A DNA stretch of 64,000 nt. Origin: Macrostomum lignano. Lineage: Eukaryota. The translations under genes and the position numbers were made by a program. The stretch is taken from assembly GCA_002269645.1 (NCBI GenBank), contig NIVC01000241.1, forward strand, positions 33,187 through 97,186, in the 5' to 3' direction. Under the pieces are notes generated by a model. It ran no database searches. It was not told the DNA's origin and was given only the letters and a program-made list of their open reading frames with translations. The stretch's first letter is position 1, and every line of letters begins with the position of its first letter. Positions 1 to 64,000 of this stretch are shown one piece after another.

Positions 1-39
1 TGATCCCCTCTTAGGTTGAATGCAGCTTTAGTCGGTTAG

Positions 40-633
40 TTCCTCATTTCATTCCAGATCCTCATTTCATTCCAGATCCTCATTTCATTCCAGATCCTCA
101 TTTCATTCCAGATCCTCATTTCATTCCAGATCCTCATTTCATTCCAGATCCTCATTTCATTCCAGATCCTCATTTCATTCCAGATCCTCATTTCATTCCA
201 GATCCCCATTTCATTCCAGATCCTCATTTCATTCCAGATCCTCATTTCATTCCAGATCCTCATTTCATTCCAGATCCTCATTTCATTCCAGATCCTCATT
301 TCATTCCAGATCCTCATTTCATTCCAGATCCTCATTTCATTCCAGATCCTCATTTCATTCCAGATCCCCATTTCATTCCAGATCCTCATTTCATTCCAGA
401 TCCTCATTTCATTCCAGATCCTCATTTCATTCCAGATCCTCATTTCATTCCAGATCCTCATTTCATTCCAGATCCTCATTTCATTCCAGATCCTCATTTC
501 ATTCCAGATCCTCATTTCATTCCAGATCCTCATTTCATTCCAGATCCTCATTTCATTCCAGATCCTCATTTCATTCCAGATCCCCATTTCATTCCAGATC
601 CTCATTTCATTCCAGATCCTCATTTCATTCCAG
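40..633. repeat. 18-bp minisatellite (GATCCTCATTTCATTCCA), ~33 copies
   Basis: Direct reading; produces the MRIWNE pseudo-ORF. Confidence 0.97.
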
Positions 634-1479
634 ATTTCAGATGGGTCCTCATTCCAGATGGGTCCTCATTCCAGATAGTTCTTCATTCTGCAGATTCTCA
701 TTCTGCAGTGACCTCTGCAGAAAAACCAAGGTGACAGCATGCAGGCATTTCTGAGCCCTTGATACAACAGTCCTCTGGCGAATTTTAGTGCTGGAGCTCT
801 AAATAAATGTAGCCGCTCACGGAATCGGACTCGAGTACTTGAGCACGAGTGTTGAGCACGCTGAGCACAAACTGCAGCACACACACCGAAGTTCGCTATG
901 GGGTTTGTTTAACTCTTAATTGTTAGACTATTCTTCCTCTCTCTGGTTTAATATCATTTCGGGGAAAATTACAGAGTTACCGCGCAGAAGGTAGGGAGGC
1001 AGGCCGACACCTGATCACGCACAGCAAACACAGGTGGCGACTCCGTTTGCTTCAAATCTGCGAGTTCCGGAGTAGGCTAGTACAGTGGGGAATCCGCCTA
1101 CTGCTCACAGGGATTGCCGGTGCGCCAGGGGAATCGAGCTGCGTCAGTTTCCATATTTTCTGTGCTCCCAGTAGGTCTCCGCAACTTTCCTGCTCGAGCT
1201 TCACGGAAAGACCAGCTGCAGTGATAATTGATGAGGCACCACCTTGGGGATTCCTTTCCTCGCCTCCGGAACCAGGGAGTCTCTCCTGCTGCTCATATAT
1301 TTCCCTTACATTGCACCTCTGAGAGACTGAGTGAGAGCGCTGGATGGAGAGATGAAGGGCCGGCAGAATTGCCAGACCCTCGATCTGCCTGCTTTTACTC
1401 ACTGAATAAGTACTTGTCGTTGTGCACTTTTATTTGGCTTAATCGTCCGCCTTGCTCAACTTCTAGCGTCATGCTCCTT

Positions 1480-2757
1480 GAGTCCTCATTCTAGTTGGGT
1501 CCTCATTACAGATGGATCCTCATTCCACATGGGTCCTCATTCCAGATGGGTCCTCATTCCAGATGGGTCCTCATTCCAGATGGGTCCTCATTCCAGATAG
1601 GTCCTCATTCCAGATGGGTCCTCATACCAGACGGGTCCTCATTCCAGATGAGTCCTCATTCCAGATGGGTCCTCATTCCATATGGGTCCTCATTCCAGAC
1701 GGGTCCTCATTCCAGATGGGTCCTCATTCCAGATGGGTCCTCATTCCAGATGGGTCCTTATTCCAGATGGGTCCTCATTCCAGACGGGTCCTCATTCCAG
1801 ATGGGTCCTCATTCCAGATGGGTCCTCATTCCAGATGAGTCCTCATTCCAGATGGGTCCTCATTCCAGATGGGTCCTCATTACAGATGGGTCCTCATTCC
1901 AGATGGGTCCTCATTCCAGATGGGTCCTCATTCCAGATGGGTCCTCATTCCAGATGGGTCCTCATTCCAGATGGGTCCTCATTCCAGATAGGTCCTCATT
2001 CCAGATGGGTCCTCATACCAGACGGGTCCTCATTCCAGATGGGTCCTCATTCCAGATGGGTCCTCATTCCATATGGGTCCTCATTCCAGACGGGTCCTCA
2101 TTCCAGATGGGTCCTCATTCCAGATGGGTCCTCATTCCAGATGGGTCCTCATTCCAGATGGGTCCTCATTCCAGACGGGTCCTCATTCCAGATGGGTCCT
2201 CATTCCAGATGGGTCCTCATTCCAGATGAGTCCTCATTCCAGATGGGTCCTCATTCCAGATGGGTCCTCATTCCAGATGGGTCCTCATTCCAGATGGGTC
2301 CTCATTCCAGATGGGTCCTCATTCTAGATGGGTCCTCATTCCAGATGGGTCCTCATTCTAGATGGGTCCTCATTCCAGATGGGTCCTCATTCCAGATGGG
2401 TCCTCATTCTAGATGGGTCCTCATTCCAGATAGGTCCTCATTCCAGATGGGTCCTCATTCCAGATGGGTCCTCATTCCAGATGGGTCCTCATTCCAGATG
2501 GGTCCTCATTCTAGATGGGTCCTCATTCTAGATGGATCCTCATTCTAGATGGGTCCTCATTCCAGATGGGTCCTCATTCTAGATGGGTCCTCATTCCAGA
2601 TGGGTCCTCATTCTAGATGGATCCTCATTCTAGATGGATCCTCATTCCAGATGGGTCCTCATTCCAGATGGGTCCTCATTCCAGATGGGTCCTCATTCCA
2701 GATGGGTCCTCATTCTAGATGGGTCCTCATTCTAGATGGATCCTCATTCTAGATGGG
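1480..2757. repeat. 17-bp minisatellite (GATGGGTCCTCATTCCA), ~75 copies; two more copies at 636-676
   Basis: Direct reading. Confidence 0.97.
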
Positions 2758-3631
2758 TTTATACTAATTTAAACCCCAGATTTCTAAGCAAAACTTCAAA
2801 ACTTCTTCCAAGATTTGATTAAACTCGCCCCAGAATGACCATTAAGGGAGCTCCACATTGCATAAATTTAATAGTTTCATTTTACAACCCCAGGACCAAA
2901 GCTCGGCCCTCTGTTCCACAGTCGTGAATTTTTATTTCCTTCTGCATCCCCTAGAAGAAGCTCGCTGCCCCATCGCCAGTTTTTCCACGCATGCTTGAAT
3001 TCGCGCGTGTTCGGCCATCGATAGCGCAGCTATTGCAGAATTTGTGCTGCTATGATGGGGAGCAGGAGGATGGGAATTTTTTCCACCGCCTTCTTCTTCT
3101 TCCCGTTTTTGCCGGAATCCCCTAAGCGCCGGTGCGGCACCGGCTTTCAGAAGCGGGTGAGTTGGGGGGGGCAGAGTCGAAAGGCGGCTCCCAGCCCATG
3201 CTGTGAGCTCAGTCAGGCAAAACAAAACACAAAAATCGGCAGCGGCCTCGCGGTCGCAGGATATCTTTCCCGCCCCGGCTCTCTCCTCTCTTCCCTGCCC
3301 CCGCTGCTCTTGGCTGGCCACTCATTCGCCCGTCCAGTGCTCAGCCAGGCTGCCCGCACGCTCCAATGCCGTTAAGCACTTGTGCAGCGGGCCAAAGAGT
3401 GACGAAGGCTTGAAAATGGGGCAAGCGGCTGAGTTTAAAAAAAAACTAACTTTCAGCCACCCTTATGCCAGACTCTTTCGCCGGAGGATGGGTTCCGTCG
3501 AGGCTTAAGTCTATAATCTCCGCTCCCGGGTCGCCGCCAGTCAACTCCAGTTGTTTTCTCTTTCCTGTTTTGCCCGGCCCCAAACCAGCTGGTTGATCTT
3601 TATTGAGAGAGAAAGTCGCCGCAACGCAACC

Positions 3632-3753
3632 ATGGCCCGTTTGCAAGTGCCTACTGTGCTAGTCAGCCAGCAGGACGAAGAGAGCTTCGGCGATCTGGGC
3701 GAACTGCGCAACTTTTCAGCCAGGCACCGGTGCCGCAGGCACACCCTGGCGAT
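3632..3753 (+). CDS. PDE4: Candidate PDE4 alternative first coding exon A (MARLQVPTVLVSQQDEESF...RHRCRRHTLA)
   Basis: ATG in ACCATGG context. Open frame ends at a phase-2 donor AT|GTGAGT (3754), which matches the phase-2 acceptor at 17996. Ends in RRHT, like the RRHSWI|C N-terminal exon of vertebrate PDE4D3. Confidence 0.7.
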
Positions 3754-3884
3754 GTGAGTGCGAGCCGCTTCGTTTAAAATGCTACGCATCAACATTTTTG
3801 GGAACGAGAGAAATCAGCGACAGTCGGGCCATAGACAAAACAATAGGAGGACAGAGCTGTGGAGGGTAGTAGCTCCAGTGAGAG

Positions 3885-4495
3885 ACGGGCCATAGACACA
3901 GCGATGGTAAGGGTAGTAGCGTCAGTGAGAGTCGGGCCATAGACACAGCGATGGTAAGGGTAGTAGCGTCAGTGAGAGACGGGCCATAGACACAGCGATG
4001 GTAAGGGTAGTAGCGTCAGTGAGAGACGGGCCATAGACACAGCGATGGTAAGGGTAGTAGCGTCAGTGAGAGACGGGCCATAGACACAGCGATGGTAAGG
4101 GTAGTAGCGTCAGTGAGAGACGGGCCATAGACACAGCGATGGTAAGGGTAGTAGCGTCAGTGAGAGACGGGCCATAGACACAGCGATGGTAAGGGTAGTA
4201 GCGTCAGTGAGAGACGGGCCATAGACACAGCGATGGTAAGGGTAGTAGCGTCAGTGAGAGACGGGCCATAGACACAGCGATGGTAAGGGTAGTAGCGTCA
4301 GTGAGAGACGGGCCATAGATACAGCGATGGTAAGGGTAGTAGCGTCAGTGAGAGACGGGCCATAGACGCAGCATGGTAAGGGTAGTAGCGTCAGTGAGAG
4401 ACGGGCCATAGACACAGCGATGGTAAGGGTAGTAGCGTCAGTGAGAGACGGGTCATAGACACAGCGATGGTAAGGGTAGTAGCGTCAGTGAGATA
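3885..4495. repeat. 47-bp minisatellite (GACGGGCCATAGACACAGCGATGGTAAGGGTAGTAGCGTCAGTGAGA), ~13 copies
   Basis: Period measured 3981->4028. Confidence 0.95.
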
Positions 4496-5084
4496 GTCTA
4501 TATGTAGCATTAGGTCAGAGAATGGGGCAGTAAAATTTATTGCTTTGTCACCCTACCTTTTGATTGCACTGGCTTTTCAGTTAAAAAAAGGTGAATCTCG
4601 CTGCTAGTTGTTAGCTCGTACATTACATCGCTGGATTAATTAAACTGTACGCAGTTTCCCAGCCATATCACCGAGCTAATTTCGCTAATTGTGTCATAAA
4701 ACTGTGGGTCCATCAGATGGAGGCAGTCATGTTATTTTCTGTCGCTAGTAATAGTACATATTTGGTGCTTCTTTTCAAGTGCTCACGGATCGCGTGCTAG
4801 GCTTCTTTCGCTACTCAAATTTTCTCCCCTCCGGGCGTCGCCGTCTCTGTGTTGCGGGCTTGACTGGATCAACACTTTCAAGCAGAAAATCTGATCGGAA
4901 AGGGAATCATGGAAGAGCTAAAAAATAAACTTCAGATTTCAATCGCGTGCCGGACTTGTTCTAGTTGGCTTCTCTGAGCCTTAAATAGGGGTGCCGTTTG
5001 TAAGCGGAACAACGCGTGCCGCAGGGCCTGTTTTGTACCTAAAATCTATTTTCTGCGACGCTAGCGCACAAACACTTCCCCCAC

Positions 5085-5965
5085 AGTTCTTGGGTTGGAC
5101 AACCCAGCGCATCAAACATTTCACTGACAGTCCTTGGATTGGACAACCCAGCGCATCAAACATTTCACTGACAGTCCTTGGATTGGACAACCCAGCGCAT
5201 CAAACATTTCACTGACAGTCCTTGGATTGGACAACCCAGCGCATCAAACATTTCACTGACAGTCCTTGGATTGGACAACCCAGCGCATCAAACATTTCAC
5301 TCACAGTCCTTGGATTGGACAACCCAGCGCATCAAACATTTCACTGACAGTCCTTGGATTGGACAACCCAGCGCATCAAACATTTCACTGACAGTCCTTG
5401 GATTGGACAACCCAGCGCATCAAACATTTCACTGACAGTCCTTGGATTGGACAACCCAGCGCATCAAACATTTCACTGACAGTCCTTGGATTGGACAACC
5501 CAGCGCATCAAACATTTCACTGACAGTCCTTGGATTGGACAACCCAGCGCATCAAACATTTCACTCACAGTCCTTGGATTGGACAACCCAGCGCATCAAA
5601 CACTTCACCTACGGTCCTTGGGTTGGATAACCCCAGCGCATCAAAAACAGTCCTTGGATTTGACAACACCAGCGCATCAAACACTTCACGCTCGGTCCTT
5701 TTGCTGGACAACACCAGCGCATCAAACACTTCACGCTCGGTCCTTTTGCTGGACAACACCAGCGCATCAAACACTTCTCCCACAGTCCTTGGATTGAACA
5801 AAACCAGCGCATCAAACACTTCTCCCACAGTCCTTGGATTTAACAACCCCAGCGCATCAAAAATTTCACTCACAGTCCTTGGATTTGACAACCCCAGCAC
5901 ATCAAACACTTCACGCACGGTCCTTTTGCTGGACAAAACCAGCGCATCAAACACTTCACCCACAG
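5085..5965. repeat. 44-bp minisatellite (ACAGTCCTTGGATTGGACAACCCAGCGCATCAAACATTTCACTG), homogeneous to ~5600, then diverged variants
   Basis: Direct reading. Confidence 0.95.
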
Positions 5966-6126
5966 TCCAAGGGCTTTAGCGTTGGATGCGTTAACGCTCA
6001 GCTACCTATCCCTAGTAACTAGCACTAAGGCTCTAGTAACGTCTTAACAAGAACACCAAGCTCAAATTCAATAGCTTGAACAAAATAATTTTGACATCAG
6101 TTCTACAGTTACAGCTTCTATGCTAC

Positions 6127-6197
6127 ATGGACTTCAGAGAAAGTAAATCAAAGTTCAGGGTCTTCGAGTATCACCCTGGGGTTGCCAGTCAATTGCT
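6127..6197 (+). CDS. Possible short PDE4 alternative first exon (MDFRESKSKFRVFEYHPGVASQL)
   Basis: ATG, 23 open codons and a phase-2 GTGAGT donor at 6198. No motif support, so it could be chance. Confidence 0.25.
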
Positions 6198-7072
6198 GTG
6201 AGTGAGCACTCATAGAATCTCTGAAGATAGATTCTAGTGCCGGTAGATGTGGCTGAAGCGGCAATGAGATTGAATACAGTGCCACGCACGCAAAGTGCAA
6301 TCAAGTCGCGCCAGAAAGGCGAATTCGATTTAGTCGGATGTTGATCTCTTCCCCGGCCAGGTCCCCTCCACGCTGGCACTGCAGAACGAGTGGGAACTGC
6401 GCCCAATCAACGGTAGTCTTGTTCGGTGCCGAGAGCACTTTAGATCCTCTTAGCGTGGAGAAAGAAGGTAGCTTTACTTCTTCCCAAGTTTCCCAGCTCC
6501 CTTTGAGAAACTGGTCAGTAAAGTGATATTTGCGACGTTTTTGCGTATTTGTAATCGAATCCGAATTCTTTCCTCAATTAAAAATGTCTTCTGGTTTTGA
6601 CCTCTCGCTGGTCTGTTTTTACAAAATCGTCGAATGTTAGCCGATAAATCAAACGTATTCAGGAATTGAATTTACAGGTCCGAGACTCGCAATCATTCTT
6701 TTACACGCCCTACTGCGCTCGCCGAATTACCATTGCGGCCCCTTCATCGGCGGTTTACTTATTGCCGCGTAGGCTCACCGTCCCCTCCAAATCAATCAAT
6801 GATTTCGCAGTGAACGATGCAGGTGGCCCCTGGACCTCGAGATGCGGCTACTGCAGTCTGAGAAGGTCGAGAAGAGAGAGGATGAGAGAGAATAGGAAGG
6901 TAGAAATAACGCTTTTGCCGAAACGATTTGCTGCTCCATTGTGACGTCGAATTTGGTCCAGGCAGCGAAGCGAGAGGGCGAATACGCGCCCGGATGAGGA
7001 TAAATTGGTCGGACAGACTCGGATTCTCCCACCGAGCAGAGGTGAGCAGAGTCTCAGCCGGATCAGGTGGTA

Positions 7073-7200
7073 ATGCAAGCCAGGAACAAGCGAGTTTCCG
7101 TGGACTGGTCGCAGGTGCCGCCGCACCGGGAGGCCCGAGGCAGCGGTGGCGGCAGCCGGCAGACGATGCTGGCCATGGTTGGTCGGAGGTCCCTGCCGCA
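7073..7200 (+). CDS. PDE4: Candidate PDE4 alternative first coding exon B (MQARNKRVSVDWSQVPPHRE...MVGRRSLP)
   Basis: ATG at 7073, GC-rich open frame, phase-2 donor CA|GTGAGT at 7201. Not in the ORF track because it is short. Confidence 0.55.
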
Positions 7201-7394
7201 GTGAGTTGCCTGGCAGGAGCTTCAGCTGAAGCAGTTTTCTTTGCTTTATTTAATATTTGCGCGGCTTTTTTTGTCCTTTGAGCCGTTCCTTTGACGTGTC
7301 ACGCACCTGCGCAGCGATTCGATTTTGTATCAGGACAGCTGACTTCCGTTTCCAGGAGCAGGAAGGCTGGCTCTGCGCTGGTAGTTTGGCCTAG

Positions 7395-8054
7395 TATTGG
7401 TTTTTGCATGCTAAGTGAGACATTTTTCAAGCAATCTGAGACTGAATAGCAAAAACACTATTGTCTATGGCCACCGCTCGCTGCAGCCCAGCTTTTTGGG
7501 CGCGCCTTGCAAGCAAAGTGAGACATTTTTTCAAGCTAAGTGAGAACCATATTGAAAACAAAGGGGTGGTTTTACGAAATTACAAAATGATGTATTGTCG
7601 GAAACTATATATTTAGAAAAGGATACGCAGGATACACAACAAAACAAGCGGTACAAAAATTGTTGATAATGTTATAAGCGTTCAAATAAAGGGTTGCATG
7701 TTGATACACTGAGCAAACTTTCGAGTGCAGTGGAGCTCCCAGCCTGCGATCTTGTGCGGAGTAATGACATGCAGCGATTCTCTTCCAAGCCGATCCATCA
7801 GCATGTATCGCCAATCATCTCGTGTCATGCCTATCCTCTCTATCCTCGTTGCTTGTTAGACGCAGTTGATTTGCCATAGCCCAGCCTTTGTTTTCAATAT
7901 GGTTCTCACTTAGCTTCAAAAAATTTCTCACTTTGCTTGCAAGGCGATCCCAAAAAGCTGGGCTGCAGCGAGGGGTGGCCATAGACAATAGTGTTTTTGC
8001 TATTCAGCCTCAGATTGCTTGAAAAATGTCTCACTTAGCATGCAAAAACCAATA
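7395..8054. mobile_element. Foldback/MITE-like element with ~170-bp inverted arms (7395-7564 and 7885-8054) and a 320-bp spacer
   Basis: The arms are near-perfect reverse complements and carry internal CTAAGTGAGACATTTTT sub-repeats. A TA target duplication is possible but ambiguous. Confidence 0.85.
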
Positions 8055-9462
8055 TTACTGCTTGTAAAAAACAAAAATCTTCTAGGCTTGGGCCTTAAGC
8101 AGACTCGTTTCTTTTTGCATTTTGCCACCCTAGTACTCATATACACCTACTTTGGAACTTTTTGATTCTTACTCTTCTCTCTAAGAGTACTACTCTCTAA
8201 AAGGCCTTTCCTACTAAGGCCTTTCTCAATGTCCCCTGAACACACATACGCAGGTGTACGTACACTTACACAGGTCCTGAATTTCTCTCAACGCAACTTT
8301 GTAGGTTAGTGAATTACAGGTGGGGAGAGTGGAAAGACTTCTGTTCGAACAAAAGTAAAGAGCGGAATATTCTTTACCTTTAAAATGCGCTCTAAACTAC
8401 TATCAGTACAAAGGCATGCTTCATGAGCCTCTTAACGCCTCAAACGTTAAGCTCATCGATTTTAGTGATTTAAAAAAATTAATTATCGCTTCCCAATTGG
8501 AATAATCACAATTAATATAATATTAATAACTTAAATAGATTTTGGTTCCGCGCCAATTCGGTACAGTTTTAGGGCACTGTTTATGGCCGCTTGAGAAACT
8601 TGGGGGGGGGGGCAGGTTTACAGGCGGTGGGGTCACGGGGCCGCTGAGTATCAAATGGGGGGGGGGCAGGAATACCGGCCGCAGCCAAAGGCCACTTCAG
8701 AACCTTTTTGAGCCTGGACGGGCCTCTGCTAACTGGGGCGCCGCCACCACACCTGCGCTGTCTCTCTATCACGCCCTGCCCCCCCACCCAAATATTTATT
8801 GTGCCGCATCGCGGGGTCCGCGGAGGTAAAATAAAGCAAATACACGTCCACTCACAATAGAGTAGCATAGCAGCACTTGACTCGCCTTGGTATTCGAGTT
8901 CGCCCACCCCCACCGCCTGAGCTGGCAACTCTGCTCCATTGTCGGGCGCGGGTCGTTTGAGTCCCGAGCGGGACGAGAAGCCGACAATAAATTCGAACGA
9001 TGGGGTGAGAAACACGGTGCAGCAGTCTGTTACAGTCGCCGCAGCAATGCCTGATGCCTTTCTCGCAGCTGGCCCGTGCTCGGAAATTCGCTGAGAAGAG
9101 GCGAGGGTACAAAAGACAGGGGAAGGAGAGAGGCAGCGGTGCGCTCAGTTGGACGGCTGAAAAAGCGACTGAGCGCAATGCCGAAGAGAAAGTAGACGAA
9201 CCAGAAACCAGAACTCATACTTGGTTTTCAGTGATATCGCAGCACCAGGCAGAAAATTTTTCATACTTTCCGCTTGTCCACTAGAAGCAGAAAGGCGTTG
9301 GACAAGAAAAAAACTTCCGAACTCCAGCTTGGACGTAGCAGAGGCTCGAAAGGCTCGCTCGGCTAAAAAGTGAATTTCAGCAACGGCCGAGGCGAGTCCC
9401 GTCGACAAGCGACGGAACGACGGGCGCAGAAGCAGCAGCAGCAGCAGGTGTCGCAGATTCCC

Positions 9463-9611
9463 ATGCTGCAACTGCCTGTTCTGCAGGAGCCGGTGGCGGA
9501 TGTGAACTGCCAGCGAGTCAGGTTTGACACGATGCCGTCCGGTGCCTACAGGCACAGCAGGCTTGGCGTGGGCCTGCAGCTGCTGTACAGGCGGCACTCT
9601 TGCAACACTTG
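9463..9611 (+). CDS. PDE4: Candidate PDE4 alternative first coding exon C (MLQLPVLQEPVADVNCQRVRFDT...LLYRRHSCNT)
   Basis: Phase-2 donor TG|GTGAGT at 9612. The splice gives RRHSCNT-C-FDENAG, parallel to vertebrate RRHSWI-C-FDVDNG. Confidence 0.75.
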
Positions 9612-10282
9612 GTGAGTCCGGATCGAAGGCCATTCAGGTTGGTGGTTGAGTTATAAGACTGTGAATATCCGCATAGCAGCTACACAGATCAGATCATTCT
9701 AAAGCACTTCACGAGCCTCCTATTTAAAATGTTTATTTAGTTCTTAGCTTAATTTGGCCATAGACAGAAAGCGAAAACGAATGACAAGTGAGAGTTAACT
9801 TTGTTAATCAATAAATTATTAGCCAAGCGCAAAGTTATACGAAAAACTCTAAACAGACGCCCAAATGGAAGTAGTAATTCCCCGTGAAATTTCAAAATAC
9901 GGCTTACAATAAAACGCCCAAGTTGTGGAAGGAAGAAAGTTTTGGAAAAAAAGTTCAATATAATATTTTTCAAGGATTTAGCCCACTCCATCAATAGGAT
10001 TAAGAAATTAACTACTTAAAGTAGTTGGCTCTACTTTAAAACATTTTTAATGACTTGTTGGCGCTGTGGATGGCTTAATTTGTCCCGAAAATCCTGGTTG
10101 CCTGATCTCGAATTTTGAGTTCCAATGATAGAAAAAGCGTCATGTAAAAATAAAAGAAGCGTCATGTCGAAATTAAGAGATTCATTTGGGAATCCCTACG
10201 TTGTTGTGGCTTGCAGGGAATCGCTATAATGGTGTAGTGCTATAATGACTCTTGGGGAGAATTACTGAAATGTTAATACTTT

Positions 10283-10325
10283 AGGGTTAGGGTTAGGGCT
10301 AGGGTTAGGCTAGGGTTAGGGTTAG
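10283..10325 (+). repeat. Short interstitial TTAGGG-like tract
   Basis: TTAGGG/CTAGGG units; a more degenerate tract lies at 59875-59920. Confidence 0.7.
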
Positions 10326-11353
10326 AAGGTTGACAGATTTTTTAAGATTTCAAGGCTTATGTGGGACATCGCTGAAATGTCAAGAGGGGAATTGTTGATA
10401 TGTTAAGGCTTGTGGGGGGAATTGCTGACATGTCAAGGCTTACAAGGGACTGCTTACAAAGTATATTTCAAAGAGACGCTACATGTAGTTTATTAGAAAA
10501 CTTGTACTGCATTTTGGCTCCCCAACGGGGGGGGGCGCTGATTGCTAGTATGAGTTATAATTTTTAAATGAATTTTTTCATGAATAATTTGGTAAGAGCG
10601 AACACATAAGGCTGAACATACAAAATGGAACAAAAATTTTTGCAGAAAAGCATCGAAATTACTTTTATAAGAGACCCCAATCCAAATTTAAAAGCTTTAG
10701 TTAAGTAACATAGAACGTGAACAGTAAACTTGATCAACTATTTTTCCCTACAAAACTTTGCATAGGGAAATTCCATAGGGAAACTCCACTTTCTCAGTGC
10801 ACCTTCTCTTAGCCAAAACAATAAAATCAATGTGACTTACGGCCCTCTTGTTCGACTATGCAACGTTTTCTTAGCGATGTTCTCAACACCCATTGTGTGC
10901 ATTCATGATCCCCCAGCCCCTAAAAACTTCCCACTCCACTAGTGGACAACTCACACTTTCCGTTTCGTCTCTCTCTTTCACCTCACCCAGCTCCTTCGTT
11001 CTCCCCGTTTTCCTCCTTCGCCCACTTCGCTGTCAGGCTGCAGGTCGGGATTTGGACTCGCCGCGTCATCCACCGCGTCATCTGGCTGGGCCGAAGCCCC
11101 CTCGATCGGAAGCAACGCACAAGTCAACCTTGCTGCCTCTAGACTTGCTCGCGTTTCTCCTTGCGCCCTACTAAGCTGCCCGGGGACAAGCCCGCGCTTG
11201 CCATGGAGGGAAGAGAACGGGAGAAGGGGGGCAGCAGTGGAGCTCAAGGAGGGGTGGGGAGAGTCGCATGCCTATATAGTTTGACAGCGGAGACGGAGAT
11301 TGTGTGAGAAGTATAGGATTTGCTCAATACAAACTGATTCCACCTAAGCAGTT

Positions 11354-11529
11354 ATGCAAGCAGCGACTGGCAATCCGCAGCAGCAGCAGCAGCAGCAGCT
11401 CCCAGTGCGGCTCCGCCAGCCCGCAGCTGCGATGTACTTGCACTCGCGGAGCGTGTCTGCGCCGAATGCCGCTCCAGGCGCAGGCGGCTGCCGCAGCGTT
11501 CGATTCTCTGCGCTGAGCACCCTGGCCAG
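11354..11529 (+). CDS. PDE4: Candidate PDE4 alternative first coding exon D (MQAATGNPQQQQQQQLPVRL...RSVRFSALSTLA)
   Basis: GC-rich polyQ-containing ORF with a phase-2 donor AG|GTCTGT at 11530 (weaker donor consensus). Confidence 0.5.
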
Positions 11530-11584
11530 GTCTGTCCGCTGGGTCAGCTGTCCTCTGGGGGGAAGGGGGGGGTCACAGTGCCGA

Positions 11585-11920
11585 AACTACACAAACCTTA
11601 AACTACGCAAACTTTAAATTTCACAAACCCTACATTTCACAGACCTTAAACTTCACAAACCCTAAACTTCACAGACTCTAAACTTCACAAACCCTAAACT
11701 TCACAGACTCTAAACTTTACAGACTCTAAACTTCACAGACTCTAAACTTCACAGACTCTAAACTTCACAGACTCTAAACTTTACAGACTCTAAACTACAC
11801 AAACCCTAAACTTTACAAACCCAAAACTTGACGGACCCTAAACTTCACGGACCCTAAACTTCACGAACCCTAAACTTCAGACTCTACACTAAACAAACCC
11901 TAAACTTCACAAACTCTAAA
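11585..11920. repeat. 16-bp minisatellite (AGACTCTAAACTTCAC), ~20 degenerate copies
   Basis: Period measured 11705/11721/11737/11753. Confidence 0.9.
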
Positions 11921-12721
11921 ATCCGATTAGAATTTACTTTCGGATTGCACAAATACTTCAAATCTTTCAACAAAACTGTTTGATAGTCAAAATTTCGAGT
12001 GATAACTGAAAGAAATCATTTTCAATCAACTCGAGCAGGTATAAATTGCCTACATATCCTTATCAACCCACCGAACAAAATACTAATTTTTATTAAGTCG
12101 AGTTTAATTCAGTTTAATCAAGACAATCTATCAAACAGGATGGGCTGCTATTCAAAGTGAGATTGAACTCGTGTTGATTCCGCAGGAGCCTCCTCAATAA
12201 TTTCCGTTTATTTCGCGAAGGCTATTTTTTCTGCTTCTGGCTGAGCTTCCGTGAATAAAAGTGAGCCGAGACCCCGGAGAGGCAGTTAGTGGGATCTGGG
12301 AGCGCTGGGCGCAGGGGAAAGGGAGAATTGGAGAGAGCGAGTGACGCACTTCGGCGGCAGATGTCACGGCAGCGATGTCAATCCAATTGCAAAAGCAGAC
12401 CGAGCCCAGACCCAGCTGCCTCCCCACTTTCGCCGCCGAGAAGGAGCACCGTCTTCCTGTCGCTCTCAGTCAGTCTATTTCCTTCTCCAGCCTCTCCCTG
12501 GCGTAACTCAATCCTCAGCCGGCCCAATTAAGTATCCACAGGGGTGGAAAGAGAGGCCCGTGGGAGACGGCAGAGAACTCATCCGATGCCCCGACGCTGC
12601 TTATAAAAAAAGCAACGTGAGAAAAAAGAAGAGGCAATTCAAGCGGCAGGTTGAAGGCGCAACAGAAATTTGGCCTATAGGCTTTAGCTAATAATAACTA
12701 TATTAGTGATAAGAGAGCCGA

Positions 12722-12927
12722 ATGGAATTCGGACGTCGTCGAGAATTAAGGCGTCTGGCAACAGCCGGCTCAGCAGCTGCCGCAACCGCCGCCGCCGCCT
12801 CAGGTGGCTCGGGTAGGTGGACCCAGCGGCGGCACTCGCTGATGTGGACCAACAGTACAGCGCACGCCGCTAGAAGGCACTTCATTCACGCCCGGCTGGT
12901 GCAGAGAGTCTGGGAGCGAACTACCAG
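12722..12927 (+). CDS. PDE4: Candidate PDE4 alternative first coding exon E (MEFGRRRELRRLATAG...QRRHSLMW...VWERTT)
   Basis: ATG-led ORF with an RRHS motif and a phase-2 donor AG|GTAGCT at 12928, immediately before the in-frame stop. Confidence 0.55.
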
Positions 12928-13511
12928 GTAGCTGCAAGCTAAGCTGAGGAAGCTGACCAAGCCCAGCCCGAGTGCAGCCAGTGAAATGCTGGAAATTCAG
13001 ATTTGCATCTCGCTACGCACTGTTGTCACTTCGAGCCTTGGGGCTTTTGGGCGAATAGATGCTCGGACTGATAGATAGAGGAGCTGTAGAGATGCGGGCG
13101 AGAGACTGGGGGTGAGACGGAATGAGCCGCGCCAGTCCACTAAATTGGCTCGGGGCTCCGGGTCTCGCGTCAGTCCATTCTCTGGACTCCCCTCCGCTCT
13201 CGTTAGCAACCCAGCTTGGGGGAACCAGTGCCGAATGGGGCCTCGGGCTTCTGTCGGGTGCGTGCGCAGCAGGGGGGAAGCTAATGCCTAGAGACTGGCG
13301 CGAAGATTTTAGATATAGCGGCTCTGACAGACCCACTATGCGCACTACTTGCTCCAGTCCAGTGCGGTGTTTTCAGCTCCCGCGAAATAGCTTTACTATG
13401 GATTGGGAAATAAGCTCTGGACATCCCACCAGCAGAAAAATTTCCCCATTCGTCAAAGAGGATCCTCTAGTAGACGTTTGGAAACCGTCATTTTATATGA
13501 TATGAAGCTTC

Positions 13512-13932
13512 AGAGCAAACCAACTCACAATGCATGAGCAATCCAACTCACAATGCCTGAGCAATCCAACTCACAATGCATGAGCAATCCAACTCACAAT
13601 GCATGAGCAATCCAACTCACAATGCCTGAGCACTCCAACTCACAATGCCTGAGCAATCCAACTCACAATGCCTGAGCACTCCAACTCACAATGCCTGAGC
13701 AATCCAACTCACAATGCCTGAGCACTCCAACTCACAATGCATGAGCAATCCAACTCACAATGCCTGAGCACTCCAACTCACAATGCCTGAGCAATCCAAC
13801 TCACAATGCCTGAGCACTCCAACTCACAATGCCTGAGCAATCCAACTCACAATGCCTGAGCACTCCAACTCACAATGCCTGAGCAATCCAACTCACAATG
13901 CCTGAGCAATCCAACTCACAATGCATGAGCAA
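13512..13932. repeat. 23-bp minisatellite (GAGCAATCCAACTCACAATGCCT), ~18 copies
   Basis: Direct reading. Confidence 0.95.
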
Positions 13933-15009
13933 GTTAAGAAATTATTTTCTAAGAAAATAACTTAATAAGCTTCAGCAGTAGCTAATTCATCGAACAACGC
14001 GACTTCATTAATAATTAGTTAAATTTCTACATTTCCCCAGTTTATTGGCAGCAGTCAAAGGGACAGTATTTGACCCAAGTCTCAGGTAATCAATTATCGT
14101 TTCAACACCGATCCAAGTTGTTCCCAAAGTCCCTGTCCAACTCCCTGGTGAATTTTGCTCACACTCCGATGACCGAATTCCCTTCGTCATGATCTGCGGA
14201 TCTACGACATTTTCATCCTGTATTCTAGGAATTCATGCGACCTAATTTCTTCGCTTCAATGATGCACGCGCGACCGGACTGGGTCGAGGGTAGGGGGGGG
14301 GGGGAGACACAGGGTTCCCACCTCTTCTGCTACCGGCTGGCAGGGCGGCAGTTCCGCATTAATTCTCTTTGGGTCTCTGCCTGCCCACCGCCCACCGCCC
14401 AGACCCAGCGGCTCATCTTCCCTCGGGGAGGGGGCAACAAAACTGAGGCAAGCTTTAACTAAGGACGACATCCAGAGATGTTGAAGCCGGATCGCAGCTT
14501 CCTGTTTATAAACCAGTGCCGATCCCGCCTGAGCCAATGAGCCCCCCGGGAGTCTCAACTTTGCGCAAAGCAAATTTTAAATCGAATCTCTGTGAACTCC
14601 CGCAGCAGCCGGCTGTTTCTCCATCTCCACTTTCATTTTCTTTCCCCCCATCTCTCTCGTCGCATCCGCCCTCTCCTCTTCCCTCCCCGCCTCCCGAATC
14701 CCCGATCCCGGCCTCTCTTTCACGCGGGCCAGCAGTAGAGGGATGAGATTCCGGAGGACCCGCGGGGCGCCGGCCCACTGGGCTTCGCGTCAGCGAGCGT
14801 GTCCGGGATGTGCCAACGGCTCGGCCGGCTGTTGGCGGGGAACTATACAAGGCCTTATCCATAATGGCTCTAGCTAAACAGAGGGCCGCCACTGCCAGCT
14901 TAGCCTCGCCTGTCCCGCCATCTCTGCTTTCTGTCTCAATTCTGCGTGTCTTAAAGAGACAAAAACAGCTGCTTTGCAAGCAAGAAAGCAAAGCAAACCG
15001 CAGCCGACC

Positions 15010-15308
15010 ATGCAGAGCCTCTTGGCCAGCCTTCCGGAGCACCCGGACGAGTCGCAGCAGCCAGCACTGGAGGAGTGGACGGAGACTGAGGAGCTGCCGC
15101 CGCAGGAGGAGATCCAGTACGAGACTTCGGTGATCCCAACGCCGAATGGGGACATCACCGTCACTAAGAAGATCTTGAAGCGGCGCCGGGTCCGCATAAT
15201 CAAGAACATGCAGCAGGGCTTCGTGCCCGCCTCAGCTGCGCCGTCACCTGTTGGCTCCGTGCTCACAAGCAGCACCGTGAAAGTCACTCGGACCCGCCAG
15301 ATGCTCGG
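15010..15308 (+). CDS. PDE4: Candidate PDE4 alternative first coding exon F (MQSLLASLPEHPDESQQ...KKILKRRRVRIIK...RTRQML)
   Basis: ACCATGC start and strongly GC3-biased codons. Phase-2 donor GG|GTGCGC at 15309, directly before the 14-bp array. Confidence 0.65.
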
Positions 15309-15327
15309 GTGCGCGACTGGGACTCAG

Positions 15328-15945
15328 GACCTTAGATCTGGGACCTTGGATCTGGGACCTTGGATCTGGGACCTTGGATCTGGAACCTTGGATCTGGGAC
15401 CTTGGATCTGGGACCTTGGATCTGGGACCTTGGATCTGGGACCTTGGATCTGGGACCTTGGATCTGGGACCTTGGATCTGGGACCTTGGATCTGGGACCT
15501 TGGATCTGGGACCTTGGATCTGGGACCTTGGATCTGGGACCTTGGATCTGGGACCTTGGATCTGGGACCTTGGATCTGGGACCTTGGATCTGGGACCTTG
15601 GATCTGGGACCTTGGATCTGGGACCTTGGATCTGGGACCTTGGATCTGGGACCTTGGATCTGGGACCTTGGATCTGGGACCTTGGATCTGGGACCTTGGA
15701 TCTGGGACCTTGGATCTGGGACCTTGGATCTGGGACCTTGGATCTGGGACCTTGGATCTGGGACCTTGGATCTGGGACCTTGGATCTGGGACCTTGGATC
15801 TGGGACCTTGGATCTGGGACCTTGGATCTGGGACCTTGGATCTGGGACCTCTGATTTGGGACATTGAGTCTGGAACCTTGGTTTCTGGACCTTCGATTTG
15901 GGACCTTGGTTGTGCGACCTTGGATCCTGGACCTTCAACTTATTC
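15328..15945. repeat. 14-bp minisatellite (GGATCTGGGACCTT), ~37 perfect copies plus a degenerate tail
   Basis: Direct reading. Confidence 0.97.
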
Positions 15946-17204
15946 TGTTTGACTGCTCCATAATTGAATCTTTTACCCGAATATTTTGCTTTGCATCCGG
16001 GATATCGAATATAGGAGCCTGGATCTAGGGATTTTCGAACTAGAACTTTAGATTTCAGGGGCTCGGAACAAAAATTCGGATTCGGTATTGTAGATATTAG
16101 TGGCTAACTGGATGTAGGATAATATCAGTCTGTCTAAATCGCTTCTAGTTTCAAGACTTCTTCAGCTGCTCGCCCAGTTGCACTAATATTGCATAAAAAC
16201 ACAATGCGGTAAAGAAGAGAGTTTCATCCCTTTCCAACTCCATCCCCTTCTTTCTCTTCCACTTTCCTACTCTATCTATCTTTTCGCTGCCCAGTTCCTC
16301 CCGGCAGAGTGACATTCGTTGTGTTACGGGGAAACCAGTGAACAGCTTCGCGCACTCTCCATCACTTTTCCTTCGGCTCGGGCTTCGTGACCGCCTGCTG
16401 TGCCGCCACCTGTTGGTTTTGCAATGGTTTGCCTATGCGCAGGCATCCAGTCGGTCGAATAAGCGAATTCCGACCGTACTTTAAGGCCGAACACGTGCAG
16501 CCAGGCCGGCCGGCGAAGGGCCCCCTTCCCAGACACGCAACACCGGAAAGACAATGCCCAATGCCTCTTCTTGCTTATTTCTCCTGCCATTGTATGATGC
16601 GGCGCCTTTTCAAGGTCGCTAGTAGAAGTTCCTCGGGAATGAAGGAGCGAGAGTTCGTTAGCAAAGCGCTTCTTAGTGTGTAGTGATTCCTATCTGTCCA
16701 GGATTCGAGCACTGGGTACCGAATCGAAAGCCCTTGAAAGTAGGCAAAAATAAGCTTTTGCGTACAAAAAGATGAAGGCAATAGACAATAACATAGGATT
16801 GCGCTAGGGACAAGTGCTGTCGCTCTTTTAAAGCCATTTCTGCCTATTTTCAATACGCTCATATTCAATTATCAAATTAATATACAATTTACCTGCCTCG
16901 CCCCCCCGTCCTTCGCTCTGTACTGTAACCGCTATCGATCGCCCCAACCCCCTTCTTGACTCACCAATGCTAGAAACCCCTTTCCTTTCTACCCCCATTC
17001 GCCATCTCTAAATATGAGTATATATGCGACAAGCTGTTAAAACCCATGGACTTCAAATCCGGTGAATTCCAATCCCCGGGACTATTTTTTTCATACACTC
17101 TTAAATCAGAAGTCATTCTCAAACAAAGACTTGATAAATAGTTGGAATATAGGTAAACAAAATTGGAGTATATGTGTGTTAAAGTAAGATTTGATGCCTT
17201 TAAA

Positions 17205-17480
17205 AACTTTTCTCCTCTCTTCTCTTTCCTCTCTCCTTTCTTTTCTCTCCTCTCTACTCTCTTCTCTCGCATCTCTACTCTCTTATCTCTCCTCTCCCCT
17301 CTCTTCTCTCTCATCTCTACTCTCTTTCTCTACTCTCTTATCTCTCTTCTCAACTCTCTCGTCTCTTCTCTCTACTCTCTTATCTCTCCTCTACTCTCTT
17401 ATCTCTCCTCTCTACTCTCTTATCACTCCTCTCTGCTCTCTCCTCTCTGCTCTCTCCTCTCTCCTCTCTACTCTCTACGT
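17205..17480. repeat. CT-rich low-complexity repeat
   Basis: Recurrent CTCTCCTCTCTACTCT-type units. Confidence 0.8.
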
Positions 17481-17995
17481 ATCTACCCTCTACATGTAAG
17501 ACTGCCAAACTGGAGTCAATTAAATTCATAAGCTGCTTGGCACACCTGTCACACTTTAATCTCTTATATTGAATCGGCTCCCAATGATCGAGGAGGTTTG
17601 TTTTGCAGTTCATCCCGGCTGATGAACAGTCCTCAGCTGCTGATAGACTGTTGACAAGCCCGAATCCCGCTGCTGATTGCGGCAATGCAGTCAGTTCCTT
17701 CATTTCGATTCAGCACTTGCCTGCCGGCCTATTTGCATAATCGAATAAACCTCATTTCCTGGCCGAATTCTGAATAATAATATTCAACACGGCATTCTAA
17801 TTGGGCTAAGGAAGCACAATAATAGTCAGAGATAATTCCGGTGCACTTTCCGTTGCTGGGTTAATGAAAGCTACTTTGAATTCAAAGAAAACTTCCGATC
17901 AAGATTGACCGGATTGGGTCAACTCAGGTCGGGTCAAATGAGGTCAAGCACCGGTACTCACTCCCACTCGCCATCTCTAACGATTCCTACTTCAG

Positions 17996-33548
<15,553 letters not shown>

Positions 33549-35239
33549 GGCCCGCGAGCTGAGAGAGACGAATCAAGAAGAAAATTTATTCGTATTACGA
33601 AAGAAGGAAAGGGAAGGAGCAAAATGAGAAAAACTAACAAGGCCCACACACCCGGCACTCTCCGGGACTGCATCCGAACTGCTCTTTGTCCCTCCAGCTG
33701 TGTTTTCCCTGCTCCTCATTTTCTTACTACGAGAAAAAGCAGCCTTTTCCTCCCAAACCTTAGCTTCACGGGGCTTTCCCAGCTCGTCTCAGCGAGGGTC
33801 TCCCTAATCCCCTCGGCCGTCAAATCCCTTTTCCCAGGGGGTGGAGACGGAAGGGGCAATATACGCGCACACAATAATACAAAAGAAGGAAAGAGGAGAG
33901 GCGAGGCAATCGCCGGGAATCGGGTAGACGAGCTGCAACAGCAGCGGCGGTGGTTATATGCGAATAGGACATTACATTTCCCTGCCCCTGTACCAGCTGC
34001 CCCTGCACCACCAATCTACCCTGCAGTCCATGTGCAGCCTCGCATGCCTGCTTGCGCCGCCTTTAATATTAAAACTTGTTAATTTGCTCCAAATCTTGGC
34101 GCATCTCTGTAACGACAGGTTTCGAACTTTCATGCTTTCCACCCCCAGCAACCAGAGTCAGAATCCCAACCGAGTAGTCATTTTGCTCTTCCCGATTCTC
34201 TACCATTGCTGGCTAATTTTACAAGCGGCCCATCTTTGCTTCTTGCTTTTGTCTGCTTCTTGTCTGGTTTGTTATTTTGAAGAAAAGGCACATGTATTTA
34301 TTTTAATTCGCGTAGTAGGGAAACCCGCTTTGTTGTCCGCTGTACCGCTTCGCGTATTCTCATCGATCCACTGATGAAGCAACAAGCCAGTGGAGCCTAT
34401 TCGACTGGCCATTGTCCAGACTGTAAGCTTTGAGATATAGATACGTCTTTTGTCATGACTTTGCACTTAGATTTTGAGCGATTATCAATACGAATTATAT
34501 CAGTGAATGATTTGGTCTTCATGATAACTGTTGATGAAGTTCTTAATCAAGCTGGTTCTCCCCAGCAACTTGTCTGACTTTTATTGTGAAATGCGGCACG
34601 AAACTGATGTTTATTTCCCATCTCCAAGCAGCTCTCGCTCCCTCCGAGTTCCCGTTTGTTTTTCCAACCGAATCTTATATTTTGTTTTCAGCTTCTCTTA
34701 AGCTTATTAAAATACTTGTGTACAAATATGCCAAGTCGCACTACTAATAGTAGAAGTTATTACACAAGTTCATCATATATAAATGCAAATTTATGAGTAT
34801 GAGAGAGATGCTCATAAATTATTAACCAAAATTCTCACGTCTTAATGAATTGTGCTTGCAGTTATTTGCTTTGAGTATTTTTTAATTTAATACGAGTAAT
34901 AAAGCACAAATAAGAGGCAAGTGCCAAAAAGGAGTACAAATCCGCGGAATAGGTCTTGGCATAATGCCAATCAAACTGACTTCAAAATACATGTACATAT
35001 ACAGGTAAAGCAGTCATACTAAGCTATGCAGACAACTAACATCGTAAAAAAGGACGCTATGCGTTGAAATAGTGCGAGTTTTCTTGGAGGCCGGATTTCA
35101 CCCATACGCTCGTAGTTTTTACTCTTTTTTCTAATTTTTCGAAAAGTCGCACAGTGAAACAGAAAATAATAATTATCCTTGCGTCGAATGAATTGTGACA
35201 TAATGACCGCGGGTGGTGTTTGGACATGGTCCACTGCGG

Positions 35240-35990
35240 ATTGCTCTTCCTACCAATGATGACGGCTTTCTGCTGCGGAGATGCGTGGGTCGACGACAAT
35301 TACCGTGCTTGGCTACGCCGACGATCTTGCACTGCTGTCCTCAACTGTTGATGGAGCCCAGCGACAACTGGACATTTATGTTGCTGTTCGGCGAGTGTCA
35401 GCCTGGTGGTCATCACACAGAAGACGACATCGAGGCAGCAATTTTGTGCGGAGGTACAGATGGACAGCAGGCGACGGAGCTTTCGCATTGTCAGCAGTTC
35501 ATCTACCTCTGGTCTGGTTTCCGGCGTTCGCGAGGATCTGGAGAATCTGCGGCGTCGCCGCGGGCTTGCCTGGACTGCTTTCGTTCTGAGGGCAGTCCTG
35601 CGGTCCGAAGCTACCTGACCGCTAGAGAGCGGCGTTGTTCCAGGCGGTGGTCCAGACCGTCCTGGCGACACTCAACTTCATGAGCTTGTCCTGCTGGTGG
35701 CCTGGAATGCACGCTGACATCGAGCGATTGTCAGTCAGTGTGATGTATGCAGCACATGCGGATGTATGCGGCCCAGATTGGGGAAGACCAGAGACACCTG
35801 GCCAGTGGTCATCGAGGATAGCTGCGTCTACATGTACAGCGCTGAGACCTGACACCTGGACGTGGAAGCTCGCTCGAGCAGCAATTGTAGACGCGGCAAA
35901 TGCTGGCCTGCTGCTGCGCGCCGCCTTTAAGATCGCCGGCGAGCGAGTTTCCAACAAGGCGCTGTATCGCTGCGTCGGTTTTGTTGTTGT
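35240..35990 (+). mobile_element. Degenerate non-LTR retrotransposon (RTE-like) reverse transcriptase fragment
   Basis: ITVLGYADDLALLS (YADD motif), LFQAVVQTVL...YSAET, LLRAAFKI...VSNKALY, with frameshifts. Confidence 0.75.
35665..35834 (+). mobile_element. Ty3/gypsy integrase Zn-binding-region fragment nested in the LINE relic
   Basis: WWPGMHADIERL / VSQCDVCSTC / PDWGRPETP..W..RI across small frameshifts, resembling the WWPGM..DI...V..C..C integrase motif. Confidence 0.6.
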
Positions 35991-36964
35991 GCTGTTGCGT
36001 CGAACAGAATATCCTCACACAGACATACTCAAACCTCATAAAAAGCATTTTCTTGTCTTTTCCATTTTCATTGCTTATCATGTTTTGACACTTATATATT
36101 TCTATTATCCAGTATTAACGGCTGTCGATTGAAGAAATTCAGTAGTAGAAAAAGAGGTCACTATACCATGCACCTACAAAAAACCTAGCACGCTACGCTA
36201 CTGGTGTCAGACAGCAGTTGATGTAAGCATCATAGAGGTATAGCTGGATTGCTGAATAGTTTGACAGTTTAATTGTGACAGCCAATCAAAGATCCTGTAT
36301 TAGGGGTTGTCGCACGTAAGAGTAATCAGTAAAAGTCAGTAAGAGCCAATGGTTCTTTTATTTGTTGGTGAGTCGAAAGAGTTCTTTATGAAAATGTTTG
36401 TGAGTTATGAGCGTTTTTTATAGAATATTTTAATTCATAATAAATGCAAGGATGACTTTTAAAAGTAGTCTACCTAAGTCATCCTTGAATTATAAACACG
36501 TTGCCCATGGAAAATTAAATACAGTCTAATTAGATGAAGTCGTTTACCGTAAATATTAAATATACGAGTAGTTAATTTTAATTCAATTAATTTTCTAGAA
36601 AATCTTAATCGTATGACTTAAAATAGAATTATTGAAAATTCGAAGCTTCAATGCTTGTTGTGTAGTGTAGTGTTCTTGTTTTGTGTTTTTATGATTGATT
36701 TCGTATAGACTCAAAGCATAGGAGTTTTATAGCTGCTAATATTTTGGCAGTGTGTTGCCGATCAAATGTACAAGTCCCTTTCATATATAACTTGTGACAC
36801 TTGTCATTTTATCAGCAACTGCTTCCTTGAATTTTCCTAAATTTTCTGTGAATATTTTCTTTTCCTCTCATTCTTGTGCTCTAATTTTTACGTGTACAAT
36901 CACTGTTTATGTTCGGACTTTACGATAATTACGCAGACTTAGTCCCCCTTAGAGTAAACCAAAC

Positions 36965-37649
36965 GGCATTCTTTCGTCTTACGATGCCTGCTATGCATTT
37001 CAATGGGATGGCCCCCATTCGTTTTATGATGCCCATATAAAGCATATGGCATAGGCGTGATGGTGTAGTTTCTGTATAATTTTCGTTTTATGGCAATACA
37101 CGTATTTTGTATTTCATATACTTGACGGATTGTTGTTCATTAATGAAAGTCCAGCGCTATATATTCCGTTTCGTTTTATGATGCCGCAAGTGTTAGAATT
37201 ATTCATTGGGGATCGTAAGACAAAAGTGAGGGGGGGGTACTTTGGGTCCTTAAATTTGTTTACTGCTTCTTCAGCCATGGCTACGAAGTGCCCACTAGGA
37301 TCGTTCTTATAATCGCCCACCAGGCCTATAATATCCATTTTGTTTCGCGATGCCCCAGACGTGACGTTGTAGTTATTCATAAGGCATTGTAAAATGAAAC
37401 AGATTATAATGGCTCAATAGCTTCAGTTGCTAATAAGGGCGGACACAATGTTAAAGCGTGTAAGTTGTGACATTTCCGTGGAAATATAGTCAGAAGTACA
37501 AACCAACTGTGTGACTCAATTTAAGACCTCTGAAACACTGCACTCTTCCATCGTAAAGTATACATTTTTAAGGCCTTCTTGCTTATTTAACATGGGCATC
37601 GTAAGATGAAACATATACAATTTTGGGCATCGTAAGACGAAATAATGCC
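36965..37649. mobile_element. 685-bp MITE with 24-bp TIRs (GGCATTCTTTCGTCTTACGATGCC) and a 3-bp AAC target site duplication
   Basis: TIRs match at 23/24; AAC flanks both ends; several subterminal TTCGTYTTAYGATGCC repeats. Confidence 0.85.
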
Positions 37650-39129
37650 AACTATATACAATGTCTAGGGCAGATGATTAGGCCTAGACTATAGAATCTA
37701 GAATATCTAGAATCTAGATACATATATTTTTCATAGAAATGACTTCTGATAGGCTTTTTATAGAATGCTATTTTTTGTAGAAATGGCATTTTAGAAAACT
37801 GACACTTAAAAATAGGTGCTTTTATATATTTAAATAAGTTCTAGCATAAAAAGTTATTATTAAATGCAAAGCTGATAGTGATAGGCCTATAATAATCTAT
37901 TTTTAAAGCAATCAATTCCTAACAGATTTTTTGTTTTAGAACTTATAATTTGATGAAATTTTCATTGTTTTTAGGCCTACTTTTACAAAAGCAGAGGTTA
38001 GCTTTTTTGTTGTTTCTAATCAAATCAAGGAACATTTTTTATATACTAAGTTGTTGATTATTTACTAAGAGGAAAAAGAAATAAAAGGCTCTGTCTCTAA
38101 TTGTAGGTCTAGCAAAGCAAAGGTAGAAAAAGTTTATTTATAGCCCTCTATGTATTTTAGAACTAAGATTAACTTTTTTAGGCATAGTTGCCAAAAGAAA
38201 TCTTGGCTATTCTAGCTATATTAGGCCTTGCCTAGATTTTTATTGATAGATAAAAGAAAAAATCTAAAAATAGGCCTAATATATTTATCATTTGATATAA
38301 AATTGAGGGTTATATTGAATTTGTCAATATCTAATTTGTCAACAACAAAAATTAAAAGAAATCAAAATCACAAGTTAAGTGAATTTGTCAACAACAAGAC
38401 AGACTCATTATAAAGTTTATTCCTTAGTGCAATAACTGTAGTATAAATTTCTATAGTTCAATGAGCCAAATATTACCAAAAACTTTTATAGGACTTCATA
38501 AGTGCATATTCTAAATGCTATTATGTATATACAACTCAAAATCTAACAAATTGGGCAATCAATGCTACATACATAATATTACATTCTATATAGTTGAGTA
38601 TCTTGATGAAGTATATTAAGAGCTAGTCTATTGGGTGTTTTATATACTATGTATGCTTTATTACACTATTGCATCTTTAGAATAAATCAGTTCACTTTAA
38701 TTCAAATTTATCCTAGGTTTATTTTTCTCCTTAATTATTAATAGAGACTTTTTTAAGTACAACTTCAAATTTCAAAATGAGTACAAAAATAGTTCTGGGG
38801 ATTTATTGCAATTTAGCAAGTTTAAAATCTAAAGATTTAATAGGCTGTAAAAATGTATAGGCCCCTATCAAATAAAACATTTGCCTTTGTTATCTTATAT
38901 GTATCTTCTCAATAGGCTTTTATCTTTATCTTTTAATTTTTCACTTATATTAAATATATACTAGCTAGTCAATAGCATATCATCAGGTAACCAAATTTGT
39001 AAACAATGCATTGTAAGATAAACTGAATTTATCAACATAGTTCAATAGAGTTGACAAATTAAATGTTGACAAATTTGGTGGCACCCAAAATTGAAAGCAA
39101 GAGAACAAATGAGAATAAGATAGTCAAAA

Positions 39130-39560
39130 TGTCAGATAAACAGCATAAAATTTTATATAGGCAATAGTACTTTTCAAATGTTCTAATTTTCTGCTTGTTT
39201 CCACTTTAGTTTTTTTTACAATAGGCCTAGCATTCTTTTAGTTCCTCTCCTTCCCAATTAGGTAATTTTCAATTCAAATTCTAGCATATAATGAGTCTGC
39301 TTTATGTAAGTGCTATAGGTTTCTAAAAAAGCTGTTTATCATTTTTGTATTGAAATTTTGGTAGAAACTTGTTTTTCCTTTCTAATTCTTCTTATTGGAA
39401 TTATTGGCAATATGCTTAATAAGATTCTAAGTCTATTTTTCATAAGGTTTTGAAGTGATATATTGTTGTCCCTTTCTTTGCAAAGTCCAAAAATGACCAA
39501 GTTGTTCCTTTTATCTTTTTTGTTTTATTTCTTTAACAATCTCATTGTAGTTAGGCCCTA
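39130..39560 (-). pseudogene. Decayed LINE ORF1-like fragment inside the CpG-free block
   Basis: Minus strand reads VKEIKQ/KDKRNNLVIFGL and LIGK...RPIV. These resemble the E.ER.RK.NL.IFGL.E and R(L/I)GK...RPI motifs of CR1/L2-type ORF1; many stops. Confidence 0.4.
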
Positions 39561-40964
39561 ATATTGTAAGTTTATCTTTTGATTTCCATATTTAATATTT
39601 TTTAGTCTTTTATCCTCTCTTTAAAAGATGTTGCTTTGTCTTAAAGTTTTTTTAATAGCTCAACTTTCTTCAAAAGTGCTTAAGCATGTATCTTGCAATT
39701 GCAATACCTATAAGAAATTGCTTATGCTAGTGTCAAAGGCTTTGATGATAGTTAAAAAGACTTTTTTGGGAGTTCTTAGTAGCCTTTGTGGCTCTATCTA
39801 TTGTAGCTTCCATATTAGATTCTATCTTCAACCTTTTCTTTGTATGCAACTTGCAAGATAGCTATTTTTGTCATTGTAATTGTTTTTCAATTGTTGTAGT
39901 AGAAAGACACTAGTTAATGATTCAATTTTAGCAATAGGTTGGCTGTTTCATTTAGCTCCTCTTTGAGATATGCCTTAAACTACTTTGGTTAAGTAAAGAG
40001 TTATATCAAAGATATTAAAAAGTTTTTAGGAAAAAGTGATCATAGTGTCTAATAGGTTAATACTAATAGGCCTAAGCTAAATGCATTAAAAATATATTGA
40101 AAATTTAAGCTACAAAACATTTAGTAATTTTTTTATTACTTGACCACTTTTCAAAAATAAAGACTATTATATATATTTTCAAGCATATATGGTTTATCAA
40201 ATCAATGAAATAGAAAAATATTAAAAACAGCTTTCAAATTTTCTTTGAAATCCCTAGGTCTACTATTAGAGGATTCTAGTCATTTTGTCTATTGTCAACT
40301 TGTCTGCCAACAGATGAGTTAACTCTTATCTAAAAAGTAAAAAAAGACAAATTGGTTATACTTATACTTATATGTTAATGTATAAGTACTAGATATGTTT
40401 TTTATTTATGGGGACACTAAATGGACAATTCTACAAGTGTGATAATCATAGGTTTCAAGGTATAATGTTGAATTGTATGAAAAATATTTTATACTTGTAT
40501 TTTGGTCCTAAAATAAGAAGTCTGCATTGTAGTTTATAGAAAAAGGTTTTGGAACTTTAGTTTTATTTGGAAGCAAATAGGACATACTTTAACATTTTTG
40601 CACTATATAGTGCTGATTATGAGTAGTCTTGGGATCATGGTTGGGGCTTCCAATGGAAGGTTGCTGGGCAATGACCCCAGTTGGCTATCCCATCAAGCAA
40701 CCCCTGGCATCCATTTGGTAAATAGCACTAACCTAACCTTTAACAGTAGGTAATTCATATACTTCTAGTTGGCAGTCAAGAAAGTACAACAGGGGAAACA
40801 GTAGCAGCTCCAAAGGTGGATATGCATGCTAGGTTGAATGAACTATTAGTGAAAAGGAGTGTTCTAGCTTGATTTTTTTAATCTCTCATACTTTTTCTCT
40901 ATCCCTTTAAATTAGGTCCAAAATTTGGCGCTACAAAACCAACCAAGAGCTAATTGTAATTTCA

Positions 40965-41210
40965 CCTATAGCAGGCAATGTAGGAAGATAATTCCAGTGA
41001 CCTTGGACTGGTCTTGGATGTCTAAGATAATAGCTACCATCTTTTGGCTATAGTGTACCCTTGTAGTACACAGCTACAGTGAATATGGTAACTTGATTTT
41101 GGTACAAATATACCAATTGCATGGTGTCTTGGTGGGAGCAGGAATAATTTTCACTGTAGTAAAAATGAATAATGATTTCATGCTCTGCCAAGCTAGCTTG
41201 CTATTGGCTA
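40965..41210 (-). pseudogene. Decayed DNA-transposon transposase fragment inside the CpG-free block
   Basis: Reads QASLAEHEIIIHFYYSENYSCSHQDTMQLVYLYQNQVTIFTVAVYYK and, after a frameshift, MVAIILDIQDQSKVT. This resembles the DFSENY..QDEIQSAY..Q.T....ISD..DH.K pattern I recall from animal DDE transposases; superfamily not assigned. Confidence 0.5.
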
Positions 41211-41902
41211 ATAAAGTTAGACTGGAGTCACTGAGTCTGCTTGCTGGCTTAATGACTGGCATGTCACTCTCAGCAGCTAGCTTGAGAAGCAGGGCATAGT
41301 GGTGTTTAGGTGTCTAGGGGAGAGCAGCTCAAACATTGTTCAGCCAGTCATGGAATTCCCTGGACTAGAAGAGGTTCATAACAGTTATTATTTTTATTCT
41401 TTAGAGTTTCCCTTTAAATATCTTTATTATTAAATCTGTATGTATAAGTTTGAATATACTTCTTTGTTGTAGTAGTACAAAGTATCATGAAATGTTTTAT
41501 TCCTAGTTATCTGCTGCTATAGTTATCTTATATAGGACCTGTGGTTCATAGAAATGTTCTGTTTAAGGCAATTTTATAGATTACTAAATCTAGATAGTTC
41601 TGATTTCTACACCGATTTCAACTTTACCTTCTACACCTTGGGTAAGGCTGTGATAGCTAGATGCTAATCGTGAGTGACAATTACAAGTTATTGTAATGTT
41701 TATAGTAGTAACATATGTTTAGATGGGATTGAGAAGCAAGCTATAAAAAGTGTTAATGAATAATGAAAACTTTGGGTTTTTAGTATCAATTTGAGTTTTC
41801 CTTGACTTGCCTATTAAATCCCGTCTGCTTAAGCCGCGTGACCATATTTTAAGTTTTAATGAGTTAATAAATCCACTTCAACTTGCAGTCTGTTAGCCAG
41901 CC

Positions 41903-44900
41903 ATGTCAGCTCGCCAAAGGCGCAAACAGCAGCAGCCGAAGCTGCAACAGCACCACGAAGTAAAGCCGGACAAGACGGAGCAAGCTTCCAGCGGTAGTGG
42001 CTTTCTCAGCTGGCGAAGCAGCTTTGCACTGACATGCCTGGTTGCCATTGCGGCAGGTTATTTCACCTACAGAATGAACTCTCGCATGTGGGAGAATCAC
42101 ATACATTTTTCCCATTTGGCAACCATCGAGCGTGAGATGTTTCTAACTAGCGAGCTGGGATTCTACTATAGCTTTTTCAAACAGGTTGTCGAAGCGCCCA
42201 CCCTGTTTGATGGCGTCCGTCTGTTGCTAAGCGACACGTTGTCCGAGCATCCCGACACTATTAATGCCCTGCGCAGGTTCAATCTCTATCCGGAGCTCTG
42301 CATCGGCGCAATGTACCGAGTTTATGCTGGACTAGCCCAGCAGTTCGGCTGGCACACCAGGGACTGCTATCAGGTGAGCGAGCTTGTACTGTATTTCTAT
42401 TTACCGTTGCTAAATTAGGTGACCCTGTATTAGGGTATCTATTTATGTTTATAGTTACTTCGGCTGTTTACTTTAACATCCGTGAAGTAAGACTAGTTAG
42501 TATATTCCTTCTGCTTATAACATCTGTTGAGCAAATCCGGATCACTGCTGATTTAAATGCAAGCTACTACTGAGAGCTCTTATGAGTAGTCTTGATTTGG
42601 CTCTTAAGCAATCGCTATCCTTATAGATTTTCTGTTTAAGTGGCCGATTGCCTACCAGAAAGGATGCATGAATATATATTAATGATAATAATAATAATAC
42701 TTGATTACACCTGCCCCAAATAGCAGATGCGCAACCGACAGCTCAGCCGCAGCTATTTGCGCGGCGCATCTGAAGGCTGCGTACGGCTGTTCAGTCCAAG
42801 GACTGATGGGGGGGGGGTCGCCACACACACCATCAATTACCCCAGCTAATGCTGGCACCCATTTTACAGCTGGGTGAACTGAAGCAATGCAGAGTTAAGT
42901 GTCTTGCTCAAAGACACAAATTGTTCCGAGTGGGTCCAGAATCAAACCCCCGACCTTCAAGTCGTGAGTCCGACGCTCTAACCACTAAGCTACAACCCAT
43001 CCTCAAAGTATATACTACTTACAGAGTAGCTTAGAATCCTCTTCACGATAGGCTTGTAATACAATAAGATTGCATTTAGCTACTTAATTTAGTAGTATGA
43101 TAAAGCGTGGCTTCTTTGAAGAAATTGGTAAGTACGTTTCGTACAGTCACGTATGTCACAGAAGACCATGTTATAAAGTGGGAATTTCGTAAGATTGAAA
43201 CTTCACAAGATCGAAATTTTTCGACGAATTCAAAATCGAAATTATTGAACTCTGTCAGGTAAATCGGGGCTCGGATATGCCGCCCGTGCAAAGCTGCGAA
43301 GGCATTGGCGAGCCGATGTACTTCTACGTTGAAGTTGTCTACCTGCTGAGCGGACTCACCGCCGCTGGCCTGGCCCTGCTGGCCAGCTATGCCCGGCCTG
43401 AGGATCGGCCCTGCCCCCTGTCTGGCGTCATAGCTACAGTCGGTTACCTAGGCAACCACCGAGAGTGCACCCGGGTGCAATGGACGCCAACCCTGCGCGA
43501 GAGTTTCAGCTTCCCTCTGCTGGTGCTGCACCAGATTTGTCTGTTGAATTTTCTTCGCCGCGGCGGCACAGAGGAACGGCCGAAATCTGTTGCTGTCCTG
43601 CTTCTGGCCGGCTCTGCTCTTCTGTTTCTGTTGCCTTGGCAGTTTGCCCAATTTGCTCTGCTAGTGGAGGCCGGCGCCCTGCTGTGCGCCCACGCGCTGG
43701 GCTACCTTGGTCACAGGCTGACCCGCCTAGCCATGCTGGCGCTGCTGCTGGCTCTGGCTCTGGCATTCGCTCTGCAATTCGGCAACGTTATGCTGGTGAG
43801 CAGCCTGCTGTGCTCCGCCCTGCTCACCGCCCTGCCCCTGTTGCAGCTGCACCAGCTGATTAGCCGGCTGGCACCCATGTGCATCGCTGCGCCCGCCCTG
43901 CCTGTGCTCTGGCTCTGCTGCACCCTGCTGGCCAAGGCCGGCCTGGCCTGGCTGCTTGGCGCCGAACAGGTGAGGCTGTCCTTGGGGTCACTGATTCACA
44001 CAGACTGGGGTTGTTAGATAACTGATTCACATAGACTAAGATTGTTAGATGACTGATTCACACAGAATAGGGTTGTTAGATGACTGATTCGCACAGAATA
44101 GGGTTGTTAGATGACTGATTCACAGACTGGGGTTGTTAGATGACTGATTCACACAGACTGGGGTTGTTAGATGACTGATTCACACAGACTGGGGCTGTTA
44201 GATGACTGATTCACACAGAATAGGGTTGTTAGATGACTGATTCACACAGAATAGGGTTGTTAGATGACTGATTCACAGACTGGGGTTGTTAGATGACTGA
44301 TTCACACAGACTGGGGTTGTTAGATGACTGATTCACACAGACTGGGGCTGTTAGATGACTGATTCACATAGACTAAGATTGTTAGATGACTGATTCACAC
44401 AGACTAGGGTTGTTAGATGACTGATTCACATAGACTAAGATTGTTAGATGACTGATTCATGCAGAGTAGGGTTGTTAGATGACTGATTCACACAGACTAG
44501 GGTTGTTAGATAACTGATTCACACAGACTAGGGTTGTTAGATAACTGATTCACGCAGACTAGGGTTGTTAGATGACTGATTAGAAATATAAGATGTGTCG
44601 AACAGAGATGAGCAATCTAACTAATTTACCGCTTCAGGACAGCCACATGTGGGACATCTTACTAAGCAAGTTAAGCGCAGGCCGAACCTTTCACTCGATG
44701 ATGTACACCTGCGCCAAAGAGTTTGACTTCTACGATCCCCAGTCGTTAATTGAGCTGAGCAAGACTCTGGCGCTGCCTGCCGGATTAGCCAGCTTAGCCT
44801 ACGTCTGCTACCGGGTTGCCGCGCTTGTGATCGCCCGCAGCCGCCAGTACCGAGCCCGCCTGGTGCTCGGCCGCCCGGAGCCGCCAGTCTGCGTGCCGGC

Positions 44901-46123
44901 AGAATCGCCCGGCGTTGACGCCGCCTCGGTGACCCTCGCCTGCCAGCTGGTTGGCTTCGGCCTGCTGGCCGGCCTCATAATGCGACTCAAGCTGTTCTTC
45001 ACTCCGCTGCTGGTGCTGCACGCTGCCGCTCTGCCAATGCCTGCGGCTAACCGGCTGCGCCTGCCAGCGCTGCTGCTGCTGCTGTGCGCCTCCGGCTGGC
45101 AGGGCAGCGCCAACTATGCTGCCGAGATGAGCATCAGCGGCGAGTATTCCGACTGGCACACCGAGCAGCTGGTCTATTGGATCCGGGACAGTACTAAGCC
45201 TGGCGAATCATTTGCCGGCACCATGCCTGTGACGGCCACTGTTCGATTGGTTGCTGATCGGCCTATTGTTAATCATCCGCATTATGAGGACGCCGGGATG
45301 CGGGCAAGGACTAAACAGGTGGGTTAGATATTCCCCTCAAATTTGCCGCTTCCTCTCATCTGTGCTGATGATGGCTGCCGCTTCCCCTCTCACCTGTGCT
45401 GATGATGGCTGCCGCTTCCCCGCTTCCCCTCTCACCTGTGCTGATGATGGCTGCCGCTTCCCCGCTTCCCCTCTCACCTGTGCTGATGATGGCTGCCGCT
45501 TCCCCTCTCACCTGTGCTGATGATGGCTGCCGCTTCCCCGCTTCCCCTCTCACCTGTGCTGATGATGGCTGCCGCTTCCCCTCTCATCTGTGCTGATGAT
45601 GGCTGCCGCTTCCCCGCTTTCCCTCTCATCTGTGCTGATGATGGCTGCCGCTTCCCCGCTTTCCCTCTCATCTGTGCTGATGATGGCTGCCGCTTCCCCG
45701 CTTCCCCTCTCACCTGTGCTGATGATGGCTGCCGCTTCTCCGCTTCCCCTCTCACCTGTGCTGATGATGGCTGCCGCTTCTCCGCTTCCCCTCTCACCTG
45801 TGCTGATGATGGCTGCCGCTTCCCCTCTCACATCTGTCGATTTTGACTGGACTTTGCAGGTATACAGCATGTATAGCCACCTGTCTCTGGCTGACTGGTC
45901 TCGCACAGCAAAGTCTCTAAGCGTCAACTACACCCTGCTAGTGAAAGGCTACTGCCGCCGCGGGCCCTGCTCAATGCCGGATATATTTGAGCGGACAGAG
46001 GCTCAAAATCCAGACTCGCCTGTCCTGTGCGAACTCATGGCCAGCCGGCCGGACCAGCTGCGGCCTCATCTGATGAGGGTGTTTGACAATCCTAAGTACA
46101 GTGTGTTCCGGGTGGTGTACTGA
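41903..46123 (+). CDS. DPY19L: DPY19-like protein C-mannosyltransferase (~708 aa): exons 41903-42373, 43259-43969, 44638-45318, 45860-46123
   Basis: Motifs FSHLATIEREM, ELGFYYSFFK, DTINALRRFNLYPE, VNRG...SCEGIGEP, RVQWTPTLRESFSFP, LPWQFAQF, FHSMMYTCAKEFDF, LIMRLKLFFTP, RPIVNHPHYEDAGMRART, CSMPDIF. All three introns are phase 0 GT-AG; many hydrophobic helices. Confidence 0.95.
42685..43002 (-). mobile_element. tRNA-derived SINE, copy 1 (DPY19L intron 1)
   Basis: Reverse complement shows a Pol III A/B-box-like head, a TGTGTCTTTGAGCAAGACACTT...CTGTAAAATGGGT core (CORE/Deu-type resemblance) and an (ATT)n tail. Near-identical to 63523-63803. Confidence 0.85.
43990..44582. repeat. 31-bp minisatellite (GACTGATTCACACAGACTGGGGTTGTTAGAT), ~19 copies, DPY19L intron 2
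   Basis: Direct reading. Confidence 0.95.
45345..45835. repeat. 34/41-bp minisatellite (CCCCTCTCACCTGTGCTGATGATGGCTGCCGCTT, +/- CCCCGCT), DPY19L intron 3
   Basis: Direct reading. Confidence 0.95.
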
Positions 46124-46521
46124 CAGTGCTGACTGGTTTGGGTGGTCGCATGCGGTTGCGGTTTTCTATTTTGGTGGCATTATAAATGTGTAGGGACTGT
46201 ATTTGACTGTGTCGTTCAGCAGCTTTGATATTGATTCTTTAGCTTGCCTAAGGACTCTGTTTTGCACGTTTTATTGTGTTCACTCCGATCATTTTAGTGT
46301 TTATAAAAATCGTTTATTGTATTATAAAAAACTATAGGATTGTTAATGTTATGCTGTTTATTTTTTTTAACTGTGAGGTAGCGGAAGACCACATTGTTTA
46401 GGTGTATTCTGTTTCTACTGAGTACCACAGGCTAACAATGCTTCTTCATTTAATCTAACTGACCGCTAAACCAATGCTAAATCAAGCAAAAATTCCTACT
46501 GTCTTACCCATCGCCCACTCG

Positions 46522-47140
46522 ATACTTCACCATCACAACTAGAGACTTCACCATCACAACTAGAGACTTCACCATCACAATCCTAGACTTCACCATCACA
46601 ACTAGAGACTTCACCATCACAACTAGAGACTTCACCATCACAATCCTAGACTTCACCATCACAATCCTAGACTTCACCATCACAATCCTAGACTTCACCA
46701 TCACAACTAGAGACTTCACCATCACAATCCTAGACTTCACCATCACAATCCTAGACTTCACCATCACAATCCTAGACTTCACCATCACAATCCTAGACTT
46801 CACCATCACAATCCTAGACTTCACCATCACAATCCTAGACTTCACCATCACAATCCTAGACTTCACCATCACAATCCTAGACTTCACCATCACAATCCTA
46901 GACTTCACCATCACAATCCTAGACTTCAATATCACAATCCTAGACTTCACCATCACAATCCGAGACTTCACCATCACAACTAGAGACTTCACCATCACAA
47001 CTAGAGACTTCACCATCACAGCTCGAGACTTCACCATCACAACTAGAGACTTCACCATCACAATCCGAGACTTCACCATCACAATCCGAGACTTCACCAT
47101 CCCAACTAGAGACTTCACCATCACAACCCGAGACTTCAAC
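46522..47140. repeat. 21-bp minisatellite (AGACTTCACCATCACAATCCT), ~29 copies
   Basis: 7-aa periodic pseudo-ORF MVKSRIV. Confidence 0.97.
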
Positions 47141-47704
47141 CAGAAGCTTCAGACAACTTCACCAACTAGAAACATTGGCTCATATTACCAATACATAGAT
47201 TCTGTTTCTCTGTCTAATCTAATTTTCTATATTTCTTTTTCGTGTTTTAATACTTTGTTTTAGCATTTATTTACAGGTCTGGTGTTAGTCTTAGTCCATC
47301 TATAGTTAAATATTATATGCTGATATACAATCCAGCAGGTGTACTATTGACACAGTGCTGTCTCGAATCTTTGCTATTATTCTGTTCCAGTTTGCCAATA
47401 ACTCAGCTTTTATTTATATCAAACACTGGTCACTGATTGCATGGTCACTGTCACGGCTGTTGCTGTGTACAAATCGAATGTCAAATCTCTTCTTGCTATT
47501 TGACAAATTTCTAAAATATGCTATTGAACCAAACGAAATATTCAATAGCCTATTTGGAGTTTCCGTATTAAATAAAATTATTATCACAACTATGCTAGTT
47601 TCTTTTTCAGTCGTTTTAGCTGGATTTCTATACTTCATTATATAATTTAAGCATTCCAGAATAGAATTAGTGAGTACTGCATCAAAGTTATAATAATATT
47701 TGGA

Positions 47705-48030
47705 GGGGTCCGTAGCCCAGTGATCTGACGCGGCGCTCTGATGTGCCAGCGGCCCAGGCTCGATTCCAAGTGCAGTCACATTAATTAATTGGGTCTAAAT
47801 TTGAATCTCGGCTTGGCTCTGCTCGTGCAATTAACGGCCTTGAGGGCCAACCCCCAAGGCACAGTGAAGTGTACATGCAAGTGTACAAGTATATACTCAT
47901 GTCTGTGTGTGTGCCTGTGCGTATGATCGCGTACGTATCCGCGCGCTTGTCTGCCTGCTCAGGGGAGTCGGCGGAATGGGCAGTAATGCCTCTCGCCGGT
48001 TGTGTGACAATGTCAATAAGACACATTTGA
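47705..48030 (+). mobile_element. Second tRNA-like head, probably a different SINE family or a tRNA pseudogene
   Basis: A-box-like TAGCCCAGTGA and B-box-like GGCTCGATTCC ~45 nt apart; the cloverleaf is imperfect (6-nt anticodon loop). The 3' end of the element is a guess. Confidence 0.5.
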
Positions 48031-48369
48031 GAATTTAGGGCTTAAATGCTAAAATATTCCTGTTTGCAATTGAAATCGTTCTATCTGCAATACTTTCGTC
48101 CACTAATGCTTTCTTAATGGGAGCTGAATTAATGTAGTTCATACCATATACAACTGTTTACTCACTAAACCTTTTTTCATCCATTCCTTTATTCCGAAAA
48201 GAAAACTGCCAAAACTGCAGTTGTCTGTTATATAAATTTAGCTCAAATTATTATGAACTCCTTCGTGGACGAATTCAATTGCAAAATAGTTTGTATGATG
48301 CCTCCCCATGCGATACGTTTCTGATTTATAGACCATAAAAACTTTCTCTTATGTGCGAAGCGAATGGTT

Positions 48370-48441
48370 TGGCCATAGACTAAAATGATAATCAAACTGG
48401 GGAATAGACATGCATTCTATAAGACTGACTGTCTATGGCCA
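48370..48441. mobile_element. 72-bp mini inverted-repeat element with TGGCCATAGAC termini
   Basis: 11-bp perfect inverted repeat at 48370-48380 and 48431-48441. Confidence 0.5.
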
Positions 48442-48803
48442 GACACTATCCCGACACCAAAGGACACAGATTCTATTATCCTAGATGGTGGGCCACTACA
48501 GCCGTCTGGCCGATTAGGACCATAGACTGTAGCTTCTGTTGCTCTCAAGCATAAGCAATAGCAGCTGGTGTCTGTGGCCCTAACCCTGGGGTTTTCGGGG
48601 CCTCAGGGACGGCCGCTAAACACATTAGCGAATGCTGGAGTGACACGTCTAGGTAATATAGACTGTGTGCCAAAGACTATCTCGGTAGCCTTTTAGTAAT
48701 GAGTGTACAAAAAGTTTTTATTTAGAATAGAAAGTGTACATATTGTGTTTTATTTAAATGGAAGATCCTATTGTCTCGCCATTGCATTGGATCTAACTCA
48801 TTC

Positions 48804-51800
48804 ATGGCTCTGCGCATGGATGCGCGGAAACAGGAGCTTCTAGAAGCCCGTTTCCAAGGCCCCAGCTATGGCGGCGCCAGCGCGGCGTCGACCACCGCGG
48901 CTGGCGATCGCGCCGGCGGCTTGTCGCAGTCGTCCTCTGGCCAGTCCGGCCAGCTTGACGCAGCCTCCAATCCAAGCACCGCGGACTTCTCCGCCTCATT
49001 CAATAGGGAATCTGTCGGCGGCAACATCAGCGGAACCGCTGTTGGCAACAGCACCGTCATCACCATGGTGACCATCAGCGACACGACCGGCACGGAAGAG
49101 CCCCCTCAGCCAGGCCAGGCTTCCGCAGCTCTGGCCGCTGCCGCTGCCGCTGTGGCAGCCGCCGGCCCCGTCGCTTCGTCTTCAGCCTCGCCAAGCGCCT
49201 GTCGTTCGTCGGCCTCGACGGCCCCTGCCGCTGCTGGCTCCAAGGCGGCCAGGAAGCGCCGGGCCGGGCCCGCAGGCTCCGCTGTTGATGATGCAGCGGC
49301 GCCATCGTCGCAGCAGCAGCAGGCCCAGCCGAAAACTCCCGGCAGTTCCGGCGGGCGCTGTCGCCGAATCGACGAGTTTTACACAAAATTCAACCCAGCG
49401 CAGCCGCCTCCGTCTCAGCCCGCCGCTCAGCCGACGCAGCCCGCCGTACCGCCCTCTAGCCTGCCGCTGCTGCCGGCACCAGCTGCTCTGAGCAATCCTC
49501 CGTGCGTTATTTTGTCTGACGACAGCTGCAGCAGTCGGAGCAGCGACGGCGCCGCTGTCAGCTCGGCAACGACTCGCCGGCCTGGCCGTCCGCGCAAGCG
49601 ACAGCAACAGCAGCAACAGCCGTTGCAGCTGCTGGAGGCTGCCAAATCGCGGCTGTCGCCTGTGAAAGAGTGCCAAGCCAGTCCAGACGCCAGGACCGAG
49701 CTGGCCGATGTGATTAAAGCGCGCGACGATCTCGCCCGCATGGTGGCCAGCCAACGCAACGCAATCCAATCGCTGAAGGACAGCCAGGAACGAGGCCGGG
49801 AGATGCTGCGCTCCCTGCTAATAGAGAAGTCGCGCGCCGAGAAGCGCGAGTCGCGCAATCGCTGCCAGGCTAACAGACTGCGCCTCGGCCAGTTCCACAG
49901 CATGCGCCGCGGCACCGAGCTAGAAGAGAAATGGTTCGACGGTTTCGCTTTCCTAGAGCTGCACAGGCGGCGCCACTTTATCGAGCAGGAGAAGGAACGA
50001 ATCGAGAAGGAACGGAAGCAGTGGAACAAGCGGAAGCCCGCACTAGCTGGCGGAGCCACTAAGACTGTCGGCTCTCGCAAGCTGCTAGCCGCTTCGCCAG
50101 GAACCGGCACCACCGGTGCCTCCGATCTGGACGCTGATGAGTTCTTCACCCAGCTGGAGGTGTACGACATTCAACGCCAGGTGTTCATTAAAGATGAAAA
50201 AGAAATCCGTGACGAGATGGAGAAGCTGGATAGGGAGAGAAACGTTCACATTCGAGAGATGAAGCGCATACAGAATGAGGACTCCAGCCGGTTTCAGGGC
50301 AACACAGAGCTGCACGATCGCTACATGCTGCTTTCTCTGCTGGGCAGGGGCGGCTTTTCCGAGGTAGGCAATTGTATAAATAGCAAAGATTTCGATTTCA
50401 CTCCGAGTGCATCTGCAATTCCCCTTCCTCCATGTGTAATTCATTTTCTACCACACTTAAAATTTTTGATTCCACAGCATTTGCAACTCTCCTTTCCTCC
50501 ACAAAACCCGAAATTCCCCTTCCACAAGATCTGCAATTTCCCTTCTACTAGATCTGCAATTCCCCTTCCACAAGATCTGCAATTCCCCTTCTACTTGATC
50601 TGCAATTCCCCTTCCACAAGATCTGAAATTTCCCTTCTAAAAGATCTGCAATGGCCATTCTACAAGATATGCAATTCCCCTTCTACAAGGCCTGCGATTC
50701 TCCCTCTACAATATTTGCAATTCCCCTTCTACACGATCTGCAATTCCCCTTCCACAAGATCTGCAATTCTCCCTCTACAAGATCTGCAGTTCCCCTTCTA
50801 CAAGATCTGCAATTCCCCTTCTACAAGATCTGCAATTCCCCTTCTACTTGATCTGCAATTCCCCTTCCACAAGATCTGAAATTTCCCTTCTAAAAGATCT
50901 GCAATGGCCATTCTACAAGATATGCAATTCCCCTTCTACAAGGCCTGCGATTCTCCCTCTACAATATTTGCAATTCCCCTTCTACAAGATCTGCAATTCT
51001 CCCTCTACAAGATCTGCAGTTCCCCTTCTACAAGATCTGCAATTCCCCTTCTACAAGATCTGCAATTCCCTTCTACAAGATCTGCAATTCCCTTCTACAA
51101 GATCTGCAATTCCCTTCTACAAGATCTGCAATTCCCTTCTACAAGATCTGCAATTCCCTCTCTACAAGATCTGCACTTCCCTCTCTACAAGATCTGCAAT
51201 TCCCCTTCTACAAGATCTGCAATTCCCTCTCTACAAGATCTGCAATTCCCTCTCTACAAGATCTGCAATTCCCCTTCTACAAGATCTGCAATTCCCCTCG
51301 CCGCCCGGCCAGGTTCACAAGGCCTACGACTTGGCGGAGCACCGGTTCGTTGCCTGCAAAATCCACCAGCTAAACCCGGCCTGGCCCAAGGAGAAGAAAG
51401 ATAATTACATTCGCCACGCGGTGCGCGAGATTGAGATACACAAAACCCTGCATCATCCGCGTATTGTTGAAGTGTACGACGTGTTTGATATCGACTGCGA
51501 CTGCTTCTGCACTGTGCTGGAGTACTCCAAAGGCTGCGATCTGGACTTCTATTTGAAGCAGAACAAGAGTTTGCCAGAACGCGAGGCTAGGAACATCATC
51601 TGCCAGGTGGTGAGCGCCCTGAAGTATCTCAATCAACGCAAGCCGCCAGTCATTCACTACGATTTGAAGCCTGGCAATATTCTGCTGGGCGAAGGCGACT
51701 CCATTGCCGCTATTAAACTGACAGATTTTGGTCTGAGTAAAGTGATGACGGAGGACAAGTTTCAGGTGAGGCCTTTGTACGAATCTTGAGGGTATAATTA

Positions 51801-52342
51801 GTGGCATGAGCAAATGAGAGTACGCTCCCCAGTCTTATAATTAAAATTTATAAGCTACTTCACTCAGTAGTATGAAGCAAGTTTATAACTTAATTTAACT
51901 CCAGGCTGACACGGGCATGGACCTGACCAGCCCCGGCTCCGGCACCTATTGGTACCTGCCGCCCGAGTGCTTCGAGACCGGCTCAGAGAATGTGCCAAAA
52001 ATATCCAGCAAAGTGGACGTGTGGAGCGTAGGCGTGATCTTCTACCAGTGCCTGTACGGCCAGAAGCCGTTCGGCAACAATCTGAGCCAGGCCGACGTGT
52101 TGCGCAATCACACCATACTGCTGCACGCTCGCCGAGTGGAATTCCCTCCGTCTACGCCTAGCAGCTGCCGGGTGTCCGAGCAGGCTAAAAACTTTATCCG
52201 ACGCTGCGTCACCCACGACAAACGTTTGCGGCCGGACGTGCTGCAGCTGGCCGAGGACGAATATCTCAAGTCCAAGGCCCAGCTCAAGTTCGACACTAGC
52301 ACCGCCGCTCTGTCACCCGCCGCGCCGCAGCCGTTGCAGTAA
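48804..52342 (+). CDS. TLK: Tousled-like serine/threonine kinase (~816 aa): exons 48804-50363, 51313-51765, 51905-52342
   Basis: N-terminal [10 protein letters not shown]; coiled coils ([30 protein letters not shown]); kinase motifs [63 protein letters not shown]. Phase-0 GT-AG introns. Confidence 0.96.
50490..51298. repeat. 22-24-bp minisatellite (ACAAGATCTGCAATTCCCCTTCT) with a 253-bp higher-order duplication, TLK intron 1
   Basis: Variant block CTACTTGATC recurs at 50591 and 50844. Confidence 0.93.
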
Positions 52343-52496
52343 CTGCAGTAGTCTGTCTGCATGATTGATGCAGGTGCAAAAGTTATTGCACTTGATATTG
52401 AACTGGCATTTTATTAGGGTGGAGTGGGTCAGGCTCCGGGCACCTTGCAAATGTTGAAATTGTTCTGCCGCCTCTAATGGCAGCTCACACATTCAA

Positions 52497-52746
52497 GTCA
52501 CGTGACTGCTCTAAACCAATCGATGATGCCGACATGCATTTTGTGCTGCGAGTCGCTATTGGATGAAACAGTTGTCACGTGACCACTCTAAACCAATCAA
52601 TGATGCCGACATGCATATCTGCTGCGAGTCGCTATTGGATGAAACAGTTGTCACGTGACCACTCTAAACCAATCAATGATGCCGACATGCATATCTGCTG
52701 CGAGTCGCTATTGGATGAAACAGTTGTCACGTGACTGCTCTAAACC
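52497..52746. repeat. 76-77-bp tandem repeat x3.3 containing TCACGTGA, CCAAT and ATTGG
   Basis: GTCACGTG at 52497, 52574, 52650 and 52726. Confidence 0.92.
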
Positions 52747-53783
52747 ACACGTTTCCTGTAGGGAGACGAGCAGATAATTTTTTAACTTGCTGCTCCATAA
52801 GCGTGCATAAGCAGAGGATATTAGAAATTTATTGCACCTTTGAGGCCTTCTACTGTGTAAAATAACAGACAGTACCAAAAATGCCATACTAGTGAGTATA
52901 AATTTAGACATATTGCTTATTGCATGACAACCAGTAAAGTTACTGATCTGTTTGGGAAGTTTTCCACTTGTGTAAAGGCGCTCTTGTACTCATGCCCCCA
53001 ACACCCCCAACTTGAGTTTCTGTCTCAATTGTACAGCTGAGCGCCTGCTTAGTCCCGGGCTATTATAGCTAATTAGATATGATCTATTTTTGCAATATAA
53101 AAAAAAACATTTGATGCATTTTTGTGTTTTTTTCCGTTTTGTGTGCTTCAAGCTGGTTCGACTTCTTTCCTTTATTATTTGTTATTATTATAATTATTAT
53201 TGACGAATTTTATTAGTAGCTCAATTAAGCCAATGTCGGCAAAGCTCTGATTTAGTATTCACAAGCGTACTATGTTAATATAGCAGTTATTGATTCCGCA
53301 TCACTGCCCAGATTCCAGTGTCCTCTTTTGCCGTGTGTATGAAATTATTGTCTGCATTTTTATAGGGCTCGACAATCTAATCTTTGATTTGTGCGTAAAA
53401 GTAAGTCTTCATTTTTATGTATTGCTACTCTAAGTAGGCAAAAATAATCTAACTCTATTTTTATAATAGCTATATTAACTTCTGTCGGTTTTTTCAACTG
53501 TGAAAATGACAAATTTAGTCTGCAGTCACTGCGCATAGATTGTTTGTAGATTAATCAATTCTAGATCAGTTTGTTAGTATGCACTGTAATGGTTTATTGG
53601 CGTCCTGCTTATATTGATAATTTGCAATAAATATGTCTTTGAAATAATTAATCACTTCTGTTGCATCTGTGAATGCACGAGGGGTGTCCAAAGGGCATGC
53701 ACACTCTGCAGCATTGAAAGCTATCCGCATCTGCGCAAGAGGCTACACCAGTTGAAAAACTATTGGGGATTTTTTCAAATTTG

Positions 53784-53885
53784 TTTGGGCCATAGACAAT
53801 CAAAGCAAGACAACAAAGAAGGAACAAAGAAACAAGTCTATGTTTTACTTTCCTGCCCTTTTTGCTCATTTGTCTATGGCCCAAA
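53784..53885. mobile_element. 102-bp mini inverted-repeat element with perfect 16-bp TTTGGGCCATAGACAA termini
   Basis: 53784-53799 is the exact reverse complement of 53870-53885. Confidence 0.6.
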
Positions 53886-54789
53886 ACCAAGTGGCGAAAC
53901 TATCGATTACTCATTTGGCCTTTGGTGCCGCGTAGAGTTTTAGGATGTTTTTAATGACTTTTAACCATAGACAGAACAAATACTGAAAATAAATTTAATT
54001 GATTGTTGCTCCTAAGGTCAATATCTAAGGTCAAATGTTATTCACAAAAGTGCTGCCACGTATTTTGATATGCAACCTTTTTTGTAACTCAATGCTTCAT
54101 CATAGGCCAAATAAGTAGGCAAACACTTGTTGTTAAATTAAAATCTGCACAAAAGTTTGTAGTCAAATAAAATATGAGTTTTTTCCGCTTTCCAGTGACT
54201 TCGAACTTGTCTAATTTCAGACATGCATAAAATATATATAGACAGAAGTATGACTATACTTTTTGGACACCCCCATCAAGTGCGCCTATGCAGTGCTTGA
54301 GACTCGCTTCACAGCTTGAACCTGCGACTTTTATCAACCGCAAGCAGTTAAGGAAAAATGCTCATATTCTTTAATTAGTAACTATAGTTTATCTTCTTCA
54401 TTGAATTGTACTGTAGGGCCAAAACAAATAAACAAGATTGGAATCGGATGCGCGTCTGTTTGCGCTGTTCGGCTTTTCAGTTCAATGTATTTCCCTGTCT
54501 CTGTAATTCGCCATTTTTTTGTTGCCAGATATTTTAGCTTCTATTTATTTTAGCAAAGTGAGATTACTGCTTACTTAAATAACAATATTGGAAAAATACC
54601 TTGAGTACATTTAAAAAGGCTTGAAATTATATCGTGTCTGTGTTTAAAGGCGTATTTATAGAGGGCTTTAGGACGATCTCGGGTGAGCAAAAAAATAAAT
54701 CAACGTTTTTTAAAGTCATTTGTAGTTTAATAATTCAGCAAGTGTACTCTGCGCGCCTCCAACAGGTAGGCGGCTGCGTCAAGCTGCCG

Positions 54790-56250
54790 TCAGTCTTCAT
54801 CCAGTTGCCGCCTAAGCTCGGCAACGCCCATCGTGACCATCTGACAGAATTCTGAAATTCATTGGCGGTTAACAATCGCCCTGAAATCAAAACTGTCACG
54901 TTACTTAGTAACTCCCAATAAGATGCACCGCTCGCTACTTACCTGAGTAGTCAATCTTTCCGTCCTGATTCTTGTCAACCAGGCGGACCAGCCGGTCGAA
55001 GTCGTCGCGCGCGCGCTCTCCTCTAGTGCCTCGCTGCCAATCTGAAACAGGGCCCGGTACAGCTCGTCATATTCCAGGAAGCCGTTGCCGTTCCTGTCGA
55101 ACACGCGGAAGCTGTGCAGCAGGTCGTCCTGCACCTGCGCCCGTGGCCTGTACGCGCCTGACAACAGCTTGTTGACGTCCGAGAGGCTCAGCTGACTGTC
55201 CTCGTCAAAGCCTTGCTCCCCCAGCTGCTGCATCACCGCATCCTGGCAGGCGCAGTCCTGGCCCAGCGCCTGTACGAACTGGCGCACATTGCGACCCTCG
55301 ATGTAGCCTCGCTCTTCGGTAATTAGGCGCCAGGACTCGCAGAATTCTGCCCGATCCTCAGGCGGAATGTCGGAATCGGCAAATGCTTCCGCAAATTCTT
55401 CCGGTACGTCTCCGGCTGGTTCTGCTTCAGCATCGGCTTCAGCTTCAGGCTCCGCCTTCTCTTCTTCAGCAGCTTCGCCTTCTCCAGCTTCCTCTGCAGT
55501 AGCTTCGCCTTCTCCAGCTTCCTCTTCAGCAGCTTCGCCTTCTCCAGCTTCCTCTTCAACAGCTTCGCCTTCTCCAGCTTCCTCTGCAGCAGCTTCGCCT
55601 TCTCCAGCTTCCTCTTCAGCAGCTTCGCCTTTTCCAGCTTCCTCTTCAGCAGCTTCGCCTTCTCCAGCTTCCTCTTCAGCAGCTTCGCCTTCTCCAGCTT
55701 CTTCTTCGGCTGCAGCCTCGCCCTCTCCCGTTTCCTCTTCAGCGACTTCGCCTTTTCCAGCTTCCTCTTCAGCAGCTTCGCCTTCTCCAGCTTCCTCTTC
55801 AGCAGCTTCGCCTTCTCCAGCTTCCTCTTCAGCAGCTTCGCCTTCTCCAGCTTCTTCTTCGGCTGCAGCCTCGCCCTCTCCCGTTTCCTCTTTAGCGACT
55901 TCTGGCTCGGCCTTCGCTTCGCCTTCTGCCTCTCTTGCTTCTTCATCAGCTTCACCGCCTGCCTCCGCCTCTGCGTCGCCTTTGGCGTCATCAGCCTCCC
56001 CGCCAGCCTCGCCTCCGCCTTCGTCCGCAGCCTCTGTATCGCCACTGACTTCGGCCTCCGCCTCGCCGCCCGCTTCTGCCTCTGCCTCTCCGCCAGCCTC
56101 CGCCGCTTCTTCACCAGCCTCCGCTTCGTCAGCAGCCTCCGTCTCTGCCTCGCCGCCCGCTTCTGCCTCCGCCTCACCTGCTCCGGTTTCAACCTCTGCA
56201 ACTTCCTCCTCCTGCGTCTCCTCCGTGTTCTGGGCCTCGCTCTCTTCCAT
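54790..56250 (-). CDS. Calmodulin/troponin-C-like EF-hand protein with a ~280-aa Glu/Ala/Gly-rich N-terminus: exons 56250-54943 and 54851-54790, with an apparent +2 frameshift at 55006-55016
   Basis: Canonical EF loop FRVFDRNGNGFLEYDEL. A second loop DDFDRLVRLVDKNQDGKIDYS-EFCQMVT appears only after a frame change in a (CG)n run. That frame matches a phase-1 GTAAGT donor (54942) and a TTTCAG acceptor (54852); stop at 54790-54792. Confidence 0.85.
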
Positions 56251-58584
56251 TTTCAGTGCCGGATGTGTGATTTAAGTTTGGTTCTGCTCTACAGCAGTGA
56301 TCACTTTGTTTTCACGTTGACGCGCGCTCGGAACAGAAACAGACGCAGCCTTGCGCTTATTTTTTTTTCTGAACCCTGCGCCTAATAAAATACTATTGAA
56401 TCGTCCAAAGCCTCGGCGACTGTTGCCCGCTATTTTCGGCATTCGGGGTGGGTTGGGGTAAGAAATAATAAAGGCTCATTCGGCAGGTCTCCCCTCCTCA
56501 GCAACACGTATTCTTCTTCTCTCGAATGCTCAGAATGCGGTGCCATTCAGAAGTTTTGTTTAGCCTCACTATCTCCACTGGTTTGGAGTTTAGGGGGGGG
56601 GGGTTCCAAAAAATAATGCGCTACCCGCAAGTGCTGAGAGTCAAGTCCTCAGTGCCAGGTGAATTCCTATGCAGTTGGTTTTTTAGTTTTACCTGAAATT
56701 TAAACTGAAAATATCAATTTGATAGTTCTAGTTTTTATGCTAAAATCGATAACATATATTGATTTAATAACATTTAACTAAGCGTCATCTTCATTGGTCC
56801 TAAAGACATGCCTGGATTGTTTAGTATATTGCATATTAGTAGCCTTCCCAGTAATGTAAAGCTGTTAATGTAAGCAAAATAGCAAATTTTAATAATTTAC
56901 CATATATTTTATATTCTTAGTTGTTATTTGCTTTTTTTGAACCACCCTAGTTTTCGTACGTAAAACCTTTTACTAAATGCTCGTCATCATCACAGTATAT
57001 AGCCTGCCTGACAAAGCATTCATCTTCAACTGCTTCGGCTCTTCTATTTTTTACCTAGCGCGCATTTTTTCGGTTGCTAGCCAACGCTTGGCTGGCGCCT
57101 ACTCAAATTCTCAAGCCTCAGCCAGCATAAGCATTTTAACCCATCCAGATCAGGTACAGTCAGTGTACCTAGCCTCCACCCGCGCTTTGCCGTCTGTCTG
57201 GCTGGGTGGATACAGCTCGGGTGACAACAAGAGATATGGCGGTTAGGAGGCTAGACTACTATGTGTTACTGTGTGTCGCTCTGTGTCTACTCATTTGAAA
57301 TATTTATTGTATAAGAGATGTTCGTCTCGCGAAGCCAGAAAATTTTAGCCATACACGAGCGTAGCAAGCTGCATTTGACACAGCAGCAAGTGTCGAAAGG
57401 GAAGGGAAGGGAAGGGTTGTTGCAGACAGCCACTTACTTGCCTTGAAGCGCTCACAAGCTTGTAGTCATTGACAACGGGCTTAGGGTCATTCAAGCCGCC
57501 ATTAAATGAGAGCAATTTTACGTAAGCGTGATCGCACAGCTTGTACATGCGTGTATTTTTTCGTCGCTTTTGTACACAAGTTGTGTGATTTGATCAGGCG
57601 ATGTGACGAATGAGAACAAGTCAATTTATAATTTTGAATCATACTGTGGTAGGGGCAGTAGAAAAGGAGAAGAAAGATCTTTGTGGACTCTCGAGTGTAT
57701 ACCTATTCCTATATAGAGTGTTGATATATGATGTTTTAAATGGGTGTAATAGTAGTAGTACAAGCTTACATAATTTTATATTTTCGAGAAATAATTTCGA
57801 GAAAATCGCCATATACATGAAATGTGCAAAAAATCAAGACAATTACATTCCTTTCCTAACTGTACTTAACATAAAAGTGTACTTTACAACCTACGTGATC
57901 GACATGTGTACATACTTCAATAGTACGCGGGTACATATATACGTAGTGTGTTGAATTAAGTCAAATATGTTTAACTTCCAAAAAGCATGTTTCTAAATAA
58001 TAAATCGCGAAAGGGCATATAGCATTCTTTGATGTTCCACTGCATTAAGTATATGTTTCAAAAATACGATTCTTCATATAGACCTTCATCAACTGCTATT
58101 GCATGTGTTTCCAACATCCAACCTATGCATCTCTCGTTAAACGTTGACGATCTTGAACAACTATTCGTCAATTTTAACTCAGTAGTTAATGACAGTGAAA
58201 TAATATTTTTGTAGGCGTTTCCAATCCTTAAAAGGAAACGTTAATAAAAATCTGGTTAAATGTTTTGCAGGCAGCTGAACGGTGTTGCAACTTTTTTAAA
58301 CAAATTTATCATTTCCTTGTTCTATATAGCAAATAAAAACACATGCGTTTAATCTGAAAGTTTTAAATACAATAGTTTTATTACATAATCAAATTAATTA
58401 GGCATTATTTTGGAGTTTAATATCGCTCGGTATTTGATAATTTGCGTAAATTTGGTATGAGTTCAGAGTCCATTTTTAAAGCTTGTTTCGTTGTGTAAAT
58501 TATTTTATATAACTTTTCGTTATGTTTCATATTTTCAAAATTTGATGCATGAAAGGAATATCCAGCCTTTTTATTTTCAATGCC

Positions 58585-61500
58585 ATGTCAGCTGAAACTA
58601 AGCAAAATGGTGTTTTAGACCCAAGTGCACAGAGTATCGTATACGAATTTTGTCACTTGCTCGAAAAATCGAAACAATTATTTAATGGACTTCGGTAGGT
58701 TTTTCCATTAGTTAAAGGAACTCTTTCTTTCCACTTTTCACCTTTCTTTCCTTTCACCTACTTCATGATATTTAATCTAGTGTGATTTTTTAATTCTAAT
58801 TTATGTTATTGAGAAATTGTGTTTTTCTAATTTTTAAATATCTTTAAAACTATTTATCAAGTTATTAATAAAACAAATAAAAATGAAATTGTTGATTAAA
58901 TAACTTACTACATATTTTAAAGTTATTTAATTTTTTCAAAACCAATAATTTCGAATTAAATCATTTGAACTATTTACTTTATAATTTGTTAGGGCTTGTG
59001 AATTGAAGAATTGTAGGCAATTTTTTCAGTAAGTTTTATCCAAATTAGTGCTTTTGAATGCAAATTTTCCATGCTTATTAGTCTTTAATCTCCATAAATA
59101 TTTTCTCTCCACATTATTCAGCTTGTTAAACCGCAACCTTCTTCATTTTTAACTATTCATTTTTATATTTTGTTTCTGGAAAACAAACATGAAGAGTTAT
59201 CAAAAAGTTGAAAAATTAAGTTGAGCAACTATAGTTAAACTATAAATAATCAAAGCAGTACTATTTCAAGTATCTAAAATCTTACTTGATTTGGTAGATG
59301 TCTTGAACTTTTAGCTCAAAGCTTATGCATATTAAATGATTTCTATGCTAATAAAAGTACATAAAAGTACATAGTTACTCGTTGTTTTTAAGGCGTTTTT
59401 ATAACTTTCAATTTCTACTATTATTTCCTGTACTAAATTTTCATCTTTTTTTTTTATCTGTGGTATATAACTAATTATTATATAGTACTTATGGCCATAC
59501 TGTTTAACCAAACCAGAGACCTGCCCCAATACGGACATAAGCAATGGCAGTCGTACTTTGGCCGGGCTTTCGACGTCTACACGAAGCTGTGGAAATTCCA
59601 GCAGCAACACAGGGAGCTGCTGGACGGTGCCTACGGCCTGAAGCGCTGGCAGATCGGAGAGATCGCGTCCAAGATTGGGCAGCTCTACTATCACTACTAC
59701 CTGCGCACCAGCGAGACCAACTATTTGAATGAGTCTTTTGCTTTCTACTCAGCAATAAGAATGCGAGCCTACTATTCCAAGGCTAACAAGGAAGAGAGGT
59801 AGGGATATCTCATGAAGCTGAGGGTTGCGGAGGCAGGCAATAAGGATCAAAACATGAAAGTTTACTGCCGACGAGTTAGGTTAGGGTTATGGTTATGGTT
59901 TTAGGTTAGGGTTAGGTTTACAGGTTGAGGTTATCCGAACCTCAGTCGCATACCCAAAAGTGACCTGAACCTCTGCTACATACCCAAAAGTGACCTGAAC
60001 CTCAGTCACATACCCAAAAGTGACCTGAACCTCAGTCACATACCCAAAAGTGACCTGAACCTCAGTCACATACCCAAAAGTGACCTGAACCTCAATCACA
60101 TACCCAAAAGTGACCTGAACCTCAGTCACATACCCAATGGTGACCTGAACCTCTGCTACATACCCAAAAGTGACCTGAACCTCAGTCACATACCCGAAAG
60201 TGACCTGAACCTCAGTCGCATACCCGAAAGTTAGGCTCCAATGGCTCGCGAGTTGGCGGCTCAGTGCTTCCGCAACCTGAACTTGGTTTTGCACTATTCT
60301 GTCTTTAACCCATGGAAATTAGGCCTGTTTTTTACAACTTTCCTTTAGGAAGTTCCCGCTTGTTGAGCGACGCAAAATTGAATTGGATTTCCCTAATCTG
60401 CAGGCCGGATCTGATGGTGAAGAAGCTGCGCTACTATGCCAGATTTGTTATAGTCTGCCTGCTGCTCAAAAAGATGAAGCTAGTCCGCGATCTCATTCGC
60501 GAGCTAGCGAAACTAATTGACGACTACACGGGCATCTACCAGCCAGCCGACGCGCTCGAGTGGTCCATGGTACTGCAGGAGATCAAAGCTTTCATGGACG
60601 CTGATAGCGCCGTGCAAGTGGTTGAGCACGACTCATCGCCTGTAGTGCTCACCCACCGGCTGGGCCCGGCCACCTGCCCGCCCACCGAGCGGAGCCTCTC
60701 CGGCGCCAGCCCGCTGCACCTGGCCGAGATACTCATTGTTGGCGATTGCGCTGATCAGGTGCGAATGTGTGCGGCCACTGGTATTGGTGTCGGGCTGAGG
60801 TTGCGGTCACTTTTGGGTATGTGACTGAAGTTCAGGTCACTTTCGGGTATGCGACTGAGGTTCAGGTCACTTTTGGGTATGCGACTGAGGTTCAGGTCAC
60901 TTTTGGGTATGTGACTGAGGTTCAGGTCCCTTTCGGGTATGTGACTGAGGTTCAGGTCACTTTCGGGTATGTGACTGAGGTTCAGGTCTCTTTCGGGTAT
61001 GCGACTGAGGTTCAGGTCACTTTCGGGTATGTGACTGAGGTTCAGGTCACTTTCGGGTATGTGACTGAGGTTCAGGTCACTTTCTGGTTGGCTTCTTGGT
61101 TTCTTATTGGTACCGATTAAGATTGGGTAGACCTTAGGTATCTGATTGAGTTTGTGGTGAGCTGGTGGGATCCAGTTCACAACCGGTTGATCATCCCCGC
61201 CATCTCGCAGGTGAAGTTCAGCGAGCTGACGCTGGACATGTTCCGGATGCTGCAGACGCTCGAACTGGAGCCTCAGGAGCTCGGCGCGGCTGGCGTCGGC
61301 GCGGGCCTCGGGCTCGGCCTGCGCCTCGGCGGCGGGGCGAGCAGCGTGGCGGGCTCGGTCTCGTGCGAGGCCAGCCCAGTGAGCAGGCGGCCGCAGCAGC
61401 AGCAGCCGATGGAGAACGGCAGCAGGCGGGACAACCCGCACAAGTACCTGCTGTACAAGCCCGGCACCGCCCAGATGACCATGTTCCTGGCTTCCAGCTT

Positions 61501-62543
61501 CAAGGAGCTGCCGGCGGACGGTGTCCTGCTGCTGTACATCAGCGCTGACGGGAGCGCTGCCAGCCCAGCCCGAACGGAGGCGATCGTGAGTTCCATGGGT
61601 TTTTGCATTGAAGCATGGGAATAAAAAGCATAGTATAGCCTAGCGCTCCTTTAGACCAGGCACAGTCTAGCCCTACATTTGAATGGCAAAAAATCAATCT
61701 AAATCATTAAAAATCATCGACGAAAGCAAAAAAGGCGTTCAAATTTCGTCAAACTGGTTTTTTAAGCCGCTGAAATTACTTACCTACTGTCACTTCGCCC
61801 CCCCCCCCCAGTTTCCGTTTTCTCAAGTGGCATTTTTCTCCCCAATATCAGCAGTCTGCATGGCCCAGTCACAGGGAGTTTATATTTAGCAGGGCGTTTT
61901 ACAGGCTCGAATATTCACAGGCTCGAATATTCACAGGCTGGAATTTTTACAACTCGAATATTCACAGGCTCGAATATTCACAGGCTCGAATATTCACAGG
62001 CTCGAATATTCACAGGCTCGAATATTTACAAACTCGAATATTCACAGGGTCGAATATTCACAAACTCGAATATTCACAGGCTCGAATATTCACAGGCTCG
62101 AATATTCACAAACTCGAACATTCACAGGCTCGAATATTCACAAGGTCGAATATTCACAGGCTCGAATATTCACAGGCTCGAATATTCACAGGCTCGAATA
62201 TTCACAAACTCGAACATTCACAGGCTCGAATATTCACAAGGTCGAATATTCGCAGGCTCGAATATTCACAGGCTCGAATATTCACAAGCTCGAAACTTCA
62301 TACGAGCCACCGACGAAAATTCTTGCCTGTCGAATTCGAACTTAGAGCTTGACGCGTCGAGCTTGTGTAATCGTCCCTATCTACAAGCGATAAGTAGCAC
62401 ACCTGTCCTGATCATTTCCCATGCCGCAGAGGGCTACGAAGACGGCGGCGTCGTCACCAACAGTCGGCGCGAGACAGCGGAGACGGAGACACATCCGGGC
62501 GGCTCAGGAAGCCGCCGCTAGCTGGGCTGAAGAGCCCGCACTG
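58585..62543 (+). CDS. SCAI: SCAI (suppressor of cancer cell invasion) homolog, 5' part: exons 58585-58694, 59517-59798, 60404-60758, 61211-61585, ~62430-62543; remainder beyond the window
   Basis: EFCHLLEKSKQLFNGLR-DLPQYGHKQWQSYFGRAFDVYTKLWKFQQQHR, GLKRWQIGEIASKIGQLYYHYYLRTSE, KKLRYYARF, VKFSELTLDMFRMLQ, NPHKYLLYKP, YEDGGVVTNS. The first three introns have consistent phases; the frame is anomalous around the last junction. Confidence 0.92.
59930..60232 (+). repeat. 30-bp minisatellite (GTGACCTGAACCTCAGTCACATACCCAAAA), ~10 copies, SCAI intron 2
   Basis: Direct reading. Confidence 0.95.
60795..61085 (-). repeat. Same 30-bp minisatellite in inverted orientation, ~10 copies, SCAI intron 3
   Basis: TTTTGGGTATGTGACTGAGGTTCAGGTCAC is the reverse complement of the intron-2 unit. 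Confidence 0.95.
61905..62295. repeat. 16-bp minisatellite (AATATTCACAGGCTCG), ~24 copies, SCAI intron 4
   Basis: Direct reading. Confidence 0.93.
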
Positions 62544-63522
62544 GTGAGTTGAGCGCAAGCAGTTGTGCTCATTCCGCTGACCTCTGAGCACATGCTCACA
62601 CGGTGCACAGCGGCTCCGACTTTCTTATTGTTAGCCAGTGTATCTGTGACTGGGAGTTTGGTCAAGCGATCATCCCATTGTGGCTGGCGATAATGGCGCC
62701 CCTTTTCCTTTGGGCTGGCAGTCCCAAATATTATCAATATATAGTGTACGCAGGACTTCATCGCCCTCCGTTTGCTCAGTATGGTGCCCTCTCCTGTTCT
62801 AAATCCGCCTCTGATACTGACTCTCATCCTAAGCTATTCATTGCAAGAAGACTACCAAATTAAGGGAACTACGGAAATAAAGGCTGCTGGACTTCCTTAG
62901 GAAATTCCAACTAGTTAAGAAAAAAAAGTGCGTTAATGGCAATGTATAGTGTCTATGCCTATCTCCATCCAATGCAGATGGTCTTTGCCCCATTAAATGC
63001 CTGACAGATGGGTTGCTGTGGGGATCGAGAGGCTAGAGAGCGATGCCCCTTCAACGCCTCAGCTGAGCACTTCCACCCCAAGAATGTAGCGAGTGTGTAG
63101 GGGGGGGGTGGCTGTGACGCCCTAGAAACTGAAACCGGGCGGCATATTCCCTGGCGGACTCAGCCGCAGACTCGCTCGTTCGATCACTCGCTTTCCACAA
63201 CTAAAGCAGCGGACCAGCTGCAGGCTAAAGTGCATACGATGTATTATGCATGCCTGCCCCCCCCCTCGGAAAGGCTGCGGAAGCGGCAGCAGTGGGCGAT
63301 TTTGTTCGAAAGCAAATCCGACGCTTTTTTCCATTCTGTTTGTGTTTCTCCCCCTCTTGGTCGGGCTGTCAGCCTGGGGCGATTGGGAGAGAGAAGTCGG
63401 CACTCTGTGACAGTTCTTAGTGTCTGCTGGGCCAAGTTTCATTGAAATTCACGTGTCAATTGTCTTCACGACTCGTCATTGTAAAGATATTTACAAAGAA
63501 CTTTTAATAGAAAAAGTTCCTA

Positions 63523-63803
63523 GGGGGTTGTATGTAGCCTAGTGGTTACAGCCCGGACTCACGACTTGAAGGTCGGGGGTTCGATTCCCAATCCCACTGG
63601 AATAACTTGTGTCTTTGAGCAAGACACTTCACTCTGCATTGCTTCAGTTCACCCAGCTACTGAGAGTGTGTGTGGCGACCCCCCCCCCCAGTCCTTGGAC
63701 TGAACAGCCGTACGCCTTCAGATGCGCCGCGCAATTGCTGCGGCTGAGCTGTCGGTTGCACATCTGGCCATCAGGGCAGGTGTAAAGTATTTTATTATTA
63801 TTA
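63523..63803 (+). mobile_element. tRNA-derived SINE, copy 2
   Basis: A box TAGCCTAGTGG, B box GGTTCGATTCC, body shared with copy 1 (lacking ~30 bp of the core), (TAT)n tail. Confidence 0.88.
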
Positions 63804-64000
63804 GCGACTCCACTGGTAGATTTTTCCAACTGATAAGAGCAGGCATATTGCTATGATTTTATTTAACTACAACACGAGCGTAATAAAAAATTGTAACACG
63901 ATTGCAATGTCGAAAAGCGTGCATTAAACGCTAAAAGCATGCTTAAATGGCTCGTGATCGCGTATTGGCTGGAGTCATTTAATGCAAGAGAAATATATAC

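Follow-up and report, generated by a model that had tools for sequence, protein, structure and literature searches.

Evidence for alternative 5' coding exons in a PDE4 gene of Macrostomum lignano

Multi-start PDE4 genes and the M. lignano locus

In mammalian PDE4D, as at the Macrostomum lignano locus described here, unique AUG-bearing 5' exons lead to one common exon, with (C)FD(V/E)(D/E)N(G/A) and the UCR1 motif RRESF. The PDE4D3 exon, which ends RRHSWI^C (^ marks the exon boundary), shares the position of its split codon with the M. lignano exon at 9463 (RRHSCNT^C), but in the latter about 33 additional residues separate the initial MLQ.P from RRHS. The vertebrate PDE4 genes number four, whereas M. 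lignano has its own paralogue set together with recent copies. The Drosophila dunce gene uses several promoters and produces at least eight transcripts with five N-terminal classes (bioRxiv 10.64898/2025.11.29.691281). One dunce N terminus, MQAEQGSIGDLQKYHSRYLKNRRHTLANVR^FDVENG, is of the same class as M. lignano exon 3632, and a Cys-rich dunce start, MVCSFCCCCYNF, parallels the internal M. lignano start at 21846. Spliced-leader trans-splicing occurs in M. lignano but is absent from flies. The M. lignano 5' exons span approximately 14.4 kb (3632 to 17996), unlike the dunce locus, which is far larger.

Other invertebrates have comparable repertoires. The PDE4 genes of Lingula anatina, Lineus longissimus, Tubulanus polymorphus, Haliotis, and Octopus have 9 to 16 RefSeq isoforms that differ before FDVENG (N-terminal isoforms annotated in Lingula, 16; Lineus, 15; Tubulanus, 13). 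Their classes include RRHSWIC, RRHTLANVR, SWPV, and a short STSALR...SFW.RH form. The corresponding M. lignano exons are more diverged, reading RRHTLAI versus RRHTLANVR and RRHSCNTC versus RRHSWIC. None of the N termini in these five genera, nor any annotated PDE4 isoform of other phyla, resembles that of the M. lignano exon at 15010.

We analyzed the terminal 64 kb of M. lignano contig NIVC01000241.1 (the window), which contains a single PDE4 gene copy on the + strand. Its product, PAA87228.1 (P0001), carries the PDE4 catalytic and UCR domains (precomputed PF00233 and PF18100), and a tblastn search with PDE4D3 located exons from 17985 to 33473 at 41 to 73% identity. The earlier note on this DNA had called it a single-gene locus. 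However, this copy (Mlig000524g4) is one of several near-identical annotated copies, including the sister copies Mlig000524g1 and g2, and other PDE4 paralogues of M. lignano form at least three more clusters. The sequenced line has duplicated chromosomes, with 180 Mb in blocks at least 95% identical; its gene annotation is RNA-seq derived (StringTie/TACO/TBONE), and RAMPAGE and spliced-leader read maps exist (PMC5730564). The GenBank model of this copy begins at an internal exon at 21846 and omits the upstream 5' exons, as the earlier note had anticipated for ab initio annotation.

Candidate exons and chance expectation

The features considered, all within the window, are as follows.

3632..3753, + strand: class B type alternative first coding exon; MARLQVPTVLVSQQDEESFGDLGELRNFSARHRCRRHTLA + AT^, donor GTGAGT, phase 2
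7073..7200, + strand: possible alternative first exon; MQARNKRVSVDWSQVPPHREARGSGGGSRQTMLAMVGRRSLP + CA^, donor GTGAGT, phase 2
9463..9611, + strand: alternative first coding exon, resembling the PDE4D3 type; MLQLPVLQEP...LLYRRHSCNT + TG^, donor GTGAGT, phase 2
11354..11529, + strand: possible alternative first exon; MQAATGNPQQQQQQQLPVRLRQPAAAMYLHSRSVSAPNAAPGAGGCRSVRFSALSTLA + AG^, donor CAG^GTCTGT
12722..12927, + strand: doubtful Arg/Ala-rich ORF with an internal RRHS; donor CAG^GTAGCT
15010..15308, + strand: conserved coding 5' exon; MQSLLASLPEHPDES...EELPPQEEIQYETSVIPTPNGDITVTKKILKRRRVRIIKNMQQ...RQML + GG^, donor CGG^GTGCGC, phase 2
17996..18160, + strand: common acceptor exon E1, first half of UCR1; entered in phase 2, donor GTAAGT
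21846..22360, + strand: internal alternative first exon, short type; continuous with E2 across its acceptor at 22243/22244

The acceptor at 17996 (ttcag^C TTC GAT GAG...) requires exactly two bases from an upstream exon to read xFDENAG..., the PDE4 UCR1. E1 holds the start of UCR1 with the RRESF(L)YRSDSD site, in the very exon that receives the 5' exons. The three copies have the same E1 sequence but differ in the DNA on either side of it. A flatworm spliced leader may end in AUG. We rejected such a leader as the source of an AUG at 17996, where the AUG would be out of frame and the exon would read LR followed by a stop.

The earlier note had proposed a battery of at least six exons feeding this acceptor. 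The elements it described are in place: ATGs at 3632, 7073, 9463, 11354, 12722, and 15010; a GT directly after 3753, 7200, 9611, 11529, 12927, and 15308; and six exon lengths that each leave two extra bases, as 17996 needs. RRHT ends the first exon, RRHS ends the third, and another RRHS lies in the middle of the fifth. All six candidates thus have their own AUG, an open frame, and a phase-matched donor, which is a weak criterion given the chance counts. We counted, per phase and per strand, ATG-initiated ORFs that end at a GT and measure 90 nt or more. Phases 0, 1, and 2 gave 94, 84, and 83 sites on the + strand and 68, 85, and 74 on the - strand; requiring a donor score of 4 or higher left 5, 5, and 9 versus 3, 7, and 6. 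The battery pattern as such (83 versus 74 phase-2 sites) is therefore at chance level, and separate evidence was required for every exon.

The donors at 3753, 7200, and 9611 are GTGAGT, and those at 11529, 12927, and 15308 are GTCTGT, GTAGCT, and GTGCGC, respectively. All eight known donors of this gene match GT[AG]AG, from which the last three deviate. GTGAGT occurs 15 times on the + strand of the window and 35 times on the - strand. Only two of these sites, 3753 and 9611, have RRH[ST] within 12 residues upstream, and both are in phase 2. This placement of RRH[ST] just before GTGAGT is clearly nonrandom. Composition-matched codon scores were 0.31 for 15010, the highest among all candidates, 0.08 for 3632 and 9463, 0.00 for 11354, -0.10 for 7073, and -0.31 for 12722, against a GC-rich null with its 95% point at -0.04.

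Conservation among the three gene copies was compared between exons and flanks using matched local windows as a control. The candidate exons, donors, and acceptor are intact and 99 to 100% identical to the sister copies. However, 30 to 66% of local windows are as conserved as the candidate exons, and only the 15010 exon and E1 stand out. We therefore did not use copy conservation as evidence except for these two. As a general support it was discarded: divergence is too low and patchy, and even the verified 9463 exon is indistinguishable from its surroundings.

The peptides of the 3632, 7073, 11354, 12722, and 15010 exons were absent from the transcripts and proteins in the collections searched, and none of the four members of the P0001 cluster starts with one of them. 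Word-index protein searches with the candidate peptides, which covered cluster representatives only, gave no match. For 9463 this null was misleading, as sister-copy proteins with the 9463 start sit inside the P0001 cluster; the first word-index query was probably swamped by poly-Q and poly-A words. Pfam revealed no domain in any candidate, nor in a long minus-strand ORF at 14509-15231. Pairwise phmmer comparison of 116 foreign N termini with all ORF fragments was too noisy, and class profiles performed better. Profiles of the SWPV, YKKFKK, HLKI, and RRRTTGS classes had no match in the window, and PDE4D3-type matches near 16.9 kb were spurious.

These observations bear on a simpler reading, in which only the annotated starts at 9463 and 21846 are used and the remaining five candidates, chosen on phase, are frames that happen to be open in GC-rich intronic or upstream sequence. 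The chance-level pattern, the lack of proteins bearing these N termini in the collections, the weak donors at 11529, 12927, and 15308, and the uninformative copy conservation all fit it. We nevertheless consider it very unlikely as an account of all five, given that 3632 fits a conserved exon class (E = 3e-5) with the correct end and phase, and that 15010 has a same-phase homologue upstream of the UCR1 exon of another organism, with nine of ten differences at third codon positions. For 12722 by itself, a chance ORF is likely; for 7073 and 11354 it is possible.

Evidence for individual exons

At least three of the candidates, 3632-3753, 9463-9611, and 15010-15308, are probably real exons. For these three of the six, independent evidence supports the central proposal that alternative ATG-bearing 5' exons feed the UCR1 acceptor at 17996.

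The 9463 exon is the only candidate whose junction to the common exon appears in transcript-derived models. PAA71009.1 and PAA60738.1 (P0121 and P0122, from Mlig000524g1 and g2) start with the exact 9463 peptide joined to E1, reading ...RRHSCNTC FDENAG, which shows that the 9611-17996 junction is present in the RNA-seq-derived models of the sister copies. Moreover, a 70% identical paralogue, Mlig017825, retains RVRF...RRHSCHTC + TG^GTGAGT at a distance of 2.2 kb before the UCR1 exon of that locus. When ten invertebrate PDE4D3-type exons were made into a profile, 9463 scored below significance and outside the top matches; features in common with the 'M..L.VP...RRRHSWIC' type are MLQ.P at the start, RRHS, and a split Cys at the end. 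The 9463 exon also differs synonymously among the three gene copies. The sister-copy models and the paralogue support 9463-9611 as a real alternative first exon.

Since this copy is annotated from 21846 alone and the 9463 start is found in g1 and g2, the upstream exons might be relics, silent here and expressed only from the sister copies; the large blocks of at least 95% identity in the sequenced line (180 Mb; PMC5730564) are compatible with this idea. We regard it as unlikely, as the exons, donors, and acceptor are intact and nearly identical to those of the sister copies. The difference between models is probably an annotation filter rather than biology, because reads of near-identical copies are not reliably assignable.

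For the 3632 exon, we built a class B HMM from 13 bilaterian 'sGdisdLkayhsrrlrnRRHTLANVR' exons and ran it against the 2,965 six-frame fragments of the window. It matched 3509-3754 at E = 3.3e-5 (21 bits), with a runner-up at 0.66. The aligned segment, FGDLGELRNFS-ARHRCRRHTLA, ends at the junction before FD(V/E)(E/D)N(G/A), and the exon plus the C of 17996 reads ...RRHTLAI FDENAG. In phmmer, the exon matched 14 class B N termini. Its codon log-odds fall in the top 2% of GC-rich null ORFs, and it is intact in both sister copies, with one synonymous change. Sequence evidence thus supports 3632-3753 as a real alternative first exon, whose donor at 3753 would be spliced to 17996.

The earlier note had inferred a large isoform repertoire that this locus encodes independently. 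That part is not supported: the class of 3632, ending RRHTLANVR^FDVENG, is common to insects, molluscs, brachiopods, and nemerteans, and 9463 resembles the PDE4D3 type and is kept in the diverged paralogue. The multi-start layout is an ordinary, ancient PDE4 arrangement, and the exons are inherited.

The 15010 exon, joined to the 17996 exon, reads ...MLG FDENAG. Among 1.84 billion protein representatives, its ORF had a single match, P0223 (E = 2e-7, 54% identity). In a Logan contig from another organism (L006), the homologous ORF ends ...VPA GG^GTAAGG, also in phase 2. A UCR1 exon with the acceptor cag^C TTTGACGTTGAGAATGG follows 3.1 kb downstream, so that the GG^C glycine codon is split identically in both species. 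Conservation there ends exactly at the strong donor AGG^GTAAGG; a stop codon follows directly, and the next in-phase exon is UCR1. Between two versions of this contig (L006 and L007, 93% identical), third codon positions account for 9 of the 10 differences in the exon. Among the three M. lignano copies, the 299 bp show no difference, a degree of conservation matched by only 1% of local windows. No DNA-level similarity was found between the M. lignano and L006 exons, which share an acidic stretch followed by VIPT..G.ITVT...KRRR(R)VR(I/V)(I/M)KN. The basic cluster of the M. lignano exon, KRRRVR, might be taken to resemble a nuclear localisation signal. Nemertean, insect-like, and M. lignano exons resemble the L006 UCR1 exon to about the same degree.

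An alternative is that the 15010 ORF is coding but belongs to a small gene of its own within the first intron, or is an internal cassette exon reached from another exon further upstream. Its donor, GTGCGC, is atypical in M. lignano; the ORF stays open for 185 codons past the exon, into a 14-bp tandem array; similar N termini are missing from annotated PDE4 isoforms of other phyla; and no transcript shows 15010 junctions. However, the halt of conservation at a phase-2 donor in L006, with UCR1 as the next in-phase exon, and the identically split glycine codon argue against this alternative, as do the copy number of the tandem array, which differs between the gene copies, and the fact that no M. 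lignano copy has a separate gene called there. We give this alternative a low probability. Coding constraint together with conserved position and phase supports 15010-15308 as a real 5' exon, with its donor at 15308 presumably joined to 17996.

The remaining candidates are less clear. The 7073 exon has a perfect GTGAGT on the intron side of its donor and one synonymous change among copies; its own frame scores best of the six, but reaches only the top 10% of the GC-rich null. We found no homologue of 7073 or 12722 among the N termini of other phyla, at the paralogue locus, or in L006, and the paralogue locus likewise yielded no counterpart of 11354 or 15010. The codon log-odds of 11354 equal those of the two verified exons (top 2% of the GC-rich null), but other frames score near it. 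It has one synonymous change among copies, and its 'MYLHSRSVSAP' weakly resembles 'MYARSVSAP' of Lineus isoform X7 (E = 0.28). Both 7073-7200 and 11354-11529 may be further alternative first exons. The 12722 ORF has no frame preference, 34% of GC-rich null ORFs match its codon score, and its sole difference among copies is nonsynonymous. One RRH[ST], such as the RRHS inside this ORF, is expected by chance in 18 kb. A seventh, optional candidate at 6127 was rejected, as an 8-bp indel shifts its frame in both sister copies. For both 12722-12927 and 6127, an ORF arising by chance is the likeliest reading. Of the proposed six or more exons, 3632, 9463, and 15010 thus stand, 12722 lacks a coding signal, 6127 falls away, and 7073 and 11354 are possible members.

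The annotated protein of this copy starts at 21846, and paralogues begin likewise. The end of this exon resembles the short-form 'STSALR.PKQR.SFW.RH..DLIVTPF' of molluscs, brachiopods, and nemerteans.

A model of the 5' region and its meaning

We consider it probable that 3.6 to 18 kb is the 5' region of Mlig000524g4, with several mutually exclusive 5' coding exons spliced to 17996. According to this model, every 5' exon would bring an AUG, encode a short N-terminal peptide, and stop two bases into a codon, and its donor would be spliced to the sole acceptor at 17996, which would open the common UCR1-UCR2-catalytic body (E1 is joined to 9611 in P0121 and P0122). A fourth start inside the gene, at 21846, would yield a form without the first half of UCR1. 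If mammalian PDE4 and dunce are a guide, each 5' exon would be expected to follow its own promoter, or a spliced-leader acceptor of the kind common in M. lignano, and the enzyme, otherwise unchanged, would acquire from each start a different N terminus for targeting or regulation. The 3632 and 9463 exons, like that of PDE4D3, have a basic, kinase-type RRH[S/T] motif right at their ends, and the 15010 exon carries its KRRRVR cluster. Separate promoters and distinct peptide functions are thus predictions of the model.

The 15010-type exon is a candidate new N-terminal class. Tentatively, and with rather more doubt than we attach to the layout itself, it may be an undescribed PDE4 N-terminal module conserved between M. 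lignano and the distant L006 animal, with at least four ancient start classes kept and a multi-promoter architecture ancestral to bilaterians. If so, the start classes would be the 15010, RRHTLA, RRHS, and short types, the exon-end RRH[S/T] site would also be bilaterian-ancestral, and 7073 and 11354 would be lineage-specific additions.

In practical terms, the GenBank model presents this copy as a short-type PDE4 alone, and designs based on it, whether for knock-downs, reporters, or promoter constructs, would overlook the long isoforms with the full UCR1 module. On a broader view, two classes of N-terminal exon reappear in different phyla with the same splice phase and RRH[S/T] at the exon end, which suggests that isoform-specific targeting or phosphorylation of PDE4 is ancient and not a speciality of vertebrates or flies.

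The PDE4 gene body and its copies

A tblastn search with a PDE4D3 query located a complete PDE4 gene body at 17985-33473 on the + strand. When the assembled body was used as a protein query, M. lignano proteins ranked at the top, led by P0001 (PAA87228.1, BOX15_Mlig000524g4), the annotated protein of this copy, and were followed by thousands of metazoan PDE4s. The contig encoding P0001 was 100% identical to the window across 31.7 kb, which places the window at NIVC01000241.1 33187-97186 of assembly GCA_002269645.1. The description of this region as a single-gene locus had to be abandoned: we found three near-identical copies (g1, g2, and g4), as well as at least three other clusters of PDE4 paralogues (P0003, P0004, and P0006). 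P0001 lacks the exon at 17996 and begins at an internal exon, with its ATG at 21846, continuing directly into E2, the exon that follows E1. Three exons of the body are listed here:

17996-18160, + strand: exon E1, the first half of UCR1, with the common acceptor
21846-22360, + strand: internal start exon, reading through the E2 acceptor (22243/22244); annotated start of the window copy
25850-25888, + strand: frame-keeping micro-exon of 39 nt between E2 and the UCR2 exons, present in annotated proteins

The internal start exon has a Cys cluster at its beginning and, further on, an RRGS site of its own. A Drosophila dunce isoform begins MVCSFCCCCYNF. The Cys cluster could be a membrane anchor of the palmitoylation type. 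UniProt A0A1I8GYB6 (P0123), which stems from an older annotation and lacks an initial Met, aligns first with 19905-20048 and, in another frame, with 21764-21937, which suggests that the short-type transcript has a non-coding 5′ exon inside the E1-E2 intron. The next gene, of the Dpy19 family (PF10034, 708-residue product), starts downstream at about 41903 on the + strand; in L003, too, it follows PDE4. The interval from the PDE4 stop to this gene contains an AT-rich block (36000-41000, GC 26-35%), the rest of the window having about 50% GC.

Phase and donors of the candidate first exons

The acceptor at 17996 (ttcag, then C TTC GAT) opens an exon reading FDENAG..., the UCR1 start, and requires two upstream bases. 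The earlier note had proposed at least six ATG-led first exons in the matching phase; on re-reading the sequence, its coordinates, its phases, and its three RRH[S/T] motifs were all correct.

Candidate first exons, all on the + strand, with donor, codon score, and rank among null ORFs. The codon log-odds were derived from 1172 codons of two paralogues, and each score was corrected for the base composition of the sequence concerned.
3632-3753; GTGAGT; 0.08; top 2% of 50 GC-rich null ORFs
7073-7200; GTGAGT; -0.10; top 10% of GC-rich null ORFs
9463-9611; GTGAGT; 0.08; top 2% of 50 GC-rich null ORFs
11354-11529; GTCTGT; 0.00; top 2%, other frames close behind
12722-12927; GTAGCT; -0.31; 34% of null ORFs equally high, six frames alike
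15010-15308; GTGCGC; 0.31; exceeds all null ORFs

By itself, an ATG-led ORF ending at a phase-2 GT is uninformative. ATG-led ORFs of at least 90 nt that end at any GT numbered 94, 84, and 83 in phases 0, 1, and 2 on the + strand and 68, 85, and 74 on the - strand; at a moderate donor threshold the counts were 5, 5, and 9 versus 3, 7, and 6. The known donors of the gene read GT[AG]AG in 8 of 8 cases. GTGAGT occurs 15 times on the + strand of the window and 35 times on the - strand, and RRH[ST] lies within 12 codons upstream at 3753 and 9611 only, both in phase 2.

The region also contains long tandem arrays, whose copy numbers vary among the three gene copies; arrays start 19 to 127 bp past the donors at 3753, 11529, 15308, and 18160.

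Tandem arrays (position; period).
41-635; 18 bp
1482-2758; 17 bp
3863-4493; 47 bp
5063-5968; 44 bp
11573-11920; 16 bp
13513-13932; 23 bp
15327-15935; 14 bp
17211-17476; 21 bp
18287-18993; 32 bp

Evidence for individual first exons

Word-index protein searches with the candidate peptides returned no match. The cluster of P0001, however, includes PAA71009.1 and PAA60738.1, the products of Mlig000524g1 and g2, whose N-terminal peptide maps at 100% to 9463-9609 and then from 17997 onward. Since the GenBank annotation of GCA_002269645.1 was built from a genome-guided RNA-seq assembly (PMC5730564), the 9611-17996 junction is transcript-supported, though in near-identical sister copies. Exon 9463-9611 is thus confirmed as a first exon spliced to 17996. 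In Mlig017825, a 70%-identical paralogue, an exon ending RVRF...RRHSCHTC + TG before a phase-2 GTGAGT lies 2.2 kb upstream of the paralogue's UCR1 exon (ccgcag, then C TTC GAG GAG AAT). Exon 9463 resembles the PDE4D3 type in its MLQ.P... start, its RRHS, and its terminal split Cys; a PDE4D3-type profile gave no significant score on it.

We grouped the N-termini of 222 PDE4 proteins of other phyla by the peptide preceding FDVENG. The RRRHSWIC class (PDE4D3 type) was found in insects, Lingula, Octopus, scallops, Biomphalaria, and nemerteans, and the MQ.E.G.I.DL......RRHTLANVR class in Drosophila, Lingula, Octopus, Haliotis, scallops, Tubulanus, Lineus, and Biomphalaria. Several further classes were present, and a short-form class (STSALR.PKQR.SFW.RH) is joined at E2. 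A profile built from 13 RRHTLANVR exons was run against the window, translated in six frames into 2965 fragments. It matched the ORF at 3509-3754 with E=3.3e-5 (runner-up, 0.66), aligning sGdisdLkayhsrrlrnRRHTLA with FGDLGELRNFS-ARHRCRRHTLA, and the match recurs in both sister copies. Exon 3632-3753 ends at the class junction, in the right phase and at GTGAGT. This deep homology supports its assignment as a putative PDE4 first exon.

The 99-residue ORF at 15010 had a sole match among 1.84 billion representatives searched with HMMER: P0223 (E=2e-7, 54% identity over residues 25-72). Both P0223 and P0224, a member of the same cluster, trace to Logan assemblies of the sequencing runs DRR639055 and DRR639838. 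Two Logan contigs of another animal, L006 (1-9407, 9.4 kb, GC 35%) and L007 (1-1757), come from these DDBJ runs (DRR639838 and DRR639055); L006 has no DNA similarity to the window. Its homologous ORF ends CCG GCA GG before GTAAGG, a strong phase-2 donor, with a stop immediately after. On that strand, a UCR1 exon follows after 3.1 kb (cag, then C TTT GAC GTT GAG AAT GG, reading FDVENGG...); its similarity to insect-like, nemertean, and M. lignano sequences is much the same (64-71%). The M. lignano exon also ends GG, 2.7 kb upstream of 17996, so that with the acceptor C the same Gly codon, GG/C, precedes FD in both species. L006 and L007 are 93% identical, and 9 of 10 exon differences fall at codon position 3 (probability about 4e-4, assuming equal use of the three positions). 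Across the three M. lignano copies the exon shows 0 differences in 299 bp, as do 1% of same-size local windows. Of the in-phase GTs, 15308 alone scores usably as a donor, and we infer splicing from there to 17996. Cross-species coding constraint supports 15010-15308 as a predicted coding 5′ exon, and its type is a candidate additional conserved PDE4 N-terminal class.

The other candidates fared less well. For 7073, 11354, and 12722, no homologue was found in other phyla, the paralogue locus, or L006. Among the three copies, 3632, 7073, 9463, and 11354 each differ by a single synonymous change, and 12722 by a single non-synonymous one; in a window-matched control, such low divergence was not distinctive. 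Because of its perfect GTGAGT donor, 7073 stands at about even odds of being a first exon, and the GTCTGT donor of 11354 puts that candidate a little below. The MYLHSRSVSAP of 11354 recalls MYARSVSAP of Lineus isoform X7 (E=0.28) and molluscan MY.HRSLS, a likeness that is only a lead. We consider 12722 unlikely. The optional candidate at 6127 was rejected, as an 8-bp indel in both sister copies alters its frame. An ATG-led, phase-2 ORF absent from the earlier note (6338-6513, donor CTG/GTCAGT) has 0 differences across the three copies; the surrounding 800 bp (about 5800-6600) are equally invariant versus L002, no Pfam match was found for the ORF, and it is probably not an exon. The proposal of alternative first exons is therefore borne out in kind and for at least three exons (3632, 9463, and 15010); 6127 falls, 12722 is doubtful, and 7073 and 11354 may be further members.

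Arrangement of the PDE4 5′ region

PDE4 5′ exons of mammals and flies are driven by separate promoters and determine where the enzyme is located and how it is regulated. A precedent for alternative promoters and N-terminal classes has been described for dunce (bioRxiv 10.64898/2025.11.29.691281). In RefSeq, the PDE4 genes of brachiopods and nemerteans already have 13 to 16 N-terminal isoforms. What is new here is the unannotated exons; the architecture was already known. The repertoire had been proposed to be encoded independently in this lineage, but two exon classes recur across phyla, and the repertoire is inherited, not evolved separately.

Trans-splicing affects 38.8% of M. lignano genes (PMC5730564), so a spliced-leader acceptor could stand in for a promoter at some exons. 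A leader spliced straight onto 17996 would provide no working start: in the frame set by a leader-borne AUG, this exon reads LR*. The M. lignano arrangement is most likely the standard PDE4 design, in which mutually exclusive 5′ exons with their own start codons would join a single acceptor opening UCR1. One enzyme would then carry different N-terminal peptides according to the 5′ exon, and the further internal start at 21846 would yield a form without the first half of UCR1.

What the first reader, a model, noticed from the sequence alone, without database searches (positions are those of the whole stretch)
37650..41610. ~4-kb transposon graveyard with one CpG and TpA excess: RIP-like hypermutation in an animal genome?
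Seen: scanning line by line I found a single CpG (40929) between ~37650 and ~41610, whereas similarly AT-rich DNA at 57.6-59.5 kb and all flanks have many. At roughly 28-30% GC, several tens would be expected. Three 60-nt spot counts gave TpA/ApT of 10/7, 5/3 and 10/5 and (CpA+TpG)/(ApC+GpT) of 5/7, 6/6 and 3/6, so CpA/TpG is not in excess, unlike simple CpG decay. TAGGCCTA-type words recur about seven times, as expected from CAGGCCTG with C->T on both strands. The block holds decayed LINE and transposase ORFs. Established: CpG-methyl deamination yields TpG/CpA excess; fungal RIP converts CpA to TpA. Inference: a targeted C->T process acting on CpG and CpA/CWG within a bounded repeat domain, which I do not know to be described in flatworms. 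Alternatives are very old CpG decay plus AT drift, or a foreign or chimeric segment.
Basis: partly seen in the sequence, partly recalled or inferred. Interest (0 to 1): 0.85.

Follow-up and report, generated by a model that had tools for sequence, protein, structure and literature searches.

The report
CpG-free 4-kb block in a flatworm genome
A 4-kb non-coding, AT-rich stretch just upstream of a Macrostomum-type flatworm gene has lost all but one of its roughly 75-85 expected CpG sites while its neighbours keep theirs. The most likely cause is cytosine-methylation-linked C-to-T decay confined to this block, not fungal-style RIP, but one locus cannot prove this.

Summary
Window 37639-41612 holds one CpG (40929) among 550 cytosines, against 232 CpG among 1129 cytosines in the surrounding 35-44 kb. 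CpG o/e is 0.012, with a 95% upper bound of 0.055. The left edge is sharp and coincides with the end of a CpG-bearing DNA transposon.

The host is Macrostomum lignano or a very close relative. That lineage is reported to keep DNMT1 and DNMT3 and to have low 5mC whose genomic pattern is unknown.

- Pfam finds no LINE or transposase remnant.
- TpA is not in excess, and classical RIP indices are not met.
- TAGGCCTA (6 copies, 0.08-0.09 expected) is not a by-product of C-to-T mutation.

New findings:
- TAG/CTA is enriched in every kb of the block.
- In purine/pyrimidine coding the block looks fully native, so all its oddity lies on the transition axis.
- Native DNA with simulated C>T (CpG about 100%, CAG about 60%, other C about 27%) reproduces its trinucleotide profile.
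- So few CpGs have re-formed that the purge is ongoing or very recent.

Best reading: block-restricted, methylation-linked CpG decay (about 0.4). Rivals are a recently arrived foreign segment, a RIP-like mutator, and an artefact. No homologous copy could be obtained, so mutation direction is untested.

The parts
37639..41612 (.). CpG-void block: one CpG in about 3.97 kb, GC 29.6%, non-coding.
   Evidence: ML interval 37648-41612, with 1 CpG per 550 C inside and 232 per 1129 C outside.
37650..40600 (.). Sub-block A: GC 26-27%, no CpG. CAG/CTG is halved (o/e 0.62) and TAG/CTA o/e is 1.59. It holds all the TAGGCCTA motifs.
40601..41610 (.). Sub-block B: GC 38%, one CpG against about 36 expected. 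TGG/CCA is 1.83 and CAG/CTG 1.6, which look like deamination products. TAG/CTA is 1.63.
40929..40930 (.). The only surviving CpG, in the context TTTGGCGCTAC.
37679..40074 (.). Span holding six exact TAGGCCTA palindromes (starts 37679, 37882, 37972, 38271, 39222, 40067) and three near-copies (38222 TAGGCCTT, 38858 TAGGCCCC, 39552 TAGGCCCT). Every GGCC in the block lies in T-AGGCC.
   Evidence: Expected count is 0.08-0.09. There is no extended consensus, and none occurs elsewhere in the window.
38301..39092 (.). Decayed element bounded by 43-nt inverted repeats (77% complementary) that carry AATTTGTCAAC sub-repeats. This is the only transposon-like structure found inside the block.
   Evidence: (I1).
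36965..37649 (.). 685-bp non-autonomous DNA transposon abutting the left edge of the block. It has 24-nt TIRs (23/24 complementary), seven subterminal GGCATCGTAAGACGAAA copies and normal CpG content. It sets the sharp left boundary.
   Evidence: (I2).
41903..42418 (+). First coding exon of a DPY19-type C-mannosyltransferase gene, about 290 bp downstream of the right edge of the block, with normal CpG. Further exons lie at 43277-44017 and 44593-45327.
35635..36132 (+). Control: a decayed retrotransposon integrase zinc-finger remnant (WWPGM motif) 1.5 kb to the left. The surrounding kb has CpG o/e 1.05, so old native transposon debris is not CpG-depleted here.

Best explanation
The block is old, non-coding, partly repeat-derived DNA of the flatworm's own genome. 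It has been stripped of CpG by C-to-T (G-to-A) transitions acting on both strands and confined to this stretch. The most likely driver is dense, sustained germline 5-methylcytosine laid down by the DNMT1/DNMT3 system that Macrostomum retains, followed by deamination. CpG sites are lost essentially completely, CAG sites (the usual minor non-CpG target of DNMT3-type enzymes) about half, and other cytosines at the background rate. That background rate also pulled GC down from about 48% to 27-38%. The pressure is still on or stopped very recently. The sharp left edge is the border of a younger, still CpG-rich transposon insertion.

Shown: the void, its limits, strand symmetry, native-like purine/pyrimidine pattern, and reachability from native composition by C>T.

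Inferred: methylation as the cause, the direction of change, and restriction to this block by targeting (for example small-RNA-guided) rather than by chance.

The TAGGCCTA motif is not explained by this account.
For: - The void and its statistics are solid.
- Two compositionally different sub-blocks (27% and 38% GC) are both CpG-free, so the effect is domain-wide and not a property of one sequence family.
- Sub-block B shows raised TGG/CCA (1.83) and CAG/CTG (1.6), the expected products of CGG/CCG deamination.
- Purine/pyrimidine k-mer spectra (k=3-6) of the block lie closer to the native mean than 21-24 of 29 native 4-kb pieces. YR steps are 0.228 against 0.235, so transitions suffice and transversions can play only a minor part.
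- In forward simulation from the window's own DNA, the score falls from 233 to 45-46 with CpG about 100%, CAG about 59% and other C about 27% mutated. That is inside the native range of 11-78.
- The block is strand-symmetric: TAG 126 against CTA 102.
- AG/CT is 1.27 and AC/GT 0.84, the second-order signature reported for methylation-driven CpG loss.
- With 440 CA/TG and 729 transversion precursors and only one CpG present, at most 0.6-0.8% of the relevant A>G/T>C changes have occurred since the purge ended. The process is therefore current or recent.
- The host is M. lignano or a near relative, reported to keep DNMT1 and DNMT3 with low 5mC of unknown distribution (PMC9246332; PMC11292947; PMC10658182).
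- As a weak hint of CpG hypermutability in this genome's transposons, the neighbouring MITE's subterminal repeats differ at CpG positions 6/28 against 5/91, and all six are transitions (p=0.02).
Against: - No methylation data and no ancestral or paralogous copy were available, so both direction and context of change are model-based.
- Other transposon debris 0-1.5 kb away (the MITE and the integrase remnant) and other AT-rich DNA keep normal CpG. Methylation would therefore have to be highly selective.
- Native tandem arrays show no significant CpG hypermutability (3.8% against 2.1%, p=0.12).
- An o/e of 0.055 or less is far below the vertebrate equilibrium (about 0.2-0.27). It needs a CpG transition rate at least about 70 times the A>G/T>C rate (my estimate from the precursor counts), which is more extreme than the human germline.
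- The TAG/CTA excess needs an extra term: either CAG raised, or equally well CTA protected (score 46.5).
- The TAGGCCTA enrichment is unexplained.
Confidence: 0.4

Rival explanations
1. Recently arrived segment. The 4 kb was inserted, by horizontal transfer or by duplication from a differently treated compartment of the same genome such as heavily silenced heterochromatin, already CpG-free and carrying its own 'dialect' (TAG-rich, TAGGCCTA).
For: - One event would explain the void, the sharp left edge at a transposon end, the TAG/CTA excess in every kb (1.17-2.04 against a native maximum of 1.14), and a motif seen nowhere else in 60 kb.
- It would also explain the absence of regenerated CpG.
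- It would explain why neighbouring old transposon debris is unaffected.
Against: - No donor was found: no match in plasmids or phages, none in viral or metagenome contigs with transition-tolerant 45-mers, and nothing on record for its ORF.
- No target-site duplication or terminal repeats were found at the block ends.
- The purine/pyrimidine spectrum is thoroughly native-like, though that test was not calibrated against foreign eukaryotic DNA.
- It only moves the question elsewhere, because no ordinary genome has CpG o/e of 0.055 or less over 4 kb.
- TA 0.94 and TAG 1.57 are unlike mammalian DNA (from my own knowledge).
Confidence: 0.17
2. RIP-like genome defence in an animal. A fast, homology-triggered, DNMT-like or deaminase mutator converts C to T in duplicated sequence, with preference CpG >> CAG, and stops at the repeat border.
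For: - The purge is complete and sharply bounded while unique or diverged flanks are spared.
- About 27-32% of the other cytosines are also converted in the best-fit model, a magnitude typical of RIP.
- It acts on both strands.
- It is recent.
- CpG-directed RIP-like hypermutation exists in basidiomycetes (PMC3318451).
Against: - No evidence that the block is repeated: no copy in the window even in transition-blind coding.
- Classical RIP indices are not met.
- General CpA>TpA fits worse than the CAG-only term, and TAA and TAC are not raised.
- The adjacent 685-bp transposon, a repeat by nature, is untouched.
- RIP is reported mainly from Ascomycota (PMC9246332), and no paper found here reports it in an animal, so the prior is very low.
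Confidence: 0.08
3. Assembly or sequencing artefact. This could be a chimeric join with contaminant DNA (food diatom or other), or systematic consensus errors at heavily modified CpG in long-read data.
For: - There is an abrupt compositional break.
- The published M. lignano assembly was built from noisy PacBio reads plus short reads in a very repeat-rich, partly duplicated genome (PMC5730564).
Against: - Native sequence lies on both sides, so two independent chimeric joins would be needed.
- Modification-induced errors are partial and would not remove about 75-190 CpGs without exception.
- The block also differs in TAG and CAG content, and has normal complexity (zlib 0.303 against 0.29-0.32).
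Confidence: 0.07
4. Very old neutral decay only: AT-biased drift, with CpG lost by chance or by ordinary mutation without any special targeting.
For: 'CpG + uniform C>T' already brings the composition score to 71, at the upper edge of native variation.
Against: - Equally AT-rich native DNA keeps CpG o/e 0.83-0.93.
- P(<=1 CpG) is 4e-21 even at the lowest native o/e of 0.59.
- CpGs would re-form quickly without continued pressure.
Confidence: 0.02

Closest known systems
Methylation-driven CpG decay of silenced repeats (vertebrates; some invertebrates with transposon methylation, such as sponges and some cnidarians)
   Same: - CpG is lost selectively.
- Loss is strand-symmetric.
- AG/CT is up and AC/GT down.
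- The deamination products TGG/CCA and CAG/CTG are visible in the less-decayed part.
- The host lineage has DNMT1 and DNMT3.
   Different: - Depletion is near-total (o/e <=0.055, against about 0.2-0.6).
- It is confined to one 4-kb block in a genome that is otherwise CpG-replete (mean 0.86).
- Neighbouring transposon remnants are untouched.
- There is an extra TAG/CTA excess and a TAGGCCTA motif.
Ascomycete RIP and the AT-rich 'transposon graveyard' isochores it produces (Neurospora, Leptosphaeria)
   Same: - A bounded, AT-rich, non-coding block with C>T on both strands.
- A large fraction of all cytosines is converted in the best-fit model.
- CpG is absent.
   Different: - The host is an animal.
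- TpA/ApT is only 1.08 and (CpA+TpG)/(ApC+GpT) is 1.28, so there is no CpA depletion or TpA flood.
- Repeat dependence is untested.
- No RID-type enzyme is known for the host.
Basidiomycete RIP-like hypermutation at TpCpG (Microbotryum, Puccinia; PMC3318451)
   Same: It is directed at CpG rather than CpA.
   Different: - All four NCG trinucleotides are gone here, not only TCG.
- It is a fungal system, defined from alignments of transposon copies, which were not available here.
APOBEC-type editing of retroelement cDNA (vertebrates; PMC4866542)
   Same: Clustered C>T/G>A changes confined to an inserted element.
   Different: That editing is strand-asymmetric (G>A on the sense strand) and is not CpG-directed. 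The block is roughly symmetric, and no retroelement coding remnant was found in it.

Membership tests
Fungal RIP (ascomycete type) | TpA/ApT raised (>=0.89 in the usual index) | tested here: met
   The value is 1.08. It is not distinctive, because native 1-kb windows range from 0.14 to 1.54.
Fungal RIP (ascomycete type) | (CpA+TpG)/(ApC+GpT) lowered (<=1.03) and composite index >0 | tested here: not met
   The ratio is 1.28 and the composite index is -0.19. CA/TG rho is 1.07.
Fungal RIP (ascomycete type) | Mutations restricted to duplicated sequence, seen as C>T against other copies | not testable with these tools
Fungal RIP (ascomycete type) | RID/Masc1-type methyltransferase in the genome; fungal host | tested here: not met
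   The host is a macrostomid flatworm. Its enzyme repertoire cannot be tested from this window.
Basidiomycete TCG hypermutation | Loss specific to TpCpG | tested here: not met
   ACG, CCG and TCG number 0 and GCG numbers 2 (both-strand counts), so all CpG contexts are lost.
Methylation-driven CpG decay | CpG o/e depressed relative to GpC and to unmethylated DNA of the same genome | tested here: met
   CpG is 0.012, GpC is 1.5, and native AT-rich DNA has CpG 0.83-0.93.
Methylation-driven CpG decay | Excess of the products TpG/CpA | tested here: inconclusive
   Over the whole block CA/TG is 1.07, so there is no excess. Sub-block B has TGG/CCA 1.83 and CAG/CTG 1.6. AG/CT is 1.27, as in the vertebrate second-order signature.
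Methylation-driven CpG decay | 5mC present on the sequence in the germline; DNMT1/DNMT3 present | not testable with these tools
   From the literature only: M. lignano keeps DNMT1 and DNMT3 and has low 5mC of unknown pattern.
Methylation-driven CpG decay | Other silenced repeats of the genome show the same depletion | tested here: not met
   Within the window, the MITE at 36965-37649 and the integrase remnant region (o/e 1.05) are not depleted. Genome-wide this is untested.
APOBEC-type retroelement editing | Strand-asymmetric G>A on one strand of a retroelement | tested here: not met
   TAG 126 against CTA 102, and C 547 against G 625. No RT domain was found.
Horizontally acquired DNA | Identifiable donor or empty site, plus insertion signature (TSD/termini) | tested here: not met
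   No match in the searched collections. No TSD or TIR at the block ends. The empty site cannot be tested.

The most novel reading that the evidence does not exclude
A free-living flatworm (Macrostomum) possesses a sequence-targeted cytosine-to-thymine hypermutation system that erases every CpG and most CAG within sharply bounded blocks. It would work like fungal RIP but have a different context preference, and would be the first such genome defence seen in an animal. TAGGCCTA could then be a motif that recruits or resists it.
Probability: 0.08. Interest if true: 0.9.

Novelty: new variant of a known kind. Interest (0 to 1): 0.52.

Why it matters
Macrostomum lignano is a laboratory model that, unlike planarians and parasitic flatworms, kept DNMT1 and DNMT3. 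[quoted passage not shown]

A block with total CpG loss, sharp limits and evidence that the pressure is current would point directly at what that cryptic system targets. It would also allow a concrete test: methylation calls, small RNAs and DNMT RNAi at a defined locus.

If the cause turned out instead to be an active mutator, it would be the first RIP-like defence in Metazoa. If it is a foreign segment, it is a clean case of recent DNA acquisition next to a gene start.

Tried and rejected
- **Coding content.** Six-frame Pfam on both strands gave nothing. Alternative genetic codes, including the flatworm mitochondrial codes, gave no long ORFs beyond chance. There is no tRNA and no Rfam family. 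A NUMT, organelle, viral or bacterial origin is therefore rejected.
- **Synthetic or vector and phage origin.** No match in plasmids or phages.
- **Copies within the window.** Sensitive blastn and transition-blind (R/Y) blast found only polypyrimidine low-complexity matches. The AATTYGTCAAY motif has a single chance match outside the block.
- **Relatives elsewhere.** Exact-product look-ups for three window ORFs and the M. lignano SCAI fragment are not on record. Logan contigs with a 63%-identical SCAI belong to another species, with GC 36% and CpG o/e 1.2-1.3, and are uninformative.
- **CpG>AG/CT transversion model.** I tried it to explain AG/CT and TAG. It fits no better (60-83) and is contradicted by the unchanged YR step frequency.
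- **Symmetric CWG (plant-like) and general CpA models.** These fit worse than CAG-only.
- **TAGGCCTA as an excision footprint, hAT or PIF terminus, or part of a longer repeat.** There is no consistent flanks or consensus. Palindromic hexamers as a class are not enriched (93 against 91).
- **CpG hypermutability in native tandem arrays as a proxy for genome-wide methylation.** Not significant.
- **Helitron or TSD signatures at the block ends.** None seen.
Full report
**1. The observation**

The window is 64 kb with 47% GC and an overall CpG o/e of 0.73. Between 37638 and 41613 there is a single CpG, at 40929.

For 37650-41610 (3961 bp, 547 C, 625 G) 86 CpG are expected at independence, or 74 at the level of native AT-rich DNA. 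The probability of one or fewer is 4e-31 at o/e 0.86, 4e-21 at the lowest native value (0.59), and 6e-7 at a vertebrate-like 0.2. The 95% upper bound on the true o/e is 0.055.

A two-changepoint likelihood scan over 35-44 kb places the CpG-poor interval at 37648-41612. Inside it there is 1 CpG per 550 C; outside there are 232 per 1129 C, for a log-likelihood gain of 95. The right edge is uncertain by about 100 bp to the left and 50 bp to the right.

The block is not cryptically simple. Its compressibility and distinct-8-mer fraction fall within the control range, and no tandem array was found in it. All other long CpG-free gaps in the window are minisatellites whose unit lacks CG. GpC o/e is 1.5, similar to native AT-rich DNA (1.17-1.58).

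**2.

- TpA is not in excess. Its o/e is 0.94-0.95, and TpA/ApT of 1.08 is inside the spread of native 1-kb windows.
- No LINE or transposase remnant is detectable. Six-frame translations of 37400-41900 with X at stops give no Pfam family at E<=1 on either strand.
- There is no tRNA, no Rfam family, and no ORFs under alternative codes.
- The only transposon-like feature inside the block is a 43-nt inverted-repeat pair at 38301-38343 / 39050-39092. It is 77% complementary and carries AATTTGTCAAC sub-repeats. 'Graveyard' is therefore only weakly supported.

**3. Surroundings and host**

The left edge of the block abuts, to the base, the right terminal inverted repeat of a 685-bp non-autonomous DNA transposon at 36965-37649. 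That element has 24-nt TIRs (23/24 complementary), seven subterminal copies of GGCATCGTAAGACGAAA, and normal CpG.

Further left lie AT-rich DNA with CpG o/e about 0.9 and a decayed integrase zinc-finger remnant (35635-36132) in a kb with o/e 1.05. The right edge lies about 290 bp before the start codon of a DPY19-type C-mannosyltransferase gene. Its three large exons are separated by introns that are largely minisatellites.

The window also carries PDE4 and SCAI exons, a kinase-domain ORF and a 449-aa ORF with an EF-hand. The SCAI exon matches a UniRef Macrostomum lignano fragment. BLAST reports 79% identity over the gapped alignment, but the two ungapped stretches (17/17 and 89/90 residues) are near-identical.

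The host is therefore M. lignano or a very close relative. This fits the published description of that genome: few introns, and 15% simple and tandem repeats (PMC5730564).

**4. Composition beyond CpG**

Compared with AT-rich native DNA, the block has:
- CA/TG of 1.07, against 1.11-1.15;
- AG/CT of 1.27, against 0.92-1.00;
- AC/GT of 0.84, against 0.87-1.02.

Allowing for closure, removing CG should lift all other C-initial dinucleotides by about 1.17-fold. CA/TG is therefore lower than expected and CT/AG slightly higher. The CA:CT ratio is 0.84, against about 1.2.

At the trinucleotide level the largest change is TAG/CTA, at o/e 1.57 against 0.84. This holds in both sub-blocks (1.59 in A at 27% GC; 1.63 in B at 38% GC). 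Every 1-kb piece of the block (1.17-2.04) exceeds the maximum of 46 native 1-kb pieces (1.14).

CAG/CTG is halved in A (0.62) but high in B (1.6), and B also has TGG/CCA at 1.83. TAA/TTA and GTA/TAC are lower than in native DNA, so there is no general CpA>TpA flood. The block is roughly strand-symmetric (TAG 126, CTA 102), which excludes single-strand cDNA editing.

**5. Transition-blind test**

I recoded the sequence to purine/pyrimidine. In that coding, the k-mer spectra of the block (k=3-6) are closer to the native mean than those of 21-24 of 29 native 4-kb pieces. YR steps are 0.228 against 0.235.

All the oddity therefore lies on the C/T and G/A axis, as expected if native-like DNA was altered by transitions only. 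Loss of CpG by transversion (CG>AG/CT), which I tried as an explanation for the AG/CT and TAG excess, fits no better (60-83) and is limited by the YR count. The test was not calibrated against foreign eukaryotic non-coding DNA, so it argues only weakly against a foreign origin.

**6. Forward simulations**

I started from the window's own DNA outside tandem arrays (46 kb, 48% GC) and applied strand-symmetric C>T with context-dependent rates. I then compared the 32 symmetric trinucleotide o/e values with those of the block, using a chi-square-like score. Native 3961-nt pieces score 11-78 (median 36) against the native mean, and the unmutated comparison scores 233.

| Model | Score |
|---|---|
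| CpG only | 172 (136 from an AT-rich start) |
| CpG + all CpA | 117 (83 from an AT-rich start) |
| CpG + symmetric CWG | 92-110 |
| CpG + uniform | 71 |
| CpG + CAG + uniform | 45-46 |

The best model has CpG about 100% mutated, CAG about 59% and other C about 27%.

A scan of 12 contexts shows that only two single terms help: CAG raised (44.6) or CTA protected (46.5). The robust residual is therefore simply the TAG/CTA excess.

These are fits, not proofs. They show that the composition is reachable from native DNA by C>T with a CpG >> CAG > other hierarchy, that classical RIP preference is not the best description, and that 'CpG purge plus AT drift' already comes close.

**7. TAGGCCTA**

There are six exact copies and three near-copies, all in 37679-40074 and none elsewhere in the 64 kb. 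The expected count is 0.09. Native DNA contains 0.85 possible transition precursors (YRGGCCYR) per 3 kb. The fitted mutation model yields 0.08 TAGGCCTA and 1.7 GGCC per 2951 nt, against 6 and 9 observed.

There is no extended consensus around the motif, and palindromic hexamers as a class are not enriched. The motif is real, is not a by-product of hypermutation, and remains unexplained.

**8. Timing**

The block contains 440 CA/TG and 729 CC/CT/AG/GG dinucleotides, each one substitution away from CpG. With one CpG present (Poisson upper bound 4.74), the per-site probability of the relevant A>G/T>C change since the purge ended is at most 0.6-0.8%.

The CpG-removing pressure is therefore still acting or stopped very recently, or the block arrived very recently. 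A fossil of an ancient methylation regime is excluded.

Read as an equilibrium, the same numbers require a CpG transition rate at least about 70 times the A>G/T>C rate. This is my own estimate from the precursor counts, and it is more extreme than the human germline.

**9. Weighing the explanations**

*Block-restricted, methylation-linked C>T decay, about 0.4.* This is favoured because:
- the host lineage keeps DNMT1 and DNMT3, with low 5mC whose pattern is unknown (PMC9246332, PMC11292947, PMC10658182);
- the changes lie on the transition axis, on both strands;
- the less-decayed sub-block shows deamination products;
- the CpG >> CAG hierarchy resembles DNMT3-type specificity (established knowledge, not tested here);
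- the AG/CT-up, AC/GT-down pattern matches the second-order signature of methyl-CpG loss reported across vertebrates (preprint).

Against it:
- neighbouring transposon debris is not depleted;
- native tandem arrays show no significant CpG hypermutability;
- only a weak hint of it comes from the MITE's subterminal repeats (p=0.02);
- the depletion is extreme;
- TAGGCCTA is unexplained.

*Recently arrived segment, 0.17.* It would explain several anomalies at once. However, it has no donor and no insertion signature, and it leaves the origin of the void unexplained.

*RIP-like mutator, 0.08.* It fits the sharp bounds and the completeness of the purge. However, it fails the classical indices, has no evidence of repeat dependence, and has no reported precedent in animals that I could find.

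*Artefact, 0.07.* It needs two chimeric joins or error-free systematic miscalls.

*Pure drift.* It is excluded.

These figures sum to 0.74. The remaining probability is not assigned to any named explanation.

**10. What could not be done**

No other copy of the block's sequences, no homeologous locus, no sister-species locus and no methylation data could be reached with the available collections. The direction and context of substitutions, the repeat status of the block and its methylation state are therefore untested. These are the decisive next steps.

Noticed in passing
window 36965-37649: A complete 685-bp MITE-like DNA transposon. It has 24-nt TIRs (23/24 complementary) and seven subterminal GGCATCGTAAGACGAAA copies, three in one orientation on the left and four inverted on the right. 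The copies differ from each other mainly by transitions at their CpG positions (6/28 against 5/91, p=0.02).
   Followed up: partly
window 59876-61088: Two 30-bp tandem arrays of about 10 units each (59937-60231 and 60795-61088) are reverse complements of one another, differing by CCCAAAAG against CCCGAAAG. They flank the SCAI exon ORF (60312-60824) like a foldback. A TTAGGG-like run (59876-59934) sits beside the left array.
   Followed up: no
window 10281-10325: An interstitial (TTAGGG)7 telomere-type repeat.
   Followed up: no
window 43990-44581 and 45378-45831 (and about 25 arrays overall): Introns of the DPY19 gene consist largely of minisatellites (31 bp x19 and 42 bp x11). Minisatellites with 14-47-bp units occupy a large share of the whole window, in line with the reported 15% simple and tandem repeats of M. 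lignano.
   Followed up: partly
window 35635-36132: An ORF with a decayed retrotransposon integrase zinc-finger (WWPGM motif; PF17921, E=0.0026, below the Pfam cutoff). The surrounding region is 55-59% GC with CpG o/e 1.05, so old transposon debris here is not CpG-depleted.
   Followed up: partly
window 54901-56250 (- strand): A 449-aa ORF built mostly from 30-nt coding repeats, with one C-terminal EF-hand (residues 375-407). No exact product is on record.
   Followed up: partly
window 24461-25201: About 740 bp of (GA)n-rich low-complexity DNA with a 38-bp higher-order period.
   Followed up: no
loci L001-L003 (Logan SRR26629860/62/63): Contigs from another organism that encode a SCAI 63% identical to the window's. 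They have GC 35-37% and CpG o/e 1.2-1.3, with no CpG-free stretch longer than 204 bp and no AGGCCT.
   Followed up: partly
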